This document shows, piece by piece, positions 1-64,000 of a stretch of 64,000 nucleotides of DNA. The stretch lies in IMG/VR virus record IMGVR_UViG_3300026472_000003, positions 82,851-146,850 of that record; one strand, given 5' to 3'. Source of the DNA: a virus (taxonomy: Duplodnaviria > Heunggongvirae > Uroviricota > Caudoviricetes). How positions within the stretch are numbered: position 1 is the stretch's first letter; every line of letters starts with the position of its first letter. Position numbers and translations under genes: made by a program. The notes under the pieces are model-generated. The model was not told the DNA's origin. It was given only the letters and a program-made list of their open reading frames with translations, and did no database searches.

Positions 1-499
1 TTCTCGCGGTAAAGGCAAGTACGACCCAGCGGGTATCTCAACCGGACACGCGATAAACGTACTGGCTAACTTGCGGTTGGCCGGATTTAAAGGTGACCTT
101 GAAGAGGCAGGGAAGGTATCTCACGATGTGACTACCAAGCTGATCAAGGAGTTCTCCGATGCTGCTGGCAAGGACGAAGGTCAGTCTGTTGGTAATGCAG
201 TGAAATTCGCTGCGGTGACCATCGGTGTGAAAGGCAAGACAATTTCCCCAGAGGAATTAGAGGCCGCTGCACGAGAGGCCTACGCGCTCGCTGGTAAGCT
301 CAAGGGCTACATTGAGGCAAACACTCAGGGTGGCGCTCAGAACGCAGCACAGAGAGTCCCAGAGCCGTTAAAACAGGCATCACAGTCTATCGCTCCACCT
401 CCATCAACTTTTGAGCCACCGCTCGACTTCGATGACGATATTCCCTTTGCTCCAGTAGGGTTACAGCACGGAATCAGCTTGCTCCATGCAATGCCGTAA
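1..499 (+). CDS. hypothetical protein, C-terminal part (5' end lies upstream of window)
   Basis: Frame of the 71..499 ORF stays open back to nt 2, and the listed start at 71 is TTG. A convergent terminator follows. Confidence 0.45.
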   Translation, partial: SRGKGKYDPAGISTGHAINVLANLRLAGFKGDLEEAGKVSHDVTTKLIKEFSDAAGKDEGQSVGNAVKFAAVTIGVKGKTISPEELEAAAREAYALAGKLKGYIEANTQGGAQNAAQRVPEPLKQASQSIAPPPSTFEPPLDFDDDIPFAPVGLQHGISLLHAMP

Positions 500-505
500 G
501 ATACA

Positions 506-540
506 AAAACAAAAGGCACCCAATTGGGTGCCTTTTTTAT
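506..540. terminator. bidirectional rho-independent terminator
   Basis: Perfect 18-bp palindrome GGCACCCAATTGGGTGCC (515-532) with an A-run on one side and TTTTTT on the other, between convergent genes. Confidence 0.7.
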
Positions 541-545
541 GGGTG

Positions 546-2249
546 TTAAAGTCTTGCAACCCAGTCAAAACCAACCGCAGCCAGTTCAGCGGCTGAGAGA
601 TTGATAGTGAAAGTAGTAGAGGTTTTATTTGATACCCAAGCAGAAGATGTTAACTTAACGTTTGGGGATACCACTACGAACGGAGTTCCAGACAGTGTGT
701 GTGTTACCACTAGGGAAGTGTTCCCAGCGGGAATGGTCACCGACCCCCCTTTTGAGTAGGAATTTCCATTCAAAGAGGCAATCCACTCCTCCTCTGTCAG
801 AGGTGTCTGCCCACTGGGGACTGTTCCGACATACACAGCATACGCACTTGCCCCAACAAACCCACGATCTCCCGGTGGCCCTTGCTTGCCCTCAAACTCC
901 GTCCAAGCAGACCAAACGCCATCAACATTGTAGCGGATGTATAGGCTGTTGGTGCCGTTCTCAATAGCCAACATTGTGGCATTGTTGGAGGAGGCTGGGA
1001 GGTATACCCCTCTTCCTGCGGCTACAGTTGGGGCATTTTGAGCAGAGACATTGTAGCTAAACAAAGAGCCATAGACCACTAGGTCGAGGTTCTGGACGCT
1101 CTGTGTGGTTCTTCCTGCAACCCCATACTGACTAACAAAAGACCTTACCCCCGACGGAGATATGGCAACATCTGTCGCAGTTCCACTGTTGGAGACAGCC
1201 GCTGTGGCTATGGAATTTATCCATGCCCCCCATACACCTGAAACCATGTATCTTACCCAAGGCAGTTTACTAGCCTCTTGCCAAGCTATCTGGACAAGGT
1301 CGTTTGCGGATTCGGCAATAATCAGACCCTTTCCCTTAGACCCCATGACCGGGCTGTTAAGAGTAGAGGTAGTCCAGGAGAAATATCCATTTACCTTTTC
1401 CAAGTTTAAGTTTGTTGCTGGAATCAGGGTTGTTTTAACACCCACATTTGTAAGGTCTATGGTCTCTCCAGTCCCGAGGGTTAGGTCATTACCTGATAAC
1501 TTGAGTGTTCCTTTCAGAGTCGTGTTACCGCCAACCTCCAATGAGCCTGTAGTTTTAACAGAGGCAGGTGCTATATGCTCCCCATCTACAGAGGTCTGAA
1601 TGCCAATGACTGAGCCAGTTATCTCTAGGTCTTTTACCACCATTTTTTCTTCAACTGTCAAAGTTTTCACTTTCAGTTCGAAAATGGAAGCGTCCCCAGT
1701 GACTATGAGGGTGGTAGCCTCTGCATTTACCATGAGGATATTCGCAAGTATTTTGCTTATCAAACTGTTGACAAATTTTGTGGTTGCTATACTATCGCTG
1801 TTGTCATCTTCATTTACTGTGGGGGCCTCAGGCAAACCTGAGAAAATTGGGCTATCCTTTGTGGCAAACACATCAGAGATCGTTGCAGAGTCAACAATGA
1901 CTTTCCAGTTACCATCGAGGGAAGGATCGGCTGGTAAAAGAACGGGGTTTGTTGCTGTTGCACTAGGGGCATACCACCAAGAAACAGCCCCGGATATTGG
2001 ATTTGTGTAGGCGTATAGTTGGTTGAATACTTCTGTTGTTTCCCCCTCTTCCCAAGGGATGACCGGGGTTTGATAATACAGATTCTCCAGAAGGGCTTTT
2101 CTGAGGGTGGGGATTAAACTCCCATCCTCTACAGAAATAAACTCAAAATAGCTACCATTGATAACCTTATGCATTCTCCCTGCATCGACGATCAATTGGT
2201 CAATGGCGTCGGCAGTGTTTGTGGAAAATGCCATAGAGATGTCAGACAT
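546..2249 (-). CDS. tail fibre protein (contains collagen-like Gly-X-Y stretch GKQGPPGDRGFVG)
   Basis: 567 aa, S/T/G/N-rich, last gene of the tail-fibre block. Collagen-like motif seen in the translation. Confidence 0.55.
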   Translation of the reverse strand: MSDISMAFSTNTADAIDQLIVDAGRMHKVINGSYFEFISVEDGSLIPTLRKALLENLYYQTPVIPWEEGETTEVFNQLYAYTNPISGAVSWWYAPSATATNPVLLPADPSLDGNWKVIVDSATISDVFATKDSPIFSGLPEAPTVNEDDNSDSIATTKFVNSLISKILANILMVNAEATTLIVTGDASIFELKVKTLTVEEKMVVKDLEITGSVIGIQTSVDGEHIAPASVKTTGSLEVGGNTTLKGTLKLSGNDLTLGTGETIDLTNVGVKTTLIPATNLNLEKVNGYFSWTTSTLNSPVMGSKGKGLIIAESANDLVQIAWQEASKLPWVRYMVSGVWGAWINSIATAAVSNSGTATDVAISPSGVRSFVSQYGVAGRTTQSVQNLDLVVYGSLFSYNVSAQNAPTVAAGRGVYLPASSNNATMLAIENGTNSLYIRYNVDGVWSAWTEFEGKQGPPGDRGFVGASAYAVYVGTVPSGQTPLTEEEWIASLNGNSYSKGGSVTIPAGNTSLVVTHTLSGTPFVVVSPNVKLTSSAWVSNKTSTTFTINLSAAELAAVGFDWVARL

Positions 2250-2260
2250 GAGATATCCTC

Positions 2261-2527
2261 TTATTGATTTTCATCTTGTAAAGTTGATGGTTTGTGATGG
2301 TGCGGGTTGACCCCGTACCTCAGGGAGATCAACTTACTGATTAGGTGGGGGGCTGCTACAGTTGGGGCATAAACCCAGAGATACCATTCGGTAAGGGTTC
2401 CATTGAAACCCCAGTATAGGAATACTGCTGTCATTGCTGCCATACCGATGTTGCTCCACAGTTTCGTGTGCGAGGCTTTTTCTCCGTCGGCTTGAGACCT
2501 TACAAGGTCTTTTAGGAATTTTAACAT
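2261..2527 (-). CDS. small membrane protein
   Basis: 88 aa with one hydrophobic segment (MAAMTAVFLYWGF). Sits between tail-fibre genes. Confidence 0.35.
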   Translation of the reverse strand: MLKFLKDLVRSQADGEKASHTKLWSNIGMAAMTAVFLYWGFNGTLTEWYLWVYAPTVAAPHLISKLISLRYGVNPHHHKPSTLQDENQ

Positions 2528-2542
2528 AAACCCTCAGAAATT

Positions 2543-3016
2543 TCAACGGACTATAAGATGGATAAAGCGAGCTAGGATCAAGAGGCTTAGGATAGTCACT
2601 GTCTTCAACCACTCTCTTATCGTGGTGTCTTTAAGAGTCGCACACAGGATAACCACCTCCATCATAGATGGGTAAGCATCACTTATTGCAAAGGGAAGCA
2701 ACCAAGGAAGTATCAGTGGGTATTGCATTGCGGTCATCTGGACAAATAAGATGGGGATTGTCAGCGCCAGAGTAAACTTCTTGGCCCAGCCCTCTAACAC
2801 GCAAGCCGACGAGAATATCAACATTATGTCAAGAAACCAGCACCCAGTCAGGTATAAACTCAGGTCGAAGAAGATGGGGTTCGAAAGAAACCAATAGTAC
2901 AGCCCATTTTCAAAGATAATATGGGTCATGCCGAACAAGGCCACGTACCTCATATTTTTATCCACATTAAATAACAACACCGCAAAGCACAAAAAGTACA
3001 ATACGGTTATTATCAT
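2543..3016 (-). CDS. polytopic membrane protein (4-5 predicted TM helices)
   Basis: 157 aa, very hydrophobic. Overlaps the next gene by ATGA. Confidence 0.4.
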   Translation of the reverse strand: MIITVLYFLCFAVLLFNVDKNMRYVALFGMTHIIFENGLYYWFLSNPIFFDLSLYLTGCWFLDIMLIFSSACVLEGWAKKFTLALTIPILFVQMTAMQYPLILPWLLPFAISDAYPSMMEVVILCATLKDTTIREWLKTVTILSLLILARFIHLIVR

Positions 3017-3327
3017 CTCGTCTGGGCATCCATCAGGAGTCTGAACTGTCTGCTCAGATCTTGCTTCAAATCCACCACATCATCCTTGATGTCTTTCTTC
3101 AAATCTGAAACGTCGTCTCGGATCGTTTTCAATTTTTTGTCAAGAATATCGTCCAGTTTTTCTTTTGTGACCATTTCAGCTTTTATCCTGATAATGTCTT
3201 TATCCAATTCGTCAAGGCGGGTCTGGGTTTTTTTATAATCCGAGTAGACCACCCTCAGAACCCCGATGAGGGCAAAAGACACTACTGCCCATGCCGCCTT
3301 TAATACTGCAAAAAGGTCAATAGTCAT
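3013..3327 (-). CDS. membrane-anchored coiled-coil protein
   Basis: N-terminal TM segment followed by a K/D-rich heptad-like region. Confidence 0.4.
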   Translation of the reverse strand: MTIDLFAVLKAAWAVVSFALIGVLRVVYSDYKKTQTRLDELDKDIIRIKAEMVTKEKLDDILDKKLKTIRDDVSDLKKDIKDDVVDLKQDLSRQFRLLMDAQTR

Positions 3328-3719
3328 ACACCCTCACATTTTATTTTAGGTCTGAGGATCGAGAGGCACTCTCTTATCCCTTTTTCAACCTGGAGGTAAT
3401 CCTCCGCTATGTCTTTTTTGTTTTCGTTACCAAAAGACACGGAGAGTTCAAGAATATTCTTCTCTAAAAGAAGATCAGAAAGTCTCCTTTTCGCCGCAGA
3501 GACCCCCATCTCAGAGTTTATCTTTGGTTTTTTCCAAACTGCTTTTTTATCAGCCGATAACTCGATCTCAGAGCCACCTTTCTCCATGAAATCTTCATAC
3601 TCTTCTTGGGAGTAGGGGGTGTATGCCTCGGGCCAACTTCCGGCCTCCCTGTAGAGTTCTTCTAGGGAGGCCGGATAAAATCGGAGAGTCTTATGACAGA
3701 AAACATAGTCAGGTTTCAT
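3324..3719 (-). CDS. hypothetical protein
   Basis: 131-aa ORF, translationally coupled to its neighbours. Confidence 0.4.
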   Translation of the reverse strand: MKPDYVFCHKTLRFYPASLEELYREAGSWPEAYTPYSQEEYEDFMEKGGSEIELSADKKAVWKKPKINSEMGVSAAKRRLSDLLLEKNILELSVSFGNENKKDIAEDYLQVEKGIRECLSILRPKIKCEGV

Positions 3720-4751
3720 TTAGTGTCCTATTGCGAATATAACGCAGCGGATACCTGTGTCCCAAGTATTAGCTCCAGACCACTGAGTTTGAACTCTACA
3801 TCCATTTTTGTCAAACCCTGCAACAACCCCCCAAGCATCCGCACCAGAGGATTCTGCTTGTGTTTGGGTTCCAGTGTTGACGGAAAGGCAAGCATTGGGA
3901 AAGGCAATGGGGAACGAAACTGTCTCTAACCTCTCATCATTGTAAGACCTCCAAGAACCATAAGTCCATTGAAAGATCATCCCTGTGCTATTATCTCTCC
4001 ACCAACCCCTTGCATTTTTAGATGCTTCTGTGGTTGCAGGTAAAGTAATATCCCCATTAATATCCGCCTCATTACCATTCACAGACCTTGCTATATTTTT
4101 ACCTGCAACAGTGGCTGTCTCTTGGACAGTGAGGGTTTTGCTAGATGCTTCCCCAGACACCTCAGAACTTCCCGTCACCTCTAGTTTAGATGCACCCAAG
4201 GTTGCAGGAGATATGATAGACCCATCCGATTGGATATGTACCTTCCCAGACTCGACCCCTTGATCGTCAACGCTCTTGAATACAAAACCACCTGTACCCC
4301 GATTGATAAGGTAGGATGTCTTGGTACTCAGTGCATCAGACCAGAGGATAGACAACCCTTCGGAAGTGTCAATCTCAGTGTGTCCTCCTATTTTCAACCC
4401 CCCAGTCAAACTACCACCGGAAAGTTTTAAATACCTATCGTCTGACTCCTTCGTAGAATAAACTTCCAAGTTTAACCGGGCAGTAGGGATGTCTGAGAGA
4501 TCAGCTAATGCCCCATCCTTCTTCAAGAAATTCAGCCCCATAGAGGGGATTTCTTCCTCTTCTATGTATTTTAACCAACTGGAGAGCATAAACCAGACGT
4601 AATTCCAAGCCTGGCAATCTGGCTTCTGGCCTAAATCATAACCTTTTCGCCACAGGTCGGTTATAGGACGAACTTTGTTTTCTGTTAGTGCATTGGGGAG
4701 TTGGTAAGTTTCTTCTGCCCACACCTCTAACTCAATATCTGGCTTTGCCAT
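3720..4751 (-). CDS. tail fibre / receptor-binding protein
   Basis: 343 aa, G/S/T-rich, immediately downstream of the baseplate wedge genes. Confidence 0.45.
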   Translation of the reverse strand: MAKPDIELEVWAEETYQLPNALTENKVRPITDLWRKGYDLGQKPDCQAWNYVWFMLSSWLKYIEEEEIPSMGLNFLKKDGALADLSDIPTARLNLEVYSTKESDDRYLKLSGGSLTGGLKIGGHTEIDTSEGLSILWSDALSTKTSYLINRGTGGFVFKSVDDQGVESGKVHIQSDGSIISPATLGASKLEVTGSSEVSGEASSKTLTVQETATVAGKNIARSVNGNEADINGDITLPATTEASKNARGWWRDNSTGMIFQWTYGSWRSYNDERLETVSFPIAFPNACLSVNTGTQTQAESSGADAWGVVAGFDKNGCRVQTQWSGANTWDTGIRCVIFAIGH

Positions 4752-4767
4752 TCTTATCTCCGATTTA

Positions 4768-5394
4768 TTATTTTGTATTCATCATGTCTGAGGTGTATAC
4801 TAGACTTACCAACCCGCCTTGACGGGAAACTTCCTCGGGAGAGGCGACAGAAGAGAAACCAACAGAGTCGGAAGACCCACTGAAACCAAAAGACCTCCCA
4901 TATGACTCCACTAGTCTTAAATGAGTTGGCAAAGGAAGCATATCAGTTATCTCTTCTAGTAGGTCTTCTAACTTGAAACAGGTCGATTTGACATGTATGT
5001 CAAATCTATAATTTTCCCCTTTCCAAGTTTTGAAGTTCCCTTCTCCAAACAGTTGTGTTAAGGTTTGAATAACCTCAGGGCGAGTCCCATGATTTGAAGC
5101 ACTAGCTAAAAGAATAGTTATTTTTGCTCGGTAACTATCGTCATCCATGCCGTTTCTTTCAATGCTTAATTGCCGACCTATCTCATCCAGATTCTTATAC
5201 CCTGCGTTAGCAAGAAGACGACCCTCTGCGAGGTTTACGAGCATTTCGTCTACTCTTTTTAACCTCTCAAGATACACACTCAGAAATGTAACCAGGTTTT
5301 GTTTATCTTTTAAGAAATCCCCTGGGAGGTAATTAATCCCGCCTTCCACAAACTCATCCAGGGGATGGATATGATTAACATCTGTTAGACTCAT
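4768..5394 (-). CDS. baseplate wedge protein (P2 gpI / Mu gp48-like position)
   Basis: 208 aa, directly downstream of the baseplate-J-like gene. Confidence 0.3.
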   Translation of the reverse strand: MSLTDVNHIHPLDEFVEGGINYLPGDFLKDKQNLVTFLSVYLERLKRVDEMLVNLAEGRLLANAGYKNLDEIGRQLSIERNGMDDDSYRAKITILLASASNHGTRPEVIQTLTQLFGEGNFKTWKGENYRFDIHVKSTCFKLEDLLEEITDMLPLPTHLRLVESYGRSFGFSGSSDSVGFSSVASPEEVSRQGGLVSLVYTSDMMNTK

Positions 5395-5404
5395 TGTTAA
5401 CCTC

Positions 5405-6904
5405 TCAAATTATTTGTTGGAACAGAATATTGCCAACATCTAATGCAAACACCTCCCTCATGGAGAGGGTAAGATCCGACGTGGTGTACTCCGAGATGTC
5501 CTCACTGGTTTTTTTAACAGAGGCCACTAATTGAGTAAATCTCCCTGTGGGAACTGCTCCGGCTACGGCAGACACCAATTGAATATTGTAAAGTGTTCCA
5601 GCTACCGTGAGGCCATCCGTCAAGGACTTTATAGCTTGTCGGATACTATCCTGCTCCGTAGAGGACAAGGTTTTTCCTCTATAGCTGACCAAGACGTTAT
5701 AGTTTGTGGCTGTGGCCTTGCTGTGGTATATTCTTTCAAAACCGTCGTCTTCGGTGGGGACGTCATAGAAGGTATTTCCGAAAGTTGCATTTGACAGCGC
5801 CATTGTTTCGTAGATTGCCTTACTTACATCCTCAGTCACCCCCCCATAGACAACCGCTTCAAACTTATATGGAGGGATTCCATACTGGTCTACTACGTCG
5901 GTGTTGTTAGAGAATAGTCTCACTTTTTGAACTCCGTCAACTGCCCTGATTGCAGAGATTATGGCGGGACGGGTAGCTTTTGATGCTTGAGCTGTTATAT
6001 CAAGAGACCTGAGTTTATACTCGTTATCTGTTTCTACATCTGTTCCATCAGCAAAAGCAGAGAGGTTGGATAAGGAGATAAACCCACTTGGTGTAGGAGA
6101 GATCTGGGATACACTCCCCGCTTCCCTTGAAAGAACCCCGGCCTCCACTGCAACCACTTCCATCTGGAGTGTTCTTTGGCCCATGATAGGTGAAGATTGG
6201 AAATCCACCCTACTATTCAGCCCAACAATGGTTTTGTTATTGTCATACCCTATGTACAGGCCCCCGGCCTCGGAGTCAACAAAGACCAGATCTTCATTCA
6301 GGTCGCTGGTATTCTGGACAATAAAATTCTTTACACTGTACAAGAACTCATTAAGAACACTGCTGTTGGGGGTTTTGTCCCTTAATGTCAAGACAAGAGT
6401 TTTAGTCGCGTTATCTGTGGAGTTAACAATCTGGAATGTATATCTCCCTATCACAAGATCAGCGTTAAGCATTCTTTGCGCGATAAGTCTTCCAGCGACC
6501 GCTGTTGGGGCCGTCAATATGAAGGCCCCATTGTCAACAGTGAATGATTCTTGGTTGTAGATTAAGGAGTAGGGGACAGTGTTGTTCACTGTCATCTCTA
6601 CACTGCCTGTACTTTTTGTTTTCCCTCTCCGGTAGATACCCCTACGTCCTAGCAGCTCATCAAGGTATAATCCCTCGGCACCCGCAAGGGTGCCGGAGGA
6701 ATAGATAGATGATGCCAGCAAGATAAGCTGGTACTCTCTCTCGTTAAGAATTGTAGTGAGCTTATCAAGGACAGAGCTTGATTGTGTGTTGAAAGTCTCC
6801 CCGAAAGCGGAGATCAGAGCTTCCTTTGTCTCTTGCACCAAGGAATCAAGGGTTGGGAGAGTGAAGCCATACCCAGATAACCCATACTTTACGTTTGTTG
6901 ACAA
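5405..6904 (-). CDS. baseplate J-like protein
   Basis: 499 aa. N-terminus (FTLPTLDSLVQETKEALISAFGETF) resembles the Baseplate_J family start. Position fits the wedge module. Confidence 0.45.
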   Translation of the reverse strand: MSTNVKYGLSGYGFTLPTLDSLVQETKEALISAFGETFNTQSSSVLDKLTTILNEREYQLILLASSIYSSGTLAGAEGLYLDELLGRRGIYRRGKTKSTGSVEMTVNNTVPYSLIYNQESFTVDNGAFILTAPTAVAGRLIAQRMLNADLVIGRYTFQIVNSTDNATKTLVLTLRDKTPNSSVLNEFLYSVKNFIVQNTSDLNEDLVFVDSEAGGLYIGYDNNKTIVGLNSRVDFQSSPIMGQRTLQMEVVAVEAGVLSREAGSVSQISPTPSGFISLSNLSAFADGTDVETDNEYKLRSLDITAQASKATRPAIISAIRAVDGVQKVRLFSNNTDVVDQYGIPPYKFEAVVYGGVTEDVSKAIYETMALSNATFGNTFYDVPTEDDGFERIYHSKATATNYNVLVSYRGKTLSSTEQDSIRQAIKSLTDGLTVAGTLYNIQLVSAVAGAVPTGRFTQLVASVKKTSEDISEYTTSDLTLSMREVFALDVGNILFQQII

Positions 6905-6972
6905 GATGCCTCCTTTGTTAATCTATAATAACACGAATAAGAAAAAAACTCCAGCACGGAATGTTGACGGGG

Positions 6973-8109
6973 TTATTTGAGCTTATAAACTTTAATCTCA
7001 ACATGGGCTGAGATAAGAGAAACTAATTTGATAGCCACTTGAGCTGTACCCAAGACGCCAGAGCTTCCGAATATTGTTACTTGGTCTGTAGACCCAATCA
7101 ACTCAGTGTCCGCTCTACCTATGCCGGTGTTGAGGGTTATGGCTGTTCCTGTCCTTGTAGTTACCGCTATACCCTTTTGCCCAGTCAACTCGACTACGGT
7201 CACAGGGAATGTTGTAGAAAATACCCCAGAGGAGGAGGTAGAGGTAATAGAGAAAACATAGCTCCCTGTAGATGACACCTGCGTCCTATCTAAGGTCATG
7301 AGGTGACAAGCCGCGCCCGGCATCAAAGATCCTGACTGCTCTATGGATACATCTCCAGTAACCACAGCAGTCTGTGGAGAGATACCAAAACTACTTATAG
7401 ATTTAGAGGAGATTTCCAAAGAACCTATCAGGGGCGGTAGCGCATATCTATTTATCTCTTGGATATTAGGGCCTTTATTATTTCTAATCGCAACAGAACT
7501 GACGGAGCTACCTCCCGTGGTAGCTCCGGTAGTCCCCAGGCCTAAGAGATTTGTGTTTTCCGCGTTGATAGTGTTGTCCACTATAGATATACTGTTTTTT
7601 TCTGTATTAAGAGTGTTGATAGTACTATCAACCCCGTATACCGTTGCCCCAGGTGCATTTATTGTGTTTTTTGAAATACTTATGCTTTTTCCTTTTTTAC
7701 TAGAATCTGATATTCGGATTAAATCCAAAATCCCACCCGCCTTCTTGACCCCAAACTTGCTGTTCCTAACTTCTACGTTTTCCGCCGAATATCCATTACG
7801 ACGAGATGTTGGGAGAGCAATGACCTCAACAGTGCAGTTATCCATTACTAGGTTTGACATAGATTTTACATGGGCAGACAACAAGTGCTCTTGTGAAATA
7901 TGGTAGCTTGGGTAGTCGAAGGGGTCATATCCTAATGACTGCATCCTAGTTACAAAATCATCCTCATAAGTATGTTCGTGGTTTAAGATGGTAATGTTTG
8001 AAGACGTCTTTACTTTTAAAGCACAGTTACGGGAAGGTGTGGACATCTCCCTAAACATAAATTTATTAATACATTTGTTGTTATCCATGTGGGTATGCAC
8101 CGATGCCAT
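6973..8109 (-). CDS. tail fibre/spike-like protein with beta-helix-type repeats
   Basis: 378 aa with repeated N-T-I / S-I-S motifs. Confidence 0.35.
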   Translation of the reverse strand: MASVHTHMDNNKCINKFMFREMSTPSRNCALKVKTSSNITILNHEHTYEDDFVTRMQSLGYDPFDYPSYHISQEHLLSAHVKSMSNLVMDNCTVEVIALPTSRRNGYSAENVEVRNSKFGVKKAGGILDLIRISDSSKKGKSISISKNTINAPGATVYGVDSTINTLNTEKNSISIVDNTINAENTNLLGLGTTGATTGGSSVSSVAIRNNKGPNIQEINRYALPPLIGSLEISSKSISSFGISPQTAVVTGDVSIEQSGSLMPGAACHLMTLDRTQVSSTGSYVFSITSTSSSGVFSTTFPVTVVELTGQKGIAVTTRTGTAITLNTGIGRADTELIGSTDQVTIFGSSGVLGTAQVAIKLVSLISAHVEIKVYKLK

Positions 8110-8153
8110 ATAAATATCATAACAGCCATCCGTTGTTTGGGCAGTCCCTGGAT

Positions 8154-9470
8154 TTAGTACAAGAAGATTTTTACGAAGTTGTTCACATAGTTGATTCTGA
8201 AATTTTTTGCTACAACGAGAGCCACATAGCTGGTCTCTCTATTAGAAGGTGTGGCATCGTAGCCAAAGGGGTTAATAAGAGTATTACCATCAACAGTAGC
8301 TAGTTGTTTTGTCCCGACAACATCCCAGAAGTTAGTAGACTCGTTGACAACATTATCAAATAAGAAAGTACCTTTAGCATTAGAGAGGGTGTTACCTTTA
8401 ACACTCAAAGTGTCATAGGCAACGTTAATTAGCCGTACCATTGCATCATCGGTATTTTTATAGGTGTTGTTATCTATTTTAATAGTACTACACTTAGCCT
8501 CACCCGCCGAAGTTTGTGCAATGTTAGAGTTTGAATGTAAAACCACTCTTACATATCCATCAATGGTGTTACCACACTGGTACACTGAATTTATTTGAGT
8601 ATCTCTATTAAATTTAGTAGTAACTAAATGTGCTCCTCTATCAATCCCTGTGCAGGTGATGTTATTAGTGTCACAAGTGTAATTACCCATAGGGTTAACA
8701 GTAAAGTACTCTCCAGGAGTTAAATACAAAACTCCTTCTTTAGTACCTTTGATGATTAAATTGTCCAGAGCCATTGTGTTTGACCCGTATACTACAGGTG
8801 CAATGTATAGACTTTTATCCACTACTAAAGTTAGACTTTTACCCCCTTTGGCAATAAAACCAAGAATTAAATCCCTGTTACTTTCAGCTTTAGAAGCGTC
8901 ATTGTAAATAAGACCTAATGTCTTTGAGGTTTCATACATACCATAGGTTTTATCAGAAACACTTTGCAGGGTGTCCTCTAATTTATAGTAGCTGACCTTA
9001 GTCCAAAGAGACCCTGAATCCCTAGGGGAACTATTCATAGATACATGTACTGGGAACTCCCCAGTGTATCTGTACCATACTCCTTCGAAACAGACTATTT
9101 CATTAGAGTAGTGGCTAATGAACCCCCTCCTGAAGTCAAAGGATGTTTTTACATACTCCTCTCTTTCTACAGCTAACTCTGCCAAATTTAAAGTACCTAA
9201 AGAGTACGTAAGTACCCCTGTAGAACTAAGACCAGTCACAACACCTTCTATACCTTCTGGCAGCATAAAACTTCTTTGCCTAGAAGGATCATATAAAACT
9301 TTATACCCATTTAATGGGGTACTCTCTTGGGCATAGCAGATTTCTTTCTGCTTAATGCCAAAGTGACGGGCAATAGATTGTTTGTTGACACTCTTAGCCA
9401 CTGGACCTGTCGGTTGGTTCATTTGTTTCATCATAAGTGCAATCTCATGTTGTAGTTTTATAAAAGCCAT
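8154..9470 (-). CDS. tail fibre/spike protein
   Basis: 438 aa, N/T/G-rich, within the fibre block. Confidence 0.35.
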   Translation of the reverse strand: MAFIKLQHEIALMMKQMNQPTGPVAKSVNKQSIARHFGIKQKEICYAQESTPLNGYKVLYDPSRQRSFMLPEGIEGVVTGLSSTGVLTYSLGTLNLAELAVEREEYVKTSFDFRRGFISHYSNEIVCFEGVWYRYTGEFPVHVSMNSSPRDSGSLWTKVSYYKLEDTLQSVSDKTYGMYETSKTLGLIYNDASKAESNRDLILGFIAKGGKSLTLVVDKSLYIAPVVYGSNTMALDNLIIKGTKEGVLYLTPGEYFTVNPMGNYTCDTNNITCTGIDRGAHLVTTKFNRDTQINSVYQCGNTIDGYVRVVLHSNSNIAQTSAGEAKCSTIKIDNNTYKNTDDAMVRLINVAYDTLSVKGNTLSNAKGTFLFDNVVNESTNFWDVVGTKQLATVDGNTLINPFGYDATPSNRETSYVALVVAKNFRINYVNNFVKIFLY

Positions 9471-9487
9471 CCTTGGCGTTACTTAAC

Positions 9488-11665
9488 TTAAAAGGTAGGC
9501 CCCGTAGGGTTGATTGGGAGGTAATATGTCGCAACTTGCTGAGGGGGTGATATATTGTTACTAAATACAACTGAATTACCCGCCGGGGACTGGTTAAATC
9601 CTCCGCCATAGTTCCCTATAATCATGGCGTTGGTCAGCAAAGATGAAAGAGAAGACACACCTGAAAGTTGGTTATTTAAGAGGTAAACTTTACTATTGCT
9701 TTGCAGTCTGAGCGGTCTATTGCAAACACACCCTTGTAATTGAATACCTGTAGGTGTAGTCACCCCCCCTCCAGCAACACCTCCAACGAGCACGCTATAC
9801 TCATCTGACGAATATAGGTTACTGGATTTGACGACCAACTGCACATCAAAATTATCCGATGTAGCGATGGCCTCCACCGATACTGGTCTCTTAACTGTCG
9901 CTCTATCAGTCCTTAATTTATTGATGATAACGCCTTTCGCCTCTCTTGCTAACCTGACGCCAGACTCAGCAACTGTACCAACCAGGTCCATCTGGTTTAT
10001 ATTTACGCCGCTTGCCTTGCTGTCGATAGTAACTCCATACGTTATCACCCCGCCTTTAATATTAATTTGATCAAGTGTTACCCCGCCGGTGCCTTCGCCG
10101 ATGATATTTACTACGTATAACCCTGATGGGTTCACGCTATCAATTTTACCAACTGTTAGGTTTTGTGAGCCTAGATATACACCCAGGGCAGCAGGTGAAC
10201 CAGATGTACGGATCGATCCAACCTGCCAGTCATAATCTGATTTATAACTGGCATTTCCTAGACTTACAGCTACCTCACCACCGAAAGCCTCTACTGCGTC
10301 AATAATAACGCTGTGAGAGTTCATACCATGCCCGTTCAATGCATTTCCTGATGCCGTTGTCGAATTTAGAGTAACTGACCGTCCTTGCACAACGCTTGTA
10401 CCTGATGCCAGATCGCAAACATGTCTGTTATTCAGGCCATATGCTCGATTAAATTTAAAAACCGATACAGATTTTAGGACTAAAGTATTTCCCCGCCCAC
10501 TTGTAACATTCGATGGGGATAATCCAAGTATTCTGTCTGTTGTTATGTTAAATGAATCCTCTACAGTAACTGAGTTACCGCCGAACTTTTCAGACGTGAC
10601 CATCCCGTGATGATGACAATTCCTTGCCCTCATAATGAGTATCGTAGGAGATCTCAAGTCCCTTGATGTTTCATGTTTACATGTAAAATCCCCGTAGATA
10701 TTGGAGTTTTCACATGGAATTACCACTGTCACTTTAGCATTGTTATCGACCGTGTAATTATAGCACAATTCGGATTCAAGCGTTAAAGTGTCGCCACTCA
10801 CCTGTATAACCTTCAAAAGCTGACGCGCATAACTTGATGTGTCCATCACTGCAGCTACATCTTGAGATAGAATAATGCTGTCACCAGGCCTGAAAATAGC
10901 CCCGTTGTCTACAGTTAGAAATCGTGAAGATACGGCGGCATTAACAGCCAGTTTCGACTCCGTTGTAGTAGTGCTCCCTACCATCTCGAAGGCACCAATA
11001 TACTGTGAGCTAAATGACGTTGCTTCTCGCATTTCTGAATACAAGATGGTAGGGTTTCCGTAAATGTACAGATTTGTATTACTGGGAATCTGCACACCTT
11101 TCATCATGTTTAATGTTTCAATCCCTTTGATGTATATATTCTTTACGCCTTTATTAACGATAGCGTTAAGAATCACGCTCGCATCAGGTACTGACTCTAC
11201 CAACCCGAAGCCTCTGGCATCACCATCCTTTGCCAATTCGTCATTCAGCCATCCATCCCCTGGTACGCTTCCCGCCACCACAACCTTCGGAAACGACTTA
11301 GTCCAGCGGTACTCGATGCCGTTATACACCACGGTTTCCAGCCCGTGATAGACCGTAAAGCCTTTGACAAAGCTGTACTGAGACCTTTTCTGGAAATTTC
11401 CTCGTTCAACGTTGAACTGTGTGAGATTGAGGCTCTGTTTGTCCGTCACCAGCATTGGAGGGTTGAACGACATCACGATTTCGTCTGTAATAGTCGGGAT
11501 GAACCAGCTCATCGCTGTCCCGACGTGATGGATAACCTGAATATCGTTCAGGGACTTGACAGTGTCACTGAATGCGATAGCAGATGATGGCACTTTCAGC
11601 GCTTGACTCAGTGCTTGTATAAGAGCTGGTCTTGCGACCAGCCCGTTTGGGGTGTTTATTGGCAT
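9488..11665 (-). CDS. tailspike-like protein (probable right-handed beta-helix)
   Basis: 725 aa, long G/N/S/V-rich repeats. Confidence 0.4.
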   Translation of the reverse strand: MPINTPNGLVARPALIQALSQALKVPSSAIAFSDTVKSLNDIQVIHHVGTAMSWFIPTITDEIVMSFNPPMLVTDKQSLNLTQFNVERGNFQKRSQYSFVKGFTVYHGLETVVYNGIEYRWTKSFPKVVVAGSVPGDGWLNDELAKDGDARGFGLVESVPDASVILNAIVNKGVKNIYIKGIETLNMMKGVQIPSNTNLYIYGNPTILYSEMREATSFSSQYIGAFEMVGSTTTTESKLAVNAAVSSRFLTVDNGAIFRPGDSIILSQDVAAVMDTSSYARQLLKVIQVSGDTLTLESELCYNYTVDNNAKVTVVIPCENSNIYGDFTCKHETSRDLRSPTILIMRARNCHHHGMVTSEKFGGNSVTVEDSFNITTDRILGLSPSNVTSGRGNTLVLKSVSVFKFNRAYGLNNRHVCDLASGTSVVQGRSVTLNSTTASGNALNGHGMNSHSVIIDAVEAFGGEVAVSLGNASYKSDYDWQVGSIRTSGSPAALGVYLGSQNLTVGKIDSVNPSGLYVVNIIGEGTGGVTLDQINIKGGVITYGVTIDSKASGVNINQMDLVGTVAESGVRLAREAKGVIINKLRTDRATVKRPVSVEAIATSDNFDVQLVVKSSNLYSSDEYSVLVGGVAGGGVTTPTGIQLQGCVCNRPLRLQSNSKVYLLNNQLSGVSSLSSLLTNAMIIGNYGGGFNQSPAGNSVVFSNNISPPQQVATYYLPINPTGPTF

Positions 11666-11683
11666 TATTTGTTACCCTTATGA

Positions 11684-14338
11684 TTATACTGACGCCCATG
11701 CACCATTCTTCAAAACCCAGAATGCTGGTGTTGCTGTAACGGTACCCATATTCCAGACTACTGATCCAGGCTGATAAGATAAATCTGTTGGCCTTTCATA
11801 GCCCCTGCCATCAAGATGCGGGGTAGCTTTGACCTGCGATATTGTCACAGGCCCCTGAGGTATTGTTGTTGAGTTAATGATAACCAAGCCGTTATCGTAA
11901 TCGACATAGCGAATATATGTGCTTGAGCTGCCGACTATTAACGCATCACCACCATTGAACTTGTAGCATTCATCTTTTGTATCTAAAGTAATAACTCCAG
12001 AATTTGACAGGGTGCCAGATATGTTTGTTGCAGGCTCAACATAAAGCCGGAACTGATTAGTCCCGTTGTATGTTAAAACGCCCCTCCCACTAATTATCCT
12101 CGCCCCAAAGTAAGTTTCACCTGAAGCAGGTATTACATTCTGAACCCCGTCATATAGACCATGGGTAGACAGTGTTTTCGATGCGAACGGGTTTGTGCTT
12201 CTAGCTGCACGAACACCAGTGTGTACAGGCTTACCCTGCCAAAAAACCGTAGTGAGGCTATCGTTTTGTCTGTATATGTAGGAGTATATATCGGACACTA
12301 GATATAATGCACATTTTCGTATTCCAGCCCATGCATTACCTTCCATAATTATACCTGAAACGGCGTTGAAACATTTAACCACGTAGTCGTAATCTCTAGC
12401 AGTCGTATTTCTCATAGTGAATCCGCGCACACTACCTTCAAATGCACCACCTAACTCAATACAAACAGTTTTGCTTGATGGGCCTTTTTCGAAATAGCCT
12501 TCAAACTGTACGGCTATGACCCTATCAATCCTCATTGTCGTGCCGTCAAACCTTGGCTTCCCGGTAATATTAATACCATACCCGTGATACTGATTAGTAG
12601 GGATTGTAGTAGGGAATCTGTCGTCTCCGATGTCCAGTGAGTACCGGGAATTGTTAAACCAGTCACCCCCGTTTATTGAGAGGGTATTAATTTCTCGCTG
12701 AAAGCTAGGTGAGTATGCGCTAAGGCCAGTCTCACCATTAATCCCCTGACACTGATTTAATGTGCAAGAGTAGCTTGTTATCTGCCAGTTTATTGGGAAC
12801 TTTGTTGCAATCACCTGATTGCAAACCATTTCAGGAACGTCAACTCTTATACCAACAAGCAATCCGCTCGGTGAGTTTACTCGCAGGTCGTTCATGACCC
12901 TAAATCCACCAACCCCTATTCTATTCCTTGTTAGATTGACACAAGTTTCAGAAGGCCAGTGCAAGTCTGGTTCAACTAGTTTTGGTATTAAGCTAAAATC
13001 CTCACCTAGCACGCGAGAATTTAACGTCACCTCAGATGTGAAATAAAATGTCCCAGAACCCTTGAGTGTCAGACCTTCTGACACGCAGTATTCGTCAGCC
13101 ATTCTTATCCCCTCTGTTGCGTCACTTCTATCCGTGACGAAACCGAGGAGCTGCCCATTGATTCTAAGGTTGTAATTTTCAGTGCTGACGTATTCAAAAA
13201 CCCCTGAGGAAGTCGTAACATCCCATCCACCATGAGCGTTCTGTGTGATATCAGATACAACCCCTGATGGCTCGACACCCACCCAGGGCATAGCAGAGAA
13301 AGTCCCGCTGCTTGTGACAAGGGATACTTCATTTGAATAAGCGGCTAGCCTGCTACCTAAGGCCACGGTGCGCCTACCCAATGGACACCACCCCTCACCC
13401 ACTGGCTTATCGCCAGCATTGACGGTCTTCGGGTAAGCACCGGCCCAGAACCACCAGCTTTTAGTCTCTGGGTCGTAGATGTGGTCATTCACGGAACCCA
13501 GTCGAGCGCCAGCCTGGAAGCTGAACCCCTGCATGGCATTAGGAAGAAGCCCTTCTATACTTTTGAAAGCAACATGGAATACAAGAGTCTCACCACCTAA
13601 AGTAACTTCTCCATCCCTTAAAGTTACTGTCTTCGTGGTGGGGTTATAATCATAGTTCAGTCCGTCGTATTGGAGGGCCGAACCCAGCGACAAGGTTTTA
13701 ACCGATGTAGCGGGATATGGTACAACGAACGAGTTCAGACCCGCAGCAACAGGTTGGCCTCCGTTATAAGCAACAGCAAAAGTATCTGACCCCTCAGCCA
13801 CTTTATTGTCTAAATCTTTTAATTTCTCTTCGACGGTTGTCCCGAAGGAGGTTCCTACGTGGGAAGCCCCGCTACTGCTGGCGAGAATTGAAGTCAGGGA
13901 GGTTATGTCCGCACCTTCCACAGTCACGCACACTGCCTCCACTAAGATGAATCCCTCCTCAGTGTTGTCAATATCCTCTTGCGTTATTCTCTCTGCCAAT
14001 GTTATGGTAGAGGTAGTAGGGGAGTATGTATATCCATAATTCAATCCTTGGCGAGCGGACGCAACATACAAAGCAGGCACAGAGTAGACCTTCTCAGCCC
14101 CTGGGATAACTAGCGTAGAGGTTGGAATTCTGACCTCGAAGAATACAGACTTTGAAGAGAAATCGGCGTCCGTGCCCGTCTTAATGTTGAGGGATTTGAT
14201 CATCTCCCCTGCGTTTATTACTTTTGTTCCGGCTGCTTGGTCAATTACAATGTCGTCATCTTTAGACATAGTCTTGACTCTAGGTAAATCTTTTATCTTG
14301 ATAGGGATGAGCGCCATTGCATTTCCTTTTCTAGTCAT
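11684..14338 (-). CDS. large tail/baseplate structural protein
   Basis: 884 aa, downstream of the gp25-like gene. Confidence 0.35.
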   Translation of the reverse strand: MTRKGNAMALIPIKIKDLPRVKTMSKDDDIVIDQAAGTKVINAGEMIKSLNIKTGTDADFSSKSVFFEVRIPTSTLVIPGAEKVYSVPALYVASARQGLNYGYTYSPTTSTITLAERITQEDIDNTEEGFILVEAVCVTVEGADITSLTSILASSSGASHVGTSFGTTVEEKLKDLDNKVAEGSDTFAVAYNGGQPVAAGLNSFVVPYPATSVKTLSLGSALQYDGLNYDYNPTTKTVTLRDGEVTLGGETLVFHVAFKSIEGLLPNAMQGFSFQAGARLGSVNDHIYDPETKSWWFWAGAYPKTVNAGDKPVGEGWCPLGRRTVALGSRLAAYSNEVSLVTSSGTFSAMPWVGVEPSGVVSDITQNAHGGWDVTTSSGVFEYVSTENYNLRINGQLLGFVTDRSDATEGIRMADEYCVSEGLTLKGSGTFYFTSEVTLNSRVLGEDFSLIPKLVEPDLHWPSETCVNLTRNRIGVGGFRVMNDLRVNSPSGLLVGIRVDVPEMVCNQVIATKFPINWQITSYSCTLNQCQGINGETGLSAYSPSFQREINTLSINGGDWFNNSRYSLDIGDDRFPTTIPTNQYHGYGINITGKPRFDGTTMRIDRVIAVQFEGYFEKGPSSKTVCIELGGAFEGSVRGFTMRNTTARDYDYVVKCFNAVSGIIMEGNAWAGIRKCALYLVSDIYSYIYRQNDSLTTVFWQGKPVHTGVRAARSTNPFASKTLSTHGLYDGVQNVIPASGETYFGARIISGRGVLTYNGTNQFRLYVEPATNISGTLSNSGVITLDTKDECYKFNGGDALIVGSSSTYIRYVDYDNGLVIINSTTIPQGPVTISQVKATPHLDGRGYERPTDLSYQPGSVVWNMGTVTATPAFWVLKNGAWASV

Positions 14339-14354
14339 AAGGTAAGAGGTAAGA

Positions 14355-14978
14355 TTAACTTTTGTTATAATTTACCTTAATAGGTTCATTGTCCTGCGTT
14401 AATACCACCTCTCCAGAAGAAGTACCCAGAACGAGGTCTGGACGAGTGACTTCTCCTTGCCAGGTGTTATACCATGTGGAGTCACCTGGTCTTGGAAGCC
14501 TGAAATTCACAAGGTAGTATAGTTTATTAGACCAAACAATCCATCCATCATCCCCGCATAGGGAGGAGAGGGGTTTTCCGTTTCCGGGGTCAGGGTATGA
14601 GTAGTCCAGTGACCCTACGAAGGCTATTCTTACTATTTCTTGTTCCAAAGTCAGGACTTCAAAGTAAGCCTCGTAAGATCTACCTCTCCTGTCCATAAGA
14701 GAGGAGAAGTTGTTTACTGAAACAACATCTGGCTCTAGTCTTGTTGTTTCTTTTATCTTGTTGTCCAAGACAGCCTTCATCACTTTCTGGCCTAAGTACG
14801 TCCGGTAAGGGAACCCTAACGTCTCATCAAAATACCAATCACCCTGCCAAACGTTGAACCTCATCCAGAGTCGCTGCCTCAAGCTGACAACGTTGGACTC
14901 GATAAGTTGAAGACCGACTGAGACATCCAAGTCACCTGTGGTTGGGTCAATCAGTAGGTCGCTGTAAAAAGTTGCCAT
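14355..14978 (-). CDS. baseplate wedge protein (gp25/W-like)
   Basis: 207 aa, sits between the spike-like gene and the large structural gene. Confidence 0.3.
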   Translation of the reverse strand: MATFYSDLLIDPTTGDLDVSVGLQLIESNVVSLRQRLWMRFNVWQGDWYFDETLGFPYRTYLGQKVMKAVLDNKIKETTRLEPDVVSVNNFSSLMDRRGRSYEAYFEVLTLEQEIVRIAFVGSLDYSYPDPGNGKPLSSLCGDDGWIVWSNKLYYLVNFRLPRPGDSTWYNTWQGEVTRPDLVLGTSSGEVVLTQDNEPIKVNYNKS

Positions 14979-14987
14979 TGACCTTCC

Positions 14988-15692
14988 TTATTGTGCTGTT
15001 GGTGGGTTGGTGACGCCTTCCCCTGCCGGATCAGTCCATGTGTAAGGATGTCCATGCCGTTTGAACCATTGGAATAATTCATCTAAATTTGTCCCTTCCT
15101 TGGTTATCACATTTCCATTTGGGGTTATTTTAGCGCCATTAACATCGAAATAACCATCTGCTGTAACTGACATTTTAGCAGATCCATTGGAAAATGTCCA
15201 TACCCCAGCTTTGTTGATGGTCATCTCCGATCCCGGAGTCTTTAATGTATAATCCCCTTCTGGTGTCATGCTGAAATGGACTTGATCATTCCACAACTCC
15301 ACGTTTTCTGGATGAATGGCTGTGGCGTTGCCGTCAGAGAAAATCTGACTAACAGCCCAGCCTGCAAACAACCCGTGGGTAGACATATCATACTTGTCTC
15401 CGTCGTTTCTTTCAGAGAAAGAGAGACCTACCTTGTCACCTGCCTTGATAGGCATCGTGAGCCTAGCCTTACCCGCATTGCCAGAGGGCATCTGCAAGGG
15501 AACATCAAAGATTGCTGGGTAGCTATCGAATGTACCGTCAGAAAATTCTGTGCTCGCATCCGGCTGAACTGTGACAGAAGGGACACTGTAGTCAACATCC
15601 ACAACTGTCCCTCTTATGTTTGTATGGAAATCCCTGAGTGTTTTGTTAATAAACATCCCAAGGGCTGCATCCATTCTTTGAATTGCTGCCAT
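14988..15692 (-). CDS. baseplate spike / gpV-like protein
   Basis: 234 aa. Order matches a Mu/P2-type baseplate module. Confidence 0.3.
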   Translation of the reverse strand: MAAIQRMDAALGMFINKTLRDFHTNIRGTVVDVDYSVPSVTVQPDASTEFSDGTFDSYPAIFDVPLQMPSGNAGKARLTMPIKAGDKVGLSFSERNDGDKYDMSTHGLFAGWAVSQIFSDGNATAIHPENVELWNDQVHFSMTPEGDYTLKTPGSEMTINKAGVWTFSNGSAKMSVTADGYFDVNGAKITPNGNVITKEGTNLDELFQWFKRHGHPYTWTDPAGEGVTNPPTAQ

Positions 15693-16684
15693 TATTCCTC
15701 CACTACTCCGCCACGGGCCTCTGATAATCCAAGCTCAGTAACCCAGTCACTCCCCTCCAACTCACCTTTATGCGTCAGATAAACCACCTTGTAAAAGCCT
15801 GTGTACTTTAAACTCTTGAGGTAGATTGTGCTTTCAGGTATGATGGCCCCGTTAAGTTCAGTAGTTACTACCAAGCCAGCATCTTCCTTTATCTGAGCAG
15901 ACGTCCTTCTGGTGTCGGCATCCGCCTTTTTAGTCTTGGTTTTTTTATTTTTTTGTTTCTCCAATCTCCTCTTTGCTGGTTCAGGGTTCTGGGGTGTAGG
16001 GGAATCATGCATCCCTGTTTCAGCACTAATTTCAAAAACCGACTGTTTTAACCTTTTACCTTGCTTCGTCCAATACACCGCCCCATCTTGTACGCTGAAA
16101 GTTGAGCCTGTGTTGGTGGCGAGACGGTTCAGGTTATTGGCAGCGTTACCGGAGAAGGCCATGGCTTGTGTTGTTGTCTCAGCAACGAAAGGTACAACTC
16201 TACCATTTGGAAGAGAAAGGTCACTTATCAAGTCATTAAGGATGACATTTAAAGAGGTGCCTTTTCGATAAGACCGCGAAGTCTTGGCAGTAAGAAGATT
16301 TGTTGTGGCGTCACCAAGGATCATTTTTGTTTTTCTTGTGGGGCCTTCCCAAGAATCTTGGACAAACTCAATTGTACCTGAAAAGAGCATAGTATTTTGC
16401 CCATCAAACCCAGCTTCCAACATAACAGCCAAGGATTCCCTCTGATTAGCATCAAGGTAGTTGACTGTGTCCTCTGAGAGATTGTACACAGTAATATACC
16501 CCTTGTTAGGCTCTTTAGAGTTGTCCTTTTTTACCTCGAATTGAATATTAGCTTGCCCTACCTCATTGCTTATCACATATGCATTGCCGTCCCCAAGATG
16601 GTCTGCGATATTGGTGGCCTTGCTCCCTATATAGACGGGTCTACCGATAACCATACGGTAGGATCTCATCCTGTACTTAGCCAT
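15692..16684 (-). CDS. baseplate hub / tail protein
   Basis: 330 aa, K-rich C-terminus, follows the tape measure module. Confidence 0.3.
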   Translation of the reverse strand: MAKYRMRSYRMVIGRPVYIGSKATNIADHLGDGNAYVISNEVGQANIQFEVKKDNSKEPNKGYITVYNLSEDTVNYLDANQRESLAVMLEAGFDGQNTMLFSGTIEFVQDSWEGPTRKTKMILGDATTNLLTAKTSRSYRKGTSLNVILNDLISDLSLPNGRVVPFVAETTTQAMAFSGNAANNLNRLATNTGSTFSVQDGAVYWTKQGKRLKQSVFEISAETGMHDSPTPQNPEPAKRRLEKQKNKKTKTKKADADTRRTSAQIKEDAGLVVTTELNGAIIPESTIYLKSLKYTGFYKVVYLTHKGELEGSDWVTELGLSEARGGVVEE

Positions 16685-17031
16685 TATTCCTCCTCAAGGG
16701 CATCTTCCGGGGAGATATACACCAGTTGCAACTCGGACAAGAATCCGATATTATATCTCCCCACCCTTTTCTTATAGTTTTTGAATGAAATGACCATCAA
16801 CTCTCCTGATGGTATGTTCTCTAGGTACTGATAAGGAGCAAAGAAATCTACCATGGCTGAGAGCTTAAAGGAGATAGTAGGGTCTTCCCCCACCCCGCCA
16901 AAAGAGACAAGCCAAGACTCGTCTCTCTCGTTCCATTGGAACCTCATTTCATAGGTCTGACTATCCAAGACCACCCTCATTGTTTGGTCTGCGTAACCGT
17001 CAATATCCCAAGTGTGTGTGATTGTACCCAT
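16684..17031 (-). CDS. small tail protein
   Basis: 115-aa ORF with overlapping stop/start. Confidence 0.3.
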   Translation of the reverse strand: MGTITHTWDIDGYADQTMRVVLDSQTYEMRFQWNERDESWLVSFGGVGEDPTISFKLSAMVDFFAPYQYLENIPSGELMVISFKNYKKRVGRYNIGFLSELQLVYISPEDALEEE

Positions 17032-17049
17032 GAAGAATCCTTATATTTA

Positions 17050-17907
17050 TCAAGGCCTGTTTTCCGGCAGAATGTTCCCATTCAGGTCGGTTATCTTATT
17101 TGTCAAGGGGTCTAGTGTCCCACCTGGTTTATATGATGTTCCGCCCGGTATTTTCTCTGCCAAGGCATTGAGTGTGCTGTTCTTAGAGACTAAATTAGAT
17201 TGTTTCGTATACACAGTTATCTTCTCTTCCCCTGCTGTACTGTTTACAGCCCCTTTTTGTTTCGGTGTGGATTTTTTTGGGTCTGAATAGTTTGTCAATA
17301 CCGTCTTACCTAGAGTAAAGGTACGAAACTCTTCAAATTCCAAATTAAAAGAAAGAGAGTCTCCCTCCTCACTCTCCCTCACCGCCTCCATCGAGGTGCA
17401 GATATAATTCTCAAGGATCATATCCTCAGCCACCAAAGTGACCAACTCTCGTTGGTCAATCATCTGATTGAGAACTTCAAGAGCCTTCTGTGGTCTCTTC
17501 GACAATATCGGATTATTGGGGTCTGTATCCCTGTCAATGTAATTATTTTGAATCAGGTACATTGGAGAGCTGTTCACTCTTGCGGTGAAACTGAACTTAC
17601 CATCCGCTATCACAGCGTGGTCAGAAAACTTAACCTTATTTTCTGTGGCATATTGAGTCTTTTCCACTGACCTGTTATAACTGTGCTTCTCTACAACATC
17701 GAAGATGATGGCAAGGTCGGTGCTTGTGTTTTTGTTCTTTAGCTCAACATCCCTCCCTCCGTGATTAAGACCACTGGCAAACAGGGTGTATTGTTTTGCT
17801 GTCGCTGTTTTTTCTGCGGAGTCCCTTTTCTGGTTAACTCCTGCATCAAGTTTTTCAGTTGTAGCCATAAAAACCTCGTTATTTTTCCATCTTATCATGT
17901 ATGCCAA
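17050..17907 (-). CDS. tail-associated protein downstream of tape measure
   Basis: 285 aa. Confidence 0.3.
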   Translation of the reverse strand: MAYMIRWKNNEVFMATTEKLDAGVNQKRDSAEKTATAKQYTLFASGLNHGGRDVELKNKNTSTDLAIIFDVVEKHSYNRSVEKTQYATENKVKFSDHAVIADGKFSFTARVNSSPMYLIQNNYIDRDTDPNNPILSKRPQKALEVLNQMIDQRELVTLVAEDMILENYICTSMEAVRESEEGDSLSFNLEFEEFRTFTLGKTVLTNYSDPKKSTPKQKGAVNSTAGEEKITVYTKQSNLVSKNSTLNALAEKIPGGTSYKPGGTLDPLTNKITDLNGNILPENRP

Positions 17908-17941
17908 GATAGTACAATAAAAAGGGGCAAAGCCCCTCTTA

Positions 17942-20314
17942 TCAGAAGCTAGGAACGCCAGTGAGAAGATTTATATTCTCCGTTGCATAGGCCTCAAGTT
18001 TCTGGTCTATCAGATCATTAACAGCACTGTCATTGACAGTCGTGGTGACTTTTACCTCCACTTGCTGTGGGGCAATCGGGTATGGAGTTCCGTTTGCAGG
18101 GCTTGGTCTACCTAGCCCTGTCCGTGATAGGTAGTTCTCCCTAGCTTGGTCTTTACTTCCCATCAGCCCGTTCCACCATTGACCCAACATAGCTGATGAT
18201 ACCGCCATTAAATCTCCAGCACCACTGCTGTATGCATTTCCAAGGTCTCTCTGCTTCTCGTTTTTCTCTGCGTCAGACGAGAGGGTATAGTCGAGACCAT
18301 AGAGACCCGCGATGGCATAAGGGTTGATTGCAAGACCAAATAGGCCCCCTGGTTTTCTTGGATTACCATTTCCACCTGCTGCCCCTCCAGCAGCCCCAGC
18401 GGCTCCAGCCGTCGCGGCAGCACCAAATAACCATTTCAGAGACCCCTTGAGGCCTGCTATTTTGGTGAGGACTGTGAACAAACGCCTGACCACTAGAAAG
18501 AGAACCAGCCAACTTGCAATGCTTCCAGAGACGTCCCAAAACTTGTCAATTTCTTTTTTCTTAAGTCCAAGGGAGGCGAGACCCTCATCAATGATGAGAC
18601 CAATAAGGAAGAAAACATCATGCGTCACAGCAACAATCTCAGTGAGGTTGTTGATAAAACCTTGAGCAAACTTCCCGATGGCGCTGCTAGAACCAGTAGA
18701 ACCATGCAGAATTTTTGAGAATGTATTGAATAGGTTGGTCATAGCATCACCAAACCCCCCATCAAAAATCTCTGCTTGCCACACCTGCCAAGTCTGAGTT
18801 AATCTCTCCATGGCAACACGGTTAGATTTCATCTGTGCAGACAAGGCTCCGTTTTTTCTGGCTGTCTTGGCTAACTCATCCGCAACGTGAGGTAGGATAT
18901 CCTTAGCTAACAATTCCCCTTTTTGCATGAGATTCATCAACTCAGGAACCCCTATCTTGTCATCCTTGAAGTGGGTCTGAGCTGCCTTAACGAATGCTTG
19001 CAAGGCACCTGGTAATGCCTCTGCTAACTGTCCTTTCAATTCTTCCGCCATGATCTGGCCTTTACCAAGCATCTGCCCGATAGCCGTAATACCACGTTGG
19101 AATCTTACCGGGTCGGCACCAGAAGCGGTGGCGAACTCAGATAATGAAGTGAATAGCTTGTCGTTGTCGCCGTCAGATATGACTCCTTTGGAGTTTACCG
19201 CCATCTGGGCATAGCCTTTAGATGCCACTTTCAGGTCAAGACCTAACCTATAAGCCTCTGACTGAACAAACTTCATTTTCTTGCCTGCTTCCTCTGTTGA
19301 TTCAGATACCATCAACATTGTCGCTCTCGTACTCTCGAAGAATTGTCCGTTTTTAAGAACACTATTCCCTGCGCTGAACCCTGTATACGCAGCCGTCGCG
19401 GAAATAACACTGCTACGAAGGGAGTTCATACCCTGTGAGAGGCTTGTCGTGGCCTGCTGCCCAGCTCTTGCTTGGCGGATCATCTGCCCTATTTGGCTAT
19501 TGAACTCCGCAATATTACCAGACCTTAATTTAAAAGTCTCAGCCAATGTATCGAAACCGCGAGATTTCTTTCTCCAGTTCGCACCAAGAGCACCTTCCAA
19601 ACGCCTCTGGGCGTTAGCTACAACGATCTCTCTTCTCTTGAGAGCCTTTGCTGTGTCTGCTGTTTCTTTGTCTAGTGCTCTCTTTCTTCTCTCAGCGTCT
19701 TTGCTACTCCTCGCGGCCTCCCTCTCGTCTGCTTTCCTTTTCTGTTCAGCATAGCGATTCATCTCTGCAATCTGTCTCGCCACGACTTTTGGGTCTGGCG
19801 GGGTACGAGGCCCAAAACTATTAATTCCAGAGGGCTTATATCCACCAGGTAGGGGTTTTGCGGAGGAGATGGTGCGAGGAGGTCTATGAACCTCAGGGCC
19901 AAGTTGCCTTTGTAATTGCTTGAAGTGGTCTCTTAAGTTACCATACTCTGCTTTTGATTCTGGGGTGCGTCTTGAATAAATTCTACTGACAGCATCCTTT
20001 CTTCTCTGGTTCTCAACTCGATCTATTACTCTACGGGCTGCGGCTTCTTTCTTAGCCATCGCTATTGCATGTGCGGTGGTCTTAGCCGCCTCAGCTCTTT
20101 GTGTCTGGGCGAGGCGTTTGGAAACCAGCTTCGCTTGTGCAGAAGCACTTATAAGTTTTTGGGCGGGGTTGGCTTTCTTAGCCATCGCTTTATTGACACC
20201 TTCCCACTCTTTCTTTAGGGATTTTACTTGCTTTAGCGCCCTACCATATGCGGATTTGTCTACCTGCCACGTAACTTTGTTGACTGTGGTGGTGACGATA
20301 ATGTTACCTGCCAT
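17942..20314 (-). CDS. tail tape measure protein
   Basis: 790 aa, A/K/Q/R-rich coiled-coil N-terminal half, Gly-rich hydrophobic stretch (GAAGAAGGAAGG), placed after the chaperone pair. Confidence 0.7.
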   Translation of the reverse strand: MAGNIIVTTTVNKVTWQVDKSAYGRALKQVKSLKKEWEGVNKAMAKKANPAQKLISASAQAKLVSKRLAQTQRAEAAKTTAHAIAMAKKEAAARRVIDRVENQRRKDAVSRIYSRRTPESKAEYGNLRDHFKQLQRQLGPEVHRPPRTISSAKPLPGGYKPSGINSFGPRTPPDPKVVARQIAEMNRYAEQKRKADEREAARSSKDAERRKRALDKETADTAKALKRREIVVANAQRRLEGALGANWRKKSRGFDTLAETFKLRSGNIAEFNSQIGQMIRQARAGQQATTSLSQGMNSLRSSVISATAAYTGFSAGNSVLKNGQFFESTRATMLMVSESTEEAGKKMKFVQSEAYRLGLDLKVASKGYAQMAVNSKGVISDGDNDKLFTSLSEFATASGADPVRFQRGITAIGQMLGKGQIMAEELKGQLAEALPGALQAFVKAAQTHFKDDKIGVPELMNLMQKGELLAKDILPHVADELAKTARKNGALSAQMKSNRVAMERLTQTWQVWQAEIFDGGFGDAMTNLFNTFSKILHGSTGSSSAIGKFAQGFINNLTEIVAVTHDVFFLIGLIIDEGLASLGLKKKEIDKFWDVSGSIASWLVLFLVVRRLFTVLTKIAGLKGSLKWLFGAAATAGAAGAAGGAAGGNGNPRKPGGLFGLAINPYAIAGLYGLDYTLSSDAEKNEKQRDLGNAYSSGAGDLMAVSSAMLGQWWNGLMGSKDQARENYLSRTGLGRPSPANGTPYPIAPQQVEVKVTTTVNDSAVNDLIDQKLEAYATENINLLTGVPSF

Positions 20315-20391
20315 TGATTTCCTCTCATTAAAAAAGCCAGACTCCCGAAAAGGAATCTGGCTTGAGATTAACCTCTTCTGCCTGAACGCAC

Positions 20392-20643
20392 TTACCTGCG
20401 ACGGGTTGCTTTATTATTAGCCGCGTCAGCTTTCGCTTTAGCTTCACCGTCTCTGTCACTCGTCTCGGTGATAAAATCGTCGATGTCGAGGTATTCATTC
20501 AGTTTCAGAAGATAGGCCATGTCGGCGCTCTCAAGGGAAGAGAAGTTCTCTCCCTTGAAGCCTTTCAAGGCTCTACACCACAAATAATCGAACCATGACA
20601 GGGAGCTATTTTTCTGTGCATACTCAATAGCTCTTAAAACCAC
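20392..20643 (-). CDS. tail assembly chaperone -1 frameshift extension (G-T-like product)
   Basis: The -1 frame stays open from the slippery site T-TTT-TTC (20757-20763) through this ORF. Confidence 0.45.
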   Translation of the reverse strand: MVLRAIEYAQKNSSLSWFDYLWCRALKGFKGENFSSLESADMAYLLKLNEYLDIDDFITETSDRDGEAKAKADAANNKATRRR

Positions 20644-20663
20644 TTTCGATACTTTGGACGGTA

Positions 20664-21125
20664 TTAGTTCGCTTCCGGTTGATCCATCGTGTTCACTTGG
20701 TGAACCATCCCCATTTTGCCCATGAGTTCTTTTAGGCCTGCGAAACCGTCTTTCGTGAAAAAACAGCCGTAGTTAACCTCCAGAACTTTTGCAACAAGTT
20801 TCAACAGATCGAACACTTTGTCTTGGAACACTTCGTCCATGTTGACCTGTCCGCCGCCGTCTACCGCCACGTCTTCAAGGATCAATTCGAAGAGTTTATT
20901 CAGATCATCTTCTTCCATCTGTTCGAACAGATAAAGGATAGCCGTTGGCAAGGCCTCGGAGAGATTCTGCCCACCACTTGCCATAGATCCACCAATGGTA
21001 GCCATAGGTACGGCGACATAGCGACCAATCTTCGGCAGATTCTTCATTACCTTGGTAGGAGACCAGTGGGTGATCTCGAAGTTATGCCCTGCCAGGTCAA
21101 TCTCAGTTGTAGGTCTAAATTTCAT
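20664..21125 (-). CDS. tail assembly chaperone
   Basis: 153 aa, acidic, immediately upstream of the tape measure gene. Confidence 0.5.
   Translation of the reverse strand: MKFRPTTEIDLAGHNFEITHWSPTKVMKNLPKIGRYVAVPMATIGGSMASGGQNLSEALPTAILYLFEQMEEDDLNKLFELILEDVAVDGGGQVNMDEVFQDKVFDLLKLVAKVLEVNYGCFFTKDGFAGLKELMGKMGMVHQVNTMDQPEAN
20757..20763 (-). other. candidate -1 programmed ribosomal frameshift slippery heptamer UUUUUUC
   Basis: Heptamer is in X-XXY-YYZ register with the chaperone frame (codons ..TGT TTT TTC..). Confidence 0.45.
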
Positions 21126-21206
21126 TGTGTACGCTCCTGCGTCTTTGAATTAGTTTTTCCGTGCATGTGTTTGAAAGGCCACATCCTTGTGGCACACGAA
21201 ACGCTA

Positions 21207-21680
21207 TTAAACGATACCCGCCAAGCCTGCCAGACCAAAGCCTGATGCAGTCAGAGTATCTTTGCTTAACCATGCGTCCAAGATTCCGATTTCCCAGTCC
21301 ATCTGTCCTACTTCGGTGCCGTAGGTCAAGTCGGGTTGTTTCTGAATCCATCCGATAGTGGACAGACCAAGGCCTTGAGAGCCTTCCAGAATCACAGGGA
21401 AGAAAATTAGCCCAGTCATGGAAGCCTGTTTCTGCCAGTCGGAAAAGTATCCGTTCCACTTGGAGGTGTTCTGCAAGGAAACAGTGAGTACACCAGACTG
21501 GTTACGGGACAGTGCAGCCGACAGTTCACCATCGACCCCCATATGGGGGATGATGTTGTCTTCGTTGCGAGCAACGACGATCTTTGTATCAGCAGCAAAC
21601 CCCGTGACACGCTGAGTCATCAAAGACAGGCGTACTTTCTTAGGGTCATACGCATAGGGTGTTAGGATAGCTGTATCCAT
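21207..21680 (-). CDS. tail tube protein
   Basis: 157 aa, directly downstream of the sheath gene. Confidence 0.5.
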   Translation of the reverse strand: MDTAILTPYAYDPKKVRLSLMTQRVTGFAADTKIVVARNEDNIIPHMGVDGELSAALSRNQSGVLTVSLQNTSKWNGYFSDWQKQASMTGLIFFPVILEGSQGLGLSTIGWIQKQPDLTYGTEVGQMDWEIGILDAWLSKDTLTASGFGLAGLAGIV

Positions 21681-21695
21681 TATTTACTCCTGATA

Positions 21696-23120
21696 TTATA
21701 CGGCAGCAGTTGTAGCTTGTCCGTTGGATGCTGTTGAACCAGTCTTGTCAAGCAAGACAGTGATTCGGATCTTAACGAAGTGCAGAGCGCCGTTGTAAAC
21801 AACTTCAACCTTCACGTTGTTAAGTGTTCTGGTCGCCAGGTCATTAGAAGGGATGCTTCCACGACGTGGGATTGTAATCACTGGGTCATAAAACACATTG
21901 TTTTCCTGATCGAACCCTGTTAGGATAGCACCGTTGGTGATACCTGGGTTGATAGGGCTGTTCATCATGACAGAGCGAAGGTTCAGCAAGTCGTCGTCAC
22001 TCATCTTGAGGCTTTGACCAAGATTGGAGCGTCGTGACATGTATCCAAAGATTGACTCTTCTGTTCGGAACTTCATCCAGTGACCAAAACGGATTACGTC
22101 AACGTACTGACCGGAAGCAACTTTGCCTTCCCAATAAGCGCCAACACCGTTGATGGTGCGGTAGATGTTGACATTCTGCTCCCACACATTAGCTCTTTCT
22201 GTTAATCCTAATACCGGAGCTACTACGCCAGGCAAGGTTTTCAGATGGAGTGAGTCACCGAAGGATGGATCGTTGGAAGCCATTGCTCCAATAACCCCCG
22301 CCTCTGGGAACGTGGTGTCCGCAGTTGGGTCGTAAGTACCGAGGCTGTTGTCGTACGACAGAGCTTTCAGTTGAGCTGCAATGCTCGTGTCAGATGCGGT
22401 CTCGATGGTCTCATCTTGAGTTGAATACACATGTAGCTTGTAGTTGGCTGAGGCATATGCTGCTGCCGCCAAGATAGAAGCATTTGTGTGAGACTCAGTG
22501 CTCAGGAAGTACCAATCCTCTCCAGCCGCTGCAATGACAGGGAGGATAGAGGAGACAGTCTCAGGTGAGGTACTGACAATCTCATACTCGCCTTGGTCTT
22601 TCCCAAGACTGAACAGGCCATTGTCTTTGGAGACGATAGTCACCTTTCCAGCGTTCGCGGCTGTGCCAGCGGTTGCTGTTAGAACTGTTGCCAGAGTGGT
22701 GTCTGCGGTGATCGCTGCTGTCAATGCAGTTGCAATAGTCGCAGGGGTGGACGCCTCTGTTACCTGTACGATAACAGACTTAGAGTACCCACCGGAAACG
22801 ATGTTCAGGGACACAGGGGCAGTTGCATCCACGTTGGTTTTACCTGTGAAATCCACCACAGAATTGGTCAGGGCTTGACGCCCAATCCGAATGTACTGAG
22901 GTTTGAATTTTCCAGCAAAAGCCTTGGTGGCGAATGTGTGGGCCGGAGAGCCTACAGCAAATCCGTCTGCCACCATGGAGTCAGTGTCTCCATAAGTGCG
23001 TTGACGGGCAGCGAAGGCATTGTGGATTGAAACAAACAATGGTGTTTCAAATCCCACTGTGGTAATTGGCTGAGTACCCAGTTCGACTGTTACATCAACC
23101 ACTTTATCTTGATAAGCCAT
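21696..23120 (-). CDS. tail sheath protein
   Basis: 474 aa, upstream of tube, chaperone and tape measure. Confidence 0.55.
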   Translation of the reverse strand: MAYQDKVVDVTVELGTQPITTVGFETPLFVSIHNAFAARQRTYGDTDSMVADGFAVGSPAHTFATKAFAGKFKPQYIRIGRQALTNSVVDFTGKTNVDATAPVSLNIVSGGYSKSVIVQVTEASTPATIATALTAAITADTTLATVLTATAGTAANAGKVTIVSKDNGLFSLGKDQGEYEIVSTSPETVSSILPVIAAAGEDWYFLSTESHTNASILAAAAYASANYKLHVYSTQDETIETASDTSIAAQLKALSYDNSLGTYDPTADTTFPEAGVIGAMASNDPSFGDSLHLKTLPGVVAPVLGLTERANVWEQNVNIYRTINGVGAYWEGKVASGQYVDVIRFGHWMKFRTEESIFGYMSRRSNLGQSLKMSDDDLLNLRSVMMNSPINPGITNGAILTGFDQENNVFYDPVITIPRRGSIPSNDLATRTLNNVKVEVVYNGALHFVKIRITVLLDKTGSTASNGQATTAAV

Positions 23121-23151
23121 TGATTTCCTCTTTATTATATCTTACATGCAG

Positions 23152-23772
23152 TTATTGATCAGCACCGTTCAGTGCTACAGTTAGAGGTTCTCCCTCTTGT
23201 GTCACGATCAATGATGAGCCGGAACTTATCAACAACCGAGTGTTATCGGCTTGCGGGTATGAATAAACTATTTCCAAGTTTATTTTATCAATACTCTCAA
23301 ACGCGGTTTTGTCCACAGCGATGAACTTGACATTGAATGTCACGATTACCACAGCGCGGTTTTCATACTTCTGCATATTGACCGGAATCCTCAGCTTAGA
23401 TACAGAAGAGGACGAAGCGTATGCAAACGCAGAAGGTGTTGGGAAATATTTTTCGTAGAGGAAGGGAAGGTTGAATGCCTGGACAACCTTGTTCAGGTCA
23501 GAGAATGCTTTTCCTCTGTACGCTGTAAAGGTGTACGTGACCTCATAGTTATGAGACACGGCACTTATGCCCTCCTCATCTTCCCACTCATTATCTGCCC
23601 AATCGAGTTGTGTTGCGTCGGTCTGGGATACCATGATAAACTCATCATCCACTTTTGGAATTGTTTCATCATCGTCTAAGACGACCTTTCTTCCAGTCAC
23701 CTCTTTTATCATCCGACCAACAGTATTTGTCAGGAGGTCAAACACATAGTCAGTATTTACAAAACTCTCCAT
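23152..23772 (-). CDS. neck / tail-completion protein (hypothetical)
   Basis: 206-aa ORF between the head and tail modules. Confidence 0.35.
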   Translation of the reverse strand: MESFVNTDYVFDLLTNTVGRMIKEVTGRKVVLDDDETIPKVDDEFIMVSQTDATQLDWADNEWEDEEGISAVSHNYEVTYTFTAYRGKAFSDLNKVVQAFNLPFLYEKYFPTPSAFAYASSSSVSKLRIPVNMQKYENRAVVIVTFNVKFIAVDKTAFESIDKINLEIVYSYPQADNTRLLISSGSSLIVTQEGEPLTVALNGADQ

Positions 23773-24206
23773 TAAAGTCCTCCCTCTGTCCCAGCAGGAA
23801 CAGCCACAACGAAGGCTCGGAATCTCGCAACTCCAGAGCTAGGATATGGGTCGGACTTTATCACTGTGAACCAATCCATTTCACCATTTGATGTGGGAAG
23901 AAGGATCTGATCCGAGAGAGTGAGGGTTCCCTCTTTTGGCCCCTTTAAAGGGACTGAGGAATAAACAGTGAAAGCATCATACTGTTTGCCACCTTCAAGC
24001 ATTAATTGGGAGGTGTAATCTCTGGCGGCGCGTCCTGACATTGGTTGGACTACGCATTCCAAGACATCAAATGGCTCGTAGGCCATCTCAACCCCAACGT
24101 TCTCAAAGGGACTGTCATCAGTCTTTGTGTACTCTCTGCGACGACCTTGGTAAGTTGGTCTCGGTATGAGTCTGTTCTTACCTATTAACCTGTAGCCTAC
24201 TGCCAT
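23772..24206 (-). CDS. neck protein (hypothetical)
   Basis: 144-aa ORF, translationally coupled. Confidence 0.35.
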   Translation of the reverse strand: MAVGYRLIGKNRLIPRPTYQGRRREYTKTDDSPFENVGVEMAYEPFDVLECVVQPMSGRAARDYTSQLMLEGGKQYDAFTVYSSVPLKGPKEGTLTLSDQILLPTSNGEMDWFTVIKSDPYPSSGVARFRAFVVAVPAGTEGGL

Positions 24207-24682
24207 TAGACCCCCTTATCTTTTCCTTTTGTCACCCTGAAAGAAGCAGCGCTCTTTAAATCTCCATAATGAACCATTGCCTCTTTAAATCCTTTCACCC
24301 CCGCCCATTGATCAGAGACCGTTGGAAATGGGAACTTACCAGAGTCGATAACAAATTGTATCTTCTTGGCCCCAGCCTTCCCGAGCATGTTGAATATTGG
24401 GGTGGGGTCTTTTCCGCCTGCGGCAAAGTAGGTGAAGAGATCTTTTTGGAATCTATTCAATTGCTTTGAAAACATAATCGCGGAACTGGTAATAAAGGAA
24501 CGAGCTGGAAGCCCATTCCAACCTTGTTCATGAATCGCCGCGAGGGTCGCCATGTTCAGGCCGGAATAGTGCTTATCATTATAGAAGCCATAGGTAACTT
24601 GCCGATAATCAAGGATCTTGACAGCTTTGAAAAAGTTTTCAAATTGACTCAGATCTTGCTTACTTGTTAATTTAACTGACAT
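24206..24682 (-). CDS. neck protein (hypothetical)
   Basis: 158-aa ORF. Confidence 0.35.
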   Translation of the reverse strand: MSVKLTSKQDLSQFENFFKAVKILDYRQVTYGFYNDKHYSGLNMATLAAIHEQGWNGLPARSFITSSAIMFSKQLNRFQKDLFTYFAAGGKDPTPIFNMLGKAGAKKIQFVIDSGKFPFPTVSDQWAGVKGFKEAMVHYGDLKSAASFRVTKGKDKGV

Positions 24683-24736
24683 GATTCTATCCGTTTAGGT
24701 ATTTTACCACGTTACCTTAGCAAAATCAATGGGATT

Positions 24737-25261
24737 TTATCTATGGGGTGTCGGTATCGCGTGGCGAAGTGGATAACGGAGAGGGAAACCACAAACACCC
24801 GTCTGAGGTATGACTCCACCAACATCATAAAGACTCTTCGAATTAGGGTTATACTTGACCCTGTTGAACTCATCCCTGCGGACTCCACCTATAATAACAA
24901 GGCTGGAAACGGCATTCAATGATGGGTCAACATAATCAGGATTCATGAGTAGCCAATCAAGGAAATCCTTCCACGATTTGTATGAAGAGCCTCCTTTGAC
25001 TTGGATTGTCTCATCTCCAATTTTCTCTAAGCGTTCTGTAATGCTCGACTCCCCGCTAGCCACTTCTTGCATTATCAACCATCTGACGCAAGAAACCAAG
25101 GTATTATAAATCACCAATGGGAGTCTTTCTGGATACTTATCTAATTCCTGCCTCATCTTTTCCATGGGCAAGAATGTTTGGATTACTAAATCCGGTAGGG
25201 CCTCTTCCACGATGGAGCCAAGAAGGAGCCTAATGTAATCGATGATTTCTTGGTCTGTCAT
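24737..25261 (-). CDS. head-tail connector/adaptor-like protein (hypothetical)
   Basis: 174-aa ORF. Confidence 0.35.
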   Translation of the reverse strand: MTDQEIIDYIRLLLGSIVEEALPDLVIQTFLPMEKMRQELDKYPERLPLVIYNTLVSCVRWLIMQEVASGESSITERLEKIGDETIQVKGGSSYKSWKDFLDWLLMNPDYVDPSLNAVSSLVIIGGVRRDEFNRVKYNPNSKSLYDVGGVIPQTGVCGFPLRYPLRHAIPTPHR

Positions 25262-25269
25262 TGTGACCT

Positions 25270-25313
25270 CTCGAAATAAATAAAGCTCCGCTGAATTAAC
25301 GGCAGAGCTTTAT
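25270..25313 (-). terminator. putative rho-independent terminator
   Basis: Inverted repeat AGCTCcGC...GCaGAGCT with a U-rich tail on the minus strand, after the 25317..25733 gene. Confidence 0.4.
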
Positions 25314-25316
25314 AAG

Positions 25317-25733
25317 TTAGGTGTTGATAATTTTTGATGTTCTTAGTGCTGCAAGCAATGCATTTACTTTTGCGGTTAGTGCAGTGACTGCTGCCTGTGC
25401 TGATGTGGCGACTGCCGGAGCATCATCCCCGGCCACTGAGAGGGCAGTTTGGTCGGACACCGCCGCCCCCACTGCAAACTTATTCCCTGCCATGGCATTG
25501 GATGCGGCTGTCCCAATAGATAGATTAGAAGTCCCTGCCCCAATTGATAATCTTGCGGCTGCCTGGTCATCTCCCGCAGCGATAACAACGGGTTTTCCTT
25601 CTAAGTCGCCCCACTGTACTGCACCTCCTCCTGATGCAGAATCAAGCAGCTCCTTAATTGTCATTACCTTTCCTGTGGCGAGGTCTACAATCTCCCTTGC
25701 GTAGATGATCCCCATAGTTCCTGTAGTTGCCAT
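25317..25733 (-). CDS. Ala-rich hypothetical structural protein
   Basis: 138 aa. Confidence 0.35.
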   Translation of the reverse strand: MATTGTMGIIYAREIVDLATGKVMTIKELLDSASGGGAVQWGDLEGKPVVIAAGDDQAAARLSIGAGTSNLSIGTAASNAMAGNKFAVGAAVSDQTALSVAGDDAPAVATSAQAAVTALTAKVNALLAALRTSKIINT

Positions 25734-25757
25734 TATCCACTCCTTTTAATTATTTAT

Positions 25758-26273
25758 TTATTCTAATGAATCTTTGAAGTCAACAATTAGTTTTTCAAAA
25801 CCTTTATTACCTCTCAGCGTGACGCCGTGAGTCAATGCAAACTCGATAAGTTTGGCCTTGCTGCCTGCCTTATCTCCTTCATCGTTGAAGGCCTCGGCCT
25901 CTTTCAGAATTGCATCAATATCCACTTTTTGCCTTTCCTCTATTTGAGGAATATCCATTGTAAGCAGCGGTGTTTCAGGTGGTGCGTCCAGTTCTTTATT
26001 GAAGAACACAATGTATGTCCCCATTCTGAGAGTTGACGCCTTGGTATCCACATCCAAACCAGTCAGTTCAGCCAGTGCTGCGAAGAACTCAGGGTATGTC
26101 CTGAATGCCTTCATCTTGTTGCCGATAGCTAAACCATTCAGGGGTAGCCTGGCGCTGGCGCTGACGTTGATAGTCTCGTTGTATTTACCGAAGAATTTGA
26201 AAAGTTCCACCTTATTGGGGAAGACTTTATACTCTTGCTTTGCCATGTTTGTCTCCATCTTTTGCCCTAACAA
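25758..26273 (-). CDS. hypothetical head-associated protein
   Basis: 171 aa, immediately downstream of the capsid terminator. Confidence 0.35.
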   Translation of the reverse strand: MLGQKMETNMAKQEYKVFPNKVELFKFFGKYNETINVSASARLPLNGLAIGNKMKAFRTYPEFFAALAELTGLDVDTKASTLRMGTYIVFFNKELDAPPETPLLTMDIPQIEERQKVDIDAILKEAEAFNDEGDKAGSKAKLIEFALTHGVTLRGNKGFEKLIVDFKDSLE

Positions 26274-26315
26274 ACCCTTGACTTATTTGTAGGAGAGTTT
26301 ATCATGGGCCTTAAC

Positions 26316-26350
26316 GTGAAAAAAGGGAGAAGTGAAAAATCACCTCTCCC
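26316..26350 (-). terminator. rho-independent terminator after major capsid gene
   Basis: Stem GGGAGAAGTGA/TCACcTCTCCC with U6 on the minus strand. Confidence 0.55.
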
Positions 26351-26363
26351 TTTAGAGGTACTA

Positions 26364-27374
26364 TTAGAAAGTACCAGTTGAGCGAACTACCAGTTCAGGA
26401 CGGCAGTTAACCGTCAGGAAGGAAGTCTCAGATTCAACTTTTTGCTCACGGTGGTAAGCAGACTCTTTGTACCACAGGTACAGTTCTTCCGCCGGAGTGT
26501 TCGCTTCATGGACATCGTCCGCTGGAGCATAGTGGATCTGGAACATGTCCGAAATGCCGCGAGGCAGAACGTATGCTTCCCCGTCTGGGATGTAACCAGA
26601 GATGTCCTCAATGAAGGTGAAACCTTTGTGGACAAACTTACGGTTGTTGCTGTTTTCAGCACCATCGCCTTGACGACGACGTAGCGGCTCAGATGTGCTG
26701 CTGTAGAACTGGTAAGCGTTCATGATCAGCGGGTGGCTGATTAGAGCGGTAAACCACTTACGAGAAGCAAGAACCACGATGTCGTAGTTATCACCGTTAT
26801 CGCCAGCTTCGTCGATGATGAATCCACGAGCATCAGCTTCCAAGATATCAATCGGGTCGATAGCTACATCGGTGAAGTCCAGATTTGCAGTGTGCTGTGA
26901 AACACCCCACTCCTGGAAGTAGTTGTACTGAGCGGTCGGGTCTTGTGGAGACCAAGATTTACCCATTACTGCGGACAGCATGGCTTTCTCTTTCAGTTGC
27001 TCATGACTTGTGCGGATACGACGAACCACGCGAGCGATAACGTCCTGCACAGTCTTAGGTGCGTTGTCAGTGAAATACTTACGGAAGTTCTGAACGTCCG
27101 CTGCTGTGATCTGGCGATCCAGTGGGAAGAACGGAATGTTGAAGTTTTTCAGTTGGGCTTTTTCTGTTCCCACGTAGCTACGTTCACCTTGACGACGACG
27201 AGCTGGGAAGTCAGTTACGACTTCATCAACACGCTCAACCTGAGCCACTGTGGTCTCACCGTGGTAAGCGGTGAACAGGTTCATGTCGGTGATCAGACGA
27301 TACTGACGTGGAACAATTTCCAGGGTAGCGCCAAGGTTGACGATCTGGAAATCATTACTGCGTACTACTGCCAT
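26364..27374 (-). CDS. major capsid protein
   Basis: 336 aa, follows the decoration-like and scaffold genes and is followed by a strong terminator. Confidence 0.55.
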   Translation of the reverse strand: MAVVRSNDFQIVNLGATLEIVPRQYRLITDMNLFTAYHGETTVAQVERVDEVVTDFPARRRQGERSYVGTEKAQLKNFNIPFFPLDRQITAADVQNFRKYFTDNAPKTVQDVIARVVRRIRTSHEQLKEKAMLSAVMGKSWSPQDPTAQYNYFQEWGVSQHTANLDFTDVAIDPIDILEADARGFIIDEAGDNGDNYDIVVLASRKWFTALISHPLIMNAYQFYSSTSEPLRRRQGDGAENSNNRKFVHKGFTFIEDISGYIPDGEAYVLPRGISDMFQIHYAPADDVHEANTPAEELYLWYKESAYHREQKVESETSFLTVNCRPELVVRSTGTF

Positions 27375-27396
27375 GTTTTGGTCTCCTTAAAGAGAA

Positions 27397-27816
27397 TTAG
27401 ATAGACGTTACCGGAATCTCAACGGAGCCGTCGTAATATTTGTCAGTGATCTTGAGACCGCGAGCTTCCAAGGCAGTCTTAGCAGCAGCGTTGATCGCTG
27501 TGGTGCCGTCTGCGAAGAAGATTTTTCTTTGGTTCAGAGTCAGGCCACGAACACCAACAACTAGGTTGTAAGAAGTACCAACAGTAAACCCACGAGTTGG
27601 GGTGTACGCAGGATACAGGTCACGGTCGGTGATAACACCATATGCGGTTGCAGCGTCAGCTACGGCTACCGGAGCACCAGAAGCGTTCACAATAGTACCA
27701 GCTTTGACATTGGCACCAAACACAATAGCCATTTCAGCGAAAGAGTTACCTTGGTCGGAGGAGTCAACCTTACCAAGAACTAGGTCACTGTAGTAGCCTT
27801 CAATAGGATTTGCCAT
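27397..27816 (-). CDS. head decoration-like protein
   Basis: 139 aa, G/A/V-rich, between scaffold and capsid genes (lambda gpD-like position). Confidence 0.35.
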   Translation of the reverse strand: MANPIEGYYSDLVLGKVDSSDQGNSFAEMAIVFGANVKAGTIVNASGAPVAVADAATAYGVITDRDLYPAYTPTRGFTVGTSYNLVVGVRGLTLNQRKIFFADGTTAINAAAKTALEARGLKITDKYYDGSVEIPVTSI

Positions 27817-27834
27817 TTAGAGATTTCTCCTCAA

Positions 27835-28836
27835 TTAGTTGGCAGCGTTAGCTTCACGAGCCTTCGCAAGAGCTTTTTCAACGTTAGCTTTGATGATGTC
27901 TTCTGCGGACTTATTAAGGTCGCTAGCAGTGGCTTCTCCATCTAAACCGTGTTCTTTCTCACCGAACTCTTTCTTGACGTCAGCAACTTCGGTTTCCAGT
28001 TCAGCAATTCGTGCCTGAGCTTTTTCCAGAAGAGCAACGACAGGAGCGTTTTCAGATTTCAGAATGAAAGCAGCAACATCACCACGAGCAGCTTCATCTA
28101 CGAAAGATAAAGTGGACGCTTTGGCAACAGCGGCAGTGGTCTGAACTTGAATGTTCGCCTTGATGATTTCATCAGCAGCAGCTTCTTTCGCTCTAGCAGC
28201 TTCAAGTTGCTTAACCAAATCAAGATATTCTTGACTCTTAGTTACATCAACAGTATTATCGGACACAGAGGTCTCCTTGTTTTCATTTTTCTTTTCAACT
28301 GGCACTGTAGAAACTACAGTTTCCGTGGCGACCCCAGTTCCCTGAGTGTCTTTAGTGTCAAACGTGACACCGTGTTCAGCAACACCTTTTTCAAACATCT
28401 GTTGAAGTTTGATAAGTTCGTATTGCTTCATGAGACCCAATTCTTCACCTGCCTCGGCGGCTTTGGCGATAGTGATGGATTCCATACGTGCTGTGAGCGA
28501 TTCCTGACGTTCTAAGTTCCAGGCTTGTAACCACTCGTCAGTTGGGTTCTCTGCTGCATCGTTCTCAAGTTGAGTTTCAAACCCAAGAAGTTTAGTCAGC
28601 AATTCTGCGTCGGAATGCCACATATCGAAGAAACGACGAAGGAACTCTTCGAAGCTCAATTCAACTGTGACTTGACGGAGGGCCTTAAGTACATCACCTG
28701 TGATCTGCTCTGGCTTTAAGTCTGACTTCATCAGAAGACTGACTGGGCGTAAGTTAGCAGAAAAGCCTTGACTCTCGTGGCAAAGGGCGATACCTTTGTC
28801 TTTAATAGTTTTGGCCTTGTTTACGACTTCACTCAT
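27835..28836 (-). CDS. scaffolding protein
   Basis: 333 aa, highly acidic and alpha-helical (E/A/K-rich), upstream of the capsid gene. Confidence 0.5.
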   Translation of the reverse strand: MSEVVNKAKTIKDKGIALCHESQGFSANLRPVSLLMKSDLKPEQITGDVLKALRQVTVELSFEEFLRRFFDMWHSDAELLTKLLGFETQLENDAAENPTDEWLQAWNLERQESLTARMESITIAKAAEAGEELGLMKQYELIKLQQMFEKGVAEHGVTFDTKDTQGTGVATETVVSTVPVEKKNENKETSVSDNTVDVTKSQEYLDLVKQLEAARAKEAAADEIIKANIQVQTTAAVAKASTLSFVDEAARGDVAAFILKSENAPVVALLEKAQARIAELETEVADVKKEFGEKEHGLDGEATASDLNKSAEDIIKANVEKALAKAREANAAN

Positions 28837-29432
28837 TCGTTTTCCTCGGCAAGTTCAATCCCGAAGTCGAGATCGGTTATTTCACCCGTCTCTGTATCGG
28901 TAACACCGGAACATTGAATGCTCAGGCCACCGACCGCATTGGCCTTCTTCAAGAGCCACAACTCAGGATCATTATATTTTACTTTGGCTACCCAGGTTCC
29001 AGCTTTGATTACTTGCTGACTCTCAATAACCACCACACCAAATTCTTCTTGTATCCAAGTTTTCTCAATGGTGAAAGAATCTGTTTCTGCCATGTGAAAT
29101 AAGTTCTCTTTCACTAGGCCAGCGGCTCTCGCTGCATCGAAACTATCCTTGCCTTTTCTGATGGTCTCGGCTGTCATCCACTCTCCGTGGGCATCCTTAA
29201 CATCTGGCTCATAGATAACTTCGTAGGAGATCATCTCCTCTACTGCATCTTTCTGGATCGCTTCTTTGACGACGCTCATATTGAAAATATCTTTCGATGC
29301 TTTCTCTACCGCATTATCTGGAGATAGGCCTGAGGTAATCAGGCCGTTGGCGATTTTCAGTATCTTGCTCTTCTGAATGAGAGACAGACTGGACACTGAT
29401 GCAGGAAGGTCAGCAATACTTTTGTATTTCAT
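28833..29432 (-). CDS. putative prohead protease
   Basis: 199 aa between portal and scaffold. Assignment is by position only. Confidence 0.3.
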   Translation of the reverse strand: MKYKSIADLPASVSSLSLIQKSKILKIANGLITSGLSPDNAVEKASKDIFNMSVVKEAIQKDAVEEMISYEVIYEPDVKDAHGEWMTAETIRKGKDSFDAARAAGLVKENLFHMAETDSFTIEKTWIQEEFGVVVIESQQVIKAGTWVAKVKYNDPELWLLKKANAVGGLSIQCSGVTDTETGEITDLDFGIELAEENE

Positions 29433-29500
29433 CGTTTTCCCTCGTTGTTAGTATTTTAGCACTCTTCAATTTCTTTTGCAAGCATTTTCAGGTGGTTGAA

Positions 29501-31057
29501 TTAGTTCTCATTGTTGCTGACGGAATTGTCTCTAGCCGCTGAGTTTTTACCTGTACCATTGCCAGATGTTCCAGGTTCCATGCCTTCACCTGCGCCAGAA
29601 TCATTTTGTCCAAGGATTTCAAGTAAATCCTCTTGCGTCATGGATTCATCAATGACATAATCAAAACCACCAACTTCAAGGATCTTGTTAATTACTTCCC
29701 TTGTCTTAGGAAGGTAACCAACCGCACCAATACGCTGAACAAATTTTGAGAATCCTTCCATGTCCACTTCTTGAATAAGCCCTGGCTTAAACTTGGGCAT
29801 ATCTTCGTCTGAGAGCCGGATGTCATTCATCGCAAGGAGCTGCTGAATCATGAGGTTCAGGGCTGCGACTATGATGTCAATATCTCTCTGAACAAAATGC
29901 CCGTGTATTGTTTGCTTAGATTCTGATAGGTTGTAGGAACCTGGGCCGTCATTACCTAAGTTGATAAAACCTGCACCAAATCTATCCAGGATAGCTCTCT
30001 TTCTCTCGTGAATGAGGTCTTTTGTGCTATACTGCTTCCCAGCACCGTCTATCCCTTTAAGGGACATTTTGTACTGCTCTCCGCCTTTTTCGTTAAAGTC
30101 AGAGGGTAAGATAAAGAAGGCTTGCTCTCCAGCATGTGCGTTAGCTGCGTCAGCCATGAGGCCTTGCACCATGATTGCTTCTGCTGAGTTAGGGTCGATG
30201 TTTGCTTTGTTGAGAATCTGCGATGGAATCTTCAACTCGATGATACCGCCTAAATCTTTCCCTGCACCGATGACCTCTAAGTTCTCGATGAGGATTTTCT
30301 CACGGAAAGCTCGGTAACAACCAACAAGAGGAGACACCCCCGCAGGGCTGGACTCCGTACCGCCCAACGTCATCAGCATCAACTTGTTGGCAGGAATAAA
30401 CAACTCTCCCGCTCTGCGTCCGCCTACGTTCAGTTCAATGGACGTATTCAGGGAGGCCAAATTGCCATCGATATTGACAAAGGCTTTTGGACTCTGCCAC
30501 AAACCTGTGAAGGTTCTACCTGCATCCTCAAACTGGAACGGTCTCCAACGTGACAAGCTGGCCTGAGGCCTGAATGCCAATTTCTTAAGGACTGTCTTGC
30601 CCATAAACTTAGCGTTAGTCTTTTCTGTTCTGTACACCTTCTCAAAGGCAGAGAAACCGTACTCATTGAACGTCACGGCACTTCTGGCAAAATCTCGTAG
30701 CGTTTGACCTTCCATGTTTTTAAGTGCAAAGTCAATAAGTTCAGCCGCTTCTTTGGAAGCAGCGCTCTCACGATTGTACAGAATCTTAAAATCATTGAAC
30801 GCTTTGGTCACAAACACGTACTTAGTGTCGAGTGCGGTAGAGACTGTGTGGTCTTGTTTCATTGCCTCCACAGTGCTCAAGAAGAAGGGCCAACGGAGTT
30901 CCGTAACCATCATCCTTTCTGAGTCAGCCCTGATCTGAGATAAAGCCCCAGACCCCAGCTCGCCCAAGCGCATACGACTTACAGACAGAGCTTCATTCCC
31001 TGCCTTTTCAACAGTGACTTTATTCACTGTCTTTCTTTTTCTTCTTGACACGAGCAT
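29501..31057 (-). CDS. portal protein
   Basis: 518 aa, immediately downstream of large terminase with overlapping stop/start. Confidence 0.6.
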   Translation of the reverse strand: MLVSRRKRKTVNKVTVEKAGNEALSVSRMRLGELGSGALSQIRADSERMMVTELRWPFFLSTVEAMKQDHTVSTALDTKYVFVTKAFNDFKILYNRESAASKEAAELIDFALKNMEGQTLRDFARSAVTFNEYGFSAFEKVYRTEKTNAKFMGKTVLKKLAFRPQASLSRWRPFQFEDAGRTFTGLWQSPKAFVNIDGNLASLNTSIELNVGGRRAGELFIPANKLMLMTLGGTESSPAGVSPLVGCYRAFREKILIENLEVIGAGKDLGGIIELKIPSQILNKANIDPNSAEAIMVQGLMADAANAHAGEQAFFILPSDFNEKGGEQYKMSLKGIDGAGKQYSTKDLIHERKRAILDRFGAGFINLGNDGPGSYNLSESKQTIHGHFVQRDIDIIVAALNLMIQQLLAMNDIRLSDEDMPKFKPGLIQEVDMEGFSKFVQRIGAVGYLPKTREVINKILEVGGFDYVIDESMTQEDLLEILGQNDSGAGEGMEPGTSGNGTGKNSAARDNSVSNNEN

Positions 31058-31066
31058 TCCCCTTTG

Positions 31067-32602
31067 TTATCGTCTCTTATACAAGGTCGGTGCATTAACC
31101 CTTGGAATGGTGACGGCTCTAATAATTTCTGTTTTCTCCAAGTAGTTAACACCAGAGGATATTGCATCCACCCAGTCATCCTTGCGGGAGACTGTGGAGC
31201 GTTCTCCGTTAAAGGACTCAAGCTCTTTCATCAAGGCTTCGTATGTGTGTGAATCAAAACTTGATCTCACGATGTACACAAAACCTTGCTGGGCTAGTTG
31301 AGCAAAAGGAGAGAACCTTGTAATTTTAGCCTTGTTTCCAGGTGTCGGGTCTTTCTCCACAACATACCCTTCTGCAAGCAACGCTCTTGAGGAGGTGACA
31401 AACTCACTGATACCCGCTTGACCTGGGTCAACTGAGAATATGATGGTTACATCATCTCCGTCATGGATTGCTTGCTTTTTAATGATGAGGTCTCTTTCCC
31501 CTGCCTTTTTACAAAAGCGACCTTCTGTTTGAGTTGAGTAAAGTCCATCATCTATGAACTCAGGGCAGTAATCTCCAGACAGATAATAGAATCCATCCTC
31601 GTCCTTACTGACCTTGATACCTGCTGTAAAGTCAGGTGTCTTATTCCCTGATGTTCTCTCTGTGCCAGCCTTGTCATAAGATCTTACAGATTTTGCGTTC
31701 AACGGAACTTTGTCAGCATCTTTAAGGTAGCTTCTTAAGAAATAGTTTGCACCCTCTGGGCGAGCATTCCAGTTACCGTAGAGAAGCTGTGCTTTCTCAA
31801 CCTCAGGAAGACCTTTAAGAAACGCAAGGTATTCCTTGTTGTTTTCAAGCATAGGAGGGTTATCGTAGATGTTAGCAGAAATAAAGGAAAAGGTCAAAGC
31901 ATCTTCTCCGTCCTCTTCTCCGTACTTCTCAATCAACTCTTCTTTAGTTTCTGCCCACAAGAAATTACCATCTTTACGAATAAACCAACGAATAACCCCA
32001 TCCCGCTCTGGCATAGGGTAGCCTTCATCATCGAGATACCACTCAATCAACTCTTTTATTTTGTGGTCTGGGTCAGGGTTACAGGAGATAACCATACGAC
32101 TTGGGTATTTTGATTCAGAACGAAGACGAGAAATCAGGTAGTCGATTTGATCCCACTCGAACTGGCATCCCTCGTCAAACCCAACAAAGGTGTACTGCAA
32201 GCCCTGATGGTTAAGTTTATCTTTCACGTATTCCATGTGTGACCATTTCACTTTGGCACCAGTTGGGAATATCGCCTCAAGATCCTTCTCTCTAAAGCGT
32301 GGCTTCCACTTCTTATCCAACTCGTTATAAATCCCACGAGCGGTATCGAAAAGACCACCTTGACCTTTTAATTGTGGGGTTGTTCTACGGAACATGATGC
32401 AGCTTGTTTTTGGGTCATCAATCAACGCCAGAGGCATCAATTGAAGTAGATATGATTTTCCTGAACCAGCCGCCCCACCGATGATAAGGATCTGAGCTTT
32501 GTTCTCCAGGATCATCTTTTGTTTTGGACTGGCAGGCCCGAATGTTTTACTCACGGAACCTCCAATGTTTGAGGGTAGCCCTCGATACATTGATTTTACC
32601 AT
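31067..32602 (-). CDS. terminase large subunit
   Basis: 511 aa, N-terminal Walker A (ILIIGGAAGSGKS), nuclease-like C-terminal half. Confidence 0.8.
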   Translation of the reverse strand: MVKSMYRGLPSNIGGSVSKTFGPASPKQKMILENKAQILIIGGAAGSGKSYLLQLMPLALIDDPKTSCIMFRRTTPQLKGQGGLFDTARGIYNELDKKWKPRFREKDLEAIFPTGAKVKWSHMEYVKDKLNHQGLQYTFVGFDEGCQFEWDQIDYLISRLRSESKYPSRMVISCNPDPDHKIKELIEWYLDDEGYPMPERDGVIRWFIRKDGNFLWAETKEELIEKYGEEDGEDALTFSFISANIYDNPPMLENNKEYLAFLKGLPEVEKAQLLYGNWNARPEGANYFLRSYLKDADKVPLNAKSVRSYDKAGTERTSGNKTPDFTAGIKVSKDEDGFYYLSGDYCPEFIDDGLYSTQTEGRFCKKAGERDLIIKKQAIHDGDDVTIIFSVDPGQAGISEFVTSSRALLAEGYVVEKDPTPGNKAKITRFSPFAQLAQQGFVYIVRSSFDSHTYEALMKELESFNGERSTVSRKDDWVDAISSGVNYLEKTEIIRAVTIPRVNAPTLYKRR

Positions 32603-32651
32603 GAAAGACTATAAAAATAAAGCCCTTAACTTATTGCAAGGGCTTTGTCAA

Positions 32652-32945
32652 TCATTTATTGTCTGCAAAGATGTTGTTTATGTACTTCTGCAACACCTTC
32701 AGACTCTCTCTTGCCCTCATGGCTTCAAGGTTGTTTTGCCTCATTACGGACGTGTTGCCGGAGGTGGTATCTCCCTTCTTCATAAGGATTGGCTCCTTAG
32801 GCTCTATCATTGCATCCGCTGGCGGTTTGGCTAAGAGGTCTGAAATCTTAGGTTTCTCCACAACAGGGACTACAGTTGGCGGGGGAGGGGTTGACCCACA
32901 ACCCACCAGTACAGCCGCCAGTAGAATCACGACCAGTTTATTCAC
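32652..32945 (-). CDS. o-spanin (outer-membrane lipoprotein, Rz1-like)
   Basis: Signal peptide plus lipobox LVGC, Pro-rich mature part. Start overlaps the i-spanin end. Confidence 0.6.
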   Translation of the reverse strand: MNKLVVILLAAVLVGCGSTPPPPTVVPVVEKPKISDLLAKPPADAMIEPKEPILMKKGDTTSGNTSVMRQNNLEAMRARESLKVLQKYINNIFADNK

Positions 32946-33348
32946 GTTTCACCCCCAAGCTCTGGTTGTAGATCTCAACAGCCTTGTCATCAAGGCCCGT
33001 CTTCTTGCCATTATCTGAGTTGGCATATTCCTCTTGGCTCTTACCCGATTCCTCCGCTAACAAGGCGTTCTTTAGTCGCTCTTCTGCAAGTTGCTTTTGG
33101 AGGTCATCTGCGTAGGCCTGCTGTCCTTTTCTGAACTCTTCCTGAGTCTTATCATTCTCAACCATAGCCTTCGTCCATTTTGCATCTGCGTCTTTCACTC
33201 CCTGGGTGTACTGAGAGGACAATTGATTTTCATACCACGAGTTAACCTTCATACCTCCAAAGATTAACAGACCAACCAGCAAAATTGAAAGTAGCAGCAC
33301 CTTGTATTTTTTAACGAAGGCCAGCGCACCCTTTATCCAGATAATCAT
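32938..33348 (-). CDS. i-spanin (Rz-like)
   Basis: N-terminal TM helix followed by a periplasmic coiled-coil. Overlaps o-spanin by 8 nt. Confidence 0.55.
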   Translation of the reverse strand: MIIWIKGALAFVKKYKVLLLSILLVGLLIFGGMKVNSWYENQLSSQYTQGVKDADAKWTKAMVENDKTQEEFRKGQQAYADDLQKQLAEERLKNALLAEESGKSQEEYANSDNGKKTGLDDKAVEIYNQSLGVKRE

Positions 33349-34799
33349 GAGAAGTCTCCGTTACTTGAAACGTACTTGGTCACCACGGCACACACAGGGT
33401 GGTCTTTTTCTTCACCCTCACCATTCTGCATTAAAACTGTCACCTGATCACAACCAGAAGACCTCAACCTTTTGACATCAAGGACTTCCACCTCTAAGAG
33501 AACACGACCTTCTTTCTCGTTGTGGTTGTAAGTTGATAAGGCATCATCTTTGTCACAATAAAGTTCCAGCTTACCCCAAGATGGGTGTTTATTATCCATA
33601 CCCTTGTGGATCACCTGAGAGGAGTTCTCCGGCTCCAACAGATAGAAATGTTTACTCTTACAAACACCCCAGATCTTTTTAAAATAAGGGCGACCTGTAT
33701 TCTTACGCAAGAGGTTTATGACCTGGAAGTATTCCATCTTCTTGAGGGTGATGTGATTCACCTTCTCTCTATCTGCCTTTTCTTTGTCGGTGGCGATCTG
33801 CGTAATTGTCTTGTCACCCGCGTTGTCCAGCTTATCAAACAAGAGTTCAAAGGAAAAATCTCTGTCTTCCTTAAACAAAGTTTCAACGTTGGTGCCATAC
33901 ATCCCGCTGAGGTGCGCCTTGGCATCTTCCCATGAGCGCATTTCCAGGCGGGAAGCAGACAGGGCCAGTTTCATTGTCTCACGACGAGAGATTGTGTAAC
34001 CACGGGCCTCATACTTCCCCGCTCTCAACAAGGAGATGATCGGGTACTCAGTATTAGGATTAACAACCAAAACCTTCTGGGCAATATGCTTCAAGAAGCC
34101 TTTATCGAAGAACCACTCCCCAGTTTTAAAGCAGAAGGCCCCCATGTTGATCGTGAAGTCAAACTTATCAAAGATTGCTTGTGGGCTATCAAACACATTG
34201 AAGGCAATCACCTGCATGACAGGGGCGCGTTGGTTTGTGTACATCACGCTCTTGTCAGTCATCCCAACATTACTGATAAAGCTGGCTGTCTTCACTTGAG
34301 GGGAGTCATCAGTCTCAGCCTCAGATAAAAGCTCACGAAGTTTCTCCATAGCAGACCGCTTTTCCAAAGCACGAGTCATCTCTTGTAGTTGTTCAGATGT
34401 CATTGGTCTACGGTGTACTGCATCTGGGTCGGGAGTCACCATGACCTTGGCCTGGATGTTTTCCAAACTGAAACCGTCAAGTTTCTTAAATCGACGATAG
34501 TTTCTTTTTGTCTCATTCCAACCATTCGTGTTATTGGTCAGGTCGTGCTTGCCAGCACGAAGATCCCTGTCGTGCATGTAGGAGATGAACACCTCCATAT
34601 CATCCCATGAACGGAAGTAAAGGTCGAGGTCATTGACATCTCGGTTAGAAAAGAGGGATGTGAGTGTCCCACCTGCGACCATTACGTCTAGCAGGGAGAG
34701 GAGGTTGTAGACGTCCTCGTCAAACAAACTCTTTAAGATGCTAGCTTCTCGTTGGAAGTCTTCGCGGGGATAAGTGTGCATTATTTTCTCCTGTATCAT
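33345..34799 (-). CDS. Pol-beta superfamily nucleotidyltransferase-like protein
   Basis: N-terminal AGGTLTSLFSNRDVNDLDL has the same GG-x12-DxD spacing as the CCA-adding/poly(A) polymerase head motif GGxVRDxLLGx4DxD. Confidence 0.35.
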   Translation of the reverse strand: MIQEKIMHTYPREDFQREASILKSLFDEDVYNLLSLLDVMVAGGTLTSLFSNRDVNDLDLYFRSWDDMEVFISYMHDRDLRAGKHDLTNNTNGWNETKRNYRRFKKLDGFSLENIQAKVMVTPDPDAVHRRPMTSEQLQEMTRALEKRSAMEKLRELLSEAETDDSPQVKTASFISNVGMTDKSVMYTNQRAPVMQVIAFNVFDSPQAIFDKFDFTINMGAFCFKTGEWFFDKGFLKHIAQKVLVVNPNTEYPIISLLRAGKYEARGYTISRRETMKLALSASRLEMRSWEDAKAHLSGMYGTNVETLFKEDRDFSFELLFDKLDNAGDKTITQIATDKEKADREKVNHITLKKMEYFQVINLLRKNTGRPYFKKIWGVCKSKHFYLLEPENSSQVIHKGMDNKHPSWGKLELYCDKDDALSTYNHNEKEGRVLLEVEVLDVKRLRSSGCDQVTVLMQNGEGEEKDHPVCAVVTKYVSSNGDFS

Positions 34800-34818
34800 T
34801 TAGAATTACAGGATAGCA

Positions 34819-34847
34819 GAAAAAGAAAAGCCCCGCAATAGCGGGGC
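34819..34847 (-). terminator. rho-independent terminator ending the tRNA array transcript
   Basis: GCCCCGC-AATA-GCGGGGC stem with UUUUCUUUUU on the minus strand. Confidence 0.6.
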
Positions 34848-34951
34848 GAGGCAAAGGAGAGGAGATAAGTTTTATTTTTATTAGTATTTGGTTGGGTGTT
34901 CCCTTAATGAGGGACGCTTACGGTGCAGGGCTGTTCTTGGATACCCAATTC

Positions 34952-35027
34952 TGGTAGCGGGTAGCAGACTCGAACTGCTCTTCATTCGGCGTATGAAACC
35001 GATGACCTCCCCGAGGTCTAACCCGCA
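34952..35027 (-). tRNA. tRNA-Met(CAU), initiator-like
   Basis: Acceptor UGCGGGU/ACCCGCU with 1-72 U.U mismatch. D-arm GACC/GGUC, anticodon stem UCGGU/GCCGA with loop UUCAUAC, T-arm AGCAG-UUCGAGU-CUGCU, CCA encoded. 5' end overlaps the last 10 nt of the HNH ORF. Confidence 0.55.
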
Positions 35028-35545
35028 ATTATTTTGTAATTGAACACAGCAGCCAGGAACTTTTCATCTTCCCTTGTTGAGTGCTCTAGGATATGGCAAT
35101 TTGCACAAAGAAGCTCACACTTTTCTATCTCAGAAAGAAGAATGTCCCAAGACCTGTTTGAAAATCTTCCTATTTCAAAATCTTTGTCTCTCAGATGGTG
35201 GAACTGGAGAGCAGTGGGATTATCATAACCACAACGATTACAACAACCTCCTAAATGGCTTATCGCCTTGAGCTTATTCCTATGTCTTCTTATTTTTGTA
35301 ACGCAAGTGGGGCAGGTGTGTCTTCTTTTACACTCTTTACCACAAACCTTACAGACATTGGTGGAATTTTTCTTATTGTTCGGAAGATTTAGAGTCTTTA
35401 GCTTTAGGGAGACAAGACGAGACTTCATTGTTGAAGTGGGTATGCCATAATGCCTTGCTAGCATACTGACAGAGTGTCCTTGGGCAATAAGATCTTCTAT
35501 TCCTTCCATACATCCTCTAATTGGTGCAGAGGGAAGGTATCGCAC
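35018..35545 (-). CDS. HNH homing endonuclease
   Basis: Cys-rich zinc-finger region and C-terminal ..LLCANCHILEH.. HNH motif, located inside the tRNA array. Confidence 0.65.
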   Translation of the reverse strand: MRYLPSAPIRGCMEGIEDLIAQGHSVSMLARHYGIPTSTMKSRLVSLKLKTLNLPNNKKNSTNVCKVCGKECKRRHTCPTCVTKIRRHRNKLKAISHLGGCCNRCGYDNPTALQFHHLRDKDFEIGRFSNRSWDILLSEIEKCELLCANCHILEHSTREDEKFLAAVFNYKIIAG

Positions 35546-35602
35546 CTTCCTCTAAAGCTCTTCAGGCAATCGCTAATCTCTCTCAGCTACCTCTGCAAAA
35601 CT

Positions 35603-35680
35603 TGGTGGGTAATCTCGGACTCGAACCGAGAAGCTCCTGTTTCTAAAACAGGAAGGTATACCAATTCCCTTCAACTACCC
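35603..35680 (-). tRNA. tRNA with anticodon UAG (Leu by code, but type-I architecture)
   Basis: Acceptor GGGUAGU/AUUACCC, anticodon stem CCUGU/ACAGG with loop UUUAGAA, 5-nt variable loop, T-arm CUCGG-UUCGAGU-CCGAG, CCA encoded. Confidence 0.5.
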
Positions 35681-35785
35681 TGAATATTGCCTCATTAACC
35701 AGGCGCGACCTGAGAAGTTCACCACCGGAGCGATGCTTGAGGACTCCTGTGAAACGAGGAGGCTCTGATTTCCTCTTCGTTAAAT

Positions 35786-35863
35786 TGGTCGGAATTGAAG
35801 GACTCGAACCTTCGACCTCTTAGTCCCAAACTAAGCGCTGCTACCAGACTGAGCTAAACTCCG
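35786..35863 (-). tRNA. tRNA-Pro(UGG)
   Basis: Acceptor CGGAGUU/AAUUCCG, anticodon loop UUUGGGA, T-arm GAAGG-UUCGAGU-CCUUC, CCA encoded. Confidence 0.7.
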
Positions 35864-36089
35864 ATGTATTGCTTTTTAATTGTCCCAGAAGCACTTTCAG
35901 AAAACTGGTATCGCTGGCTAGCGAGTTCATGCCCCCGAAGGGTACAATTTGTTCGCAATGAGCAGGTATCACACCTACTGTCCTCCCCCACCGCTGGGGG
36001 TGCTCGTTACTGAGCTACATTGGCGATTGGTTTGATATGTCGAACTCTTTTTGAGTGCCTTCCGACAATTTACATCAACATATCAAATT

Positions 36090-36165
36090 TGGCGAGGATA
36101 ACGGGATTCGAACCCGTGACTCCGGCGTGACAGGCCAGTATGTTTACCGCTAATACCATATCCCC
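36090..36165 (-). tRNA. tRNA-Asp(GUC)
   Basis: Acceptor GGGGAUA/UAUCCUC, anticodon loop CUGUCAC, T-arm ACGGG-UUCGAAU-CCCGU, CCA encoded. Confidence 0.7.
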
Positions 36166-36170
36166 AGATT

Positions 36171-36256
36171 TGGCGACGAGAGAGGGACTCGAACCCCCAT
36201 AGAGCTTTCGCTCACGGATTAACAGTCCGCCGTTCTACCGAATGAACCATCTCGTC
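36171..36256 (-). tRNA. tRNA-Asn(GUU) with a 15-nt extended variable arm
   Basis: D-arm and anticodon arm (GUUC..GAAC G GCGGA CUGUUAA UCCGU) match the E. coli tRNA-Asn pattern, but the variable region is GAGCGAAAGCUCUAU with its own stem. Acceptor GACGAGA/UCUCGUC is perfect. Confidence 0.55.
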
Positions 36257-36426
36257 ATATTTTTTTTTTAACTTCACACTTAACGGTAGTGACTCACCTT
36301 ACTTTGTATTCGTCGGCCTGCATCTTTCAGCGTCACAGGGAGAGTGCCGTCTCTTTATCCCTATCGAGTAATTACTTTATCAGTGAAAACAACCTTCTGC
36401 AAGAATTATTTTCACTTTTTTCAATT

Positions 36427-36513
36427 TGGTGGGTCGGGTGGGATTCGAACCCAACGATCCCTCGATTAAAAGTCGAGTGCCTTAGTCATACGACGCCGCT
36501 TGGCTACAAACCC
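36427..36513 (-). tRNA. tRNA-Lys(UUU) candidate with enlarged D-loop (possible pseudogene)
   Basis: 3' half is canonical (CUCGA-CUUUUAA-UCGAG, T-arm, CCGACCC-A-CCA). The only 5' partner found (GGGUUUG) leaves a 20-nt D-loop carrying an inserted hairpin. Confidence 0.35.
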
Positions 36514-36659
36514 AGATAGTTGGCAGCTTAGGAGAGTCCTGAGACTTGTCCCGCTGTCTGGTCGAGGCGCTTGCATAGCAGAGGGGCTTCTCAACCTATA
36601 CGGCTTATGTGGGAGATCATCATCGTTCGAGACGAGAGGGGAACTTCCCACTACCTGTT

Positions 36660-36748
36660 TGGAGGAGGGTGACAGAATCGAACTGTCGCCGTATCTCTAC
36701 GACGGGACTGGGTTCAAACCAGATTACGCACCATGCGTCCCACCCTCC
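36660..36748 (-). tRNA. tRNA-Ser(UGA)
   Basis: Class II tRNA, acceptor GGAGGGU/ACCCUCC, anticodon loop UUUGAAC, long variable arm, T-arm GACAG-UUCGAUU-CUGUC. Confidence 0.65.
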
Positions 36749-36827
36749 GAAAATTCGGCATCTAAGCCAGTTAGTGTTTCCCTGGATTTATACACGCTGG
36801 TTCACTAACTCCACGCTCGTGTCGAAT

Positions 36828-36917
36828 TGGCGGAGAAAGAAGGATTTGAACCTTCGGGCCACCTTGGTGACCCCTCCCTTAGCAGGGGAGTGCCTTAAAC
36901 CACTCAGCCATTTCTCC
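36828..36917 (-). tRNA. tRNA-Ser(GCU)
   Basis: Class II tRNA, acceptor GGAGAAA/UUUCUCC, anticodon arm CUCCC-CUGCUAA-GGGAG, long variable arm. Confidence 0.7.
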
Positions 36918-37063
36918 ATTGATTTCTTTTCGAAGATCACGCTTCTCTTTGTTTCTTCCGACGGCTATTGATTGAATCCCCGCAGAGACTCCGCAATTAC
37001 TGCCGTGTAAACGGCACCGACCAAAAACTTTCTTGCAACCCAATAACTTTTGCATATGATCTC

Positions 37064-37471
37064 CTATTTACCTGTTCTGCCGTACTGAGACTTTCTTCTT
37101 TCTGGGCAGTAGTTAGAGGAACTGTACACACGCCTAGCTTCCTTACACAAGTCACAACGGCAATTGTGAGAAGTGTATCTACTAAGTGTCCCATGCTCTG
37201 CAACTGGGCGTCGAGCATCAGCCACATTACAGGAGAGGTGGCTGAAAGAAATATTATTTAAATCAAAGTATAATCCAACAGGGTCTTCGCTGTCCAACCA
37301 AGGAACCAAGTGTTCAATAGAAAATGTATCTCTCGTCATTTTCTCATGACACTTGCAGCAAGTATCCTTACTGGTTTCTATCAGCAAGCCCCAGAGAATG
37401 TCTTTTGTCAACCTTCCTGATGCCGTGCTTGGATTCATACTTAGTTGTTCTTTTTTCTTATCACTCATCAA
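37064..37471 (-). CDS. HNH-like endonuclease (zinc-finger)
   Basis: 135 aa with multiple C-x2-C/H pairs (CCKCHEK.., SHLSCNVA.., CRCDLC), inside the tRNA array. Confidence 0.45.
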   Translation of the reverse strand: MMSDKKKEQLSMNPSTASGRLTKDILWGLLIETSKDTCCKCHEKMTRDTFSIEHLVPWLDSEDPVGLYFDLNNISFSHLSCNVADARRPVAEHGTLSRYTSHNCRCDLCKEARRVYSSSNYCPERRKSQYGRTGK

Positions 37472-37493
37472 CTCTCCTGCGAGGTTAGATTTT

Positions 37494-37587
37494 TGGTGGT
37501 AGAGGAGAGATTCGAACTCTCGGAGCCAGGGTTAACTGGCCCGTCACCTTTCCAAGATGATGTCTTAAGCCTCTCGACCACTCTACC
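37494..37587 (-). tRNA. tRNA-Ser(GGA)
   Basis: Class II tRNA, D-arm like E. coli Ser(GGA) (UGGUCGAGAGGCUUAAG), anticodon loop UUGGAAA, acceptor GGUAGAG/CUCUACC. Confidence 0.65.
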
Positions 37588-37670
37588 GTTTCGCTTTGCC
37601 CTTGGACTCTCACCGTGGTATGCCTTGTAGAACAGATTAACTGGGAACATAGGTCATACGGGCCATCAGG

Positions 37671-37743
37671 GGTGACCTGTGGGTCTCGAACCCACCACCT
37701 CTTAGATCACAACCAAGGGTTCTACCAGATGAACTAAGGCCAC
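37671..37743 (-). tRNA. tRNA-His(GUG)
   Basis: Anticodon arm CUUGG-UUGUGAU-CUAAG, T-arm GUGGG-UUCGAGA-CCCAC. CCA not encoded. 5' G consistent with the G-1 feature. Confidence 0.6.
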
Positions 37744-37814
37744 GTCAAAACATTCTCCCAGCTTCTGAGTGTATTCAAGAGCGGCAGGCCTACCACTTGA
37801 AGAATGTTTTAAGA

Positions 37815-37890
37815 TGGCAAGGGATCGTGGATTCGAACCACGGAATGCTGATATCAAAGACCAGTGCCTTAACCGCTTGGCTAATCCCTT
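37815..37890 (-). tRNA. tRNA-Gln(UUG)
   Basis: Acceptor AAGGGAU/AUCCCUU, anticodon loop CUUUGAU, T-arm CGUGG-UUCGAAU-CCACG. Confidence 0.65.
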
Positions 37891-37891
37891 A

Positions 37892-37978
37892 TGGCAGGAA
37901 GAACAGGATTCGAACCTGTAGTGGGGTTTCCCCGACGGATTTGGAATCCGTTGCGTTCAGCCATTTCGCTACCTCCCT
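37892..37978 (-). tRNA. tRNA-Trp(CCA) with extended variable arm
   Basis: Acceptor AGGGAGG/UCUUCCU-G (Trp-like 5' A and discriminator G), anticodon arm ACGGA-UUCCAAA-UCCGU, variable region CGGGGAAACCCCACU (hairpin), T-arm ACAGG-UUCGAAU-CCUGU. Confidence 0.5.
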
Positions 37979-37980
37979 AT

Positions 37981-38148
37981 TTACAGCGTATAAAGACGAT
38001 TCAAGAACTCTGCTGTTGGTCGCATACTCTCAGCTTGAGCCAAGAATTGTTTATCCAATGCTTCGAGACGGGCTTTGATTCTTGCCACGTCTTCATCAGT
38101 GAAGACCACGGGCCTTGAAGCAATATCAAGAAGCTCTTCTATTGTCAT
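37981..38148 (-). CDS. small hypothetical protein embedded in tRNA array
   Basis: Coding-like composition. Start chosen at the internal ATG (38148) with GAGGU RBS, because the longer ORF (to 38175) would overlap tRNA-Glu. Confidence 0.35.
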   Translation of the reverse strand: MTIEELLDIASRPVVFTDEDVARIKARLEALDKQFLAQAESMRPTAEFLNRLYTL

Positions 38149-38163
38149 CTTTACCTCGTTGTT

Positions 38164-38239
38164 TGGTACTCTCAACGGGATTCGAACCCGTGTTGTCTGC
38201 GTGAAAGGCAGGTGTCCTGATCCTCTAGACGATAAGAGC
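38164..38239 (-). tRNA. tRNA-Glu(UUC)
   Basis: GUCUAGAGG..CAGGACACC..CCUUUCAC pattern as in E. coli tRNA-Glu. T-arm ACGGG-UUCGAAU-CCCGU. Confidence 0.7.
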
Positions 38240-38453
38240 GTTGTGTTCCACAGGCTTCGGGTCTTTCGGGGTTACTCGTTTGTCTACGCTACTATTAACC
38301 CTTATTTGCGTTTGTGATTTCTCACATGGAGACCTATACAGGTCTGTAGACCTAAGAGCGTTTCTGCCTGAAAATCTTGACTGGATTATTCTCAACGATG
38401 AAGACCAGCCTCAAGCATCGTATAGCAAACATACGGGTTTGCAACCTAAGAGT

Positions 38454-38527
38454 TGGAGCGATTAGGGAGATTCGAACTCCACTCTGCGAGGCTTGGAAGG
38501 CCTGCGACACACCTCGTGCTTAATCGC
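38454..38527 (-). tRNA. tRNA-Gly(UCC)
   Basis: Acceptor GCGAUUA/UAAUCGC perfect, anticodon region GCCUUCCAAGC, ends CGCUCCA, 74 nt. Confidence 0.6.
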
Positions 38528-38533
38528 TGAAAC

Positions 38534-38609
38534 TGGTGGGAGTAGGTGGGTTCGAACCACCGACCTGACGCTTATCGAGCGCCTGCTCTACCGACTGAGC
38601 TATACTCCC
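38534..38609 (-). tRNA. tRNA-Ile(GAU)
   Basis: Canonical tRNA: GGGAGUA UA GCUC AGUCGGUA GAGC A GGCGC UCGAUAA GCGUC .. GGUGG UUCGAAC CCACC UACUCCC A CCA. Confidence 0.8.
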
Positions 38610-38620
38610 TCTGTGTTTGT

Positions 38621-38689
38621 TGCATGAATCAGGACTCGAACCTGAACGGGGGCTTTGCAGTCGTCCCCTGACCCTATTGTCGCTTACGC
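38621..38689 (-). ncRNA. tRNA-like element / degenerate tRNA (no canonical D or anticodon arm)
   Basis: Good T-arm UCAGG-UUCGAGU-CCUGA and a 6/7 acceptor pairing GCGUAAG/UUCAUGC, but the centre is a GGGG-N12-CCCC hairpin and no CCA. Confidence 0.3.
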
Positions 38690-38734
38690 TATCGTCGGCT
38701 CTACGTCTACCCATTCCGTCATTCACACGTCATT

Positions 38735-38816
38735 TGGTGGGGCCACCTGGATTCGAACCAGGGCGTGGTATACCGAATTTACAGTCCGGCGCGTTCGGCC
38801 TCTCCGCCATGTCCCC
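38735..38816 (-). tRNA. tRNA-Tyr(GUA)
   Basis: Class II tRNA, anticodon arm CCGGA-CUGUAAA-UUCGG, T-arm CCUGG-UUCGAAU-CCAGG, acceptor GGGGACA/UGGCCCC. Confidence 0.6.
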
Positions 38817-38823
38817 TTTAACC

Positions 38824-39177
38824 TTATTTGGCGCTTGAGATAGATATGATATCTGTTGTGAACGGCATTACTGCCTTTTCATTCTCAGACGCTTTACCTG
38901 TCTCAGCCACTCTTTCATTCTCTTCTGCGTCATCTTCCGCGTTGTATTGAATGTTGAGTTCTTCGCCTTTCTCAATAACATACTTAGCAATCGCTGCACG
39001 GATGTTATCTTTAGTGCCTGTCGCCATCAACAGATCCTTTATGACTCTGTAGGCATCGGGCATAAGAGCAATCATGTTTGTGTTACCATCCAAAACTGCC
39101 TTCTCTACTGCAATCGCGTTAGACTCTTCTTTGAGTGGTCTACCACGACGTCTTTTAATTGGTGGTTTAACTGCCAT
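38824..39177 (-). CDS. small basic protein (AT-hook-like KRRRGRP N-terminus)
   Basis: 117-aa ORF with GAGG RBS, embedded in the tRNA array. Confidence 0.45.
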   Translation of the reverse strand: MAVKPPIKRRRGRPLKEESNAIAVEKAVLDGNTNMIALMPDAYRVIKDLLMATGTKDNIRAAIAKYVIEKGEELNIQYNAEDDAEENERVAETGKASENEKAVMPFTTDIISISSAK

Positions 39178-39199
39178 ATCCTACCTCTCAATATAAGGA

Positions 39200-39228
39200 A
39201 GATTATCATCTATAATCTTGTTCGTCAA
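39200..39228 (-). promoter_or_regulatory. putative sigma70-like promoter (TTGACG-N17-TAATCT) for the 38824..39177 gene
   Basis: Read on the minus strand: -35 at 39223-39228, -10 at 39200-39205. Confidence 0.3.
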
Positions 39229-39266
39229 GAGGTATTTTATCACAAAACCTTTAAAATTTCAAACTT

Positions 39267-39343
39267 TGGAGCAGGGCATCGGATTTGAACCGATAAACAT
39301 CTCGTTTGCGGCGAGAGCCGTTACCTGATTCCGGCAACCCTGC
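39267..39343 (-). tRNA. tRNA-Cys(GCA) (C33 in anticodon loop)
   Basis: Anticodon arm UCUCG-CCGCAAA-CGAGA, T-arm AUCGG-UUCAAAU-CCGAU, acceptor GCAGGGU/GCCCUGC. Confidence 0.5.
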
Positions 39344-39348
39344 ATGTT

Positions 39349-39425
<77 letters not shown>

Positions 39426-39429
39426 TGTC

Positions 39430-39518
39430 TGGTGCGTCCGGTGGGGGTCGAACCCACAATCCCCGTCAGGGGAGGGAGATTTTAAGTCTCCTGTATATAC
39501 CAATTTCACCACAGACGC
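39430..39518 (-). tRNA. tRNA-Leu(UAA)
   Basis: Class II tRNA, anticodon arm GGAGA-CUUAAAA-UCUCC, long variable arm, acceptor GCGUCUG/CGGACGC. Confidence 0.7.
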
Positions 39519-39964
39519 TAATCATCATTTCTGAAATACTCGACAACAATATTATTCTCTGGTAAACGATCTACCTTGTTGTTTTGGACAGATGCCCCAT
39601 AAGTTCCTGCACATGACCTGCTGCAAAAAGGGCCTGCCTTCTTTCGTGACCTGTTTCTAACCTGCGTCACAGACAATTTGAAAAATGTTCCGCAAAACAC
39701 ACAGTTAGAATGCACATCTTTTCTACGCAGAGCGCTCTTCTCAGAGTTCTCCACTACAGATAGGATTTGAAGATTATCCTCATCTTCGTTGAGGAGGTTT
39801 CTGTCCACATGGTCTACCGTTTCATCGTCAGATAGTTCTCTTCCTAGTTTACTCTCCATCAACTGCCGAGGGTAACTCTTGGTGGTTCTCGAACCATCTT
39901 CCTTAGATAGTACCAATATCCTTCTTCCATCTTTCCTTGTGTACGGCCCGTAAATCTTTTTCAA
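39518..39964 (-). CDS. HNH homing endonuclease
   Basis: 148 aa with ..DHVDRNLLNEDEDNLQILSVVENSEK.. (H-N-N/HNH signature). Abuts the tRNA-Leu 5' end. Confidence 0.6.
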   Translation of the reverse strand: MKKIYGPYTRKDGRRILVLSKEDGSRTTKSYPRQLMESKLGRELSDDETVDHVDRNLLNEDEDNLQILSVVENSEKSALRRKDVHSNCVFCGTFFKLSVTQVRNRSRKKAGPFCSRSCAGTYGASVQNNKVDRLPENNIVVEYFRNDD

Positions 39965-40257
39965 TTGAGCCTCCTACAAAACTCTTAGGTCGGAGGCACC
40001 TGACCACCTTGTCGAAGATTTGATTAAGTGATTCATGAGGTCACCTTGGTCATTTCTCCTATCCCGCTCCCTTCAAGACAGTTTGCAACCTGTCAAGATC
40101 TTCGCTGGAAAGTGCGATACCCCGAACTAAGAGTTCTTTCTGTTTGGAGCCGAGTGGTGGAATCTAACCACCTATGTATGGGCAATGACACTATGGTCGT
40201 TTAACCTTTTTCAGGCCTGGATGGGCCTCGCGGTTGACAAACCGCCTACTCGGCAAT

Positions 40258-40333
40258 TGGAGCTGGTTGCAGGACTTGAACCCGCCACCCCCTGCTTACA
40301 AGGCAGGTGCTCTACCATATGAGCTAAACCAGC
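40258..40333 (-). tRNA. tRNA-Thr(UGU)
   Basis: GCUGGUU UA GCUC AUAUGGUA GAGC A CCUGC CUUGUAA GCAGG .. UUCAAGU .. AACCAGC U CCA. Confidence 0.75.
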
Positions 40334-40740
40334 ATGACATGTTGTCTCCGATAGACGCCTGGAGGTGTGGAGCGGCATATCTTATGACCGACCAGCCTGT
40401 AACCCAGGGTTTGAAGGAACTTTGTTTTTTAAGGCTTCACGTTTGAACTGCTAAACTTTAACCTTTCACACTTGAGGGGAGTTCACAGCCTCCTAAGAGC
40501 CGAAGCGAACTTAACCCGATGAACTTTGAGACATGAACTTTGAAGGTTTTTTCGAATGTATTCGAAACATCTTACGGTTATCATATCAGATAATCACCAT
40601 TATGTGTGTTGAGGTAGTTTAACCTCCAACCTCGATAGAGGTAAGATGTAACCACATCGTGATACCGAAAACAACATGTAAAACTTTAACAGCTTTATTA
40701 AGGAATCACAAGAGGTTATTCAAGGATTCCGTAAATTTTG

Positions 40741-41391
40741 TTACTCTGCCTTAGCAGGTTCCACTTCAATCTCTGTACGAGCGTTAGACTCGGAGAGAGC
40801 GAAGTCAACTTCGGTTAAGAAGTCGTCGATTTCTGTTTCCAGAGCTTCGATAACTGCTGCAAGCCCTGTTGGATCGTACAACGCTGGTTCACCACGTTGA
40901 CGGAGAGGTACAGCGATACCCTCTACTTCATCGCCTTTAGTGGCACGGTCACGACCTAACAGTGTATCCAACTTGCTAGACAAAGCCGCGTCAAATTCAC
41001 TGGAACGCTTGCTGAACTGGATCATCCCCATGTTATACAGCGCTTTCATCTTAGCTAAGAGGCCCTGACGAAGCACAACGCTACGCTTCTGCTCAATTGC
41101 TTGGGCTACAGTGGTCTCTTTACCACCAATGGTGACCAAGGTCACAGCATTTGACTGGATAATCCCAGCTTTCAGCAAGTCACGCATTGTCAGCATATCC
41201 GTAATAGACTGCAATTGAGACTGGGCCTTAGTGGCGAAATCAGTGGCGGTGACGGTTTTACCCGTGAGTTTCAGATAAGTACCTTGTCCTTCGGTCACTG
41301 CGACCAAGTCAAGACGCTCAGTTTGTTTAAGCAGCTTTGCGTCGAGGGACTTCAAAGTTGCCAGAGCACGGGTAATAGACATCTTAGCCAT
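40741..41391 (-). CDS. hypothetical protein
   Basis: 216-aa ORF with GGAG-type RBS, between the two tRNA clusters. Confidence 0.45.
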   Translation of the reverse strand: MAKMSITRALATLKSLDAKLLKQTERLDLVAVTEGQGTYLKLTGKTVTATDFATKAQSQLQSITDMLTMRDLLKAGIIQSNAVTLVTIGGKETTVAQAIEQKRSVVLRQGLLAKMKALYNMGMIQFSKRSSEFDAALSSKLDTLLGRDRATKGDEVEGIAVPLRQRGEPALYDPTGLAAVIEALETEIDDFLTEVDFALSESNARTEIEVEPAKAE

Positions 41392-41468
41392 TGTATTTCT
41401 CCTCTATGGATTTTAATTTTGAGTTTTAAGTTTAGTTCTTGCCGACATCCTTGTCAGCTTTGCAGTTA

Positions 41469-42080
41469 TTACTGCTTGCCAGTCTGAACAACTACCGCAG
41501 CGCGGTTGGCGTCAGCTTTAGCGATTTCCAGACGAGTGTCACGTTCTGCCTTGATCTGGTCACGCAGTTCTGCTACCTGAGCTTCAAGGTCTTTGATTCG
41601 GCTGTCTTTTGCAGTGTTACCCGCGTTCAGTTCAGCAATCGCAATCTTGTGCGTGGATTCCTGTGAGGACAGGCGAGCTTGCAGCTCACGAGCGCTTGAG
41701 GACTGTGCAGCGGCGACAGCAGAGGTAACTGCGTCTTCGTTACTGTCCAGAGCGTTGCTCAGGTCGTTACGGAGCTGAGAAACTTCTTCCGGCTTGATGC
41801 TAACCAGGCCACGAGCTTTCAGAATCGAGTTCACAACTGCGTCTTCGTTTTCCAGCGTCTTGATTTTCAGCACAGATTTAGCTTCTGCAAGTTTTTCGTC
41901 GTACTGAGTTTCGATCTGAGACAGTTCTTTCTGCTTGAACTGGATTTCCTGAGAAATCTGCTCAGATCCTTCTGCCAAGCCCTGTAGCTCAAGGACAACC
42001 TTACTCAGGTTACCTGATGCAGCAGCTACAGCTTTGGTTGCACGTTCGGTTACGGACACTACAGTTTTTACGTCAGACAT
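41469..42080 (-). CDS. coiled-coil hypothetical protein
   Basis: 203 aa, E/Q/A/K-rich heptad character, GAGGGG RBS. Confidence 0.45.
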   Translation of the reverse strand: MSDVKTVVSVTERATKAVAAASGNLSKVVLELQGLAEGSEQISQEIQFKQKELSQIETQYDEKLAEAKSVLKIKTLENEDAVVNSILKARGLVSIKPEEVSQLRNDLSNALDSNEDAVTSAVAAAQSSSARELQARLSSQESTHKIAIAELNAGNTAKDSRIKDLEAQVAELRDQIKAERDTRLEIAKADANRAAVVVQTGKQ

Positions 42081-42107
42081 GTTATTTTCCCCTCTCTAGG
42101 ATTTAAG

Positions 42108-42254
42108 TTAAACGTCCAAGTCGTATTTACGACGGGACTCTTCAATAATTTCTTTGGTAGTCATGGTGTTCTCTTGACCTATCCAGTAATACCAAAGAAA
42201 GATTACTACACTCAATACTGTCATTACCCCGAAGGACACTAACGGCGAAGGCAT
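42108..42254 (-). CDS. small hydrophobic protein (48 aa, not in ORF track)
   Basis: ATG at 42254 preceded by AGGAG. Translation MPSPLVSFGVMTVLSVVIFLWYYWIGQENTMTTKEIIEESRRKYDLDV. Confidence 0.35.
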   Translation of the reverse strand: MPSPLVSFGVMTVLSVVIFLWYYWIGQENTMTTKEIIEESRRKYDLDV

Positions 42255-42339
42255 ATGCACTCCTATTTGTTTTCACGTAAAGCACTTTCGTCCATTTAAG
42301 CTATCACCCTGTGCCATTACGCGAGCCGGGTCAGCAAGA

Positions 42340-42420
42340 CTGGGAGTCGAACCCAGATCTCTCTACATGAAAATTGGCAGTGTACCTCGGGTTCGAACCA
42401 AGACGCTACGAGGAGCTACC
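42340..42420 (-). ncRNA. tRNA-like degenerate element with two T-arm-like motifs
   Basis: Contains CUGGG-UUCGACU-CCCAG and CUUGG-UUCGAAC-CCGAG followed by GUACACU-G-CCA, but no matching 5' acceptor or anticodon arm was found. Confidence 0.25.
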
Positions 42421-42530
42421 TCGTCTGCTGTTGACCTTCGTCCTGCTTTGCCTTTCACCGCATTCCTGCCGCTCGTCAGCCACAATGTTTCGGCTTCCAG
42501 CAAAGAGACTCTTCAACATACACCATAACT

Positions 42531-42606
42531 TGGTGGGATGTACAGGCTTCGAACCTGTGACCTACGGATTAAGAATCCGCCGCTCTACCTACTGGGCTAA
42601 CATCCC
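42531..42606 (-). tRNA. tRNA-Lys(CUU)
   Basis: GGGAUGU UA GCCC AGUAGGUA GAGC G GCGGA UUCUUAA UCCGU .. ACAGG UUCGAAG CCUGU ACAUCCC A CCA. Confidence 0.75.
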
Positions 42607-42777
42607 AAATTTGTGCCAGACCAGTATTTTAAGTCCCCTGTCTGGCGTGAGGGAGACTATCTGCCATTGAGAGGTGACACCTTACTACGACCCTAACGAC
42701 CTGCAACTCCTTCCAATGGTTGGCTCATGCACTCGTTAGCGCCGATTCAGGACAATCCTTCTCGACAGCAAATCAGG

Positions 42778-43119
42778 TTACTTTTTCTTTTTGGAAGAAC
42801 CTTTAGATTCTACCGCCTTCGCTTCGACCTTAGTCTCACGAGACTTACTCAGGCGCTCACGCTTAGTTTTGCCTGTTCGGATACGATGAGAAACAGAAAT
42901 TACCTGACCACCTTCAACACTTGTCTTCGACTCCCAGAGGTAAACTACGTTACCGTCTTCGTCACGTCCTTTCTTGCGAACAGAAACCGTCTTGGTTGTA
43001 CCGCCAAGACGAAGGTCTTTAGCAGGTGAAGAAGTCTGTGTTGACTTCGAGTCAAAAGAGAAAGGCTGCTTAATCGCGTCGATTGCAGAGACTTTCTTAG
43101 CAGTGTTTTTCTTAGCCAT
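42778..43119 (-). CDS. small lysine-rich basic protein
   Basis: 113 aa, K/S/T-rich with a KKKK C-terminus, AGGAGA RBS. Confidence 0.45.
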   Translation of the reverse strand: MAKKNTAKKVSAIDAIKQPFSFDSKSTQTSSPAKDLRLGGTTKTVSVRKKGRDEDGNVVYLWESKTSVEGGQVISVSHRIRTGKTKRERLSKSRETKVEAKAVESKGSSKKKK

Positions 43120-43241
43120 CTTATGTTTCTCCTATTTGGATTATTTTATCTAACGTTTTGTTTTCTTTGTGTCTTTCAATGTCGGTAAGAGTAATCTCTT
43201 TTCTTCTCATTGTCAACACTTATTTTAAATCTTTTTTTGTT

Positions 43242-43318
43242 TGGTGGCCCATGCCGGACTCGAACCGACAACCGAGCGATTATGAGTCGCTTGCTCTAAC
43301 CAATTGAGCTAAAGGGCC
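43242..43318 (-). tRNA. tRNA-Met(CAU), elongator or Ile2-type
   Basis: GGCCCUU UA GCUC AAUUGGUUA GAGC A AGCGA CUCAUAA UCGCU .. UCGG-UUCGAGU-CCGGC AUGGGCC A CCA. Confidence 0.65.
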
Positions 43319-43345
43319 AATGCCTGTCTCGTCTTGATGTGGTGT

Positions 43346-43374
43346 ATACTACATAAGGCCCTTCCCTTTGTCAA
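43346..43374 (-). promoter_or_regulatory. sigma70-like promoter TTGACA-N17-TAGTAT reading toward tRNA-Met
   Basis: On the minus strand, -35 TTGACA at 43369-43374 and -10 TAGTAT at 43346-43351. Confidence 0.5.
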
Positions 43375-43637
43375 ACACTTACTTAGATTATTTCAATTAT
43401 ATTCATCATCCCTCCCCGAATCCAGTCCTAATAAGATTAGGCCTTTCATCAAATAAATCAACATCCTCCGTCTGGGAGATACCTTCGCCGTAGCCAATTT
43501 CATTGCAACCAGAATTAAACTTTTTCATATTCATCCTCAAAATAAGCGTTGGAGAAAGTTATAATTTTATTTTTCATTTCTTGATTCCTTTTTTGGAGCG
43601 AAGCACCGCTGCCTCTGCTCTACGCTGTTTCCGATTC

Positions 43638-43895
43638 TTATGCAGAGATTCGGTAAATCCTAATGGCATATCTGTTAGAGAAATCCCCCTCGTTGGGGTA
43701 GTAGCAGTAGAGACCTCCTTCTTCACCAAAGGAGGCGAGGCAGACCCAGGTTTCGAGGTTAAAGCCAGTATTATCAAAAGCGATTTCATTAGCTTCTTCA
43801 ATGGCCTCGTCAATCGTGCTATGACTTGATTCATGTTCTATATACTCCCCATCTGATGAATTGTCTGATTTATATACAAGTTTTAGTTTAAACAT
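43638..43895 (-). CDS. acidic hypothetical protein
   Basis: 85-aa ORF. The overlapping + ORF and alternative - ORF were judged less coding-like. Confidence 0.35.
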   Translation of the reverse strand: MFKLKLVYKSDNSSDGEYIEHESSHSTIDEAIEEANEIAFDNTGFNLETWVCLASFGEEGGLYCYYPNEGDFSNRYAIRIYRISA

Positions 43896-43978
43896 AGTAC
43901 CTACTATTAAGTTATTTATCGAAGTTATTTATTAACCTCGATCTTATCAGTGGTTACTTGTTTTGTCAATTTCAGCAA

Positions 43979-44212
43979 TCAGGTATTGACTTCATCTGGC
44001 AATTCTAGTAGACGGAGTGCTTCGGTGGAAACAGGTGCCGAAGCGCCCCGTAGACTATTGAGAAGAGAGTCAACCTCTTCTTTATTTTCCTGGTAAAACT
44101 TATCCATCTCCCACTCCGACAACCCGTCTTCTGCATCCGGTGCCAAATCCTTCTTGCGATCCGTATGCACTGAGGCCCTATTGTGGTCGTTCTTTGCAAC
44201 CCAATTTCTCAT
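43979..44212 (-). CDS. hypothetical protein
   Basis: 77-aa ORF. Confidence 0.35.
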   Translation of the reverse strand: MRNWVAKNDHNRASVHTDRKKDLAPDAEDGLSEWEMDKFYQENKEEVDSLLNSLRGASAPVSTEALRLLELPDEVNT

Positions 44213-44383
44213 CAGTCATGCTCCGAGATAACACTACGAATGTTGACAATCTCAATATCATCCATGTCAAGTTCTTCGATGTGCTCTATGTACTCAGAAA
44301 ATTCTCCCGAGCGGGTAAGTTCGATAATAGCGATTTCTGTCACAGTTCTTGTGACCTTGGCCCTAACCCTGCGTGGTTGATTC
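44210..44383 (-). CDS. small hypothetical protein (57 aa, not in ORF track)
   Basis: ATG at 44383 preceded by GGAGGAAAUCC. Translation MNQPRRVRAKVTRTVTEIAIIELTRSGEFSEYIEHIEELDMDDIEIVNIRSVISEHD. Confidence 0.4.
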
Positions 44384-44578
44384 ATGGATTTCCTCCAAAT
44401 CTACAATTCCAGTATCATTATTTTTCCATATTGTTTTCCCTTTAGTGCCGGACATGGTGTGTCCGCAGGAAAAATCAATGATGCAAATACCTGGCCCGTG
44501 GGCGACGAGATCAGCCTCTACGTCCTCTTTACAAGCCTTGCACTCCATAATTACAGTTCCAAACATAAAGCCTCCCAT
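44363..44578 (-). CDS. small Cys-containing hypothetical protein
   Basis: ATG at 44578 (MGGFMFG..). The track's longer version starts at TTG inside the terminator. Confidence 0.35.
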   Translation of the reverse strand: MGGFMFGTVIMECKACKEDVEADLVAHGPGICIIDFSCGHTMSGTKGKTIWKNNDTGIVDLEEIHESTTQG

Positions 44579-44582
44579 GAAG

Positions 44583-44615
44583 AAAAGCCCCAAGAAGGGG
44601 CTTTATTTATTTTTC
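44583..44615. terminator. bidirectional rho-independent terminator after the NAMPT-like gene
   Basis: GCCCC-AAGAA-GGGGC stem flanked by T-runs on both strands. Confidence 0.55.
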
Positions 44616-44620
44616 AAAAA

Positions 44621-46384
44621 TTATTTCAGTAATCGTTCACGAATGGCTGTCAACGTTGTCTGATTAAACAACTTACCATTACGGAAGATTATTTGCAACT
44701 GATTATCCTCATCAGCCACCTCATGGAGGCCAAGCCCATCAATCAGTTGGTACACACCATCCGCCCCGAGAACAACCTTCAAGAAACCATTCGCAGATTT
44801 TTTCTTCATGTCTGTTTTCGGTTCTTTTGTCACCAGGATTTCATCACCACCGATGATGGAGCCAGTTGCTTTACATGCGAAACCTAAACTGTCGCGGGTG
44901 CTGTAGTTGTAGGTATAAGACCCGATGCCGAAAACGATGTTGCTTGAAGCATAACCACGTTCTTTCAGGCGAATCAGAATGTCTTCCGCACGTTGCAGCG
45001 TGATGCTGTCACCGTAGATCAGGCCGATATGTGAATCCAGAACACGGAAGCCTTTGCTGTTAACAGTTCCGCCGAAGGTTTCCCATAGGCATTCGATTGT
45101 GCCAAGAACTTCGTGACGTTTCAAGCTAGTGGCTTCACCCTTCTCACCGTAATAAACCCCATCTTCTTCAATGAGTTCCGCACCGCTGACCTTGAAGATG
45201 GTTTCAATATCACTTGGCGTGAAGTCAGAAACTTTTTCAATCTCTTCAATGTCCGCAAGATTTGACTCAAGAACCTCTGCCCAGCCGAGACGCCCTTCTT
45301 CGTACTCTGCACGGAGGTACGCTTTAGCAGCTTCAACTGAAATGACACGGTAGCCTGCAATGATACGCACTGGGTCACCAGAATCTGGACGAATAACCAG
45401 CTTGCCTTCACGGGCCATGATTTCATCTTTCAGTTCCGGCAACATTGCCAGGATAACTGCCCAGTAATCATAACTGTCTGAAACATATGAGCAATATCCG
45501 TCAGGATAAATTTCAGTCGCATACTTCTCCAGGAATACCAGCTCTGCTGCATAACGAAGCTCATCCAGAGTGGCATCTTTAAATCCTGGGTCTTTCAGAA
45601 GATTTTTAATAATCTTTCCGATATTCGTCGTCGCAACACTGTGTTCTGATGCTGGAATTGAACCCGCAACGAATTTATGAGCCATCCCATAGTAACGACG
45701 AGCATAACGGATTGCCGGAATGGTGTCCGTGCCGTAGAACGAAGTTAAATGTGCAATACCGTTTTTGTATGCATCAGCAATGCCAGACAATCCACGGAAA
45801 CTGAAATCATGACACTGGAACATTAAGTGGTCTAATGCATCACAGGTCTGATCCGCAAAATCACGGCACAGTTTGTAATACTGGTGTGCGATTGTTGCAT
45901 TGTTCATGACCTTCCAGGTTTCAGCCGACAGCGCCGTCTCAAAATAGTTTGTCAACCAGAAGAAACGAGAATCTGTGTTGTGGATAGTATAAACAGGAAC
46001 CTGAACTGGGGCCAATGAACCCTCCGGCAGGCAACGCATTTCTAAAGGTAAATAACCCAAGTCATGCAGAGCTTCGATATGCTCAGTGCGGATTTTTTCC
46101 TGAGGGATGCCCAAAGACAACCACAACTCTTCAACGTATTCACCGATAACCTGTTCTTTCGGTTGAGCGAAGAATTGCTCATTCCAATACTCAACTAAAA
46201 AGTTGATTGCAACACCCTGGACGCCAGCGACCACAACACGATGGTCTGAACCATAGAAGTGAGGGAAAAGTTTTTCAGATCGCGGGGTGAAGTTAGAGAA
46301 AATAACTTCACTTGCTTGGTTGTACTGATCAGCATGTGATGGTTTGTAGAAATCGGTTGCGAACAGCGGGTTCATCTTGATCAT
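44621..46384 (-). CDS. nicotinamide phosphoribosyltransferase (NAMPT/NadV)-like protein
   Basis: 587 aa. N-terminus NPLFATDFYKPSHADQY matches the NAMPT start (NILLATDSYKVTHYKQY). Confidence 0.65.
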   Translation of the reverse strand: MIKMNPLFATDFYKPSHADQYNQASEVIFSNFTPRSEKLFPHFYGSDHRVVVAGVQGVAINFLVEYWNEQFFAQPKEQVIGEYVEELWLSLGIPQEKIRTEHIEALHDLGYLPLEMRCLPEGSLAPVQVPVYTIHNTDSRFFWLTNYFETALSAETWKVMNNATIAHQYYKLCRDFADQTCDALDHLMFQCHDFSFRGLSGIADAYKNGIAHLTSFYGTDTIPAIRYARRYYGMAHKFVAGSIPASEHSVATTNIGKIIKNLLKDPGFKDATLDELRYAAELVFLEKYATEIYPDGYCSYVSDSYDYWAVILAMLPELKDEIMAREGKLVIRPDSGDPVRIIAGYRVISVEAAKAYLRAEYEEGRLGWAEVLESNLADIEEIEKVSDFTPSDIETIFKVSGAELIEEDGVYYGEKGEATSLKRHEVLGTIECLWETFGGTVNSKGFRVLDSHIGLIYGDSITLQRAEDILIRLKERGYASSNIVFGIGSYTYNYSTRDSLGFACKATGSIIGGDEILVTKEPKTDMKKKSANGFLKVVLGADGVYQLIDGLGLHEVADEDNQLQIIFRNGKLFNQTTLTAIRERLLK

Positions 46385-46441
46385 TTAAAATCTCTCCTGG
46401 TTATTTTGTGGGGTGATTGTACACCCCGTTTTATTTTGATG

Positions 46442-46969
46442 TCAAGAACAAAGTTCTAAACTGCTTGATGTCTCAACGATTGTTTTTGTTTCTGTTACCA
46501 ATCTGCAACCCTTGACAACAATGGTGCTCTCTTCTTTTGACCAAGAGCGCGGTCTCTTTTTGAAAGACTTTGCACGAAAAATCAAGAAATTAATCACGTT
46601 GTCTGGTGGCGTTTCGGAGAAGAAGATCGCCACACTCTCATAAGCAGGGCATTTAAAAGGCATCTCTTCGGTAACATCGTAATGCAGACCGCGACCATTG
46701 TTAGACCTTCCAGGCGTGGGCCAAATGGTTGTTGGTCGGTCGCACCCACCGTCTGACTGCTGCAATGTGAAATTATCTAACCAATCACAGATGGCATCGA
46801 TGTCAGAGTCAGGATATTCCTTCTTCAAATCTTCCCGTTCAGGAATGTACTCTTTTCCAGCCTCACACTCACCAATCTGCCCAGTGATGTGAGCACACAT
46901 CTCCCGTTCAAAGTTGCCTGAGTAAGAATCTGTGTCAACAACAAAGATAATACGCTTTGATTCAGTCAT
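46442..46969 (-). CDS. hypothetical protein between the PRS-like and NAMPT-like genes
   Basis: 175 aa, Cys/Asp-rich N-terminus. Confidence 0.4.
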   Translation of the reverse strand: MTESKRIIFVVDTDSYSGNFEREMCAHITGQIGECEAGKEYIPEREDLKKEYPDSDIDAICDWLDNFTLQQSDGGCDRPTTIWPTPGRSNNGRGLHYDVTEEMPFKCPAYESVAIFFSETPPDNVINFLIFRAKSFKKRPRSWSKEESTIVVKGCRLVTETKTIVETSSSLELCS

Positions 46970-47805
46970 TAAAAATTCTCCGTCCAGTCATGGTAAGCAT
47001 AAATTTCATCCACACCACCGTCGAGGATAACTTGTTTCCCAAAGGAGAAAATCCCGTGGGTAACATACAGTATTACACGTTTTGCACCTTTGGCTTTCAG
47101 CGCTTGGGCCAGTGCGATAAAGGTACGACCACCGTCACAGATATCATCCACGATAAGGCACTCTTTACCTTCGACATCACCAAACACCGCAGTGCCTGTG
47201 ATTTCACCTGTAGCCAGGTCACGGATTTTTCCTGCCTCAACAATTGGAAGTCGGTTGCTGTCTGCTACACCTTGTGCCTTCTTACGAGCGCCAGCGTCCG
47301 GTGCAACAACAACGACATCACGAGCGAAGAGGCCGACACCGAGGGTTGGACTGTTTTTAACAATCAGACTATTCAGCTCACGAACCAATTCCTTCTGCCC
47401 ACGGATTCGGATTTTGTTGATAAGGGCCTCTGACACATGGCTGTGTGGGTCATCAACAACAACTTTATCAAAGCCGAGGGAGTTGATGATATTCGCAAAA
47501 ACTTTAATGGATAAGGATTCACCTGGTTGCATCACTCGGTCTTGTCGAGCATAAGGGATGTACGGGAGGTTCAGAACGAACTCCGCGTTGGTGTCCAGAT
47601 TCTCCAGACGTGAACATGCATCAACCAGCAATGCTAGTGTCATAACGTCAACAGATGTCTTGATTTTGGCTGTGATTTCCACAAAACCGATACGCCCGTG
47701 CGGCGCATGTGCCAAGTCAATCTTAACCTGCTCTTCTCCACCCTTGAAAGTGAAGTGCTCAACTGGAACCACGAGATTGTTCAGTTGTAATTTTACGTTA
47801 CTCAT
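46969..47805 (-). CDS. ribose-phosphate pyrophosphokinase (PRPP synthetase)-like protein
   Basis: PYIPYARQDR and DDICDGGRT motifs of the Prs family. Confidence 0.7.
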   Translation of the reverse strand: MSNVKLQLNNLVVPVEHFTFKGGEEQVKIDLAHAPHGRIGFVEITAKIKTSVDVMTLALLVDACSRLENLDTNAEFVLNLPYIPYARQDRVMQPGESLSIKVFANIINSLGFDKVVVDDPHSHVSEALINKIRIRGQKELVRELNSLIVKNSPTLGVGLFARDVVVVAPDAGARKKAQGVADSNRLPIVEAGKIRDLATGEITGTAVFGDVEGKECLIVDDICDGGRTFIALAQALKAKGAKRVILYVTHGIFSFGKQVILDGGVDEIYAYHDWTENF

Positions 47806-48191
47806 TTTGAGTCTCCTCTGTTCATGATTATAAAGTGCCGTGGCTTCGCGTTCCCGCTGGAATCAACAAAGCCCGACTTGATTCTTGTAATGTAGCCAAA
47901 ATCTTCCATTTTCTTTAAGAACTCAGAAACCTTCGGCTGTAGCTTCTCACTCAGACCAAACAGTTGGCAAAGAGATTTCTGTGATGGGAAAAACACATAG
48001 TCACCTGCGTCCTTGTTGATACTCTTGAAGTAATCATATCGCCACCAAAGTTTCATGAGCCTCTGCAAGTCCAAAGGAGTGAGTCGGCTATCAAACACCC
48101 AAGAAGTGGGAACAGTAAGGTATGACCCTTCCCGCACCGACACGGTGCTTTCTCCCAGTTTGATCTCCACCACTTTCTCCCCTTGGTTCAC
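47802..48191 (-). CDS. putative winged-helix DNA-binding protein (first gene of minus-strand operon)
   Basis: C-terminal LSEKLQPKVSEFLKKMEDFGYITRIK resembles a wHTH. GTG start, close to a TTGACA-N18-TAGTAT promoter. Confidence 0.35.
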   Translation of the reverse strand: MNQGEKVVEIKLGESTVSVREGSYLTVPTSWVFDSRLTPLDLQRLMKLWWRYDYFKSINKDAGDYVFFPSQKSLCQLFGLSEKLQPKVSEFLKKMEDFGYITRIKSGFVDSSGNAKPRHFIIMNRGDSK

Positions 48192-48201
48192 AATGTGGAG
48201 G

Positions 48202-48231
48202 ATACTAACCCACCCAAATCCTTCTTGTCAA
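48202..48231 (-). promoter_or_regulatory. sigma70-like promoter TTGACA-N18-TAGTAT for the minus-strand operon
   Basis: -35 revcomp at 48226-48231, -10 revcomp at 48202-48207. Confidence 0.4.
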
Positions 48232-48240
48232 CACCTCTCC

Positions 48241-48285
48241 TAATTATACCCAAAAAAGTATGTCTAATTATACCCAAAAAAGTAT
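48241..48285. repeat. two perfect 21-bp direct repeats TAATTATACCCAAAAAAGTAT (24-bp period)
   Basis: Copies at 48241-48261 and 48265-48285, just upstream of the -35 of the leftward promoter. Confidence 0.8.
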
Positions 48286-48331
48286 ACAATACTAACTTAT
48301 GATCTAAACTAACTTATAAAACATAAAAACA

Positions 48332-48349
48332 AAAGATCTAAAGATCTTT
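48332..48349. promoter_or_regulatory. palindrome AAAGATCTAAAGATCTTT (tandem AGATCT)
   Basis: Within the divergent intergenic region. Confidence 0.5.
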
Positions 48350-48390
48350 AAGACCTTATAGGGGTATTTGATTTTTCTTTTGATTGGTTG

Positions 48391-48418
48391 TTGACTCCTC
48401 CTGTCAGACTGGTATGAT
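48391..48418 (+). promoter_or_regulatory. sigma70-like promoter TTGACT-N16-TATGAT for the plus-strand early genes
   Basis: About 30 nt upstream of the AGGAGA RBS of the 48448 gene. Confidence 0.5.
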
Positions 48419-48447
48419 GGTGCCATTGAATACAGGAGAAAGCAACC

Positions 48448-48723
48448 ATGAAAGATAAGAAACGACCTGCATCAGAGATAGAGGTCTCCCGTTTGGAGTT
48501 GGTACGTGAAGTCTTCCGTGAGTGCGGAAGAGAGAAAACCGTTTGTGTTGTGATCCCTGATGGTGTTACAATCCGTAATGTGTTTGGCATCTTCTACGAC
48601 GCTGTCGTAATCCGGTTGACCAAGTCAAAGGCACTGGTCGTGCCTGTTGGGGATCTGACAGAAAGTCATATCGATGACTTTGAATGTGTGTTGGATCTCT
48701 CGTGTATTCCAATTCCTGCGTAG
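48448..48723 (+). CDS. hypothetical protein
   Basis: 91 aa, strong RBS. Confidence 0.5.
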   Translation: MKDKKRPASEIEVSRLELVREVFRECGREKTVCVVIPDGVTIRNVFGIFYDAVVIRLTKSKALVVPVGDLTESHIDDFECVLDLSCIPIPA

Positions 48724-48821
48724 GAAGCCCGTAGACGGGTTCTACTGTGTGTGCAGTACACTTGGGTTGGTTGGGTGTAGATAACGCAGGAGAGAGCGTC
48801 TGGTGAGCTTCCTGAGGCTAT

Positions 48822-49142
48822 GTGGAGGTGATTTTGAAATCTAAATCTTTAGGAGGCACCTCCGTGTACGGGGAGGCCTATAAAAAGCTCGAAGAGATTA
48901 TCTCAGAGAGTGAGAAGAAGTATAACTGTAAGCTGTACATTGACTCCGCTGTTGGTTCAATGCAAAACTGGTTGCAGGTGAGTGTGTTCATACACGGTGA
49001 CAGGAACGTGGTCAACATTGTGGCTATCAAGATCATGAGCTGGCAACATAACCACCTGGCAGCGTGGGAGAACCACTACGTGTATGTTTATCCTGCGGAG
49101 GATATGGAAAAGTATGAAGAAATCAATAAAAAAGCCTACTAA
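48822..49142 (+). CDS. hypothetical protein (possible internal GTG start at 48864 with AGGAGG RBS)
   Basis: ORF track start is GTG at 48822. Confidence 0.4.
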   Translation: MEVILKSKSLGGTSVYGEAYKKLEEIISESEKKYNCKLYIDSAVGSMQNWLQVSVFIHGDRNVVNIVAIKIMSWQHNHLAAWENHYVYVYPAEDMEKYEEINKKAY

Positions 49143-49428
49143 ATCAACATTCGACAAGGATGCTTTTGTCTTTAGTACGGATGTGGAAAGATTGGAGCAG
49201 GCCATCAAGGAACGCTTGGAGGAGCTGGAAGACCTGAGAGAATACCAGCAACCTGACGCGGATCAAAGAAAAAGGATAAACGATCTTTGTTACTGGATTG
49301 GTGTTTGGGAGATAGGACTACCTGAGGCGAAGCGCCGTGGCATGAAAACTGTCCCGACCAGCGCCAGGGAGAATGCGATATTGGGATTGTTTGATAAACC
49401 GAAACCAACGAGGGCCAAAAAGAAATGA
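49084..49428 (+). CDS. hypothetical basic protein (alternative start 49114)
   Basis: Overlaps the previous ORF. K/R-rich termini. Confidence 0.35.
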   Translation: MFILRRIWKSMKKSIKKPTKSTFDKDAFVFSTDVERLEQAIKERLEELEDLREYQQPDADQRKRINDLCYWIGVWEIGLPEAKRRGMKTVPTSARENAILGLFDKPKPTRAKKK

Positions 49429-49667
49429 AAAGCCTGAATAAATTATACCGTCGGTACAACAAGTTAAAAGCAAAACGGGCTGGTGTCGTTCAAGCATTCG
49501 TTGTTAGTAAAGAGGCAATGAAGCAAAATCGAATAACCCCTTGCCAGAGAGACTTGATACGCAAGTGGTTGGGGCCTTCTGTTGAAGAAATGGACGCAGA
49601 GATAAGAAATCTGAAAGGAAAAATCTCTGTAAAATTAGGAGAAATACATGCTTCATATAACATCTGA
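49425..49667 (+). CDS. hypothetical protein
   Basis: 80 aa. Confidence 0.4.
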   Translation: MKSLNKLYRRYNKLKAKRAGVVQAFVVSKEAMKQNRITPCQRDLIRKWLGPSVEEMDAEIRNLKGKISVKLGEIHASYNI

Positions 49668-50223
49668 CACCCACGATTCACATAAGAACATCCTGGGTTT
49701 CCCTTCCTGCAACAAGTTCCGTTATGACCTGTATGGGCCGAAGGAAGACCCTGAGAGTGTTGTCCGAATGAACGAAGGGATAGTTAAAATCTGGAACCAG
49801 CACGTCTCCCCACAAGATACTGTGTATCACTTGGGGGATGTGAGTTTGGCCTATGGCAAGAAGTCCATTGAGGCTCTCCATCGGTTTTTAAGTTCTGTGA
49901 ATGGAAAGATAACCCTCCTTCGGGGGAATCACGACCATAAAGAAACACGGAAGATGTTTGAAATGTTTGGTCACGAGGTTAAGGACTACCTTGAGATTGA
50001 GTTTGAGAAAGTCAAGGTGTGTATGTCCCACTACCCATTTGCGTCGTGGAATAAAGCTCACCACGGGTCGGTGATGTTGCATGGGCATAGCCACGGGTCT
50101 TACACGGCACCAGGCGGCAGAATATTGGATGTTGGTTGGGATGTTCATGGAAGACCATTAACCATGAAAGAGGCAGTTGACATCTGCCTGAAAAAGCCTG
50201 TATTCTCTACTGACCATCACTAA
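49648..50223 (+). CDS. calcineurin-like metallophosphoesterase
   Basis: Motifs DTHDSH, GDVSLAYG, GNHDHKE, HGHSHG. AGGAGA RBS. Confidence 0.65.
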   Translation: MLHITSDTHDSHKNILGFPSCNKFRYDLYGPKEDPESVVRMNEGIVKIWNQHVSPQDTVYHLGDVSLAYGKKSIEALHRFLSSVNGKITLLRGNHDHKETRKMFEMFGHEVKDYLEIEFEKVKVCMSHYPFASWNKAHHGSVMLHGHSHGSYTAPGGRILDVGWDVHGRPLTMKEAVDICLKKPVFSTDHH

Positions 50224-50235
50224 ATAAGGATTATC

Positions 50236-51162
50236 GTGGAAAAGTTCAATGTAGATGACTTAATAGCCAAAGGCCTTGTTCGTGCAAAGACTTACACCGA
50301 GGGCCAGTTCTCTGGCTTACGTGTGTTGAAGTATCACGGGCGTGTTTTTTGGGACAATATGTGGAAGCAAGACCCGCGATTGAAGGAGTGTCGTGGGATT
50401 GTTGTTGACCAAGATGATAACGTAATACTGCACCCGTTCACCAAAATCTTCAACCGTGGTGAAAACAAAACGGATCTTGCAATGGATCGCGTTGTTATCG
50501 AAGTGGAGAAGATAAACGGCTTCATGGCTGGGGCCACTGTATACAAAGGGAAGTGGTTAGTTTCGACGACTGGTACATTGGATTCTGACTATGCACGACT
50601 GGCGGAGGAAGTTATCCAGTTCTATAATCCATATCCGTCTCTTGACATTGGTTATACGCAAGAAGGGGCGATGTGGCGATCTTTGGATTTAATGTTTGAG
50701 ATTTGTCATCCATCAGACCCACACATCGTTGAGCAAGAGCCGGGGGCCTATTTGATAGGCGCTCGGTGCAGAGGTACAGGGAGAATGCTCTCTGAATCAG
50801 CACTGGACGGTATCTGCCCTGTTGGATGGAAACGTCCAGCTTGGCGCAAGTGTCTCTTTGCAGACACCGTAGAGGCCGCTAAATCATGCAAACATGAAGG
50901 CTTCGTGGTTCGTGATGTTGATTCTGGTGAACTTCTGCTGAAAATAAAGTCACCACACTACTTGGCGAAGAAATTCTTCATGCGTGGTGGGATTAAGAAG
51001 TGCGACTTAATCTGGGATACGGATCGTGTGAAGAAGTCGGTGGATGAAGAATACTACCCACTTCTCGACTACATCCGAGCAAATTATACAAAAGAGGCCT
51101 GGCTGGCCCTGCAAGAGCAGGAGCGCCGCCTGAAAATAGAGGCTTATTTGGAGGGAGATTGA
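50236..51162 (+). CDS. RNA ligase-like nucleotidyltransferase
   Basis: Motif I EKINGF (KxNG), motif IV EGFVV, motif V LLKIKSP. Confidence 0.5.
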   Translation: MEKFNVDDLIAKGLVRAKTYTEGQFSGLRVLKYHGRVFWDNMWKQDPRLKECRGIVVDQDDNVILHPFTKIFNRGENKTDLAMDRVVIEVEKINGFMAGATVYKGKWLVSTTGTLDSDYARLAEEVIQFYNPYPSLDIGYTQEGAMWRSLDLMFEICHPSDPHIVEQEPGAYLIGARCRGTGRMLSESALDGICPVGWKRPAWRKCLFADTVEAAKSCKHEGFVVRDVDSGELLLKIKSPHYLAKKFFMRGGIKKCDLIWDTDRVKKSVDEEYYPLLDYIRANYTKEAWLALQEQERRLKIEAYLEGD

Positions 51163-51584
51163 CACAACAAATTTACCTTGGGACGCTGTACATAATTCGG
51201 GGCTGCTCCGGCTCCGGTAAATCTACCTTCTCGAAAGAGCTGGCAGAGGTTACCGGAGGAATCCGTTATGAGGCGGACATGTACATGTATGATGAAGATG
51301 GTCATTATGACTGGCAGGCGGGCAAGCTGAAAGCCGCCCACCGCTGGGTGTATGAAGGGATAAGGGGCTGCATGATAAATGCAAAAGGCCCTTTGATCAT
51401 CGCTGACACGAACGTTAAGATCCGAGATTTGCAACTTTACCTTGACTTGGCTGCGGAGTATAACTATCGTGTTATCTCCTTGGTCTTAGAGAACAGGCAC
51501 GGGAACAAGTCCATCCATGACGTTCCTGACAAGACTATGCGCCGACAGGAGTCAGCGTTGCGTCAATCCCTCAAATTGGTGTGA
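51159..51584 (+). CDS. polynucleotide 5'-kinase (P-loop, T4 Pnk-like)
   Basis: Walker A GCSGSGKST in LYIIRGCSGSGKSTFSKEL, similar to T4 Pnkp ILTIGCPGSGKSTWAREF. Confidence 0.55.
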   Translation: MTQQIYLGTLYIIRGCSGSGKSTFSKELAEVTGGIRYEADMYMYDEDGHYDWQAGKLKAAHRWVYEGIRGCMINAKGPLIIADTNVKIRDLQLYLDLAAEYNYRVISLVLENRHGNKSIHDVPDKTMRRQESALRQSLKLV

Positions 51585-52069
51585 CCATGAGAACTCCTTT
51601 AGGTGATGGTGTTGACCACATCAATATCTACACGAAGGGGAGAACTCTCTTGGGGCGGATGCTGACCAACCTGTATGATTGTCAGTTCACCGTCCCTGGG
51701 TATGGCACATTCCAGAGCCTTGAGGGGTTCTGGTATTACTACCTAACTGGTTGCCAGTTTGAAGAGTTCAAATCTAAACGTGGTTTTGATGCCAAAAAAG
51801 CGGGAAAAACGAAAAGGGATTCGCGGATAGACAAGGATGGGTTGACCGAAGGTCAGAAATCTGTCATTCTGGAGGCGATCCGGTGCAAACTAAGGCAAAA
51901 TAAGGATATTCTCCTCGCTTTGGCGAGGTCTGACCTACCATTTGCACACTATTATTTCTACGGAGAACCTGAGAACGCCAAGGTCATAGAGCTACCACAG
52001 TTCGATTGGATGATTGAGGAGTTTACAAGGCTTCGCGGCTTATTGAAGGATATTGGATATGGCATTTGA
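51581..52069 (+). CDS. NADAR (YbiA/DUF1768-like) domain protein
   Basis: INIYTKGRTLLGRMLTNLYDCQFTVPGYGTFQSLEGFWYY fits the F..LSNF..F..G..F.S.EH.YQ core pattern. Confidence 0.45.
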   Translation: MTMRTPLGDGVDHINIYTKGRTLLGRMLTNLYDCQFTVPGYGTFQSLEGFWYYYLTGCQFEEFKSKRGFDAKKAGKTKRDSRIDKDGLTEGQKSVILEAIRCKLRQNKDILLALARSDLPFAHYYFYGEPENAKVIELPQFDWMIEEFTRLRGLLKDIGYGI

Positions 52070-52280
52070 TAGCGGATTGAGCGAGCTGGGGAAGGCTTTC
52101 ATAAGAGATAACCCACCACTCCTTTCCCTTCTTTACGATGCAAACATACTGCCGGAGGTGGTTGTGACTTTACAGAACCCTGCAAGACGTGCAACTCTGC
52201 TGGTGGCTGTTGTGGCATATGCACTCGGGAAGGGGCATGAAGACCCGAACACATTACTTAAACCTCAGGAGACAGCTTAA
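52053..52280 (+). CDS. hypothetical protein
   Basis: 75 aa. Confidence 0.35.
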   Translation: MDMAFDSGLSELGKAFIRDNPPLLSLLYDANILPEVVVTLQNPARRATLLVAVVAYALGKGHEDPNTLLKPQETA

Positions 52281-53128
52281 TGCGTCGATTAATAGTTATC
52301 TCTGGTGCTGGTCTGTCCGCTGAAAGCGGGATCAGAACCTTCCGCACTGACGAAGTGTCAGGGAAATCATTGTGGGACGAGTACAACCTTGAAGAGGTTT
52401 GTAACGTTCACGGGTTTAATACTGGTTACACATACCGTAATGACCCATTCCCTCCGCTGGCAGCACTGTCCGAGGAGACTGAGACATCACCATCTCAGAA
52501 TCTTTATCGTCTGACGCATGATTTTTATAATAAACGGCGGGTTGAGTTGCAGACTGTTGAACCGAATGCAGCACACAACGCAATCGCTGATTGGCACCGC
52601 CGTTTCCCTGGTAAGGTGATTAACCTGACCACAAACGTGGATGACCTTCTCGAACGTGCAGGGGTTGACCGTGATGATGTAATCCACGTTCACGGATACC
52701 TGCCAGAGGTGAAAATTCAGGAAAAAGAAGGCGGGAGTAAAAAGACAATCGATATTGGTTATTCTGAGATCAACCCTGACGATCATCACTGGGCCAAGCC
52801 AAATGTTGTATTCTTCCACGAGAATGCACCGCTGTATGCTGACCTGTATGACCTTATTGATTCTTTGACGAGTCAAGACTTGGTTATCATTGTTGGTTGC
52901 TCGAATATTGTAATCGATTTTGACCGTTTACTTTATTCCCCAATCATGAAAGGGACGAAGTGTATTGTTGTGAACCCACGAATCAGTGAGGCCGATACGA
53001 CATTGTACACCTCTTACGGGATTGCATATTTCCAGACAGGGGCGGTCAGCGCCTTTAGCAATCCAAACCTTGTCAAGGTGGTTGAGGATCACTTAGAGGG
53101 CCTGACATGTCTCCAAGCGAAATCTTAA
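52280..53128 (+). CDS. Sir2-like (sirtuin-fold) protein lacking the zinc ribbon
   Basis: GAGLSAESGIRTFR (NAD-binding GAGISxxSGIPxFR), TTNVDDLLERAG, catalytic HG in IHVHGYL. No CxxC pairs. Confidence 0.7.
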   Translation: MRRLIVISGAGLSAESGIRTFRTDEVSGKSLWDEYNLEEVCNVHGFNTGYTYRNDPFPPLAALSEETETSPSQNLYRLTHDFYNKRRVELQTVEPNAAHNAIADWHRRFPGKVINLTTNVDDLLERAGVDRDDVIHVHGYLPEVKIQEKEGGSKKTIDIGYSEINPDDHHWAKPNVVFFHENAPLYADLYDLIDSLTSQDLVIIVGCSNIVIDFDRLLYSPIMKGTKCIVVNPRISEADTTLYTSYGIAYFQTGAVSAFSNPNLVKVVEDHLEGLTCLQAKS

Positions 53129-53142
53129 AACAAGAGGTCACA

Positions 53143-53310
53143 ATGACCCGTCTTGAACTTATCACCGTCATGGAGGATGCCTTTATTGATGGTTGGAACA
53201 AGAAAGATTGTGACTGGTACAATCCTCAGGACTTCCTTGAGGCACACAAACAATACGGCGAAAGCTCTGAAACAACTATCGCTATTGATAACCTGAAAGA
53301 GGGCCATTAA
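53143..53310 (+). CDS. small hypothetical protein
   Basis: ATG at 53143 with AAGAGG RBS. The track's 53107 start overlaps the Sir2-like gene. Confidence 0.35.
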   Translation: MTRLELITVMEDAFIDGWNKKDCDWYNPQDFLEAHKQYGESSETTIAIDNLKEGH

Positions 53311-53313
53311 CGT

Positions 53314-54621
53314 ATGAGTATCAGCTTAGACACTCCGGTGCTTTTTGCATTGAACAAAGATGCATCCTTCCAGAAATGGAAGGTGTTCACGGAGGGGGAT
53401 GAGGTTGTTGTCGAGTTCGGTAAGCTCGGCGGAAAAATGCAACAAAAACGCACCAAATGTGAGATGAAGAATGTCGGTCGGGCTAACCAGACGGATGCCG
53501 ACTTCCAAGCTCTGTTAGAAGCTCGATCTAAATGGGAAAAACAGGTTCGTCTTGGCTATCGGGAAAGTGTTGAGCTGTTAACGCTGGAGGAGAATCTCTC
53601 CACGATGCTGGCCCATGATTACCTGAAAAAACCGAATGCCATTGTTCTACCTTGCTATACTCAACCAAAACTAGATGGTGTCCGTGCTCTGGTTCTGTAT
53701 ACGGACGGTGTTCCAGTATTTAATAGTCGTGGCAATAAGACATATCCTGTCCAGGGTAAACTTATTTCTCAAATGACTCGCTTGGCAAACGAAACAGGGT
53801 TTGACAAATTCGATGGGGAGCTGTACATTCATGGCTTGAGTTTGCAGAAGATTTCTGCCCTGGCGAAGAAGTGGCGGAGCCACGAGATGATTGCGGAAGA
53901 AATCCAGAAGGATTACGAAGCAGACATCAAGCGCCGGAACAAGGCAATAGCCGCAGGGGAAGAGAAATACAAAAACTTCGACGACGTTCTGTTCAGCGTG
54001 GATGTTGAGCCAGTTAAAGATGTTGACCGCTACAAAGGTTATTGCAGCTTCGACTTGCAGTTCCACATCTTTGATATTCCAGTGAACAAAAATAGTGTCT
54101 GGTGTGATAATGAAAAAGCTCCAGCATTCTGCCGCCTAGCGGACTTGATTGAAGTGGACACCGTGGTGGGTGTTAAAGAATCAGGGTATAGCCACATCCA
54201 TACTGTACTGGGTAGTTTTTGCCATACTCTGGAAGAAGTGAAGACCACCGTTGGTGTTAACATGCAAAGCGGCTACGAAGGATCGATGATTCGAAACTTC
54301 AAGGGTGTTTATGAGTTCGGACAGCGGTCTTCTGACCTTCTGAAATGGAAGATATTCCAGACAGCAGAGGCCAAAGTGAAGGACTCAAAAGAGGATAAGA
54401 ACGGTGAAGGTGTTCTGGACTGCGTGGAGCAAGACGGGACTGAGTTTAGCTGTAAGATGAAAGGGACTCATGCTGAGAGAACCCAGTCAAACATGCTGAA
54501 ACTCAAAGGCCAGTTCATTACCTTTAGTTTCCAAGCGCGTACCGATGCGGGTGTTCCGCAGTTCCCAGTGGGGATTTGTGTACGTGAAGTTAATCCAACA
54601 ACATGGGAGCCTATTTACTAA
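53314..54621 (+). CDS. ATP-dependent DNA ligase
   Basis: Motif I PKLDGVRAL (KxDG). Confidence 0.7.
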   Translation: MSISLDTPVLFALNKDASFQKWKVFTEGDEVVVEFGKLGGKMQQKRTKCEMKNVGRANQTDADFQALLEARSKWEKQVRLGYRESVELLTLEENLSTMLAHDYLKKPNAIVLPCYTQPKLDGVRALVLYTDGVPVFNSRGNKTYPVQGKLISQMTRLANETGFDKFDGELYIHGLSLQKISALAKKWRSHEMIAEEIQKDYEADIKRRNKAIAAGEEKYKNFDDVLFSVDVEPVKDVDRYKGYCSFDLQFHIFDIPVNKNSVWCDNEKAPAFCRLADLIEVDTVVGVKESGYSHIHTVLGSFCHTLEEVKTTVGVNMQSGYEGSMIRNFKGVYEFGQRSSDLLKWKIFQTAEAKVKDSKEDKNGEGVLDCVEQDGTEFSCKMKGTHAERTQSNMLKLKGQFITFSFQARTDAGVPQFPVGICVREVNPTTWEPIY

Positions 54622-55085
54622 TGGCACAATACGTTAAAAAGCCAGTGATCATCGAAGCGCACCAGTTCCAAGGGAGCACAACCTCCGCAAACCAGATTAA
54701 GAACTGGATTGAAACAGGTAAGTGGCGTGATGCAGAAATCCACACACGGGATATCCGAACGCTAGAGATCCCAACTCTCGAAGGTGTTATGGTTGCCACT
54801 GCGGGAGACTACATCATCAAAGGCGTCCAAGGTGAGTTTTATCCTTGCAAACCGGAAATCTTCTCTATGACTTATGACCTAGTCTCAGAGGGCGATGAGC
54901 TTAAACCTGGTGATCACAAGGCAAATACTCTGACCGCTGGTGTTCGTATCTCTTATTGTGGTAAGGAATATGACATCACCAAAGTAGAGAACTACCACGA
55001 AGAGACAAAGCTGACTCTTTCCGACAACACGACCATTAAAGTTCGTCCTTGGACTGAGCTGACCGTCGTCCTGAAAGGGGAATAA
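54621..55085 (+). CDS. hypothetical protein
   Basis: ATG overlapping the ligase stop (TAATG). The track start at 54603 lies in the ligase frame region. Confidence 0.4.
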   Translation: MAQYVKKPVIIEAHQFQGSTTSANQIKNWIETGKWRDAEIHTRDIRTLEIPTLEGVMVATAGDYIIKGVQGEFYPCKPEIFSMTYDLVSEGDELKPGDHKANTLTAGVRISYCGKEYDITKVENYHEETKLTLSDNTTIKVRPWTELTVVLKGE

Positions 55086-55088
55086 TAC

Positions 55089-55448
55089 ATGATCTGGTAC
55101 GTGCTTGCTCTGCTGAGTGCGACCATCCTTCTTGTTGGCGGTGTTTTCACCGCCTTCTATTTCCGAAAGGATAAGATGGATGATTTCATCGAGTGGACAG
55201 AGGGTAAACGAAAAACTATCGGAAAAATTTGGGTAGGCCTCTTGCTTCTTGTGACTGTGCTGCTGATCAAGCCGTTATGGAACACAATGACGTGCCAGTT
55301 TGATGGAGTGGCATACAAAGCAACCACGACCTACTCATGGTACAAGAATGGGGCCTATGAAGATAAGTGCCTGTTCCAAAGTAAAAACGGAACATTGCTA
55401 CCGTTAAAAATAAATCGTGACCAGCCGGAAGGCTCAGACAACCATTAA
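55089..55448 (+). CDS. membrane protein (two N-terminal TM helices)
   Basis: 119 aa. Confidence 0.45.
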   Translation: MIWYVLALLSATILLVGGVFTAFYFRKDKMDDFIEWTEGKRKTIGKIWVGLLLLVTVLLIKPLWNTMTCQFDGVAYKATTTYSWYKNGAYEDKCLFQSKNGTLLPLKINRDQPEGSDNH

Positions 55449-55462
55449 TTTGAGGAGAATCA

Positions 55463-56182
55463 ATGAGTAAGATTCGTGCAACACTGAAAACCATGACCCG
55501 CAAACCAACCTTGATCGATCAAGCCATGCATGTTGTGACATGGAACAGTGTAGCAGTTTCAGCCCGAGGCGGCGCATTCACACCGCTGAACAAGCAGTTC
55601 GACTTCTTAGAGGAAGAATACGACGAGACTATTAAAGCCTTGGCGGAAGGTGATATGGTGGAAGTAGTAGACGGGGTTTGTGACATGTTTGTCGTTGCTT
55701 CTTATGCTTTCTGGTTGACACTAAAAGGAAATAAAGATCACGTTGACGATGACTCCATCAAAAGCCTGATCAGCTTGTGTAAATACAACCCAGGGGTCAG
55801 TTTCAGCTTAGTAGAGCTGGAGATGGCTATCGCTGAGGAGCGGAAGGCGTATAAAGCGTTGGAGCAAGTGATTGCCCTAGCCTACAGCCTCGACATCAAT
55901 CTCGGATACAACCTCAACGAGGTTCTTGCTTCGAATGATAGTAAGTACCCGACCATGGCAGAGTTACGTGCTGAGTTAGACAAGCAATGGGCGAATATTA
56001 AAACGTTGAGTGATGACGAGGTTCTGGCACACGAGGCAAAACAAATTGAGGCCCGTGAAGGCGGTAAATACTCTGGCGTCTATGCGGTTCTTAACGAAGC
56101 CACAGGCCAATATGTGTTCCTCACAGATGCAGGAAAAATTGTTAAACCAATTACTTTCAGAAAACCGAAAATAATCGTTTGA
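55463..56182 (+). CDS. MazG-like nucleotide pyrophosphohydrolase (tentative)
   Basis: FDFLEEEYDETIKAL (EExxE-like) and DGVCDMFVV acidic motifs. Confidence 0.35.
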   Translation: MSKIRATLKTMTRKPTLIDQAMHVVTWNSVAVSARGGAFTPLNKQFDFLEEEYDETIKALAEGDMVEVVDGVCDMFVVASYAFWLTLKGNKDHVDDDSIKSLISLCKYNPGVSFSLVELEMAIAEERKAYKALEQVIALAYSLDINLGYNLNEVLASNDSKYPTMAELRAELDKQWANIKTLSDDEVLAHEAKQIEAREGGKYSGVYAVLNEATGQYVFLTDAGKIVKPITFRKPKIIV

Positions 56183-56207
56183 CAAAAGATACGGGGTCAC
56201 TCATAAT
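56179..56207 (+). promoter_or_regulatory. sigma70 promoter TTGACA-N17-CATAAT
   Basis: Near-consensus spacing. The ORF track's TTG start at 56179 is actually the -35 element. Confidence 0.55.
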
Positions 56208-56232
56208 GACCCCATCGAAACAAAACGAGGAA

Positions 56233-56493
56233 ATGACCGTGGAAATGTCCGCAGCAGAGCAGTACAAAAACAAAGTTCGCACCGAAATGATTCAGGTACG
56301 AAATCTCTCAGACATTTATGGTTTTGTTGTGGCTCCAATGCCGTCCTCAGGCCAGCGTATGCTGCTTTGTGGTCAGAAACGTAAGTGGGGCAACTCCTAC
56401 AAACGTTATGCAGTCCCAGTTCATGAGTCTGAGCTTCTCAAGGCCATCATGAAGGTGCTTGGAAGTGGTGGAAAAGTTTTCGAAGTTAAATAA
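56233..56493 (+). CDS. hypothetical protein (start reassigned downstream of promoter)
   Basis: ATG at 56233 with ACGAGGAA RBS, downstream of the predicted TSS. Confidence 0.4.
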   Translation: MTVEMSAAEQYKNKVRTEMIQVRNLSDIYGFVVAPMPSSGQRMLLCGQKRKWGNSYKRYAVPVHESELLKAIMKVLGSGGKVFEVK

Positions 56494-56501
56494 ATAACTC
56501 G

Positions 56502-56529
56502 TTGACAAAGCAGTGAAATAAAGTATACT
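56502..56529 (+). promoter_or_regulatory. sigma70 promoter TTGACA-N16-TATACT
   Basis: 34 nt upstream of the 56563 ATG. Confidence 0.55.
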
Positions 56530-56562
56530 GAGCAAAATAACCCAAAACGGAGAACTAAAATT

Positions 56563-56940
56563 ATGGCACGTCAACCTAAAATCAAAATCGACCTGATCAC
56601 TTCTTTACCGTCTGATCCGGTACAGCGCGACCGCCTTAAAGGCAGCGTGACAGAAATCGTTGATTTGCAGCGCCAGATTGCTGACCTGAAAAGCCAGATT
56701 AAGGACATCCGCGATACTGAGAAAGCAACTCACAACATCGCGCCGAAATTCCTCAACTCTCTGGCGAAGCGTGAATATGACGTTCGATTCGAAGCAGAGA
56801 AGAAATCTGCTGCGCTGGATGCCGAGCAGGAAGTATTTACCGAAGCAGACATCTTATTCGGGCGAGGCAAAGCTCCAAATGCGGAGCAAACCGAAGAGGA
56901 TGATGGTGGTGAAGCAGGCCTGATGTGTGGTACGCTATGA
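56563..56940 (+). CDS. hypothetical protein
   Basis: 125 aa, acidic C-terminus. Confidence 0.5.
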   Translation: MARQPKIKIDLITSLPSDPVQRDRLKGSVTEIVDLQRQIADLKSQIKDIRDTEKATHNIAPKFLNSLAKREYDVRFEAEKKSAALDAEQEVFTEADILFGRGKAPNAEQTEEDDGGEAGLMCGTL

Positions 56941-57146
56941 AATATTACTTAAACGCCATTGGGCTGTTTATCTTCCTTGCTGCATCACTGGGGGTCGGCA
57001 TTCCGACCCTGGTGTCAGCGAAGGACTCAATTTTGGTTCTACTCGGGTTTTTATGGTTGTTTGCGATTCCATGTGTCGTGTGGCCTTGGGTTAGAGTCGC
57101 CTTCATTAATCCGATGAAGAAAGCTAAACTAAAAAGAGGGGAATGA
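56937..57146 (+). CDS. small membrane protein
   Basis: ATG at 56937 (MKYYLNAIGLFIF..), two TM segments. Confidence 0.4.
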   Translation: MKYYLNAIGLFIFLAASLGVGIPTLVSAKDSILVLLGFLWLFAIPCVVWPWVRVAFINPMKKAKLKRGE

Positions 57147-57147
57147 T

Positions 57148-57312
57148 ATGCTGCTGAACTTTCGGGCCGAAACGTACAGCAAGCTAAAATACCTGGCCCA
57201 AAATGCTGACAAATCAATAGCTGCTTACGTGGCAGCTTTATGTGACGAACATGTTGAGCAGAACGTCTCAACTAACTACACCTTAAAAGAGGAAAAAGAA
57301 ACCAATGATTAA
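57148..57312 (+). CDS. small ribbon-helix-helix-like protein (54 aa, not in ORF track)
   Basis: AGAGGGGA RBS. MLLNFRAETYSKLKYLAQNADKSIAAYVAALCDEH.. Its stop overlaps the next start. Confidence 0.35.
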   Translation: MLLNFRAETYSKLKYLAQNADKSIAAYVAALCDEHVEQNVSTNYTLKEEKETND

Positions 57313-58195
57313 GAATATCAAACGTATCCTGTTCGCTGCTGCATTGTCCCTGGCTGCTATTGGCCTTACCGGATGTGAACGTGCGACTGTCCCCGCTGGC
57401 TATGTCGGCGTTAAAGTAGACCTGTATGGCGATGAAAAAGGCGTACAGCAGCAGGAAGTTGGTGTTGGTAAGTATTGGTTGACTTGGAACGAAGAAATTT
57501 ATCAGTTCCCAACATTCAACCAGTTGAACAACTATCCGAAACCGTTCAACTTCCAGACCAAAGACTCCATGACGGTTGGGGCGCTTATCGGGGTTGAATA
57601 CTATGTTGACCCAAGCAAGGTAACTAAGATTTTCCAGACGTACCGTAAAGGCGTCCAAGAGATCACCGACATCAACATCCGCCAGAACATCTCGGATGCT
57701 CTGATTAAGGAAGCTGGTTATCTGGACATTGGTACACTGGCGGGTGATGGTAAAGCGAAGCTGCTAGACCATGTTACTCAAACTGTGAAGGCGAAGTTAG
57801 ACCCTATTGGTATCATCATTGTTAAGCTGTCCTACATTGATGAGTTAGAATATCCACCACAGGTTAAAGCGTCAATCAACGCCAAGATCGAAGCTACACA
57901 GAAAGCCCTGCTGCGTGAGAATGAGATCCAGCAGACTAAGGCCGAGGCTCAGAAACAAATTGAGGCAGCTCGCGGTGAAGCGGAATCTCGTCGCCTTGAA
58001 GCTCAAGGCCAGGCAGATGCAAAAGTGGCATTAGCTAAGGGTGAAGCAGAGTCAATCAACCTTCGTGGTGATTCTCTCCGTAAAAACCCAGAGATCATGC
58101 AGTTGGAAGCCATCAACAAATGGGACGGTAAAACACCTACCATTATGGGCGGAAACGGTGCAGTACCTTTCGTAAACTTGCCAGCAGGTAAGTAA
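57305..58195 (+). CDS. SPFH/band-7 (HflK/C-prohibitin-like) lipoprotein
   Basis: Lipoprotein signal with LTGC lipobox, then an SPFH-like core and a C-terminal E/A/Q-rich coiled-coil. Confidence 0.55.
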   Translation: MIKNIKRILFAAALSLAAIGLTGCERATVPAGYVGVKVDLYGDEKGVQQQEVGVGKYWLTWNEEIYQFPTFNQLNNYPKPFNFQTKDSMTVGALIGVEYYVDPSKVTKIFQTYRKGVQEITDINIRQNISDALIKEAGYLDIGTLAGDGKAKLLDHVTQTVKAKLDPIGIIIVKLSYIDELEYPPQVKASINAKIEATQKALLRENEIQQTKAEAQKQIEAARGEAESRRLEAQGQADAKVALAKGEAESINLRGDSLRKNPEIMQLEAINKWDGKTPTIMGGNGAVPFVNLPAGK

Positions 58196-58241
58196 GTTAA
58201 TAAGCCCCAGTTCGCTGGGGCAGTTATCAAAGGAGAACATA

Positions 58242-58436
58242 ATGTTACTCAAATCTTTAGCTCTAATCTCTCTCTTCGTTTGTTCACAAGCACTGGCAAC
58301 AGTCAATACTATGGAATTAGTAGGTGAGTATCCGAACGGTTCTAAAAAGATGTGCGTCTACAGTAATGGTCACCGTACTGAGACAATTGAACACAGCGCC
58401 GCTTCCGCTTGCCCTTCTGTTAAAACATTCCACTAA
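58242..58436 (+). CDS. small secreted protein
   Basis: Signal peptide MLLKSLALISLFVCSQALA, AAAGGAGAA RBS. Confidence 0.45.
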   Translation: MLLKSLALISLFVCSQALATVNTMELVGEYPNGSKKMCVYSNGHRTETIEHSAASACPSVKTFH

Positions 58437-58446
58437 GGTATTGACA

Positions 58447-58707
58447 ATGAAAAAATCTCTCGGCTACAAGGTGATTCAGTGGGTCTTATGTTACATTTGT
58501 GTTTACCTTTTCTTTATTGCCTCTCTTGTTCTCGGGTATGCATTCGCTTGTTTCCTTACTTGGGATATTATAGAGTTCTTCCCTGGCGCTGTTCTCCGCA
58601 TTGCAGCACTCTTGGCTATGTTGGTTACCGTTTTGGCTCCTTGGGATAAAGTTTTAAAAGATAAGGGGGAAGCAGAAGAGGAGAAAAAGAATGAAGCTGG
58701 AAATTGA
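58447..58707 (+). CDS. small membrane protein
   Basis: ATG at 58447 (MKKSLGYKVIQWVLCYICVYLFF..), two or three TM segments. The track's 58324 start overlaps the previous gene. Confidence 0.4.
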   Translation: MKKSLGYKVIQWVLCYICVYLFFIASLVLGYAFACFLTWDIIEFFPGAVLRIAALLAMLVTVLAPWDKVLKDKGEAEEEKKNEAGN

Positions 58708-59125
58708 GTTAGTCCCGAAGACGGCTTGGTTCACAAACCTCCGGTCTGATCTGACAAAGGCTCAGTGGGATGTTGTAAGAAAGAAGTGTTACCGCGAGGC
58801 AGGCTACAAATGTGAGATCTGCGGTGGCGTCGGCACCAAACATCCGGTGGAGTGCCACGAGAAGTGGGACTTTGAGGATGGAAAGATAACACTGCTGGGG
58901 CTAATTGCTTTGTGTCCTTCGTGTCACGAGTGTAAGCATATTGGTCTGGCAGGCATAAGGGGTCGAGGAGAGATAGCTCTTCGTCACTTTATGAAAGTGA
59001 ATGGAATTGGACGGGCAGAAGCTGAGGCCTATGTGAAAGCAGCTTTCAAGCTGTATCATGAGCGGAGTCAAAGGGATTCTTGGGAATTGGATACCAAGTA
59101 TCTATCGGAGTATTTAAAAAGTTAA
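58691..59125 (+). CDS. Cys/His-rich zinc-binding protein (possible HNH-variant)
   Basis: CEICGG..HPVECHEKWDF..CPSCHECKH. Confidence 0.35.
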   Translation: MKLEIELVPKTAWFTNLRSDLTKAQWDVVRKKCYREAGYKCEICGGVGTKHPVECHEKWDFEDGKITLLGLIALCPSCHECKHIGLAGIRGRGEIALRHFMKVNGIGRAEAEAYVKAAFKLYHERSQRDSWELDTKYLSEYLKS

Positions 59126-60255
59126 GAGGGGGAGTATTGGCATACCCGTACAATGAGAATTGGAAGGAAAAAGTAACTGACGATTGTGTTGTGGTTTTGG
59201 ATTTAGACCAAACTTGTTTTGTGTCTGCTGCTGGTTCTGAGAAAAGAACCATCAAAGCAACCCACAAGGCGTCAGGGCGTGAGAAGACCTTTAAGAACAG
59301 AACTGAGTTCTACGGAGCGCAACGAAAGGTTGTTGGTGGCTGGCTTAAAGATCAAAATATGAATATGGAGGCGAAGGCAAAGGCCGCAGGCCGAGACTTC
59401 GTTCCCTGGGGCCGAGATGACTTCACTATTGAGGACATTCAAACCCCAGAGCCAGTTGAATACTGCCTCCATCTTCTCAAGATGAAAATAAACTCCATTT
59501 TCGAGCATTTGGAGATGCCGGACAATGTGGGGCTAGGTGTCTTGGGCGGTAGCGGGAACTTCCGCCTGATGCTTCCGGCACCTGAGATTTACAAGGGTAA
59601 CCGTGAGGACACATTACGACCGCTTCTCCTGCAAGAGACGCGAGATTATGTCCAGCGCCGTTATAATGCACGGGTGATCGACAACATGGAAGCGGATGAC
59701 TACCTGTCCATTCTTGCCTTTGAAGGTTGGGAACACTACCAGAAAACAGGTAAGTTCAACCGGATTGTTGTTTCTTTCGATAAAGACCAGAAAGGAACAC
59801 CAGGGCTTCTGTTCGACTCTATGCGTGACAACGAAGAGAGGACGTGGAAACACCCAATCCCGATGATCATTGACGATTCAATGGGCGGAATCTGGATGGA
59901 AGGCAGCAAAGTCAAGGGCTGGGGCAAGAAATTCTTCGGTTACCAGATGCTTTGTGGTGATAGCTCAGATAACATCAAGCCATATCAGAGCTTTGATGTG
60001 GGTCGTTTCGGTGACACAGCCGCTTTCAACCTTATTGGTCACTTGACTGACGAGAAAGAGATGTGGGTTGTGATTGTAGACCAGTATAAGAAGTGGTTCC
60101 CTGACGGGGTTAAGTTCACGTCTTGGGATGGCACTCAGAAAGAGATGTCAGCCGGACAATGGGCATCCATCATCTTCCAAATGGTGTACATGAAGCGAAC
60201 TCCTAATGACAGGACTACGCTGACAAGCGAGCTGAAAAGATTGGGGGTATTTTGA
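59080..60255 (+). CDS. HAD-like hydrolase-fold protein (probable start TTG 59134)
   Basis: VVVLDLDQTCF resembles HAD motif I (hhhhDxDxT), and GDSSDN resembles motif IV. Confidence 0.35.
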   Translation: MGIGYQVSIGVFKKLRGGVLAYPYNENWKEKVTDDCVVVLDLDQTCFVSAAGSEKRTIKATHKASGREKTFKNRTEFYGAQRKVVGGWLKDQNMNMEAKAKAAGRDFVPWGRDDFTIEDIQTPEPVEYCLHLLKMKINSIFEHLEMPDNVGLGVLGGSGNFRLMLPAPEIYKGNREDTLRPLLLQETRDYVQRRYNARVIDNMEADDYLSILAFEGWEHYQKTGKFNRIVVSFDKDQKGTPGLLFDSMRDNEERTWKHPIPMIIDDSMGGIWMEGSKVKGWGKKFFGYQMLCGDSSDNIKPYQSFDVGRFGDTAAFNLIGHLTDEKEMWVVIVDQYKKWFPDGVKFTSWDGTQKEMSAGQWASIIFQMVYMKRTPNDRTTLTSELKRLGVF

Positions 60256-60575
60256 GCATTGACACAATTATCATGAACGCTGTGATGAGTGACGAGCAGG
60301 CGGCGGGGGTTTCCTCCTTCCGTCATAACTACATCGTCATGACAGGGTGTTGGCGTATGATTGACGGGGATGATGGCGTCCCTCACATATTGGCAACTGA
60401 CAACTACAGCTCCCCCGAGAATGTCTTGGATGTGGTACTGGCGGATGATTGCGAGGTTATCGACGGAGAGGTTCTCCTAATGTACACGAGAGTTCTTTTA
60501 GATGACCGCGAGTTTTCACTGGTGGTTATTAAGAGTCAAGTGTATGCACCTGGAGAGACGGCGGAGGCAGAATGA
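60252..60575 (+). CDS. hypothetical protein
   Basis: 107 aa. Confidence 0.4.
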   Translation: MSIDTIIMNAVMSDEQAAGVSSFRHNYIVMTGCWRMIDGDDGVPHILATDNYSSPENVLDVVLADDCEVIDGEVLLMYTRVLLDDREFSLVVIKSQVYAPGETAEAE

Positions 60576-61192
60576 AGCTGATGTCTGTAGACCAATCTCT
60601 CAGTCATTGTGCTGTTGTGGTCTGGGAGGGTGATAAACCCTCTTCAAAACACATGATATGTACAGGGTCAACCCGTAGTAAAGGAAAGCAGAAACCAAAT
60701 GTGGCCTATTTTGATAGCGTCACAGAACAGATCCTCTACATTGCAGAGAAAATCCTGCATTTGTCTAAGGAGCATGGTTGCGATACCTACGTGATGGAGG
60801 AACTCAGCTTTGGGTCTCTCGGTAATGCCACCCGAGACTTAGCTGGGTTATTTTATTGTATCCAGATGCTGTTCATGTTGAATGAGGACTCCGGTGGGCC
60901 AACCTCTTATCTCAATTGCATCCCGCCCACTTCGGTTAAATCTTTCGCAAGAGAGTTCTTACCGGAGGAAGAAAGGGTTGTGATGAATAAAAGGGTTGAC
61001 AAAAAGACTGGCAAGACAGTATACTCGAAGGGCAAACTGGTGATGAAAAAGCCGGAGATGGTTAGGGCTGTTGAGTGTGCAGAGCCTGGGTTCTTGGATG
61101 GAATAACTCTTACCGCCGGAAAGGCTGACTATGCGGATGCATATCTTATCGGGAAGGCCTACATAGAGAGACAGGGGGTTTCATCACCGTAA
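60572..61192 (+). CDS. RuvC-like Holliday junction resolvase
   Basis: N-terminal Asp in MSVDQSLSHCAVVVWEG, YVMEELSFG, and C-terminal KADYADAYLIG (RuvC DxxD-like). Confidence 0.45.
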   Translation: MKLMSVDQSLSHCAVVVWEGDKPSSKHMICTGSTRSKGKQKPNVAYFDSVTEQILYIAEKILHLSKEHGCDTYVMEELSFGSLGNATRDLAGLFYCIQMLFMLNEDSGGPTSYLNCIPPTSVKSFAREFLPEEERVVMNKRVDKKTGKTVYSKGKLVMKKPEMVRAVECAEPGFLDGITLTAGKADYADAYLIGKAYIERQGVSSP

Positions 61193-61323
61193 GGAGAAAG
61201 AGAAAGGTCACGAAGAAGCGGCCTTTCGTCTCTAAGGAAAAAGTAGCTGGGAGAATAACCGTCCCCTATACGAAGGAGCTGTGGGTAAAAACCTCCAAGC
61301 AGATAGCAGACTACCGAGAGGTC

Positions 61324-61764
61324 GTGATAAAACAGCAAGGCGGCAGAGACCCTATAACAGGAGACCTGCTGCAAAAACCTTGTCTCGATCATGACCACTT
61401 TGACGGGCGGTGTCGTGGGGTTCTTAGCCAGAATGTAAACACCTTTGAAGGGCAAATCCTCAAAGCCTGGATGAAGTATGTGTCTGAATACACAGAAACA
61501 TCTCTCTCAACAGCCCTGAGAAACTTGGCTGATTACTTAGAGACGGACTTGAGTGGCAACAAAATCCACGGGTCTTACTTGGCGGATATGACTAAGTTCT
61601 TGAAAAGATTGGCTAACGAGACAATCCGACGCAGGGCGCTTCAAGATTTAGCTCTTACCATACCGGAAGACAAAACAAAAACGGAGGCAGTTGAGATGTA
61701 TCTCACTGAGTTCGTTATCCAAACGGAGGCCTATAAGTGGCAAACGCACAACTGCCCGTCTTAA
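61324..61764 (+). CDS. endonuclease VII-like (recombination endonuclease VII family)
   Basis: CLDHDHFDGRCRGVLSQNVNTFEG matches T4 EndoVII HVDHDH..G.VRGLLC..CN. GTG start. The frame is open 195 nt further upstream. Confidence 0.55.
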   Translation: MIKQQGGRDPITGDLLQKPCLDHDHFDGRCRGVLSQNVNTFEGQILKAWMKYVSEYTETSLSTALRNLADYLETDLSGNKIHGSYLADMTKFLKRLANETIRRRALQDLALTIPEDKTKTEAVEMYLTEFVIQTEAYKWQTHNCPS

Positions 61765-61940
61765 AGTTCTACTACAAAAACTACCGAGGTGAACAAGGAG
61801 TGAGGTCTGTACAAGACCCCAAGTGGCGCTACGGTTCAACCGAATATCATCCAACACCGCAATGGTTAATCGACGGATTTGACTTAGAGAAGCAAGACTT
61901 CCGGTCATACGCCGCAAAAGACATTGTGGAAATTTACTGA
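61737..61940 (+). CDS. hypothetical protein
   Basis: 67 aa. Confidence 0.35.
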   Translation: MANAQLPVLKFYYKNYRGEQGVRSVQDPKWRYGSTEYHPTPQWLIDGFDLEKQDFRSYAAKDIVEIY

Positions 61941-61948
61941 GAGGTGTA

Positions 61949-62902
61949 ATGACTTTATCTGTAGACCAGATTTTGAAAATGAAAGAAGAAGGGAAAAGCA
62001 ACCGATGGATTGCCCGTGAGCACCTCGGTGCCGACTCAAAAGAGTCAACCATCCGTTCTATCCTGGCGCGTCACGGGATTGAGAAGGTAGTGAAGCAAGT
62101 GGTGAAGGAAAACCCACGAGCCAAGATCTTCTTGGGCGATGTGGAAGTGTCTCCAACGCTGGCATGGGCCTTTAATCGCTTTAAGGCTTTCATTACACCG
62201 TCGCACGTTGAACAAGAGCCTTACATGCTGACTTGGGCAGGCAAGTGGTTAGGTAACCCTGCGATTATAAGCCGGAAGCTGCCAGACTACACCTTGTTTG
62301 AAACAGACCCGAAGAATGACCTCATGCTGGTGCGAGAATTATGGCACATTTTGGACGAATGTGACATTTTTATAGCACACAACGCACGGTTCGACAGAGG
62401 ATGGGCCAACCAACGATTTGCATTCCACGGGATGCAGCCACCGTCTCCTTATGTGGTTATTGACACCTTGTCAGCAAGCAAAGAAGCATTTTCGTTGCCA
62501 TCTAACTCCTTAGAGGCTGCGACCAACTACTTTATGCTGGAAAGAAAGCGCCACCACGAGGGTATCACTCTGTGGATTCGTTGTTGCAAGGGTGAAGTGG
62601 AAGCGTTCGAAGAGATGGAGTATTACAATATCGGTGATATCCCCACTCTGGAAGGCCTGTACTTGAAAGTGCGTCCTTACATGAAGAAACACCCTAACGT
62701 CAATCTCTATGACGAAGACACCACCATGCGGTGTGTCCGTTGTGGAAGTGAGGACATCGAGGAGATGCCAGGAAAGGTTGGGACGACTTACCTGTCTAAG
62801 TTTCAAGCGTACCGCTGTAATGGCTGTGGGTCGGTGATGAGAGACCGCCGCAACATTAGAAGCAAGGAAGAGATGCAAGTAACGTTGGCAAACATTATCT
62901 AA
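61949..62902 (+). CDS. hypothetical protein with C-terminal zinc ribbon
   Basis: CVRCGS..CNGCGS. Confidence 0.45.
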   Translation: MTLSVDQILKMKEEGKSNRWIAREHLGADSKESTIRSILARHGIEKVVKQVVKENPRAKIFLGDVEVSPTLAWAFNRFKAFITPSHVEQEPYMLTWAGKWLGNPAIISRKLPDYTLFETDPKNDLMLVRELWHILDECDIFIAHNARFDRGWANQRFAFHGMQPPSPYVVIDTLSASKEAFSLPSNSLEAATNYFMLERKRHHEGITLWIRCCKGEVEAFEEMEYYNIGDIPTLEGLYLKVRPYMKKHPNVNLYDEDTTMRCVRCGSEDIEEMPGKVGTTYLSKFQAYRCNGCGSVMRDRRNIRSKEEMQVTLANII

Positions 62903-62929
62903 GGGCTTCGGCCCTTTTGAGGAGGCAGA

Positions 62930-63115
62930 GTGGGAAGAGTTCTTATGGTTGACATTCCAAGTCACAACGATGATGATTGGCTCAGAGAACGGCTGAGAGA
63001 TCTGGACAAGCGACTTGAAGATTTGGTTGAAAACGCAGAGACTGAGGAGATTTTCAATGACCTCGGAGCTTGTCTCGATATTGTCAATGCTATGCAGCAA
63101 TACGCTGGGTATTAG
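62930..63115 (+). CDS. hypothetical protein
   Basis: 61 aa, acidic. Confidence 0.35.
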   Translation: MGRVLMVDIPSHNDDDWLRERLRDLDKRLEDLVENAETEEIFNDLGACLDIVNAMQQYAGY

Positions 63116-63123
63116 GAGATAAA

Positions 63124-63330
63124 ATGTCAGTGCCTATTGACGAGCACGGTAATCTAATCTTACCGGAGAATAAAAACACAGAGTGGGAAAAGACTGTCCT
63201 GAGAGAACTACTCTCTCGATTAGATGTTCTTGAAGACTCGGTGGACGAGTCAGGATACGAACCGCACGGCGAGTGTCAGATGATTGTGAGAGGACTTTTG
63301 GAATATCATGGGGGGATGTTTGAAGGTTAG
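63124..63330 (+). CDS. hypothetical protein
   Basis: ATG at 63124 with UAGGAGAUAAA RBS. Confidence 0.35.
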   Translation: MSVPIDEHGNLILPENKNTEWEKTVLRELLSRLDVLEDSVDESGYEPHGECQMIVRGLLEYHGGMFEG

Positions 63331-63838
63331 TCAGGAAGACTTGGAATACTTGAACAGGATGTTCTTGTACGATGAGGAGAAAGGAACTTTAACTTACAAA
63401 TGGTTACCTTTAAAGAAATCATTAGTAGGCAAGACTATCTCCCCTAAGCCATCTCATTATGGGTACAGGCATGTGAGTGTTAACAACAAACTCTTCTACC
63501 ATCATGTCATTTGTTTTTGCTTAGGCAGACAGTGTACATTGGGGGAAGAGGAGGAAGTTGATCACAGAGACCGCTGTAAGACAAACGACATCCTCCGTAA
63601 TTTGAGGTTGGCCAGTAAGTCGGATAACTGCAAAAACCGAAGTTGTTTTTCTAATAATAAGCTAGGTTATAAATGCATCCATCAAAGGAGAAATGGGAGT
63701 TTCAGAGTAGACATCTCCTCCAACAACAAAAGAACCTATGTTGGAGATTTTATTCTCCTTGATGATGCAATAAAGGCTCGTGACGAGGCGCTAGTAGTCT
63801 TGCATGGTGAGTTCAACTATAAGGATAATACTCTTTGA
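63308..63838 (+). CDS. HNH homing endonuclease
   Basis: VDHRDRCKTNDILRNLRLASKSDNCKNR (HNH). Confidence 0.6.
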   Translation: MGGCLKVSQEDLEYLNRMFLYDEEKGTLTYKWLPLKKSLVGKTISPKPSHYGYRHVSVNNKLFYHHVICFCLGRQCTLGEEEEVDHRDRCKTNDILRNLRLASKSDNCKNRSCFSNNKLGYKCIHQRRNGSFRVDISSNNKRTYVGDFILLDDAIKARDEALVVLHGEFNYKDNTL

Positions 63839-64000
63839 AAATTTTAATTTTGAACGCCCCCCCACAAAGTGGAAAGGACGAAATAGCAGAGTACCTCTCT
63901 GAGAACTACGGTGCAGTCCACATGGAAGTAAAAGAGCTTCTATTCCAAGTGGCTGTCAGGGCGGCGGGGATCTCCCGCCCACTGTGGGACGCTCTTTATC
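63835..64000 (+). CDS. dNMP kinase-like P-loop protein, N-terminal part (runs past window end)
   Basis: LKILILNAPPQSGKDEIAEY resembles T4 gp1 FLSGVKRSGKDT. TTG start overlaps the previous stop. Confidence 0.35.
   Translation, partial: MKILILNAPPQSGKDEIAEYLSENYGAVHMEVKELLFQVAVRAAGISRPLWDALY

Follow-up and report, generated by a model that had tools for sequence, protein, structure and literature searches.

The locus described here raises the question of which amino acid is carried by a phage tRNA that has a leucine anticodon on a body without the long variable arm of leucine tRNAs. According to a 2023 identity review, tRNA-Leu is long-armed everywhere except in animal mitochondria (PMC9976931). 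The window, which is the whole stretch of 64,000 nucleotides that was analysed, contains at 35603-35680 a tRNA with the anticodon UAG and a variable region of only 4-5 nt, so that class II architecture is lacking. From the letters alone, an earlier inspection (the sequence-only reading) had put forward three possibilities: a recoding or identity-switched tRNA, aminoacylation with something other than leucine, and an additional leucine isoacceptor whose LeuRS identity set is non-standard. The computational analysis presented below indicates that this gene very probably encodes a functional phage tRNA-Leu reading CUA, which is derived from a class II tRNA, charged by the host LeuRS, gained by cassette replacement and used to supply CUA decoding.

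ARAGORN predicted a tRNA-Leu(tag) gene of 78 nt at 35603-35680 on the minus strand, and the minus-strand sequence of this gene is GGGTAGTTGAAGGGAATTGGTATACCTTCCTGTTTTAGAAACAGGAGCTTCTCGGTTCGAGTCCGAGATTACCCACCA. The strand was missing from the sequence-only reading, whose other basic observations (the UAG tRNA in this position, its acceptor and anticodon stems, the loop UUUAGAA and the encoded CCA) were all recovered with ARAGORN and in the sequence. The generic tRNA model RF00005 scored the gene with 39.1 bits (gathering score 29; E value 1.6e-5 in 10.5 kb) in an alignment that spans model positions 1-71 of 71. The anticodon register was the same as first described, and neither another register nor a pseudogene score, which had been named as grounds for discarding this tRNA, was obtained. 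RF00005 slips the acceptor by one base over an extra nucleotide of the D-arm, and three mismatches arise from this slip. The D-arm probably comprises the pair A10-U25 followed by a single bulge, two G-C pairs and G13.A22, with a D-loop of the tRNA-Leu type (A14, A15, G18, G19 and A20a), and the pair 3-70 of the acceptor is G-C. The MFE fold of the single sequence was an extended, non-cloverleaf structure (z = -2.7); since a single-sequence MFE is uninformative about the real fold, covariation was used instead. The coordinates of the gene, its parts and the neighbouring features are presented in Table 1.

Table 1. Parts of the tRNA-Leu(UAG) gene and adjacent or related features in the window. 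Positions are those of the window.
Feature	Positions	Strand	Basis
Whole tRNA-Leu(UAG) gene, 75 nt plus encoded CCA	35603..35680	minus	ARAGORN; Rfam; family model R1
Acceptor stem, 5' strand GGGUAGU (partner 35607-35613)	35674..35680	minus	Sequence; all 7 pairs covary, 4-6 pair types each
U8, G9 and D-arm UGA-A-GGG-AAUUGGUAU-A-CCU	35654..35673	minus	Column statistics (95 sequences); alignment against phage class II Leu tRNAs and E. coli leuW
Anticodon arm, 6-bp stem (U26-A44 plus CCUGU/ACAGG), loop UUUAGAA	35635..35653	minus	Columns 28-46 paired
Anticodon UAG (plus strand CTA), with U33 on its 5' side and A37 on its 3' side	35643..35645	minus	ARAGORN, Rfam, sequence
Variable region GCUU (G45..U48), 4 nt with the 26-44 pair counted, no extra arm	35631..35634	minus	G45 and U48 invariant
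T arm CUCGG-UUCGAGU-CCGAG	35614..35630	minus	Rfam, covariation
Acceptor 3' strand AUUACCC, A73 (35606) and encoded CCA (35603-35605)	35603..35613	minus	Sequence; A73 invariant (95/95)
tRNA-Phe(GAA)-like gene, 6 nt downstream of tRNA-Leu(UAG)	35525..35596	minus	Rfam, 44.5 bits; gene order as in BIS47 and KpS11
ORF with HNH-like CxxC...CANCH motif, adjoining the tRNAs	35018..35545	minus	Translated motif only
Class II tRNA-Leu(UAA), 89 nt, the only other Leu tRNA of the window	39430..39518	minus	ARAGORN, sequence

A blastn search carried out with this tRNA against 50,697 phage records revealed matches in 68 of them. The best match was Klebsiella phage KP13-16 (91% identical, Stephanstirmvirinae), and further best matches were found in Serratia phage Slocum (Demerecviridae), Pseudomonas phage PPSC2 and Salmonella phage Arash. 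Other top matches belonged to Acinetobacter phages (including the T4-like KARL-1), Vibrio and Aeromonas phages and the jumbo phage SCTP-2. Most of the 68 records bear the label tRNA-Leu given by their depositors, with 'tRNA-OTHER' in two records. A pattern scan detected the D-arm of the window type in 75 IMG/VR contigs, and 35 bacterial or MAG contigs also matched the pattern, mostly within tRNA arrays, the largest with 25 genes in 8 kb. No relative was found by blastn in 5,426 complete E. coli genomes, and E. coli prophages therefore do not carry this gene. The body of the window tRNA recurs in about 95 distinct sequences, which come from phages infecting Klebsiella, Serratia, Salmonella, Pseudomonas, Acinetobacter, Vibrio and Aeromonas and from the 75 IMG/VR contigs.

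This group is defined here as subfamily A by a length of 75 nt before CCA, the D-arm UGA-N-GGGAAUUGG-N-AUACCU, a Watson-Crick pair 26-44, a variable region G-N-N-U, A37 and A73. The window gene displays each of these traits and carries the consensus base at every invariant column. A second type, subfamily B (BF23 type), has 74 nt before CCA and a variable loop of 5 nt, its D-arm being regular, and this KpS11/BF23 type occurs in 212 further phage records. Short-arm tRNA-Leu genes are common in phages and are routinely annotated as tRNA-Leu. The exceptional character first attributed to such a molecule therefore holds for cellular bacteria and not for phages, and the window gene is another member, at most 91% identical to the others, of a group already present in GenBank as 'tRNA-Leu'.

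In the alignment of the 95 subfamily-A sequences, 99.4% of the cells were paired, versus about 35-48% when the 3' partners were slid by 1-3 columns. Covarying pairs included the seven acceptor pairs, all those of the anticodon stem and four of the five T-stem pairs, each with 3-6 pair types. The same proportion of paired cells (99.4%) was obtained with a 76-sequence alignment that excluded the window, with 601 doubly changed cells versus 177 in shuffles, and the observed score was reached by none of the 500 shuffles. Both sides change in 17 of the 21 pairs, and the three D-stem pairs are invariant and hence uninformative on covariation. The covariance model R1, built without the window, matched the gene over its full length with 93.8 bits (E value 1.5e-27) and no mismatched pair, the runner-up tRNA in the window being scored with 44.9 bits. 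Seven differences separate the gene of KP13-16 from that of the window, and six of them constitute three compensatory double changes.

These alignments also modify the cloverleaf in two places. Positions 26 and 44 form a covarying Watson-Crick pair (95 of 95 sequences paired, with five pair types, and 76 of 76 in the smaller alignment), so that the anticodon stem has 6 bp and the variable region has 4 nt (G45-N-N-U48) instead of the 5 nt initially described. The statement that all arms fold canonically has to be amended as well, because one extra nucleotide is placed between the acceptor stem and the D-stem. This extra D-arm nucleotide is an invariant family trait. Its register, with A10-U25 and a bulge, is what we infer from the sequence, and a 3-nt connector fits equally because the D-stem pairs never vary. 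The 4-bp D-stem without position 26 drawn by ARAGORN was discarded, with columns 10-28 pairing in 24 of 95 sequences and columns 11-27 in 59 of 95. The tRNA-Leu(UAG) is under purifying selection for structure and can be regarded neither as a chance similarity nor as a gene in decay.

With regard to amino acid identity, subfamily A collected without anticodon constraint carried UAG in 64 sequences, GAG in 16, CAA in 10, UAA in two, CAG in two and AAG in one. Among the 1379 tRNAs predicted in 110 harvested loci, the A or B body was found only with the six leucine anticodons. These loci were chosen by patterns that require a NAG anticodon, which biases the anticodon proportions but leaves untouched the absence of non-leucine anticodons and the presence of UUR readers. 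In the same loci, 103 of 106 Ser tRNAs and 28 of 38 Tyr tRNAs keep at least 82 nt, and arm loss is confined to Leu, as expected if LeuRS tolerance permits this loss.

The determinants recognized by E. coli LeuRS are A73, A15-U48, G18G19, A20a and the D/T-loop contacts, with both the anticodon and the long arm being dispensable and molecules without both arms persisting as substrates (PMC9976931). In the family, A73, U8, A14, A15, U48, G19 and C56 are invariant (95 sequences), G18, U54, U55 and A58 are conserved in 94 of 95 and A20a in 86 of 95, and at none of these positions does the window copy depart from the consensus. The window D-loop has the length of the E. coli leuW D-loop, and the LeuRS hinge determinants U8/A14, A15-U48, G18G19 and A20a, together with U54, U55, C56 and A58 of the T-loop, are all present at the sequence level. 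Of the three initial proposals, that of an extra leucine isoacceptor is favoured, with the amendment that the identity set is a standard one (A73, A15-U48, G18G19 and A20a). Position 37 is A in the window and in 94 of 95 relatives, and the G37 of canonical CUN-reading tRNA-Leu, which is the m1G37 site and is found in leuW, Hena1 and BIS47, is lacking. The GenBank record of phage BF23 (NC_042564), which concerns subfamily B and gives no inserted amino acid, states that the short-arm tRNAL1 with its anticodon changed to CUA is an effective amber suppressor, and this implies that subfamily B, at least, is charged and used by E. coli. E. coli LeuRS did not aminoacylate the tRNA-Leu(CAA) of Streptomyces coelicolor, which also has a short arm (PMC6614811), so that the tolerance of LeuRS to a short arm is not automatic.

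The window phage is Vequintavirinae-like (rV5-like), and its structural genes have about 76% DNA identity with those of Erwinia phage Hena1. Both Hena1 and Klebsiella phage BIS47 have a class II tRNA-Leu(UAG) (85 and 86 nt, respectively) in the syntenic slot beside tRNA-Phe, and the D and anticodon arms of these genes are nearly identical to those of E. coli leuW. In the slot where BIS47 has the class II gene, Klebsiella phage KpS11 contains a 77-nt short-arm tRNA(UAG), and the flanks of the slot are nearly identical in both phages. The same alternation occurs in Tequintavirus, where tRNAL1(UAG) is an 85-nt class II tRNA in T5 and a 77-nt short-arm tRNA in BF23. The upstream flank of the window gene can be aligned with Hena1 as far as the 5' end of the tRNA, beyond which the tRNA body differs. 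This synteny and the conserved flank indicate that short-arm and class II Leu(UAG) genes behave as alternative cassettes of one locus. The short-arm gene would have reached the lineage of the window phage as a cassette that took the place of a leuW-like class II tRNA-Leu(UAG).

The gene is part of a cluster of 20 tRNA genes predicted by ARAGORN on the minus strand, from 34.9 to 43.3 kb of the window. The class II tRNA-Leu(UAA) noticed earlier was confirmed by ARAGORN (Table 1), and the window has no further CUN-reading tRNA beside the gene under study. The tRNA-Phe-like gene at 35525-35596 and a tRNA-like element at 38621-38728 have a degenerate appearance, and the variable regions of the Asn and Trp tRNAs of the cluster are remodelled too. 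The ORF at 35018-35545 is, from its translated sequence, a candidate homing endonuclease that possibly could mediate cassette exchange. No Pfam match at 1e-3 was obtained for the two HNH-like ORFs of the cluster; in Slocum and Arash, HNH-type genes adjoin or overlap several tRNAs of this kind. A promoter and terminator scan around 35603-35680 found nothing on the minus strand, no unusual structure was detected in the 105-nt spacer upstream of the tRNA, and no RtcB homologue is present in the window.

The comparison of CUA usage between phage and host had also been suggested by the sequence-only reading. In the window ORFs CUA amounts to 7.3 per 1000 codons (9% of Leu), and in a 49-kb region of E. 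coli K-12 treated with the same ORF procedure to 2.6 per 1000 (2% of Leu); the codon is about three times commoner in the phage, a comparison that is indicative only, as E. coli may not be the host. The tRNA would be transcribed together with the other minus-strand tRNAs of the cluster, and its maturation would take place at the encoded CCA. Charging with leucine by the host LeuRS is predicted by analogy with the E. coli literature and with the BF23 GenBank note, LeuRS being, among the synthetases that charge class II tRNAs, the only one that makes no use of the long arm. The charged tRNA would then supplement a scarce host tRNA-Leu(UAG) in the translation of CUA-rich phage genes, and CUG probably is decoded as well through U34 wobble. 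The D-arm points to descent from a class II tRNA-Leu, in which the long arm would have been replaced by a compact core consisting of a bulged 3-bp D-stem, the Watson-Crick pair 26-44 and the 4-nt variable region. Codon supplementation by a leucine tRNA charged by the host LeuRS is the simplest account, and neutral LeuRS tolerance together with compactness is sufficient to account for the loss of the arm.

Two other origins of this molecule have been considered. It is extremely improbable that a UAG anticodon was set on a body charged with another amino acid, with CUA being recoded in the phage proteins. Such a switch would fit the short variable region, which is unlike that of cellular bacterial tRNA-Leu, the low generic tRNA score (39.1 bits), the 'tRNA-OTHER' label of some relatives and the rejection of one short-arm Streptomyces tRNA-Leu by E. 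coli LeuRS; however, no anticodon other than the six of Leu occurs on this body, the D-arm matches those of E. coli leuW and phage class II Leu tRNAs, and A73 is invariant. The pair 3-70 is G-C, whereas Ala identity rests on G3.U70, and the long arm recognised by SerRS is absent. The anticodon-reading enzymes ValRS, IleRS and MetRS require C36, U36 or CAU, and not G36, which also counts against a switch. At its locus the gene replaces, and is syntenic with, bona fide leuW-like class II Leu(UAG) genes, and this position, along with the exclusively leucine anticodons among the 1379 tRNAs, speaks against both the recoding or identity switch and the charging with another amino acid that had been put forward. 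A class II tRNA-Leu that lost its function when the arm was deleted in this particular lineage is very improbable too. The non-cloverleaf MFE fold of the single sequence, the irregular D-arm and the degenerate-looking neighbours (the Phe gene at 35525-35596 and the tRNA-like element at 38621-38728) would be in agreement with decay, but the irregular D-arm is an invariant family trait and not a private lesion, all helices are intact, and CCA and all the bases of tertiary interactions are kept. Besides, a remnant is at variance with the 93.8 bits given by a model from other phages and with the compensatory nature of the changes relative to KP13-16.

A third proposal does not compete with leucine decoding and adds a layer to it, as it regards the gene as a Leu tRNA whose short arm evades nucleases or toxins acting on the class II variable arm, so that phage Leu decoding persists when the host tRNA-Leu is destroyed. 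This added role is considered rather unlikely. Several observations are consistent with it: in each of two families, very closely related phages have either the class II or the short-arm allele, genes for RtcB RNA-repair ligases are located at 300 nt or less from short-arm Leu tRNAs in six harvested loci, genes resembling homing endonucleases flank short-arm Leu tRNAs, and the Asn and Trp tRNAs of the same cluster have remodelled variable regions. On the other side, a literature search revealed no bacterial defence for which an attack on the variable arm of tRNA-Leu has been demonstrated, the loss is explained equally well by neutral LeuRS tolerance plus selection for compactness, and the window is without an RtcB homologue; RtcB genes are also widespread in the tRNA regions of phages as a whole, and the figure of six loci is a raw count. 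In its broad form the proposal, which is likewise doubtful, would be that phages maintain and exchange an armless Leu tRNA lineage, which covers all six Leu codons and has a core of its own (bulged D-stem, anticodon stem of 6 bp and A37 instead of the m1G37 site), selected to escape host defences or toxins. These would recognise the variable arm or the modification status of class II tRNA-Leu, and the adjacency of RtcB would reflect a tRNA back-up or repair module.

Under the preferred reading, that of a leucine tRNA charged by the host LeuRS, CUA is read as leucine in the window without any need of recoding, and the proper annotation is tRNA-Leu(UAG). The single gene is ordinary, and of greater interest is the family, which is under-described with respect to its reach, its six Leu anticodons, its distinctive core and its alternation with class II alleles. 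Hundreds of phage genomes, including relatives of T5 and T4, contain armless Leu tRNAs annotated without comment. In the searchable literature no phage description of a short-arm tRNA-Leu was found; a single Streptomyces tRNA departs from the long-armed rule, and PMC6614811 is the only paper that uses the phrase 'type I tRNALeu'. The short-arm phage tRNA-Leu would be natural minimal LeuRS substrates and possible scaffolds for engineered suppressor tRNAs, and near-isogenic phages with class II or short-arm alleles at one locus constitute a natural experiment on variable-region remodelling.

Several known systems can be compared with the window gene. The tRNA-Tyr of T5 is a phage class II tRNA with an altered variable loop that resists Retron-Eco7 (PMC13096335); it keeps the long arm, and the anti-defence role demonstrated for Tyr is a hypothesis for Leu. 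Animal mitochondrial tRNA-Leu also lacks the long arm and is specified mainly by A73 and A14 (PMC9976931), but it is organellar, depends on a dedicated LeuRS, has fewer D/T-loop interactions and shows no evolutionary link with the phage genes. S. coelicolor offers the nearest published parallel in terms of features, a type I tRNA-Leu(CAA) that has a 5-nt variable loop, is genuinely leucylated and in which U8-A14 is important; it differs in that a specialised leucine-specific domain of LeuRS is needed, A73 is no determinant and E. coli LeuRS leaves it uncharged (PMC6614811).

Closer likenesses are found among the leucine tRNAs of E. coli and phages. The leuW gene and the class II genes of Hena1, BIS47 and T5 share with the window gene the anticodon, A73, U8/A14, A15-U48, G18G19, A20a and the T loop, and the three phage genes also share its locus, whereas the leuW-like genes have a variable arm of 13-14 nt and the window gene has no arm, A37 and a bulged D-stem. 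Within subfamily B, which includes BF23 tRNAL1 and the genes of KpS11, 4MG, GAP31 and SalP219 from rV5-like and T5-like phages, BF23 tRNAL1 is the closest studied relative. This subfamily resembles the window gene in the short variable region, the Leu-type D-loop GGAAUUGGYAUAC, A73, the UAG anticodon and the location in a phage tRNA cluster, the BF23 gene being found at the position that is taken by a class II Leu(UAG) in the sister phage T5. Its members differ in having 74 nt plus CCA, a regular D-stem and a 5-nt variable loop, with unpaired G and A at positions 26 and 44 in KpS11; in the window gene the D-arm contains the additional nucleotide, positions 26 and 44 form a Watson-Crick pair and the variable region is 4 nt long. 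The 75-nt architecture of the window gene, with the invariant D-arm and variable region, is that of the subfamily-A genes of KP13-16, Slocum, PPSC2, the Acinetobacter phages BS46 and KARL-1, Aeromonas phage Ah1 and Arash, which are labelled tRNA-Leu(tag) and whose stem sequences differ from those of the window by compensatory changes. The families and hosts of the subfamily-A phages are unrelated to the Vequintavirinae-like backbone of the window, which implies that these genes have spread by horizontal transfer.

An RtcB RNA ligase gene was found less than 300 nt from a short-arm tRNA-Leu(UAG) in six of the harvested loci (L060, L054, L032, L040, L114 and L128), and the L060 and L054 copies, the two that were tested, matched the RtcB Pfam family with an E-value of 1e-128. 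Some of these RtcB-adjoining cases are solitary copies on the chromosome, in Marinicella marina and in MAGs related to it. The ligase and the short-arm tRNA-Leu(UAG) together may constitute a tRNA back-up and repair module.

Two ORFs located within the tRNA cluster of the window were considered HNH-like because of the motifs CANCHILEH (35018-35545) and SIEHLVPW...SHLSCN (37064-37471), and neither of them had a Pfam match at a threshold of 1e-3. In Slocum and Arash, genes of a similar HNH type extend over the 5' end of the short-arm Leu gene, suggesting that homing endonucleases drive an exchange of tRNA cassettes.

Features in the window and in single harvested loci (L numbers)
Feature	Source	Position	Strand	Characteristics
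HNH-like ORF	Window	35018-35545	-	Within tRNA cluster; motif-based
tRNA-Phe(GAA)	Window	35525-35596	-	Two mismatched anticodon-stem pairs; atypical T loop UGCGAUA
Anticodon UAG of short-arm tRNA-Leu	Window	35643-35645	-	
tRNA-Asn(GUU)	Window	36171-36256	-	86 nt; class-II-like extra stem-loop in variable region
tRNA-Lys(UUU)-like gene	Window	36430-36513	-	Rfam 44.7 bits
HNH-like ORF	Window	37064-37471	-	Within tRNA cluster; motif-based
tRNA-Trp(CCA)	Window	37892-37978	-	87 nt; class-II-like extra stem-loop in variable region
tRNA-like element	Window	38621-38728	-	Family model match, 29 bits
Short-arm tRNA-Leu(UAG)	L060	870-946		
RtcB	L060	1065-2270		
Short-arm tRNA-Leu(UAG)	L054	4826-4902		
RtcB	L054	5028-6230		
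Subfamily A, GAG anticodon	L063	447-524		
Subfamily A, GAG anticodon	L072	9838-9915		
Subfamily A, GAG anticodon	L023	294-371		
Other short Leu-anticodon tRNA	L021	384-459		
Other short Leu-anticodon tRNA	L011	8425-8502		

The long-armed Asn and Trp tRNAs of the window represent the reverse anomaly to the armless Leu. The extra stem-loop of tRNA-Asn(GUU) is GAGC-GAAA-GCUC, the long tRNA-Asn is kept in Hena1, KpS11 and 4MG, and of the 39 tRNA-Asn genes from the harvested loci, 9 measure at least 82 nt. Two other genes of the cluster, tRNA-Lys(UUU)-like and tRNA-Phe(GAA), were not called by ARAGORN in the window. The former has a much expanded D-loop, in which 13 nt are inserted with respect to the model, and the latter is conserved in BIS47 and KpS11, where ARAGORN does call it.

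Phage clusters also hold other short tRNAs with the Leu anticodons UAA, CAA or UAG outside the subfamily A (window-type) and B (BF23/KpS11-type) bodies, including many more type I entries than the two tabulated. Their D-arms, such as UAGCCCAACGGCAGAGGC, are non-Leu-like, and these tRNAs, unlike the window gene, are only putative Leu tRNAs.

In the anticodon loop, where U33 is near-universal, C33 (loop UCGAGAG) was observed in 14 subfamily-A sequences, all of them among the inspected members with a GAG anticodon. The position 3' of the anticodon (family column 39) is A37 in 94 of the 95 family members, whereas leuW of E. coli and the class II alleles found in phages Hena1 and BIS47 carry G37, the site of m1G37 formation by TrmD; therefore, the short-arm tRNAs would not depend on this host modification.

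The tRNA-like element was detected by the family model (built from subfamily-A sequences without the window) and was called by neither ARAGORN nor Rfam. Its acceptor has 7 bp (GUGUGAA/UUCAUGC), its D-arm UGACGGAAUGGGUAGACG is of the Leu type and its T arm is normal. About 56 nt stand in place of the anticodon and variable arms, no CCA is encoded, and the element recalls the 'tRNA-like stable RNAs' of T5.

Follow-up and report, generated by a model that had tools for sequence, protein, structure and literature searches.

The tRNA-Asn(GUU) encoded in the 64,000-nt stretch of phage DNA analysed here (the window) is a class-I tRNA with a class-II outline, in which the variable region is enlarged and folds into a small, GAAA-capped hairpin. 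Long variable arms are, in textbooks, the property of the Leu, Ser, Tyr and Sec tRNAs, and the first-pass annotation of this DNA rightly considered such arms abnormal for the Asn and Trp isotypes. It treated the hairpin as a peculiarity of one phage, whereas scans of IMG/VR and of cellular genomes reveal a widespread, virus-enriched variant of tRNA-Asn, which is very probably a functional tRNA under structural selection. Since large phages commonly have a class-II-like arm on tRNA-Asn and cells hardly ever do, the arm is a virus-specific structural signature. The genes that carry it are already annotated as tRNA-Asn in GenBank records, and we found no description of phage tRNA-Asn, Thr or Trp with an extended variable region in the searchable full-text literature (older subscription work on T5 and BF23 lies outside this scope). 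The long-arm form belongs with the phage-encoded tRNAs that are probably defence-related, and we tentatively propose that the arm is a steric shield against tRNases that cut the anticodon stem.

The window tRNA-Asn and its neighbours

The match of the gene to the Rfam tRNA model RF00005 (36174-36256) covers the full-length model and scores 61.5 bits against a gathering threshold of 29 bits, and the alignment puts an insertion of 11-12 nt exactly in the variable region. The RNA reads GACGAGA UG GUUC AUUCGGUA GAAC G GCGGA CUGUUAA UCCGU in its 5' part and, after UCCGU, GAGCGAAAGCUCUAU GGGGG UUCGAGU CCCUC UCUCGUC G CCA in its 3' part, with the cloverleaf and the conserved T-loop (UUCGAGU) of a canonical elongator tRNA. 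Including the hairpin, the cloverleaf has an energy of -32.0 kcal/mol, the same as that of the unconstrained minimum free energy (MFE) structure. Single-sequence MFE folding did not return a clean cloverleaf; because the two are iso-energetic, MFE alone is uninformative for this fold. An intron-containing tRNA-Asn was rejected, as the insertion of 10 nt lies in the variable loop, the Rfam E-value scan gave no intron-family match, and there is no bulge-helix-bulge (BHB) geometry. To our knowledge, no bacterial mechanism removes a hairpin from a tRNA post-transcriptionally, and the mature RNA would presumably keep the size predicted from the gene.

From position 10 to position 43, the window tRNA is identical to the E. 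coli and enterobacterial tRNA-Asn (asnT/U/V/W) at 33 of 34 positions, including the entire anticodon stem-loop, and the two have the same GUU anticodon, G73 and T-loop UUCGAGU. They differ at position 15 (U in the phage, G in E. coli), at the acceptor end (G1-C72 versus U1-A72 in E. coli) and, above all, in the variable loop, where the 5 nt of E. coli (AUGUC) stand against 15 nt with a hairpin. The identity set of E. coli AsnRS, i.e., G34, U35 and U36 together with G73, is complete in the phage tRNA. By structure, its variable region, longer than 10 nt and with a stem-loop, is that of class II. By isotype, the anticodons GUU (Asn) and CCA (Trp) fall outside the class-II group of Leu, Ser, Tyr and Sec, and the D arm of the window tRNA-Asn is of the class-I type, unlike that of class-II tRNAs. 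The hairpin with its 4-bp stem, the near-identity of the D and anticodon arms to those of E. coli tRNA-Asn, and a similar expansion of tRNA-Trp had all been reported in the first-pass annotation and are borne out here, the first by the agreement of ARAGORN, the Rfam insertion and folding; in addition, homologous phages, in which a different fold would have spoken against the hairpin, fold the region in the same way. A third expanded tRNA, tRNA-Lys(UUU), had been overlooked.

The gene belongs to a tRNA cluster located downstream of the portal and large terminase genes, with HNH-like ORFs interspersed among the tRNAs (Table 1). Megablast of the window yielded patchy matches of ~81-90% identity, confined to tRNA genes and all in Vequintavirinae: Erwinia phages Hena1 and pEp_SNUABM_01, Klebsiella phage KB57 and Escherichia phage 4MG. 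In the window as in Hena1, KB57 and 4MG, the terminase gene is followed by three ORFs and then by the tRNA cluster. On account of these matches and the common layout, the source phage is placed near the Vequintavirinae, as an undescribed relative of the group. At the same place, Hena1, pEp_SNUABM_01, KB57 and 4MG each have an annotated tRNA-Asn of 82-89 nt.

The variable arm of the window tRNA-Trp has a homologue in Hena1 (CGGGGAAACCCCAUU) and a counterpart in the unrelated T4-like Erwinia phage IT22 (CGGAGAAAUCCCGCU), with a compensatory change from G:C to A:U. In tRNA-Lys(UUU) it is the D-loop that carries an insertion, found also in 4MG (CGACGUAUGUCUAA, with a compensatory change from U:A to A:U) and in pEp_SNUABM_01 (AGACGCAAGUCGAUA), and absent from the tRNA-Lys of Hena1 and KB57. 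With hairpins in the variable loops of tRNA-Asn and tRNA-Trp and in the D-loop of tRNA-Lys, both of the tRNA loops that tolerate changes in size thus receive small hairpin insertions in the window lineage. That ARAGORN missed the tRNA-Lys indicates that expanded phage tRNAs can escape annotation. We note that other window tRNAs have changed in the opposite sense, the variable loop of tRNA-Leu(UAG) being shrunk to 5 nt and that of tRNA-Tyr being an unstructured 11-nt region, and that a degenerate tRNA-Phe-like gene lies nearby.

Table 1. Location of the tRNA cluster, the expanded tRNAs and their inserted elements in the window
Feature	Position	Strand	Description	Source
Phage tRNA cluster	34952..43318	minus	20 ARAGORN calls and 2 Rfam-only calls	ARAGORN, Rfam
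tRNA-Asn(GUU)	36171..36256	minus	86 nt, CCA encoded	ARAGORN and Rfam RF00005
tRNA-Asn variable region GAGCGAAAGCUCUAU	36199..36213	minus	15 nt	Insertion placed by Rfam alignment
tRNA-Asn hairpin GAGC-GAAA-GCUC	36202-36213	minus	4-bp stem, GAAA loop; then 3 unpaired nt (UAU) on the 3' side	
tRNA-Asn anticodon	36221-36223	minus	GUU at tRNA positions 34-36; discriminator G73 precedes the encoded CCA	
tRNA-Lys(UUU)	36427..36513	minus	87 nt; 44.7 bits	Rfam RF00005; missed by ARAGORN
tRNA-Lys D-loop insertion CGUCGUAUGACUAA	36482-36495	minus	14 nt (13 nt in the Rfam alignment); 3-bp mini-hairpin	
tRNA-Trp(CCA)	37892..37978	minus	87 nt	ARAGORN, Rfam
tRNA-Trp variable region CGGGGAAACCCCACU	37920-37934	minus	3 bp and GAAA loop, then 4 unpaired nt	
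tRNA-Thr(UGU)	40258..40333	minus	Normal length; anticodon stem UAAGC/A (slash, cleavage point)	ARAGORN

Conservation of the arm and of asparagine identity

Collected from all loci, the long-arm set comprises 110 distinct tRNA-Asn(GUU) sequences, among which 96 different variable regions occur. As base pairs were assigned from the fold of the individual sequences, the fair test is the shuffle control and not the percentage of paired bases. Hairpins of at least 3 bp form in 81 of the 96 variable regions, compared with 28.7 +/- 3.7 in shuffles, and GNRA caps are present in 60 (GAAA in 42), compared with 0.84 +/- 0.85. The 96 regions contain 32 different 3-bp stems, with four to six pair types at each stem position, and the loop-closing pair is C-G in 48 of 69 hairpins. 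The arm thus varies in sequence while the helix is conserved by covariation, a pattern that points to selection for structure and not for sequence. The geometry is uniform: a stem of 3-4 bp with a 4-nt loop is flanked by 0-1 unpaired nucleotide at its 5' end and by 3-4 at its 3' end. A 5-nt loop would take on this form if a hairpin were inserted between its positions 45 and 46.

The first-pass annotation had offered an insertion scar as one explanation. HNH homing-endonuclease-like ORFs within the cluster and the degenerate tRNA-Phe-like gene nearby are the surroundings in which a neutral scar or a pseudogene, the remnant of a mobile element or of recombination, might be expected. The window tRNA-Asn, however, has intact stems, an encoded CCA and a high model score, and across many phage lineages the hairpin is kept with differing, compensating stems; because of the hairpin excess over shuffles, the constant insertion site across families and the compensatory changes, a scar is hardly credible.

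The sequences also retain the determinants of asparagine tRNAs. They keep the GUU anticodon, G73 is present in 107 of 110 (compared with 93 of 98 short-loop viral tRNA-Asn), and the first pair is U1-A72 in 73 and G1-C72 in 34, likewise 107 of 110. With decoding and charging signals kept, the long-arm sequences are, as judged from these elements, still asparagine tRNAs, which fits a working tRNA better than the decoy that the first-pass annotation had suggested. In other respects the tRNA bodies differ widely, their D arms coming in dozens of versions, and the long-arm tRNA-Asn may be either an old family or the outcome of repeated convergence. Descent from tRNA-Tyr through a one-base anticodon shift was considered and rejected, as G73 and U1-A72 argue for Asn ancestry; nearest-paralogue identities within loci were 0.64-0.74 in a comparison that is biased by length.

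In shape, bacterial and phage tRNA-Tyr come closest, with a variable region of 13-16 nt, 3-4 bp, 0-1 nucleotide on the 5' side and 3-4 nucleotides on the 3' side, but they have A73 and few GNRA caps (7 of 74), in contrast to the G73 and mostly GNRA-capped arms of long-arm phage tRNA-Asn. This resemblance, together with an anticodon (GUU) one base from GUA and the fact that SerRS relies mainly on G73 plus a long variable arm (PMC7609411), raises the prospect of an identity switch, in which SerRS or TyrRS would charge the tRNA and AAC/AAU would partly be read as Ser or Tyr. The details are not those of a SerRS-type substrate: the arm is short (3-4 bp) and followed by a 3-4-nt spacer, whereas phage tRNA-Ser arms are mostly of 4-7 bp with a 1-nt 3' spacer, and the window tRNA itself, with 4 bp and a 3-nt spacer, has U11-A24 in place of C11-G24, A2-U71, C3-G70 and a 7/5 acceptor/T stack. 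Tyr identity requires A73, the Asn signature (GUU, G73 and mostly U1-A72) is found in 107/110, and misreading of Asn as Ser throughout the proteome would be harmful, all of which makes the switch very improbable. Allo-tRNAs and nematode nev-tRNAs likewise combine a class-II shape with a class-I anticodon; they are, however, charged by SerRS, AlaRS or LeuRS and have long arms and 8/4 or 9/3 stacks, unlike the window tRNA-Asn with its Asn identity set, 7/5 stack and very short arm.

Distribution among viruses and cells

In IMG/VR, at least 119 long-arm loci have the anticodon arm GGACUGUUAAUCC and, after a spacer of 14-30 nt, GGUUCGA. When the spacer was widened to N7-30, 120 viral loci were obtained, 19 with a long arm and 101 with loops of 4-6 nt (~16% long-arm). 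Two further samples were drawn without selection for Asn, by way of a tRNA-Trp anticodon arm in one and of a generic D arm in the other; in these, the long-arm form accounted for 5 of 39 and 2 of 42 tRNA-Asn, respectively. The long arm is thus present in roughly 5-16% of viral tRNA-Asn. Its carriers range over Vequintavirinae, Demerecviridae, Stephanstirmvirinae, Straboviridae, Pseudomonas jumbo phages and actinobacterial tRNA arrays; individual examples are a Phapecoctavirus (nepoznato), the T4-like Aeromonas phage PX29 and the Pseudomonas jumbo phage Psa21. In phiCbK, it is tRNA-Lys genes that have long arms.

Among 185,579 bacterial and archaeal genomes, each standing for one species, the long-arm pattern occurred at 30 loci, of which 17 are recognisable tRNA-Asn, and 10 of these 17 lie in arrays of 7-36 tRNAs per 8 kb. 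Judged from these 30 long-arm matches, and not from a ratio to short-loop ones, the cellular frequency would be very low. No match covering at least 80% of the window tRNA-Asn was found in any of 5,426 complete E. coli genomes, all of which contain the ordinary tRNA-Asn (median, four copies). Long-arm tRNA-Asn is virus-enriched.

Within viruses, the arm goes with large tRNA clusters: in the two unbiased samples, it occurs in 7 of 48 tRNA-Asn from loci with at least eight tRNAs and in none of 33 from smaller clusters. Such a restriction, like the uniform arm geometry, might be expected if the arm were a recognition handle. It would label the tRNA as 'self' to some factor of the phage, for instance a phage-induced system that degrades host tRNAs, an enzyme of repair or modification, or a step of processing, or else it would tune the interaction with AsnRS. 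GNRA loops are common docking motifs for proteins and RNA. The carriers are extremely diverse, however, and an unsystematic look identified no partner gene shared among them; in addition, variable stems and non-invariant loops argue against sequence-specific reading. We consider a handle quite unlikely, and the 'regulatory handle' and 'processing' roles put forward in the first-pass annotation found no support.

The isotype census, in which the unbiased samples were pooled and a class-I tRNA was counted as long when its variable region had at least 9 nt, gave 38 long regions among 1071 class-I tRNAs, scattered sporadically over many isotypes. Only two ordinary isotypes are enriched, Asn(GUU) with 7/81 and Thr(UGU) with 7/88 (~2.5-fold, p ~0.02-0.03). 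Arms are rare on tRNA-Lys(UUU), tRNA-His and tRNA-Asp, and rare on tRNA-Trp; with about 1-2 long arms among 120 viral loci that have the Trp anticodon arm, the long arm was rejected as a general feature of tRNA-Trp.

A contribution to folding or stability would need no nuclease: a stable C(GNRA)G stem might rigidify the core of a rapidly made, under-modified phage tRNA-Asn, which would then fold and survive in the absence of host modifications. The prevailing C-G closing pair (48/69) and GNRA cap (60/96) are thermodynamically the most stable combination, and the variable arms of phage tRNA-Leu (62/135) and tRNA-Ser (95/186) commonly end in a GNRA cap too, as in a generic stable-arm design; the sporadic presence of similar arms across many isotypes is in keeping with this. 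What it leaves unexplained are the preference for Asn(GUU) and Thr(UGU) and the near-absence of the arm from cellular tRNA-Asn, and the same phages shrink other arms, as in the window tRNA-Leu(UAG) and tRNA-Tyr. On balance a stability aid seems unlikely as the explanation, if less so than a recognition handle.

The arm and anticodon-stem nucleases

Of the roles named in the first-pass annotation, the anti-nuclease one best fits the circumstantial evidence, in the form of a shielded working tRNA. The arm would project from the junction atop the anticodon stem and could there hinder host or competitor tRNases that grip this stem, such as PARIS AriB, OLD and Schlafen-type enzymes. The phage tRNA-Asn, presumably charged by AsnRS and decoding as the host tRNA does, would persist when the host tRNA-Asn is destroyed, so that AAC and AAU could still be read. 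We hold this steric-shield model to be plausible, and short of probable.

AriB of PARIS cuts the Lys(UUU) and Thr(UGU) tRNAs of E. coli, and secondarily tRNA-Asn(GUU), between positions 40 and 41 in UAAUC/N, and in an AF3 model the second AriB subunit reads U16-U17 of the D-loop (PMC12409363). OLD cuts after positions 27-29, which removes the anticodon arm, and is counteracted by phage tRNA-Thr(UGU) genes (bioRxiv 10.64898/2026.07.10.737580), while the bacterial Schlafen RorSlfn5 cuts at positions 29-32 and 39-41 (PMC13056530). The reported targets of the three include no class-II tRNA (PMC12409363, bioRxiv 10.64898/2026.07.10.737580, PMC13056530). There is a precedent for a shield, because the variable loop of the T5 tRNA-Tyr sets its resistance to Retron-Eco7 (PMC13096335). 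[quoted passage not shown]

In the window, all three isoacceptors targeted by AriB deviate from their host counterparts at a relevant place. The tRNA-Thr(UGU) has UAAGC/A where the host has UAAUC/A (host sequence as given in PMC12409363); the tRNA-Lys(UUU) keeps UAAUC and has a hairpin in its D-loop, the loop in which the AF3 model of AriB makes contact at U16-U17; and the tRNA-Asn keeps the cleavage motif of E. coli, UAAUC/C, and has its arm beside the strand that is cut. The tRNA-Asn is like the nuclease-evading phage tRNAs of the T5 type in being an isoacceptor of a defence-tRNase target encoded in a phage cluster, and differs from them in having no cleavage-site substitution (UAAUC/N, positions 36-41). 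The census fits the shield as well, in that the two enriched isotypes, Asn and Thr, are both AriB targets, a link to AriB that was drawn post hoc.

Outside the window, the tRNA-Thr(UGU) of phage Bas33 (HildyBeyeler) is 87 nt long and bears an arm of the same type, AGGAGUAAUCCCGUU, i.e., A-GGA-GUAA-UCC-CGUU, on a class-I tRNA of a different isotype and from a different phage family. When it is expressed, OLD-sensitive phages are strongly rescued and plate again (bioRxiv 10.64898/2026.07.10.737580), and an arm-bearing class-I tRNA is therefore functional in E. coli. The arm goes unmentioned in that study, and the tRNA-Thr of Bas32, which lacks one, is just as effective: a normal tRNA of 75 nt, it stays intact under OLD on a northern blot (bioRxiv 10.64898/2026.07.10.737580), and resistance to OLD hence does not need the arm. 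The word 'variable' is never used in the PARIS and OLD papers, though arm-bearing phages were employed.

Several observations speak against the shield. Asn is merely a secondary target of AriB, yet it is the most frequent carrier of the arm, and the primary target Lys(UUU) is rarely armed; the tRNAs of T4 and T5 evade through point changes; and the isotype enrichment is modest (p ~0.02-0.03). Among the sampled phage tRNAs, no association was seen between the arm and the UAAUC motif (Asn, 3/5 versus 12/34; Thr, 7/15 versus 40/95). Colicin-E5-type nucleases target the Tyr, His, Asn and Asp tRNAs, tRNA-Tyr being a natural class-II substrate of E5. They were rejected as the driver, as His and Asp are rarely armed and the class-II tRNA-Tyr is itself cut.

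Taken together with the D-loop hairpin of tRNA-Lys(UUU), the variable-loop hairpins of Asn, Thr(UGU) and Trp might be instances of one modular trick of large phages, the addition of a stable hairpin to either loop as a shape-based means of evading immune nucleases that cut the anticodon stem (TOPRIM enzymes of the PARIS/OLD family and Schlafens) with decoding and charging signals left like those of the host, a reading that we advance somewhat more cautiously than the shield itself. If true, it would supply a second route of evasion besides point mutations and would account for the lack of class-II tRNAs among the targets. Should the arm block tRNases, shape-based evasion would join the arms race between phages and bacteria over tRNAs, and a simple rule would be at hand for designing nuclease-resistant tRNAs in phage therapy and synthetic biology. 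The geometry by which PARIS, OLD and Schlafen nucleases recognise tRNAs would then be open to direct test, through the removal or transplantation of a hairpin of 10 nt.

T5 likewise encodes isoacceptors of host tRNAs that nucleases attack, its tRNA-Lys, Thr and Asn (PARIS) and tRNA-Tyr (Retron-Eco7), and these escape cleavage by differing from the host tRNAs (PMC12409363, PMC11464382, PMC13096335). PARIS is neutralised by the T5 variants of tRNA-Lys, Thr and Asn (PMC12409363), which escape through base changes at the cleavage site or in the D-loop; the window tRNA-Asn keeps the motif and adds a helix, which may confer resistance. The PARIS-neutralising tRNA-Asn of T5 has a normal variable loop, unlike the window copy, and that of the BASEL phage DaisyDussoix is likewise of the T5 type. 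The published PARIS data are therefore silent on the arm, as both of these tRNA-Asn lack it. At the syntenic Cys-Asn-Asp locus of Demerecviridae, one of two alleles of tRNA-Asn occurs: the T5 type, whose loop is short and whose anticodon stem is altered, in at least 134 records, and an 83-nt long-arm type with GUCGAAAGAC, which combines a host-like anticodon arm with the hairpin, in at least 291 records. Among the matches listed, the two look like alternative solutions to one problem.

Alternative tRNA-Asn alleles and their cellular counterparts

At the syntenic Cys-Asn-Asp locus of Demerecviridae that are close relatives of one another, tRNA-Asn is present as alternative alleles. The T5-type allele, which combines a short variable loop with a changed anticodon stem, is represented by 134 records among the matches listed, and the long-arm allele, which keeps a host-like anticodon arm, by 291 of the matches listed. 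Alleles of tRNA-Thr(UGU) of 87 nt versus 75 nt are likewise mixed among these phages. In cellular genomes, long-arm tRNA-Asn was found in Micromonospora/Verrucosispora (loci L230, L231, L235, and L254), in a Methyloprofundus MAG (L256), and at a further cellular locus, L238. Because these genes mostly lie within dense arrays of 21–36 tRNA genes per 8 kb, the long arm is suggested to be a feature common to mobile or phage-derived tRNA arrays.

Features of the window tRNA cluster and examples of the two tRNA-Asn alleles
Feature	Location	Strand	Remark
Small Cys-rich ORF	35018-35545	-	weak Pfam matches
tRNA-like, anticodon GAA (Phe)	35525-35596	-	Rfam only, 44.5 bits
tRNA-Leu(UAG)	35603-35680	-	
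tRNA-free spacer, one side of tRNA-Lys	36257-36426		
tRNA-Lys(UUU)	36427-36513	-	Rfam, 44.7 bits; missed by ARAGORN
tRNA-free spacer, other side of tRNA-Lys	36514-36659		
Small Cys-rich ORF	37064-37471	-	weak Pfam matches
tRNA-Tyr(GUA)	38735-38816	-	
Small Cys-rich ORF	39518-39964	-	weak Pfam matches
tRNA-Thr(UGU)	40258-40333	-	normal length
tRNA-Asn, T5-type allele	T5 (L260) 6953-7030		
tRNA-Asn, long-arm allele	Bas28 IrmaTschudi (L263) 1083-1168		also in sampled locus L019

Variable regions of Leu, Tyr, and UAU-anticodon tRNAs

The window tRNA-Leu(UAG), with A73 and a variable loop of just 5 nt (AGCUU), is a leucine tRNA of class-I shape, the converse of the long-arm tRNA-Asn. Among the sampled loci, 79 of 185 distinct phage tRNA-Leu (~43%) do without the long arm. 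The variable region of the window tRNA-Tyr(GUA) comprises 11 nt (UAUACCACGCC) with no evident stem, and no hairpin was obtained for 24 of 98 phage tRNA-Tyr with a long variable region. The tRNA-Tyr variable loop is the cleavage site of PtuAB/Septu nucleases (PMC13096335), to which the stemless form may be related. A distinct type of variable arm, conserved in sequence, is that of the IMG/VR tRNAs with a UAU anticodon (called tRNA-Ile 'tat' by ARAGORN; for example, loci L026, L029, L178, L220, L264, and L270). Their variable regions span 21–26 nt, the loop recurrently being CAGAUUAG or AGAUAA; 4 of 10 such tRNAs carry this arm in samples of phage tRNA loci not ascertained on tRNA-Asn.

AriB motifs in tRNA-Lys and tRNA-Thr

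A mini-hairpin of 14 nt is inserted into the D-loop of the window tRNA-Lys(UUU), at 36482-36495 on the minus strand. The hairpin shows covariation in the 4MG and pEp_SNUABM_01 copies; the tRNA-Lys of Hena1 and KB57 is without it. The anticodon stem retains UAAUC|G, the motif of the PARIS tRNase AriB. In the window tRNA-Thr(UGU), which has U73 as discriminator, positions 36–41 read UAAGC|A as against UAAUC|A in the host, a change of the same kind as the position-39 change reported for PARIS-resistant T5 tRNA-Lys.

Other elements of the cluster

The weak matches of the three Cys-rich ORFs are to HNH, HTH or zinc-finger entries, and the ORFs are probably homing endonucleases, such as occur in the tRNA regions of T5, Hena1, and BASEL phages. 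The GAA (Phe) tRNA-like gene, whose T-loop is aberrant (UGCGAUA), overlaps the start of the first ORF; at the equivalent position, KB57 is annotated with a 'tRNA-Pseudo-GAA'. Erwinia phage Hena1 (L001, 10272-10379) has an annotated 'tRNA-sup(tca)' of 108 nt adjoining tRNA-Thr, of which neither ARAGORN nor Rfam called a counterpart in the window. The two spacers flanking tRNA-Lys, ~150–170 nt each, gave no convincing ORF and no Rfam match; at comparable places, T5 encodes stable non-tRNA RNAs.

What the first reader, a model, noticed from the sequence alone, without database searches (positions are those of the whole stretch)
44621..47805. NAMPT-like + PRPP-synthetase-like gene pair: candidate phage NAD+ reconstitution (NARP1-type) counter-defence module
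A 587-aa NAMPT-family protein and a 278-aa Prs-family protein (PYxxYARQDR, DDICDGGRT) are co-transcribed with a 175-aa unknown between them. Phage homologues of exactly these two families have been reported to rebuild NAD+ from ADP-ribose and nicotinamide (Adps + Namat, NARP1) and so defeat NAD-depleting immunity such as Thoeris, DSR, SIR2-HerA and some CBASS. Whether this Prs-like enzyme makes ADPR-PP rather than PRPP cannot be told from sequence alone. The 175-aa protein is uncharacterised and may be a third component.
Basis: partly seen in the sequence, partly recalled or inferred. Interest (0 to 1): 0.7.

Follow-up and report, generated by a model that had tools for sequence, protein, structure and literature searches.

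The report
Phage NAD+-rebuilding operon with inserted unknown gene
This phage carries the already-described two-enzyme NARP1 pathway that rebuilds NAD+ to beat NAD-depleting bacterial immunity, and the only unexplained part is a conserved phage-only gene of unknown function wedged between the two enzymes.

Summary
The three minus-strand genes exist exactly as described. Sequence evidence identifies the outer two as Adps and Namat, the two NARP1 enzymes. The 587-aa protein matches the SPbetaL1 Namat crystal sequences at 404 bits, against about 162 bits for human NAMPT. It carries the published Namat adenine-clamp motif (GSYTYNYSTRD) and all catalytic-core residues. The 278-aa protein fails every genuine-Prs cut-off. 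It scores like the validated Bas63 Adps and shares Adps-specific loop motifs, including the catalytic lysine. Its 74-77% identical relatives in phages 4MG and GAP31 are already listed in the NARP1 paper's tables, with the same three-gene layout. So the pair is a new member of a known system.

The 175-aa middle protein is neither of the two known NARP1 accessories (Macro phosphatase Adpp, RyR-domain RyDEP). It belongs to a large family found only on phage or phage-like metagenomic contigs (1,733 clusters). The family has no Pfam model. The structure model is confident, with a ferredoxin-like core and no solved or annotated close relative. The family lies within 6 kb of NAD/ADPR-metabolism genes in 11 of 49 independent loci, and next to NARP1 in only two lineages. 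A role as third component is possible but unproven.

The parts
46969..47805 (-). Adps-like gene (278 aa), predicted ADP-ribose pyrophosphokinase and first enzyme of NARP1
   Evidence: It belongs to the Prs family. Its NCBIfam scores mirror validated Bas63 Adps and not E. coli Prs. It is 37% identical (159 bits) to Bas63 gp79 and 74-77% identical to the 4MG and GAP31 proteins listed in Osterman Supplementary Table 1.
47194..47232 (-). Adps catalytic flexible loop GKIRDLATGEITG (aa 192-204), with K193 aligned to SPbetaL1 Adps K162
   Evidence: In the alignment, the pattern K-x-R-[DN]-x-x-[TS]-G-x-I is shared by SPbetaL1, Bas63 and L048 Adps. Prs has KRRPRAN at this position.
47119..47148 (-). 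DDICDGGRTF (aa 220-229), an altered ribose-5-phosphate loop
   Evidence: It is identical in Bas63 Adps and L048 Adps. E. coli Prs has DDMIDTGGT.
46442..46969 (-). 175-aa gene of unknown function (phrog_23621 family), inserted between Adps and Namat
44621..46384 (-). Namat-like gene (587 aa), predicted nicotinamide ADP-ribose transferase and second enzyme of NARP1
   Evidence: Best PDB matches are 9w5x and 9w5w (SPbetaL1 Namat numbering) at 404 bits, against about 162 bits for human NAMPT. It is 42% identical (429 bits) to Bas63 gp80 and 77% identical to Hena1 gp091, which is listed as 'Adps-associated'.
44891..44923 (-). Namat selectivity-clamp helix motif GSYTYNYSTRD (aa 488-498)
   Evidence: [quoted passage not shown] Motifs are compared.
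45083..45355 (-). Variable insertion of about 80 aa in Namat (roughly aa 344-427), relative to the crystallised SPbetaL1 enzyme
   Evidence: The HMMER alignment splits here. The insertion is also present, with divergent sequence, in Bas63 gp80, 4MG and Hena1.
47802..48191 (-). Upstream 129-aa gene (phrog_8453, weak DnaD-like or replication-initiator similarity), translationally coupled to Adps. Context only, not part of NARP1.
   Evidence: PHROG hits are.
48202..48231 (-). Promoter-like site upstream of the four-gene block
   Evidence: TTGACA-18-TAGTAT, 10 of 12 positions. It lies in the divergent intergenic region. This is a consensus match only.
46416..46445 (-). Internal promoter-like site in the spacer between the middle gene and Namat, with its -10 element inside a GGGGTG/CACCCC hairpin
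   Evidence: TTGACA-18-TACAAT, 11 of 12 positions. This is a consensus match only.
44584..44604 (.). GC-rich hairpin 17 nt downstream of the Namat stop codon, a likely terminator
   Evidence: AAAGCCCC-loop-GGGGCTTT.

Best explanation
The locus is a NARP1 (NAD+ reconstitution pathway 1) counter-defence operon in a Vequintavirinae-like myovirus.

Proposed mechanism, inferred by homology to the published pathway:
1. A host SIR2, TIR or SEFIR effector cleaves NAD+ into ADP-ribose and nicotinamide.
2. The 278-aa Adps uses ATP to pyrophosphorylate ADP-ribose, giving ADPR-PP.
3. [quoted passage not shown]

Shown here by sequence: family membership, the Adps and Namat discriminating motifs, gene linkage, and the absence of an NMNAT partner in the window. 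Not shown here: the chemistry and the anti-defence phenotype.

The 175-aa gene between the two enzymes is not a known NARP1 accessory. It is best described as a phage-specific protein built on a ferredoxin-like core. Its invariant polar residues suggest that it binds or processes a small molecule. Its link to NARP1 is lineage-specific. I put about one chance in three on it acting on an NAD-derived metabolite in support of NAD+ reconstitution.
For: Namat:
- It scores 404 bits against the SPbetaL1 Namat crystal sequences. It scores 187 bits against a bacterial 'Pre-B cell enhancing factor related protein' (7yqo) and about 162 bits against human NAMPT.
- In that alignment, residues D13', Y15', F189, R192, D215, the catalytic His, R306 and D308 are conserved.
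- The clamp motif is GSYTYNYSTRD. SPbetaL1 has GSFTYQYNTRD and Bas63 has GSYTYQYMTRD.

Adps:
- NCBIfam PRK01259 scores are 120 bits for the window protein and 101 for validated Bas63 Adps. E. coli Prs scores 533 against a cut-off of 297.
- It scores 159 bits against Bas63 Adps and 89 bits against E. coli Prs.
- It shares DPHS, PDAGA, the K-x-R-[DN]-x-x-[TS]-G-x-I loop and loss of the DTGGT threonine with both validated Adps enzymes. K193 aligns with SPbetaL1 K162.

Linkage and context:
- The two genes are on one strand, two genes apart, with overlapping stop and start codons.
- Close relatives in 4MG, GAP31 and Hena1 are listed as Adps homologues with 'Namat within 10 genes: Yes', and as 'Adps-associated' Namat homologues.
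- No NMNAT, Macro or phage-G gp334-like (NUDIX-annotated) homologue was found in the window.

Middle gene:
- The family has invariant Y16, G18, N19, F20, E21, R22 and S112.
- 11 of 49 dereplicated loci have an NAD/ADPR gene within 6 kb, and the count falls with distance: 8, 6 and 3 loci in the 0-2, 2-4 and 4-6 kb bins.
- Accessory genes inserted at this same position are known (Adpp; RyDEP).
Against: - No biochemistry or genetics was done for this phage or for any Vequintavirinae NARP1.
- Against the one biochemically characterised Adps (SPbetaL1), the window protein scores only 89 bits, the same as against E. coli Prs. The Adps call therefore rests on motifs, on Bas63 and on published tables.
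- The clamp-loop arginine (SPbetaL1 R40) aligns with K38 in a loop 5 residues longer.
- Namat enzymes can still make NMN from PRPP in vitro, so some conventional salvage activity is not excluded.
- For the middle gene, 38 of 49 loci have no NAD gene within 6 kb, and none of the 14 MAG loci has one.
- The closest Namat relative, in Hena1, has no such gene.
- The distance decay is not statistically significant with these numbers, and no matched control set was available.
Confidence: 0.85

Rival explanations
1. This is conventional nucleotide and NAD salvage, as the database names say. The 278-aa protein would be a true PRPP synthetase and the 587-aa protein a true NAMPT making NMN. Host NadR or PncC, or a phage NMNAT elsewhere in the genome, would finish NAD+ synthesis (a NARP2-like route).
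For: - Both proteins pass broad family thresholds named for those activities.
- Namat retains NMN-forming activity with PRPP in vitro.
- Only 64 kb of a genome of roughly 147 kb was searched for an NMNAT.
Against: - The Prs-like protein is far below every Prs equivalog cut-off and lacks the DTGGT ribose-5-phosphate loop and the Prs C-terminus.
- The Namat clamp motif, which the structural study reports is absent from Nampt, is present.
- In Bas63, a homologous pair still countered SIR2-HerA without host pncC and nadR.
- SPbetaL1 Adps gave no product in the assay for Prs activity.
Confidence: 0.06
2. The 175-aa gene is a genuine third component, a new kind of NARP accessory. It would convert or capture an NAD-derived molecule that core NARP1 cannot use, feeding or protecting NAD+ reconstitution as Adpp and RyDEP do. 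Candidate molecules include a phosphorylated or cyclic ADPR species, an NADP-derived product, or an immune signal.
For: - It sits between Adps and Namat and its start overlaps the Adps stop. This is where the phosphatase Adpp lies in Vibrio phage Gary's three-gene operon, and RyDEP is likewise inserted within the DyoEdafos NARP1 operon.
- It associates independently with NARP1 plus Macro in an unrelated contig (L048).
- It also associates with Nampt plus NMNAT islands (L056, L026), NAD kinase (L007, L019, L024), KptA (L003) and the phage G NUDIX-annotated gene (L065).
- The family is strongly conserved with invariant polar residues and is found only on phage or phage-like contigs.
Against: - Most family members are nowhere near NAD genes.
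- The association spans chemically different pathways, so no single substrate is implied.
- No fold or motif ties it to nucleotide chemistry.
- Hena1-type operons function, by inference, without it.
- Large phage genomes cluster accessory genes anyway, which inflates co-location.
Confidence: 0.3
3. The 175-aa gene is an unrelated passenger. It would be a mobile phage accessory gene that landed in a recombination-prone junction of the operon and works in some other process.
For: - The operon is mosaic around it. Adps is 74-77% identical to Seunavirus, the middle gene 59%, and Namat 77% identical to Henunavirus but only 50% to Seunavirus.
- A separate promoter-like site follows it.
- About 78% of family loci lack NAD genes nearby.
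- Its other recurrent neighbours are a metallophosphoesterase, radical-SAM-like proteins and Thg1-like proteins.
Against: - It is retained between the two enzymes in all 12 Seunavirus-type records at 57-59% identity, which means it has been kept over substantial divergence.
- It recurs next to NAD modules in unrelated lineages.
Confidence: 0.55

Closest known systems
NARP1 of Escherichia phage Bas63 (genes 79-80) and Bacillus phage SPbetaL1 (genes 190-191), described by Osterman et al. (bioRxiv 10.1101/2024.02.11.579819)
   Same: - The same two protein families appear in the same order on one strand.
- The window Adps is 37% identical to Bas63 Adps and shares its loop motifs.
- The window Namat is 42% identical to Bas63 Namat, including the long insertion, and has the same clamp motif.
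   Different: - In Bas63 and SPbetaL1 the two genes are adjacent, whereas here a 175-aa gene separates them.
- No experimental data exist for this lineage.
Seunavirus phages 4MG and GAP31 (Vequintavirinae)
   Same: - They show identical four-gene synteny: replication-initiator-like gene, Adps, a 177-aa unknown gene, then Namat.
- Adps is 74-77% identical and the middle gene 58-59% identical.
- These phages are already listed among NARP1 carriers.
   Different: - Their Namat is only about 50% identical to the window's.
- The window's Namat is instead 77% identical to Henunavirus (Hena1, pEp_SNUABM_01), which lacks the middle gene.
NARP1-AP (Adps, Macro-domain phosphatase Adpp, Namat) of Vibrio phage Gary (bioRxiv 10.64898/2026.01.28.702374)
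   Same: It has a three-gene layout with an extra gene between Adps and Namat.
RyDEP (RyR-domain cADPR glycosidase or sponge) inserted in the NARP1 operon of mycobacteriophage DyoEdafos (bioRxiv 10.64898/2026.05.28.727677)
   Same: An accessory gene is inserted inside a NARP1 operon.
   Different: RyDEP belongs to Pfam PF02026, and its ligand pocket is formed by four central helices. The window protein has no PF02026 hit and is a mixed alpha/beta ferredoxin-like fold.

Membership tests
NARP1 | A Prs-family protein that is not a genuine PRPP synthetase (Adps subfamily) | tested here: met
   - PRK01259 scores 120 bits against a cut-off of 297, and all Prs equivalog models are failed. Bas63 Adps scores 101 and E. 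coli Prs scores 533.
- Adps-type motifs are shared with SPbetaL1 and Bas63 Adps.
NARP1 | Adps catalytic lysine (SPbetaL1 K162) | tested here: met
   K193 aligns with K162 in the MAFFT alignment.
NARP1 | A Namat homologue within 10 genes of the Adps gene | tested here: met
   It lies two genes downstream on the same strand. This criterion comes from Osterman et al..
NARP1 | [quoted passage not shown] | tested here: met
   GSYTYNYSTRD at aa 488-498.
NARP1 | Namat clamp-loop arginine (SPbetaL1 R40) | tested here: inconclusive
   It aligns with K38 in a loop 5 residues longer. The paper describes this loop as variable.
NARP1 | Conserved Nampt-like catalytic core (D13', Y15', F189, R192, D215, catalytic His, R306, D308) | tested here: met
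   All are conserved in the alignment to 9w5x. The window equivalents of R306 and D308 are R332 and D334.
NARP1 | The enzymes convert ADPR plus ATP to ADPR-PP, and ADPR-PP plus nicotinamide to NAD+ | not testable with these tools
   This requires purified proteins and LC-MS.
NARP1 | The pathway rescues the phage from NAD-depleting defences | not testable with these tools
   This requires deletion mutants and plaque assays.
NARP2 (Nampt plus NMNAT) | An NMN adenylyltransferase partner encoded nearby | tested here: not met
   No hit in the six-frame translation of the window to two phage NMNAT queries at E <= 0.01. Only the 64-kb window was searched.
Genuine PRPP synthetase (Prs) | Passes a curated Prs equivalog or subfamily cut-off and has the DTGGT ribose-5-phosphate loop | tested here: not met
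   It scores 74-120 bits against cut-offs of 296-536. The loop reads DGGRT.
NARP1-AP accessory Adpp | The middle protein is a Macro domain | tested here: not met
RyDEP | The middle protein has an RyR (PF02026) domain with a ligand pocket formed by four central helices | tested here: not met

The most novel reading that the evidence does not exclude
The 175-aa protein founds a third class of NARP accessory. It would be a phage-only enzyme or sponge with a ferredoxin-like core that handles an NAD-derived molecule not yet considered in this arms race. Examples are a product of NADP+ cleavage, an ADPR cyclic phosphate, or a new immune signal. This would extend NAD+ reconstitution to defences that core NARP1 cannot counter. 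Its wide spread (1,733 clusters, mostly in large phages) would then mark a common and unrecognised counter-defence function.
Probability: 0.25. Interest if true: 0.75.

Novelty: new member of a known kind. Interest (0 to 1): 0.38.

Why it matters
The Adps and Namat pair adds one more phage lineage to a pathway already reported in about 4% of phages. On its own it changes little. It is useful mainly for correct annotation, because databases still call these genes Prs and NAMPT.

The practical value lies in the middle gene. Both accessory genes so far found inside NARP1 operons (Adpp and RyDEP) turned out to answer a specific host countermeasure. An uncharacterised, strongly conserved, phage-only family in a comparable position is therefore a cheap and well-defined candidate for the next such discovery. 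It has close cultured relatives in 4MG and GAP31 on E. coli K-12 and Cronobacter, and a confident structure model.

Tried and rejected
- **Middle protein as RyDEP or Adpp.** Rejected. It has no PF02026 or Macro hit, and its fold is a ferredoxin-like alpha/beta fold.
- **Informative domain fusions.** The 373-aa member P0093 and other long members gave no Pfam domain above threshold.
- **Obligate linkage of the middle family to NARP1.** Rejected. Only the Seunavirus loci and L048 have Adps and Namat nearby, among 49 dereplicated loci.
- **Presence in bacterial genomes.** There were only 14 hits, all on MAG contigs. One has the same length and coordinate range as IMG/VR viral contig L035, and none has NAD neighbours.
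- **Literature search for the family.** Nothing was found in the NARP1, NARP1-AP, RyDEP or NARP3 papers, or in the Iyer/Aravind survey of NAD-ADPr systems.
- **Pairwise score as an Adps test.** This failed for SPbetaL1 Adps, which scores 89 bits, equal to E. coli Prs. Motifs and Bas63 were used instead.
- **Near-identical phage genome.** None exists in the phage collection. The best DNA matches are about 78% identical over patches of about 450 nt.
Full report
**Observation**

The ORF list shows three minus-strand ORFs at exactly the reported coordinates:
- 46969-47805 (278 aa)
- 46442-46969 (175 aa)
- 44621-46384 (587 aa)

A fourth gene (47802-48191, 129 aa) lies directly upstream. Its stop overlaps the 278-aa start by 4 nt (ATGA), and the 278-aa stop overlaps the 175-aa start by 1 nt (TAATG).

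A 57-nt spacer precedes the 587-aa gene. It contains a good Shine-Dalgarno sequence and a sigma70-like match, TTGACA-18-TACAAT, whose -10 element sits inside a short GC hairpin. A GC-rich hairpin follows the last stop codon. A promoter-like cluster lies in the divergent region at 48200-48310. Co-transcription is therefore plausible, possibly with an extra internal promoter, but these are consensus matches only.

**Genome context**

The window is a large myovirus related to Vequintavirinae.
- It has 20 tRNA genes just downstream.
- Its synteny matches Seunavirus 4MG and Henunavirus Hena1.
- No record in the phage collection is close at DNA level. The best matches are about 78% identical over short patches.

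**The 587-aa protein is a Namat**

It belongs to the NAPRTase/NAMPT family. The table shows its solved-structure matches.

| PDB match | Bits |
|---|---|
| 9w5x / 9w5w | 404 |
| 7yqo, a bacterial 'Pre-B cell enhancing factor related protein' | 187 |
| Human NAMPT | about 162 |

The residue numbering of 9w5x and 9w5w matches the SPbetaL1 Namat described in PMC12774641 (D13, Y15, R40, R306, G390-D400).

[quoted passage not shown] It reports that the motif is absent from Nampt. The table compares the motif across Namat homologues.

| Protein | Motif |
|---|---|
| Window (aa 488-498) | GSYTYNYSTRD |
| SPbetaL1 | GSFTYQYNTRD |
| Bas63 | GSYTYQYMTRD |

All nicotinamide- and ribose-phosphate-binding residues are conserved in the alignment. 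The clamp-loop arginine aligns with a lysine in a longer loop, in an element the authors call variable.

The protein is about 95 residues longer than the crystallised enzyme. Most of the difference is one insertion of about 80 residues. That insertion is also present in the in-vivo-validated Bas63 Namat (593 aa).

**The 278-aa protein is an Adps**

It has the Prs domain set but fails every curated Prs model except the broad TIGR01251. The validated Bas63 Adps behaves the same way, and E. coli Prs passes easily.

| Protein | PRK01259 bits (cut-off 297) |
|---|---|
| Window protein | 120 |
| Bas63 Adps | 101 |
| E. coli Prs | 533 |

It is 37% identical (159 bits) to Bas63 Adps and 29% identical (89 bits) to E. 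coli Prs. Against the biochemically characterised SPbetaL1 Adps it also scores only 89 bits, so pairwise score alone does not settle the question.

The alignment, however, shows motifs shared by all Adps sequences examined and absent from both Prs sequences.

| Position | Adps | Prs |
|---|---|---|
| Motif 1 | DPHS | DLHA |
| Motif 2 | PDAGA | PDIGG |
| Flexible loop | K-x-R-[DN]-x-x-[TS]-G-x-I | KRRPRAN |
| Ribose-5-phosphate loop | threonine lost; DDICDGGRTF in the window protein, identical in Bas63 | DTGGT |

The mutated catalytic K162 of SPbetaL1 aligns with K193 here. The C-terminal ~40 residues of Prs are missing.

The supplementary tables of the NARP1 paper list the 4MG, GAP31 and Hena1 homologues among Adps homologues with 'Namat within 10 genes: Yes', and among 'Adps-associated' Namat homologues. 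These are 74-77% identical to the window Adps or Namat. In 4MG the listed genes are numbers 112 and 114, so the intervening gene was in that dataset but was not discussed.

**Alternatives for the pair**

A NARP2-type reading needs an NMNAT. None is found in the window, nor any Macro, NAD kinase, KptA or phage-G gp334-like homologue. The conventional Prs plus NAMPT reading is contradicted by the failed Prs tests and the clamp motif. It also conflicts with published results on homologues: Bas63 still countered SIR2-HerA without host pncC and nadR, and SPbetaL1 Adps gave no product in the assay for Prs activity. I therefore place the pair in NARP1 with about 0.85 confidence. The chemistry and the phenotype are inferred, not shown.

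**The 175-aa protein**

- It has no Pfam, NCBIfam or PDB sequence match and belongs to PHROG 23621, of unknown function.
- A word-indexed search found 91 clusters, none named. A full profile search found 1,733 representatives at the 50% identity level.
- The alignment shows invariant Y16, G18, N19, F20, E21, R22 and S112. Nearly invariant residues include D12, T13, E23, C35, R78, H96 and R132. These fall in the motifs DTDxYSGNFERE, CxRPxxIWPTPGRxNNGxGxH and PAYESVAIF.
- AlphaFold2 gives a very confident model (pLDDT 95.7) with a beta-alpha-beta core and a conserved insert.
- It is therefore neither the Macro phosphatase Adpp nor the RyR-domain RyDEP, the two accessories already found inside NARP1 operons.
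- Among 185,579 species genomes it appears only on 14 MAG contigs. One of these has the same length and coordinate range as IMG/VR viral contig L035. By this evidence the family is phage-specific.

**Is the 175-aa protein a third component?**

All 12 Seunavirus-type records keep it between Adps and Namat at 57-59% identity. Henunavirus Hena1, which has the closest Namat, carries only a 30-codon ORF at that position.

The operon is mosaic around it.

| Gene | Identity to Seunavirus | Identity to Henunavirus |
|---|---|---|
| Adps | 74-77% | 59% |
| Middle gene | about 59% | absent |
| Namat | about 50% | 77% |

Across 49 dereplicated viral loci, only the Seunavirus lineage and one unrelated contig (L048) place the family near NARP1. 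L048 carries Adps, a Macro gene and Namat. Nine further loci hold other NAD or ADPR genes:
- Nampt plus NMNAT in L056 and L026. L056 also has Macro, sirtuin, NADAR-like and Prs genes.
- NMNAT-like genes in L010 and L063.
- NAD kinase in L007, L019 and L024.
- KptA in L003.
- The NUDIX-annotated gp334 of phage G in L065.

In total, 11 of 49 loci have such a gene within 6 kb. The number of loci falls with distance: 8, 6 and 3 in the 0-2, 2-4 and 4-6 kb bins. The numbers are small, I had no matched control family, and the 14 MAG loci add no cases. Other recurrent neighbours are a metallophosphoesterase, radical-SAM-like proteins and Thg1-like proteins.

My reading is that the family has a real but loose affinity for NAD-related accessory regions, which is compatible with action on an NAD-derived small molecule. 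The data do not show that it is a NARP1 component. I give about 0.3 to a functional accessory role and about 0.55 to an unrelated passenger.

**Verdict**

The NARP1 pair is a new member of a known system, whose nearest relatives are already catalogued. The residual interest is the uncharacterised, phage-only gene family embedded in the operon. It is a well-defined experimental lead but not yet a finding.

Noticed in passing
window 52280-53128 (+): A phage Sir2-like gene annotated as NAD-dependent deacetylase (phrog_2162, E 3.6e-94) lies about 4.5 kb from the NARP1 operon. This is an NAD-consuming enzyme encoded by a phage that also rebuilds NAD+. A homologous fragment is visible at the edge of the 4MG locus L009.
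   Followed up: partly
window 34952-43318 (-): A cluster of 20 tRNA genes lies immediately downstream of the operon on the same strand. It includes two tRNA-Met, three tRNA-Ser and two tRNA-Leu.
   Followed up: no
window 49648-51162 (+): A calcineurin-like metallophosphoesterase (phrog_547) is followed by an Rnl1-type RNA ligase, in synteny with 4MG and Hena1. Homologues of this phosphoesterase also lie within 4 kb of the 175-aa family in 5 of 49 dereplicated loci.
   Followed up: partly
window ~48240-48287 (-): Two tandem copies of a 22-nt element (atacttttttgggtataattag), each containing TATAAT, sit in the divergent intergenic region upstream of the four-gene block. They may be duplicated phage early promoters.
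   Followed up: no
window 46408-46445 (-): In the spacer before Namat, the near-consensus promoter match has its -10 hexamer in the loop of a GGGGTG/CACCCC hairpin. Read on the opposite strand, the same hairpin scores as a terminator. Its function is unknown.
   Followed up: no
window 45083-45355 (-), Namat aa ~344-427: An insertion of about 80 residues is shared in position with Bas63, 4MG and Hena1 Namat but is highly divergent in sequence. It is absent from the crystallised SPbetaL1 enzyme, and its role is unknown.
   Followed up: partly
window 44621-47805: The operon is mosaic. Adps and the middle gene are closest to Seunavirus, while Namat is 77% identical to Henunavirus and only about 50% to Seunavirus. 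This implies recombination near the spacer between the middle gene and Namat.
   Followed up: partly
L056 (IMGVR_UViG_3300033984_000473, 233 kb), positions 900-12310: This locus is a dense NAD/ADPR island in an uncultured large phage. It holds NMNAT, Nampt, a member of the 175-aa family, a NADAR-like gene, a phage-G gp334-like gene, a Macro gene, a sirtuin and a Prs-like gene.
   Followed up: partly
whole window: No phage record is close at DNA level (best about 78% identity over patches of about 450 nt), so the window probably comes from an undescribed Vequintavirinae-like species or genus. A 98%-identical copy of the 175-aa protein (P0001) exists on a 5-kb Logan contig.
   Followed up: no
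window 53314-56182 (+): An ATP-dependent DNA ligase and two MazG-like or nucleotide-pyrophosphohydrolase-like genes follow the Sir2-like gene. Together they form a nucleotide-metabolism and repair block.
   Followed up: no
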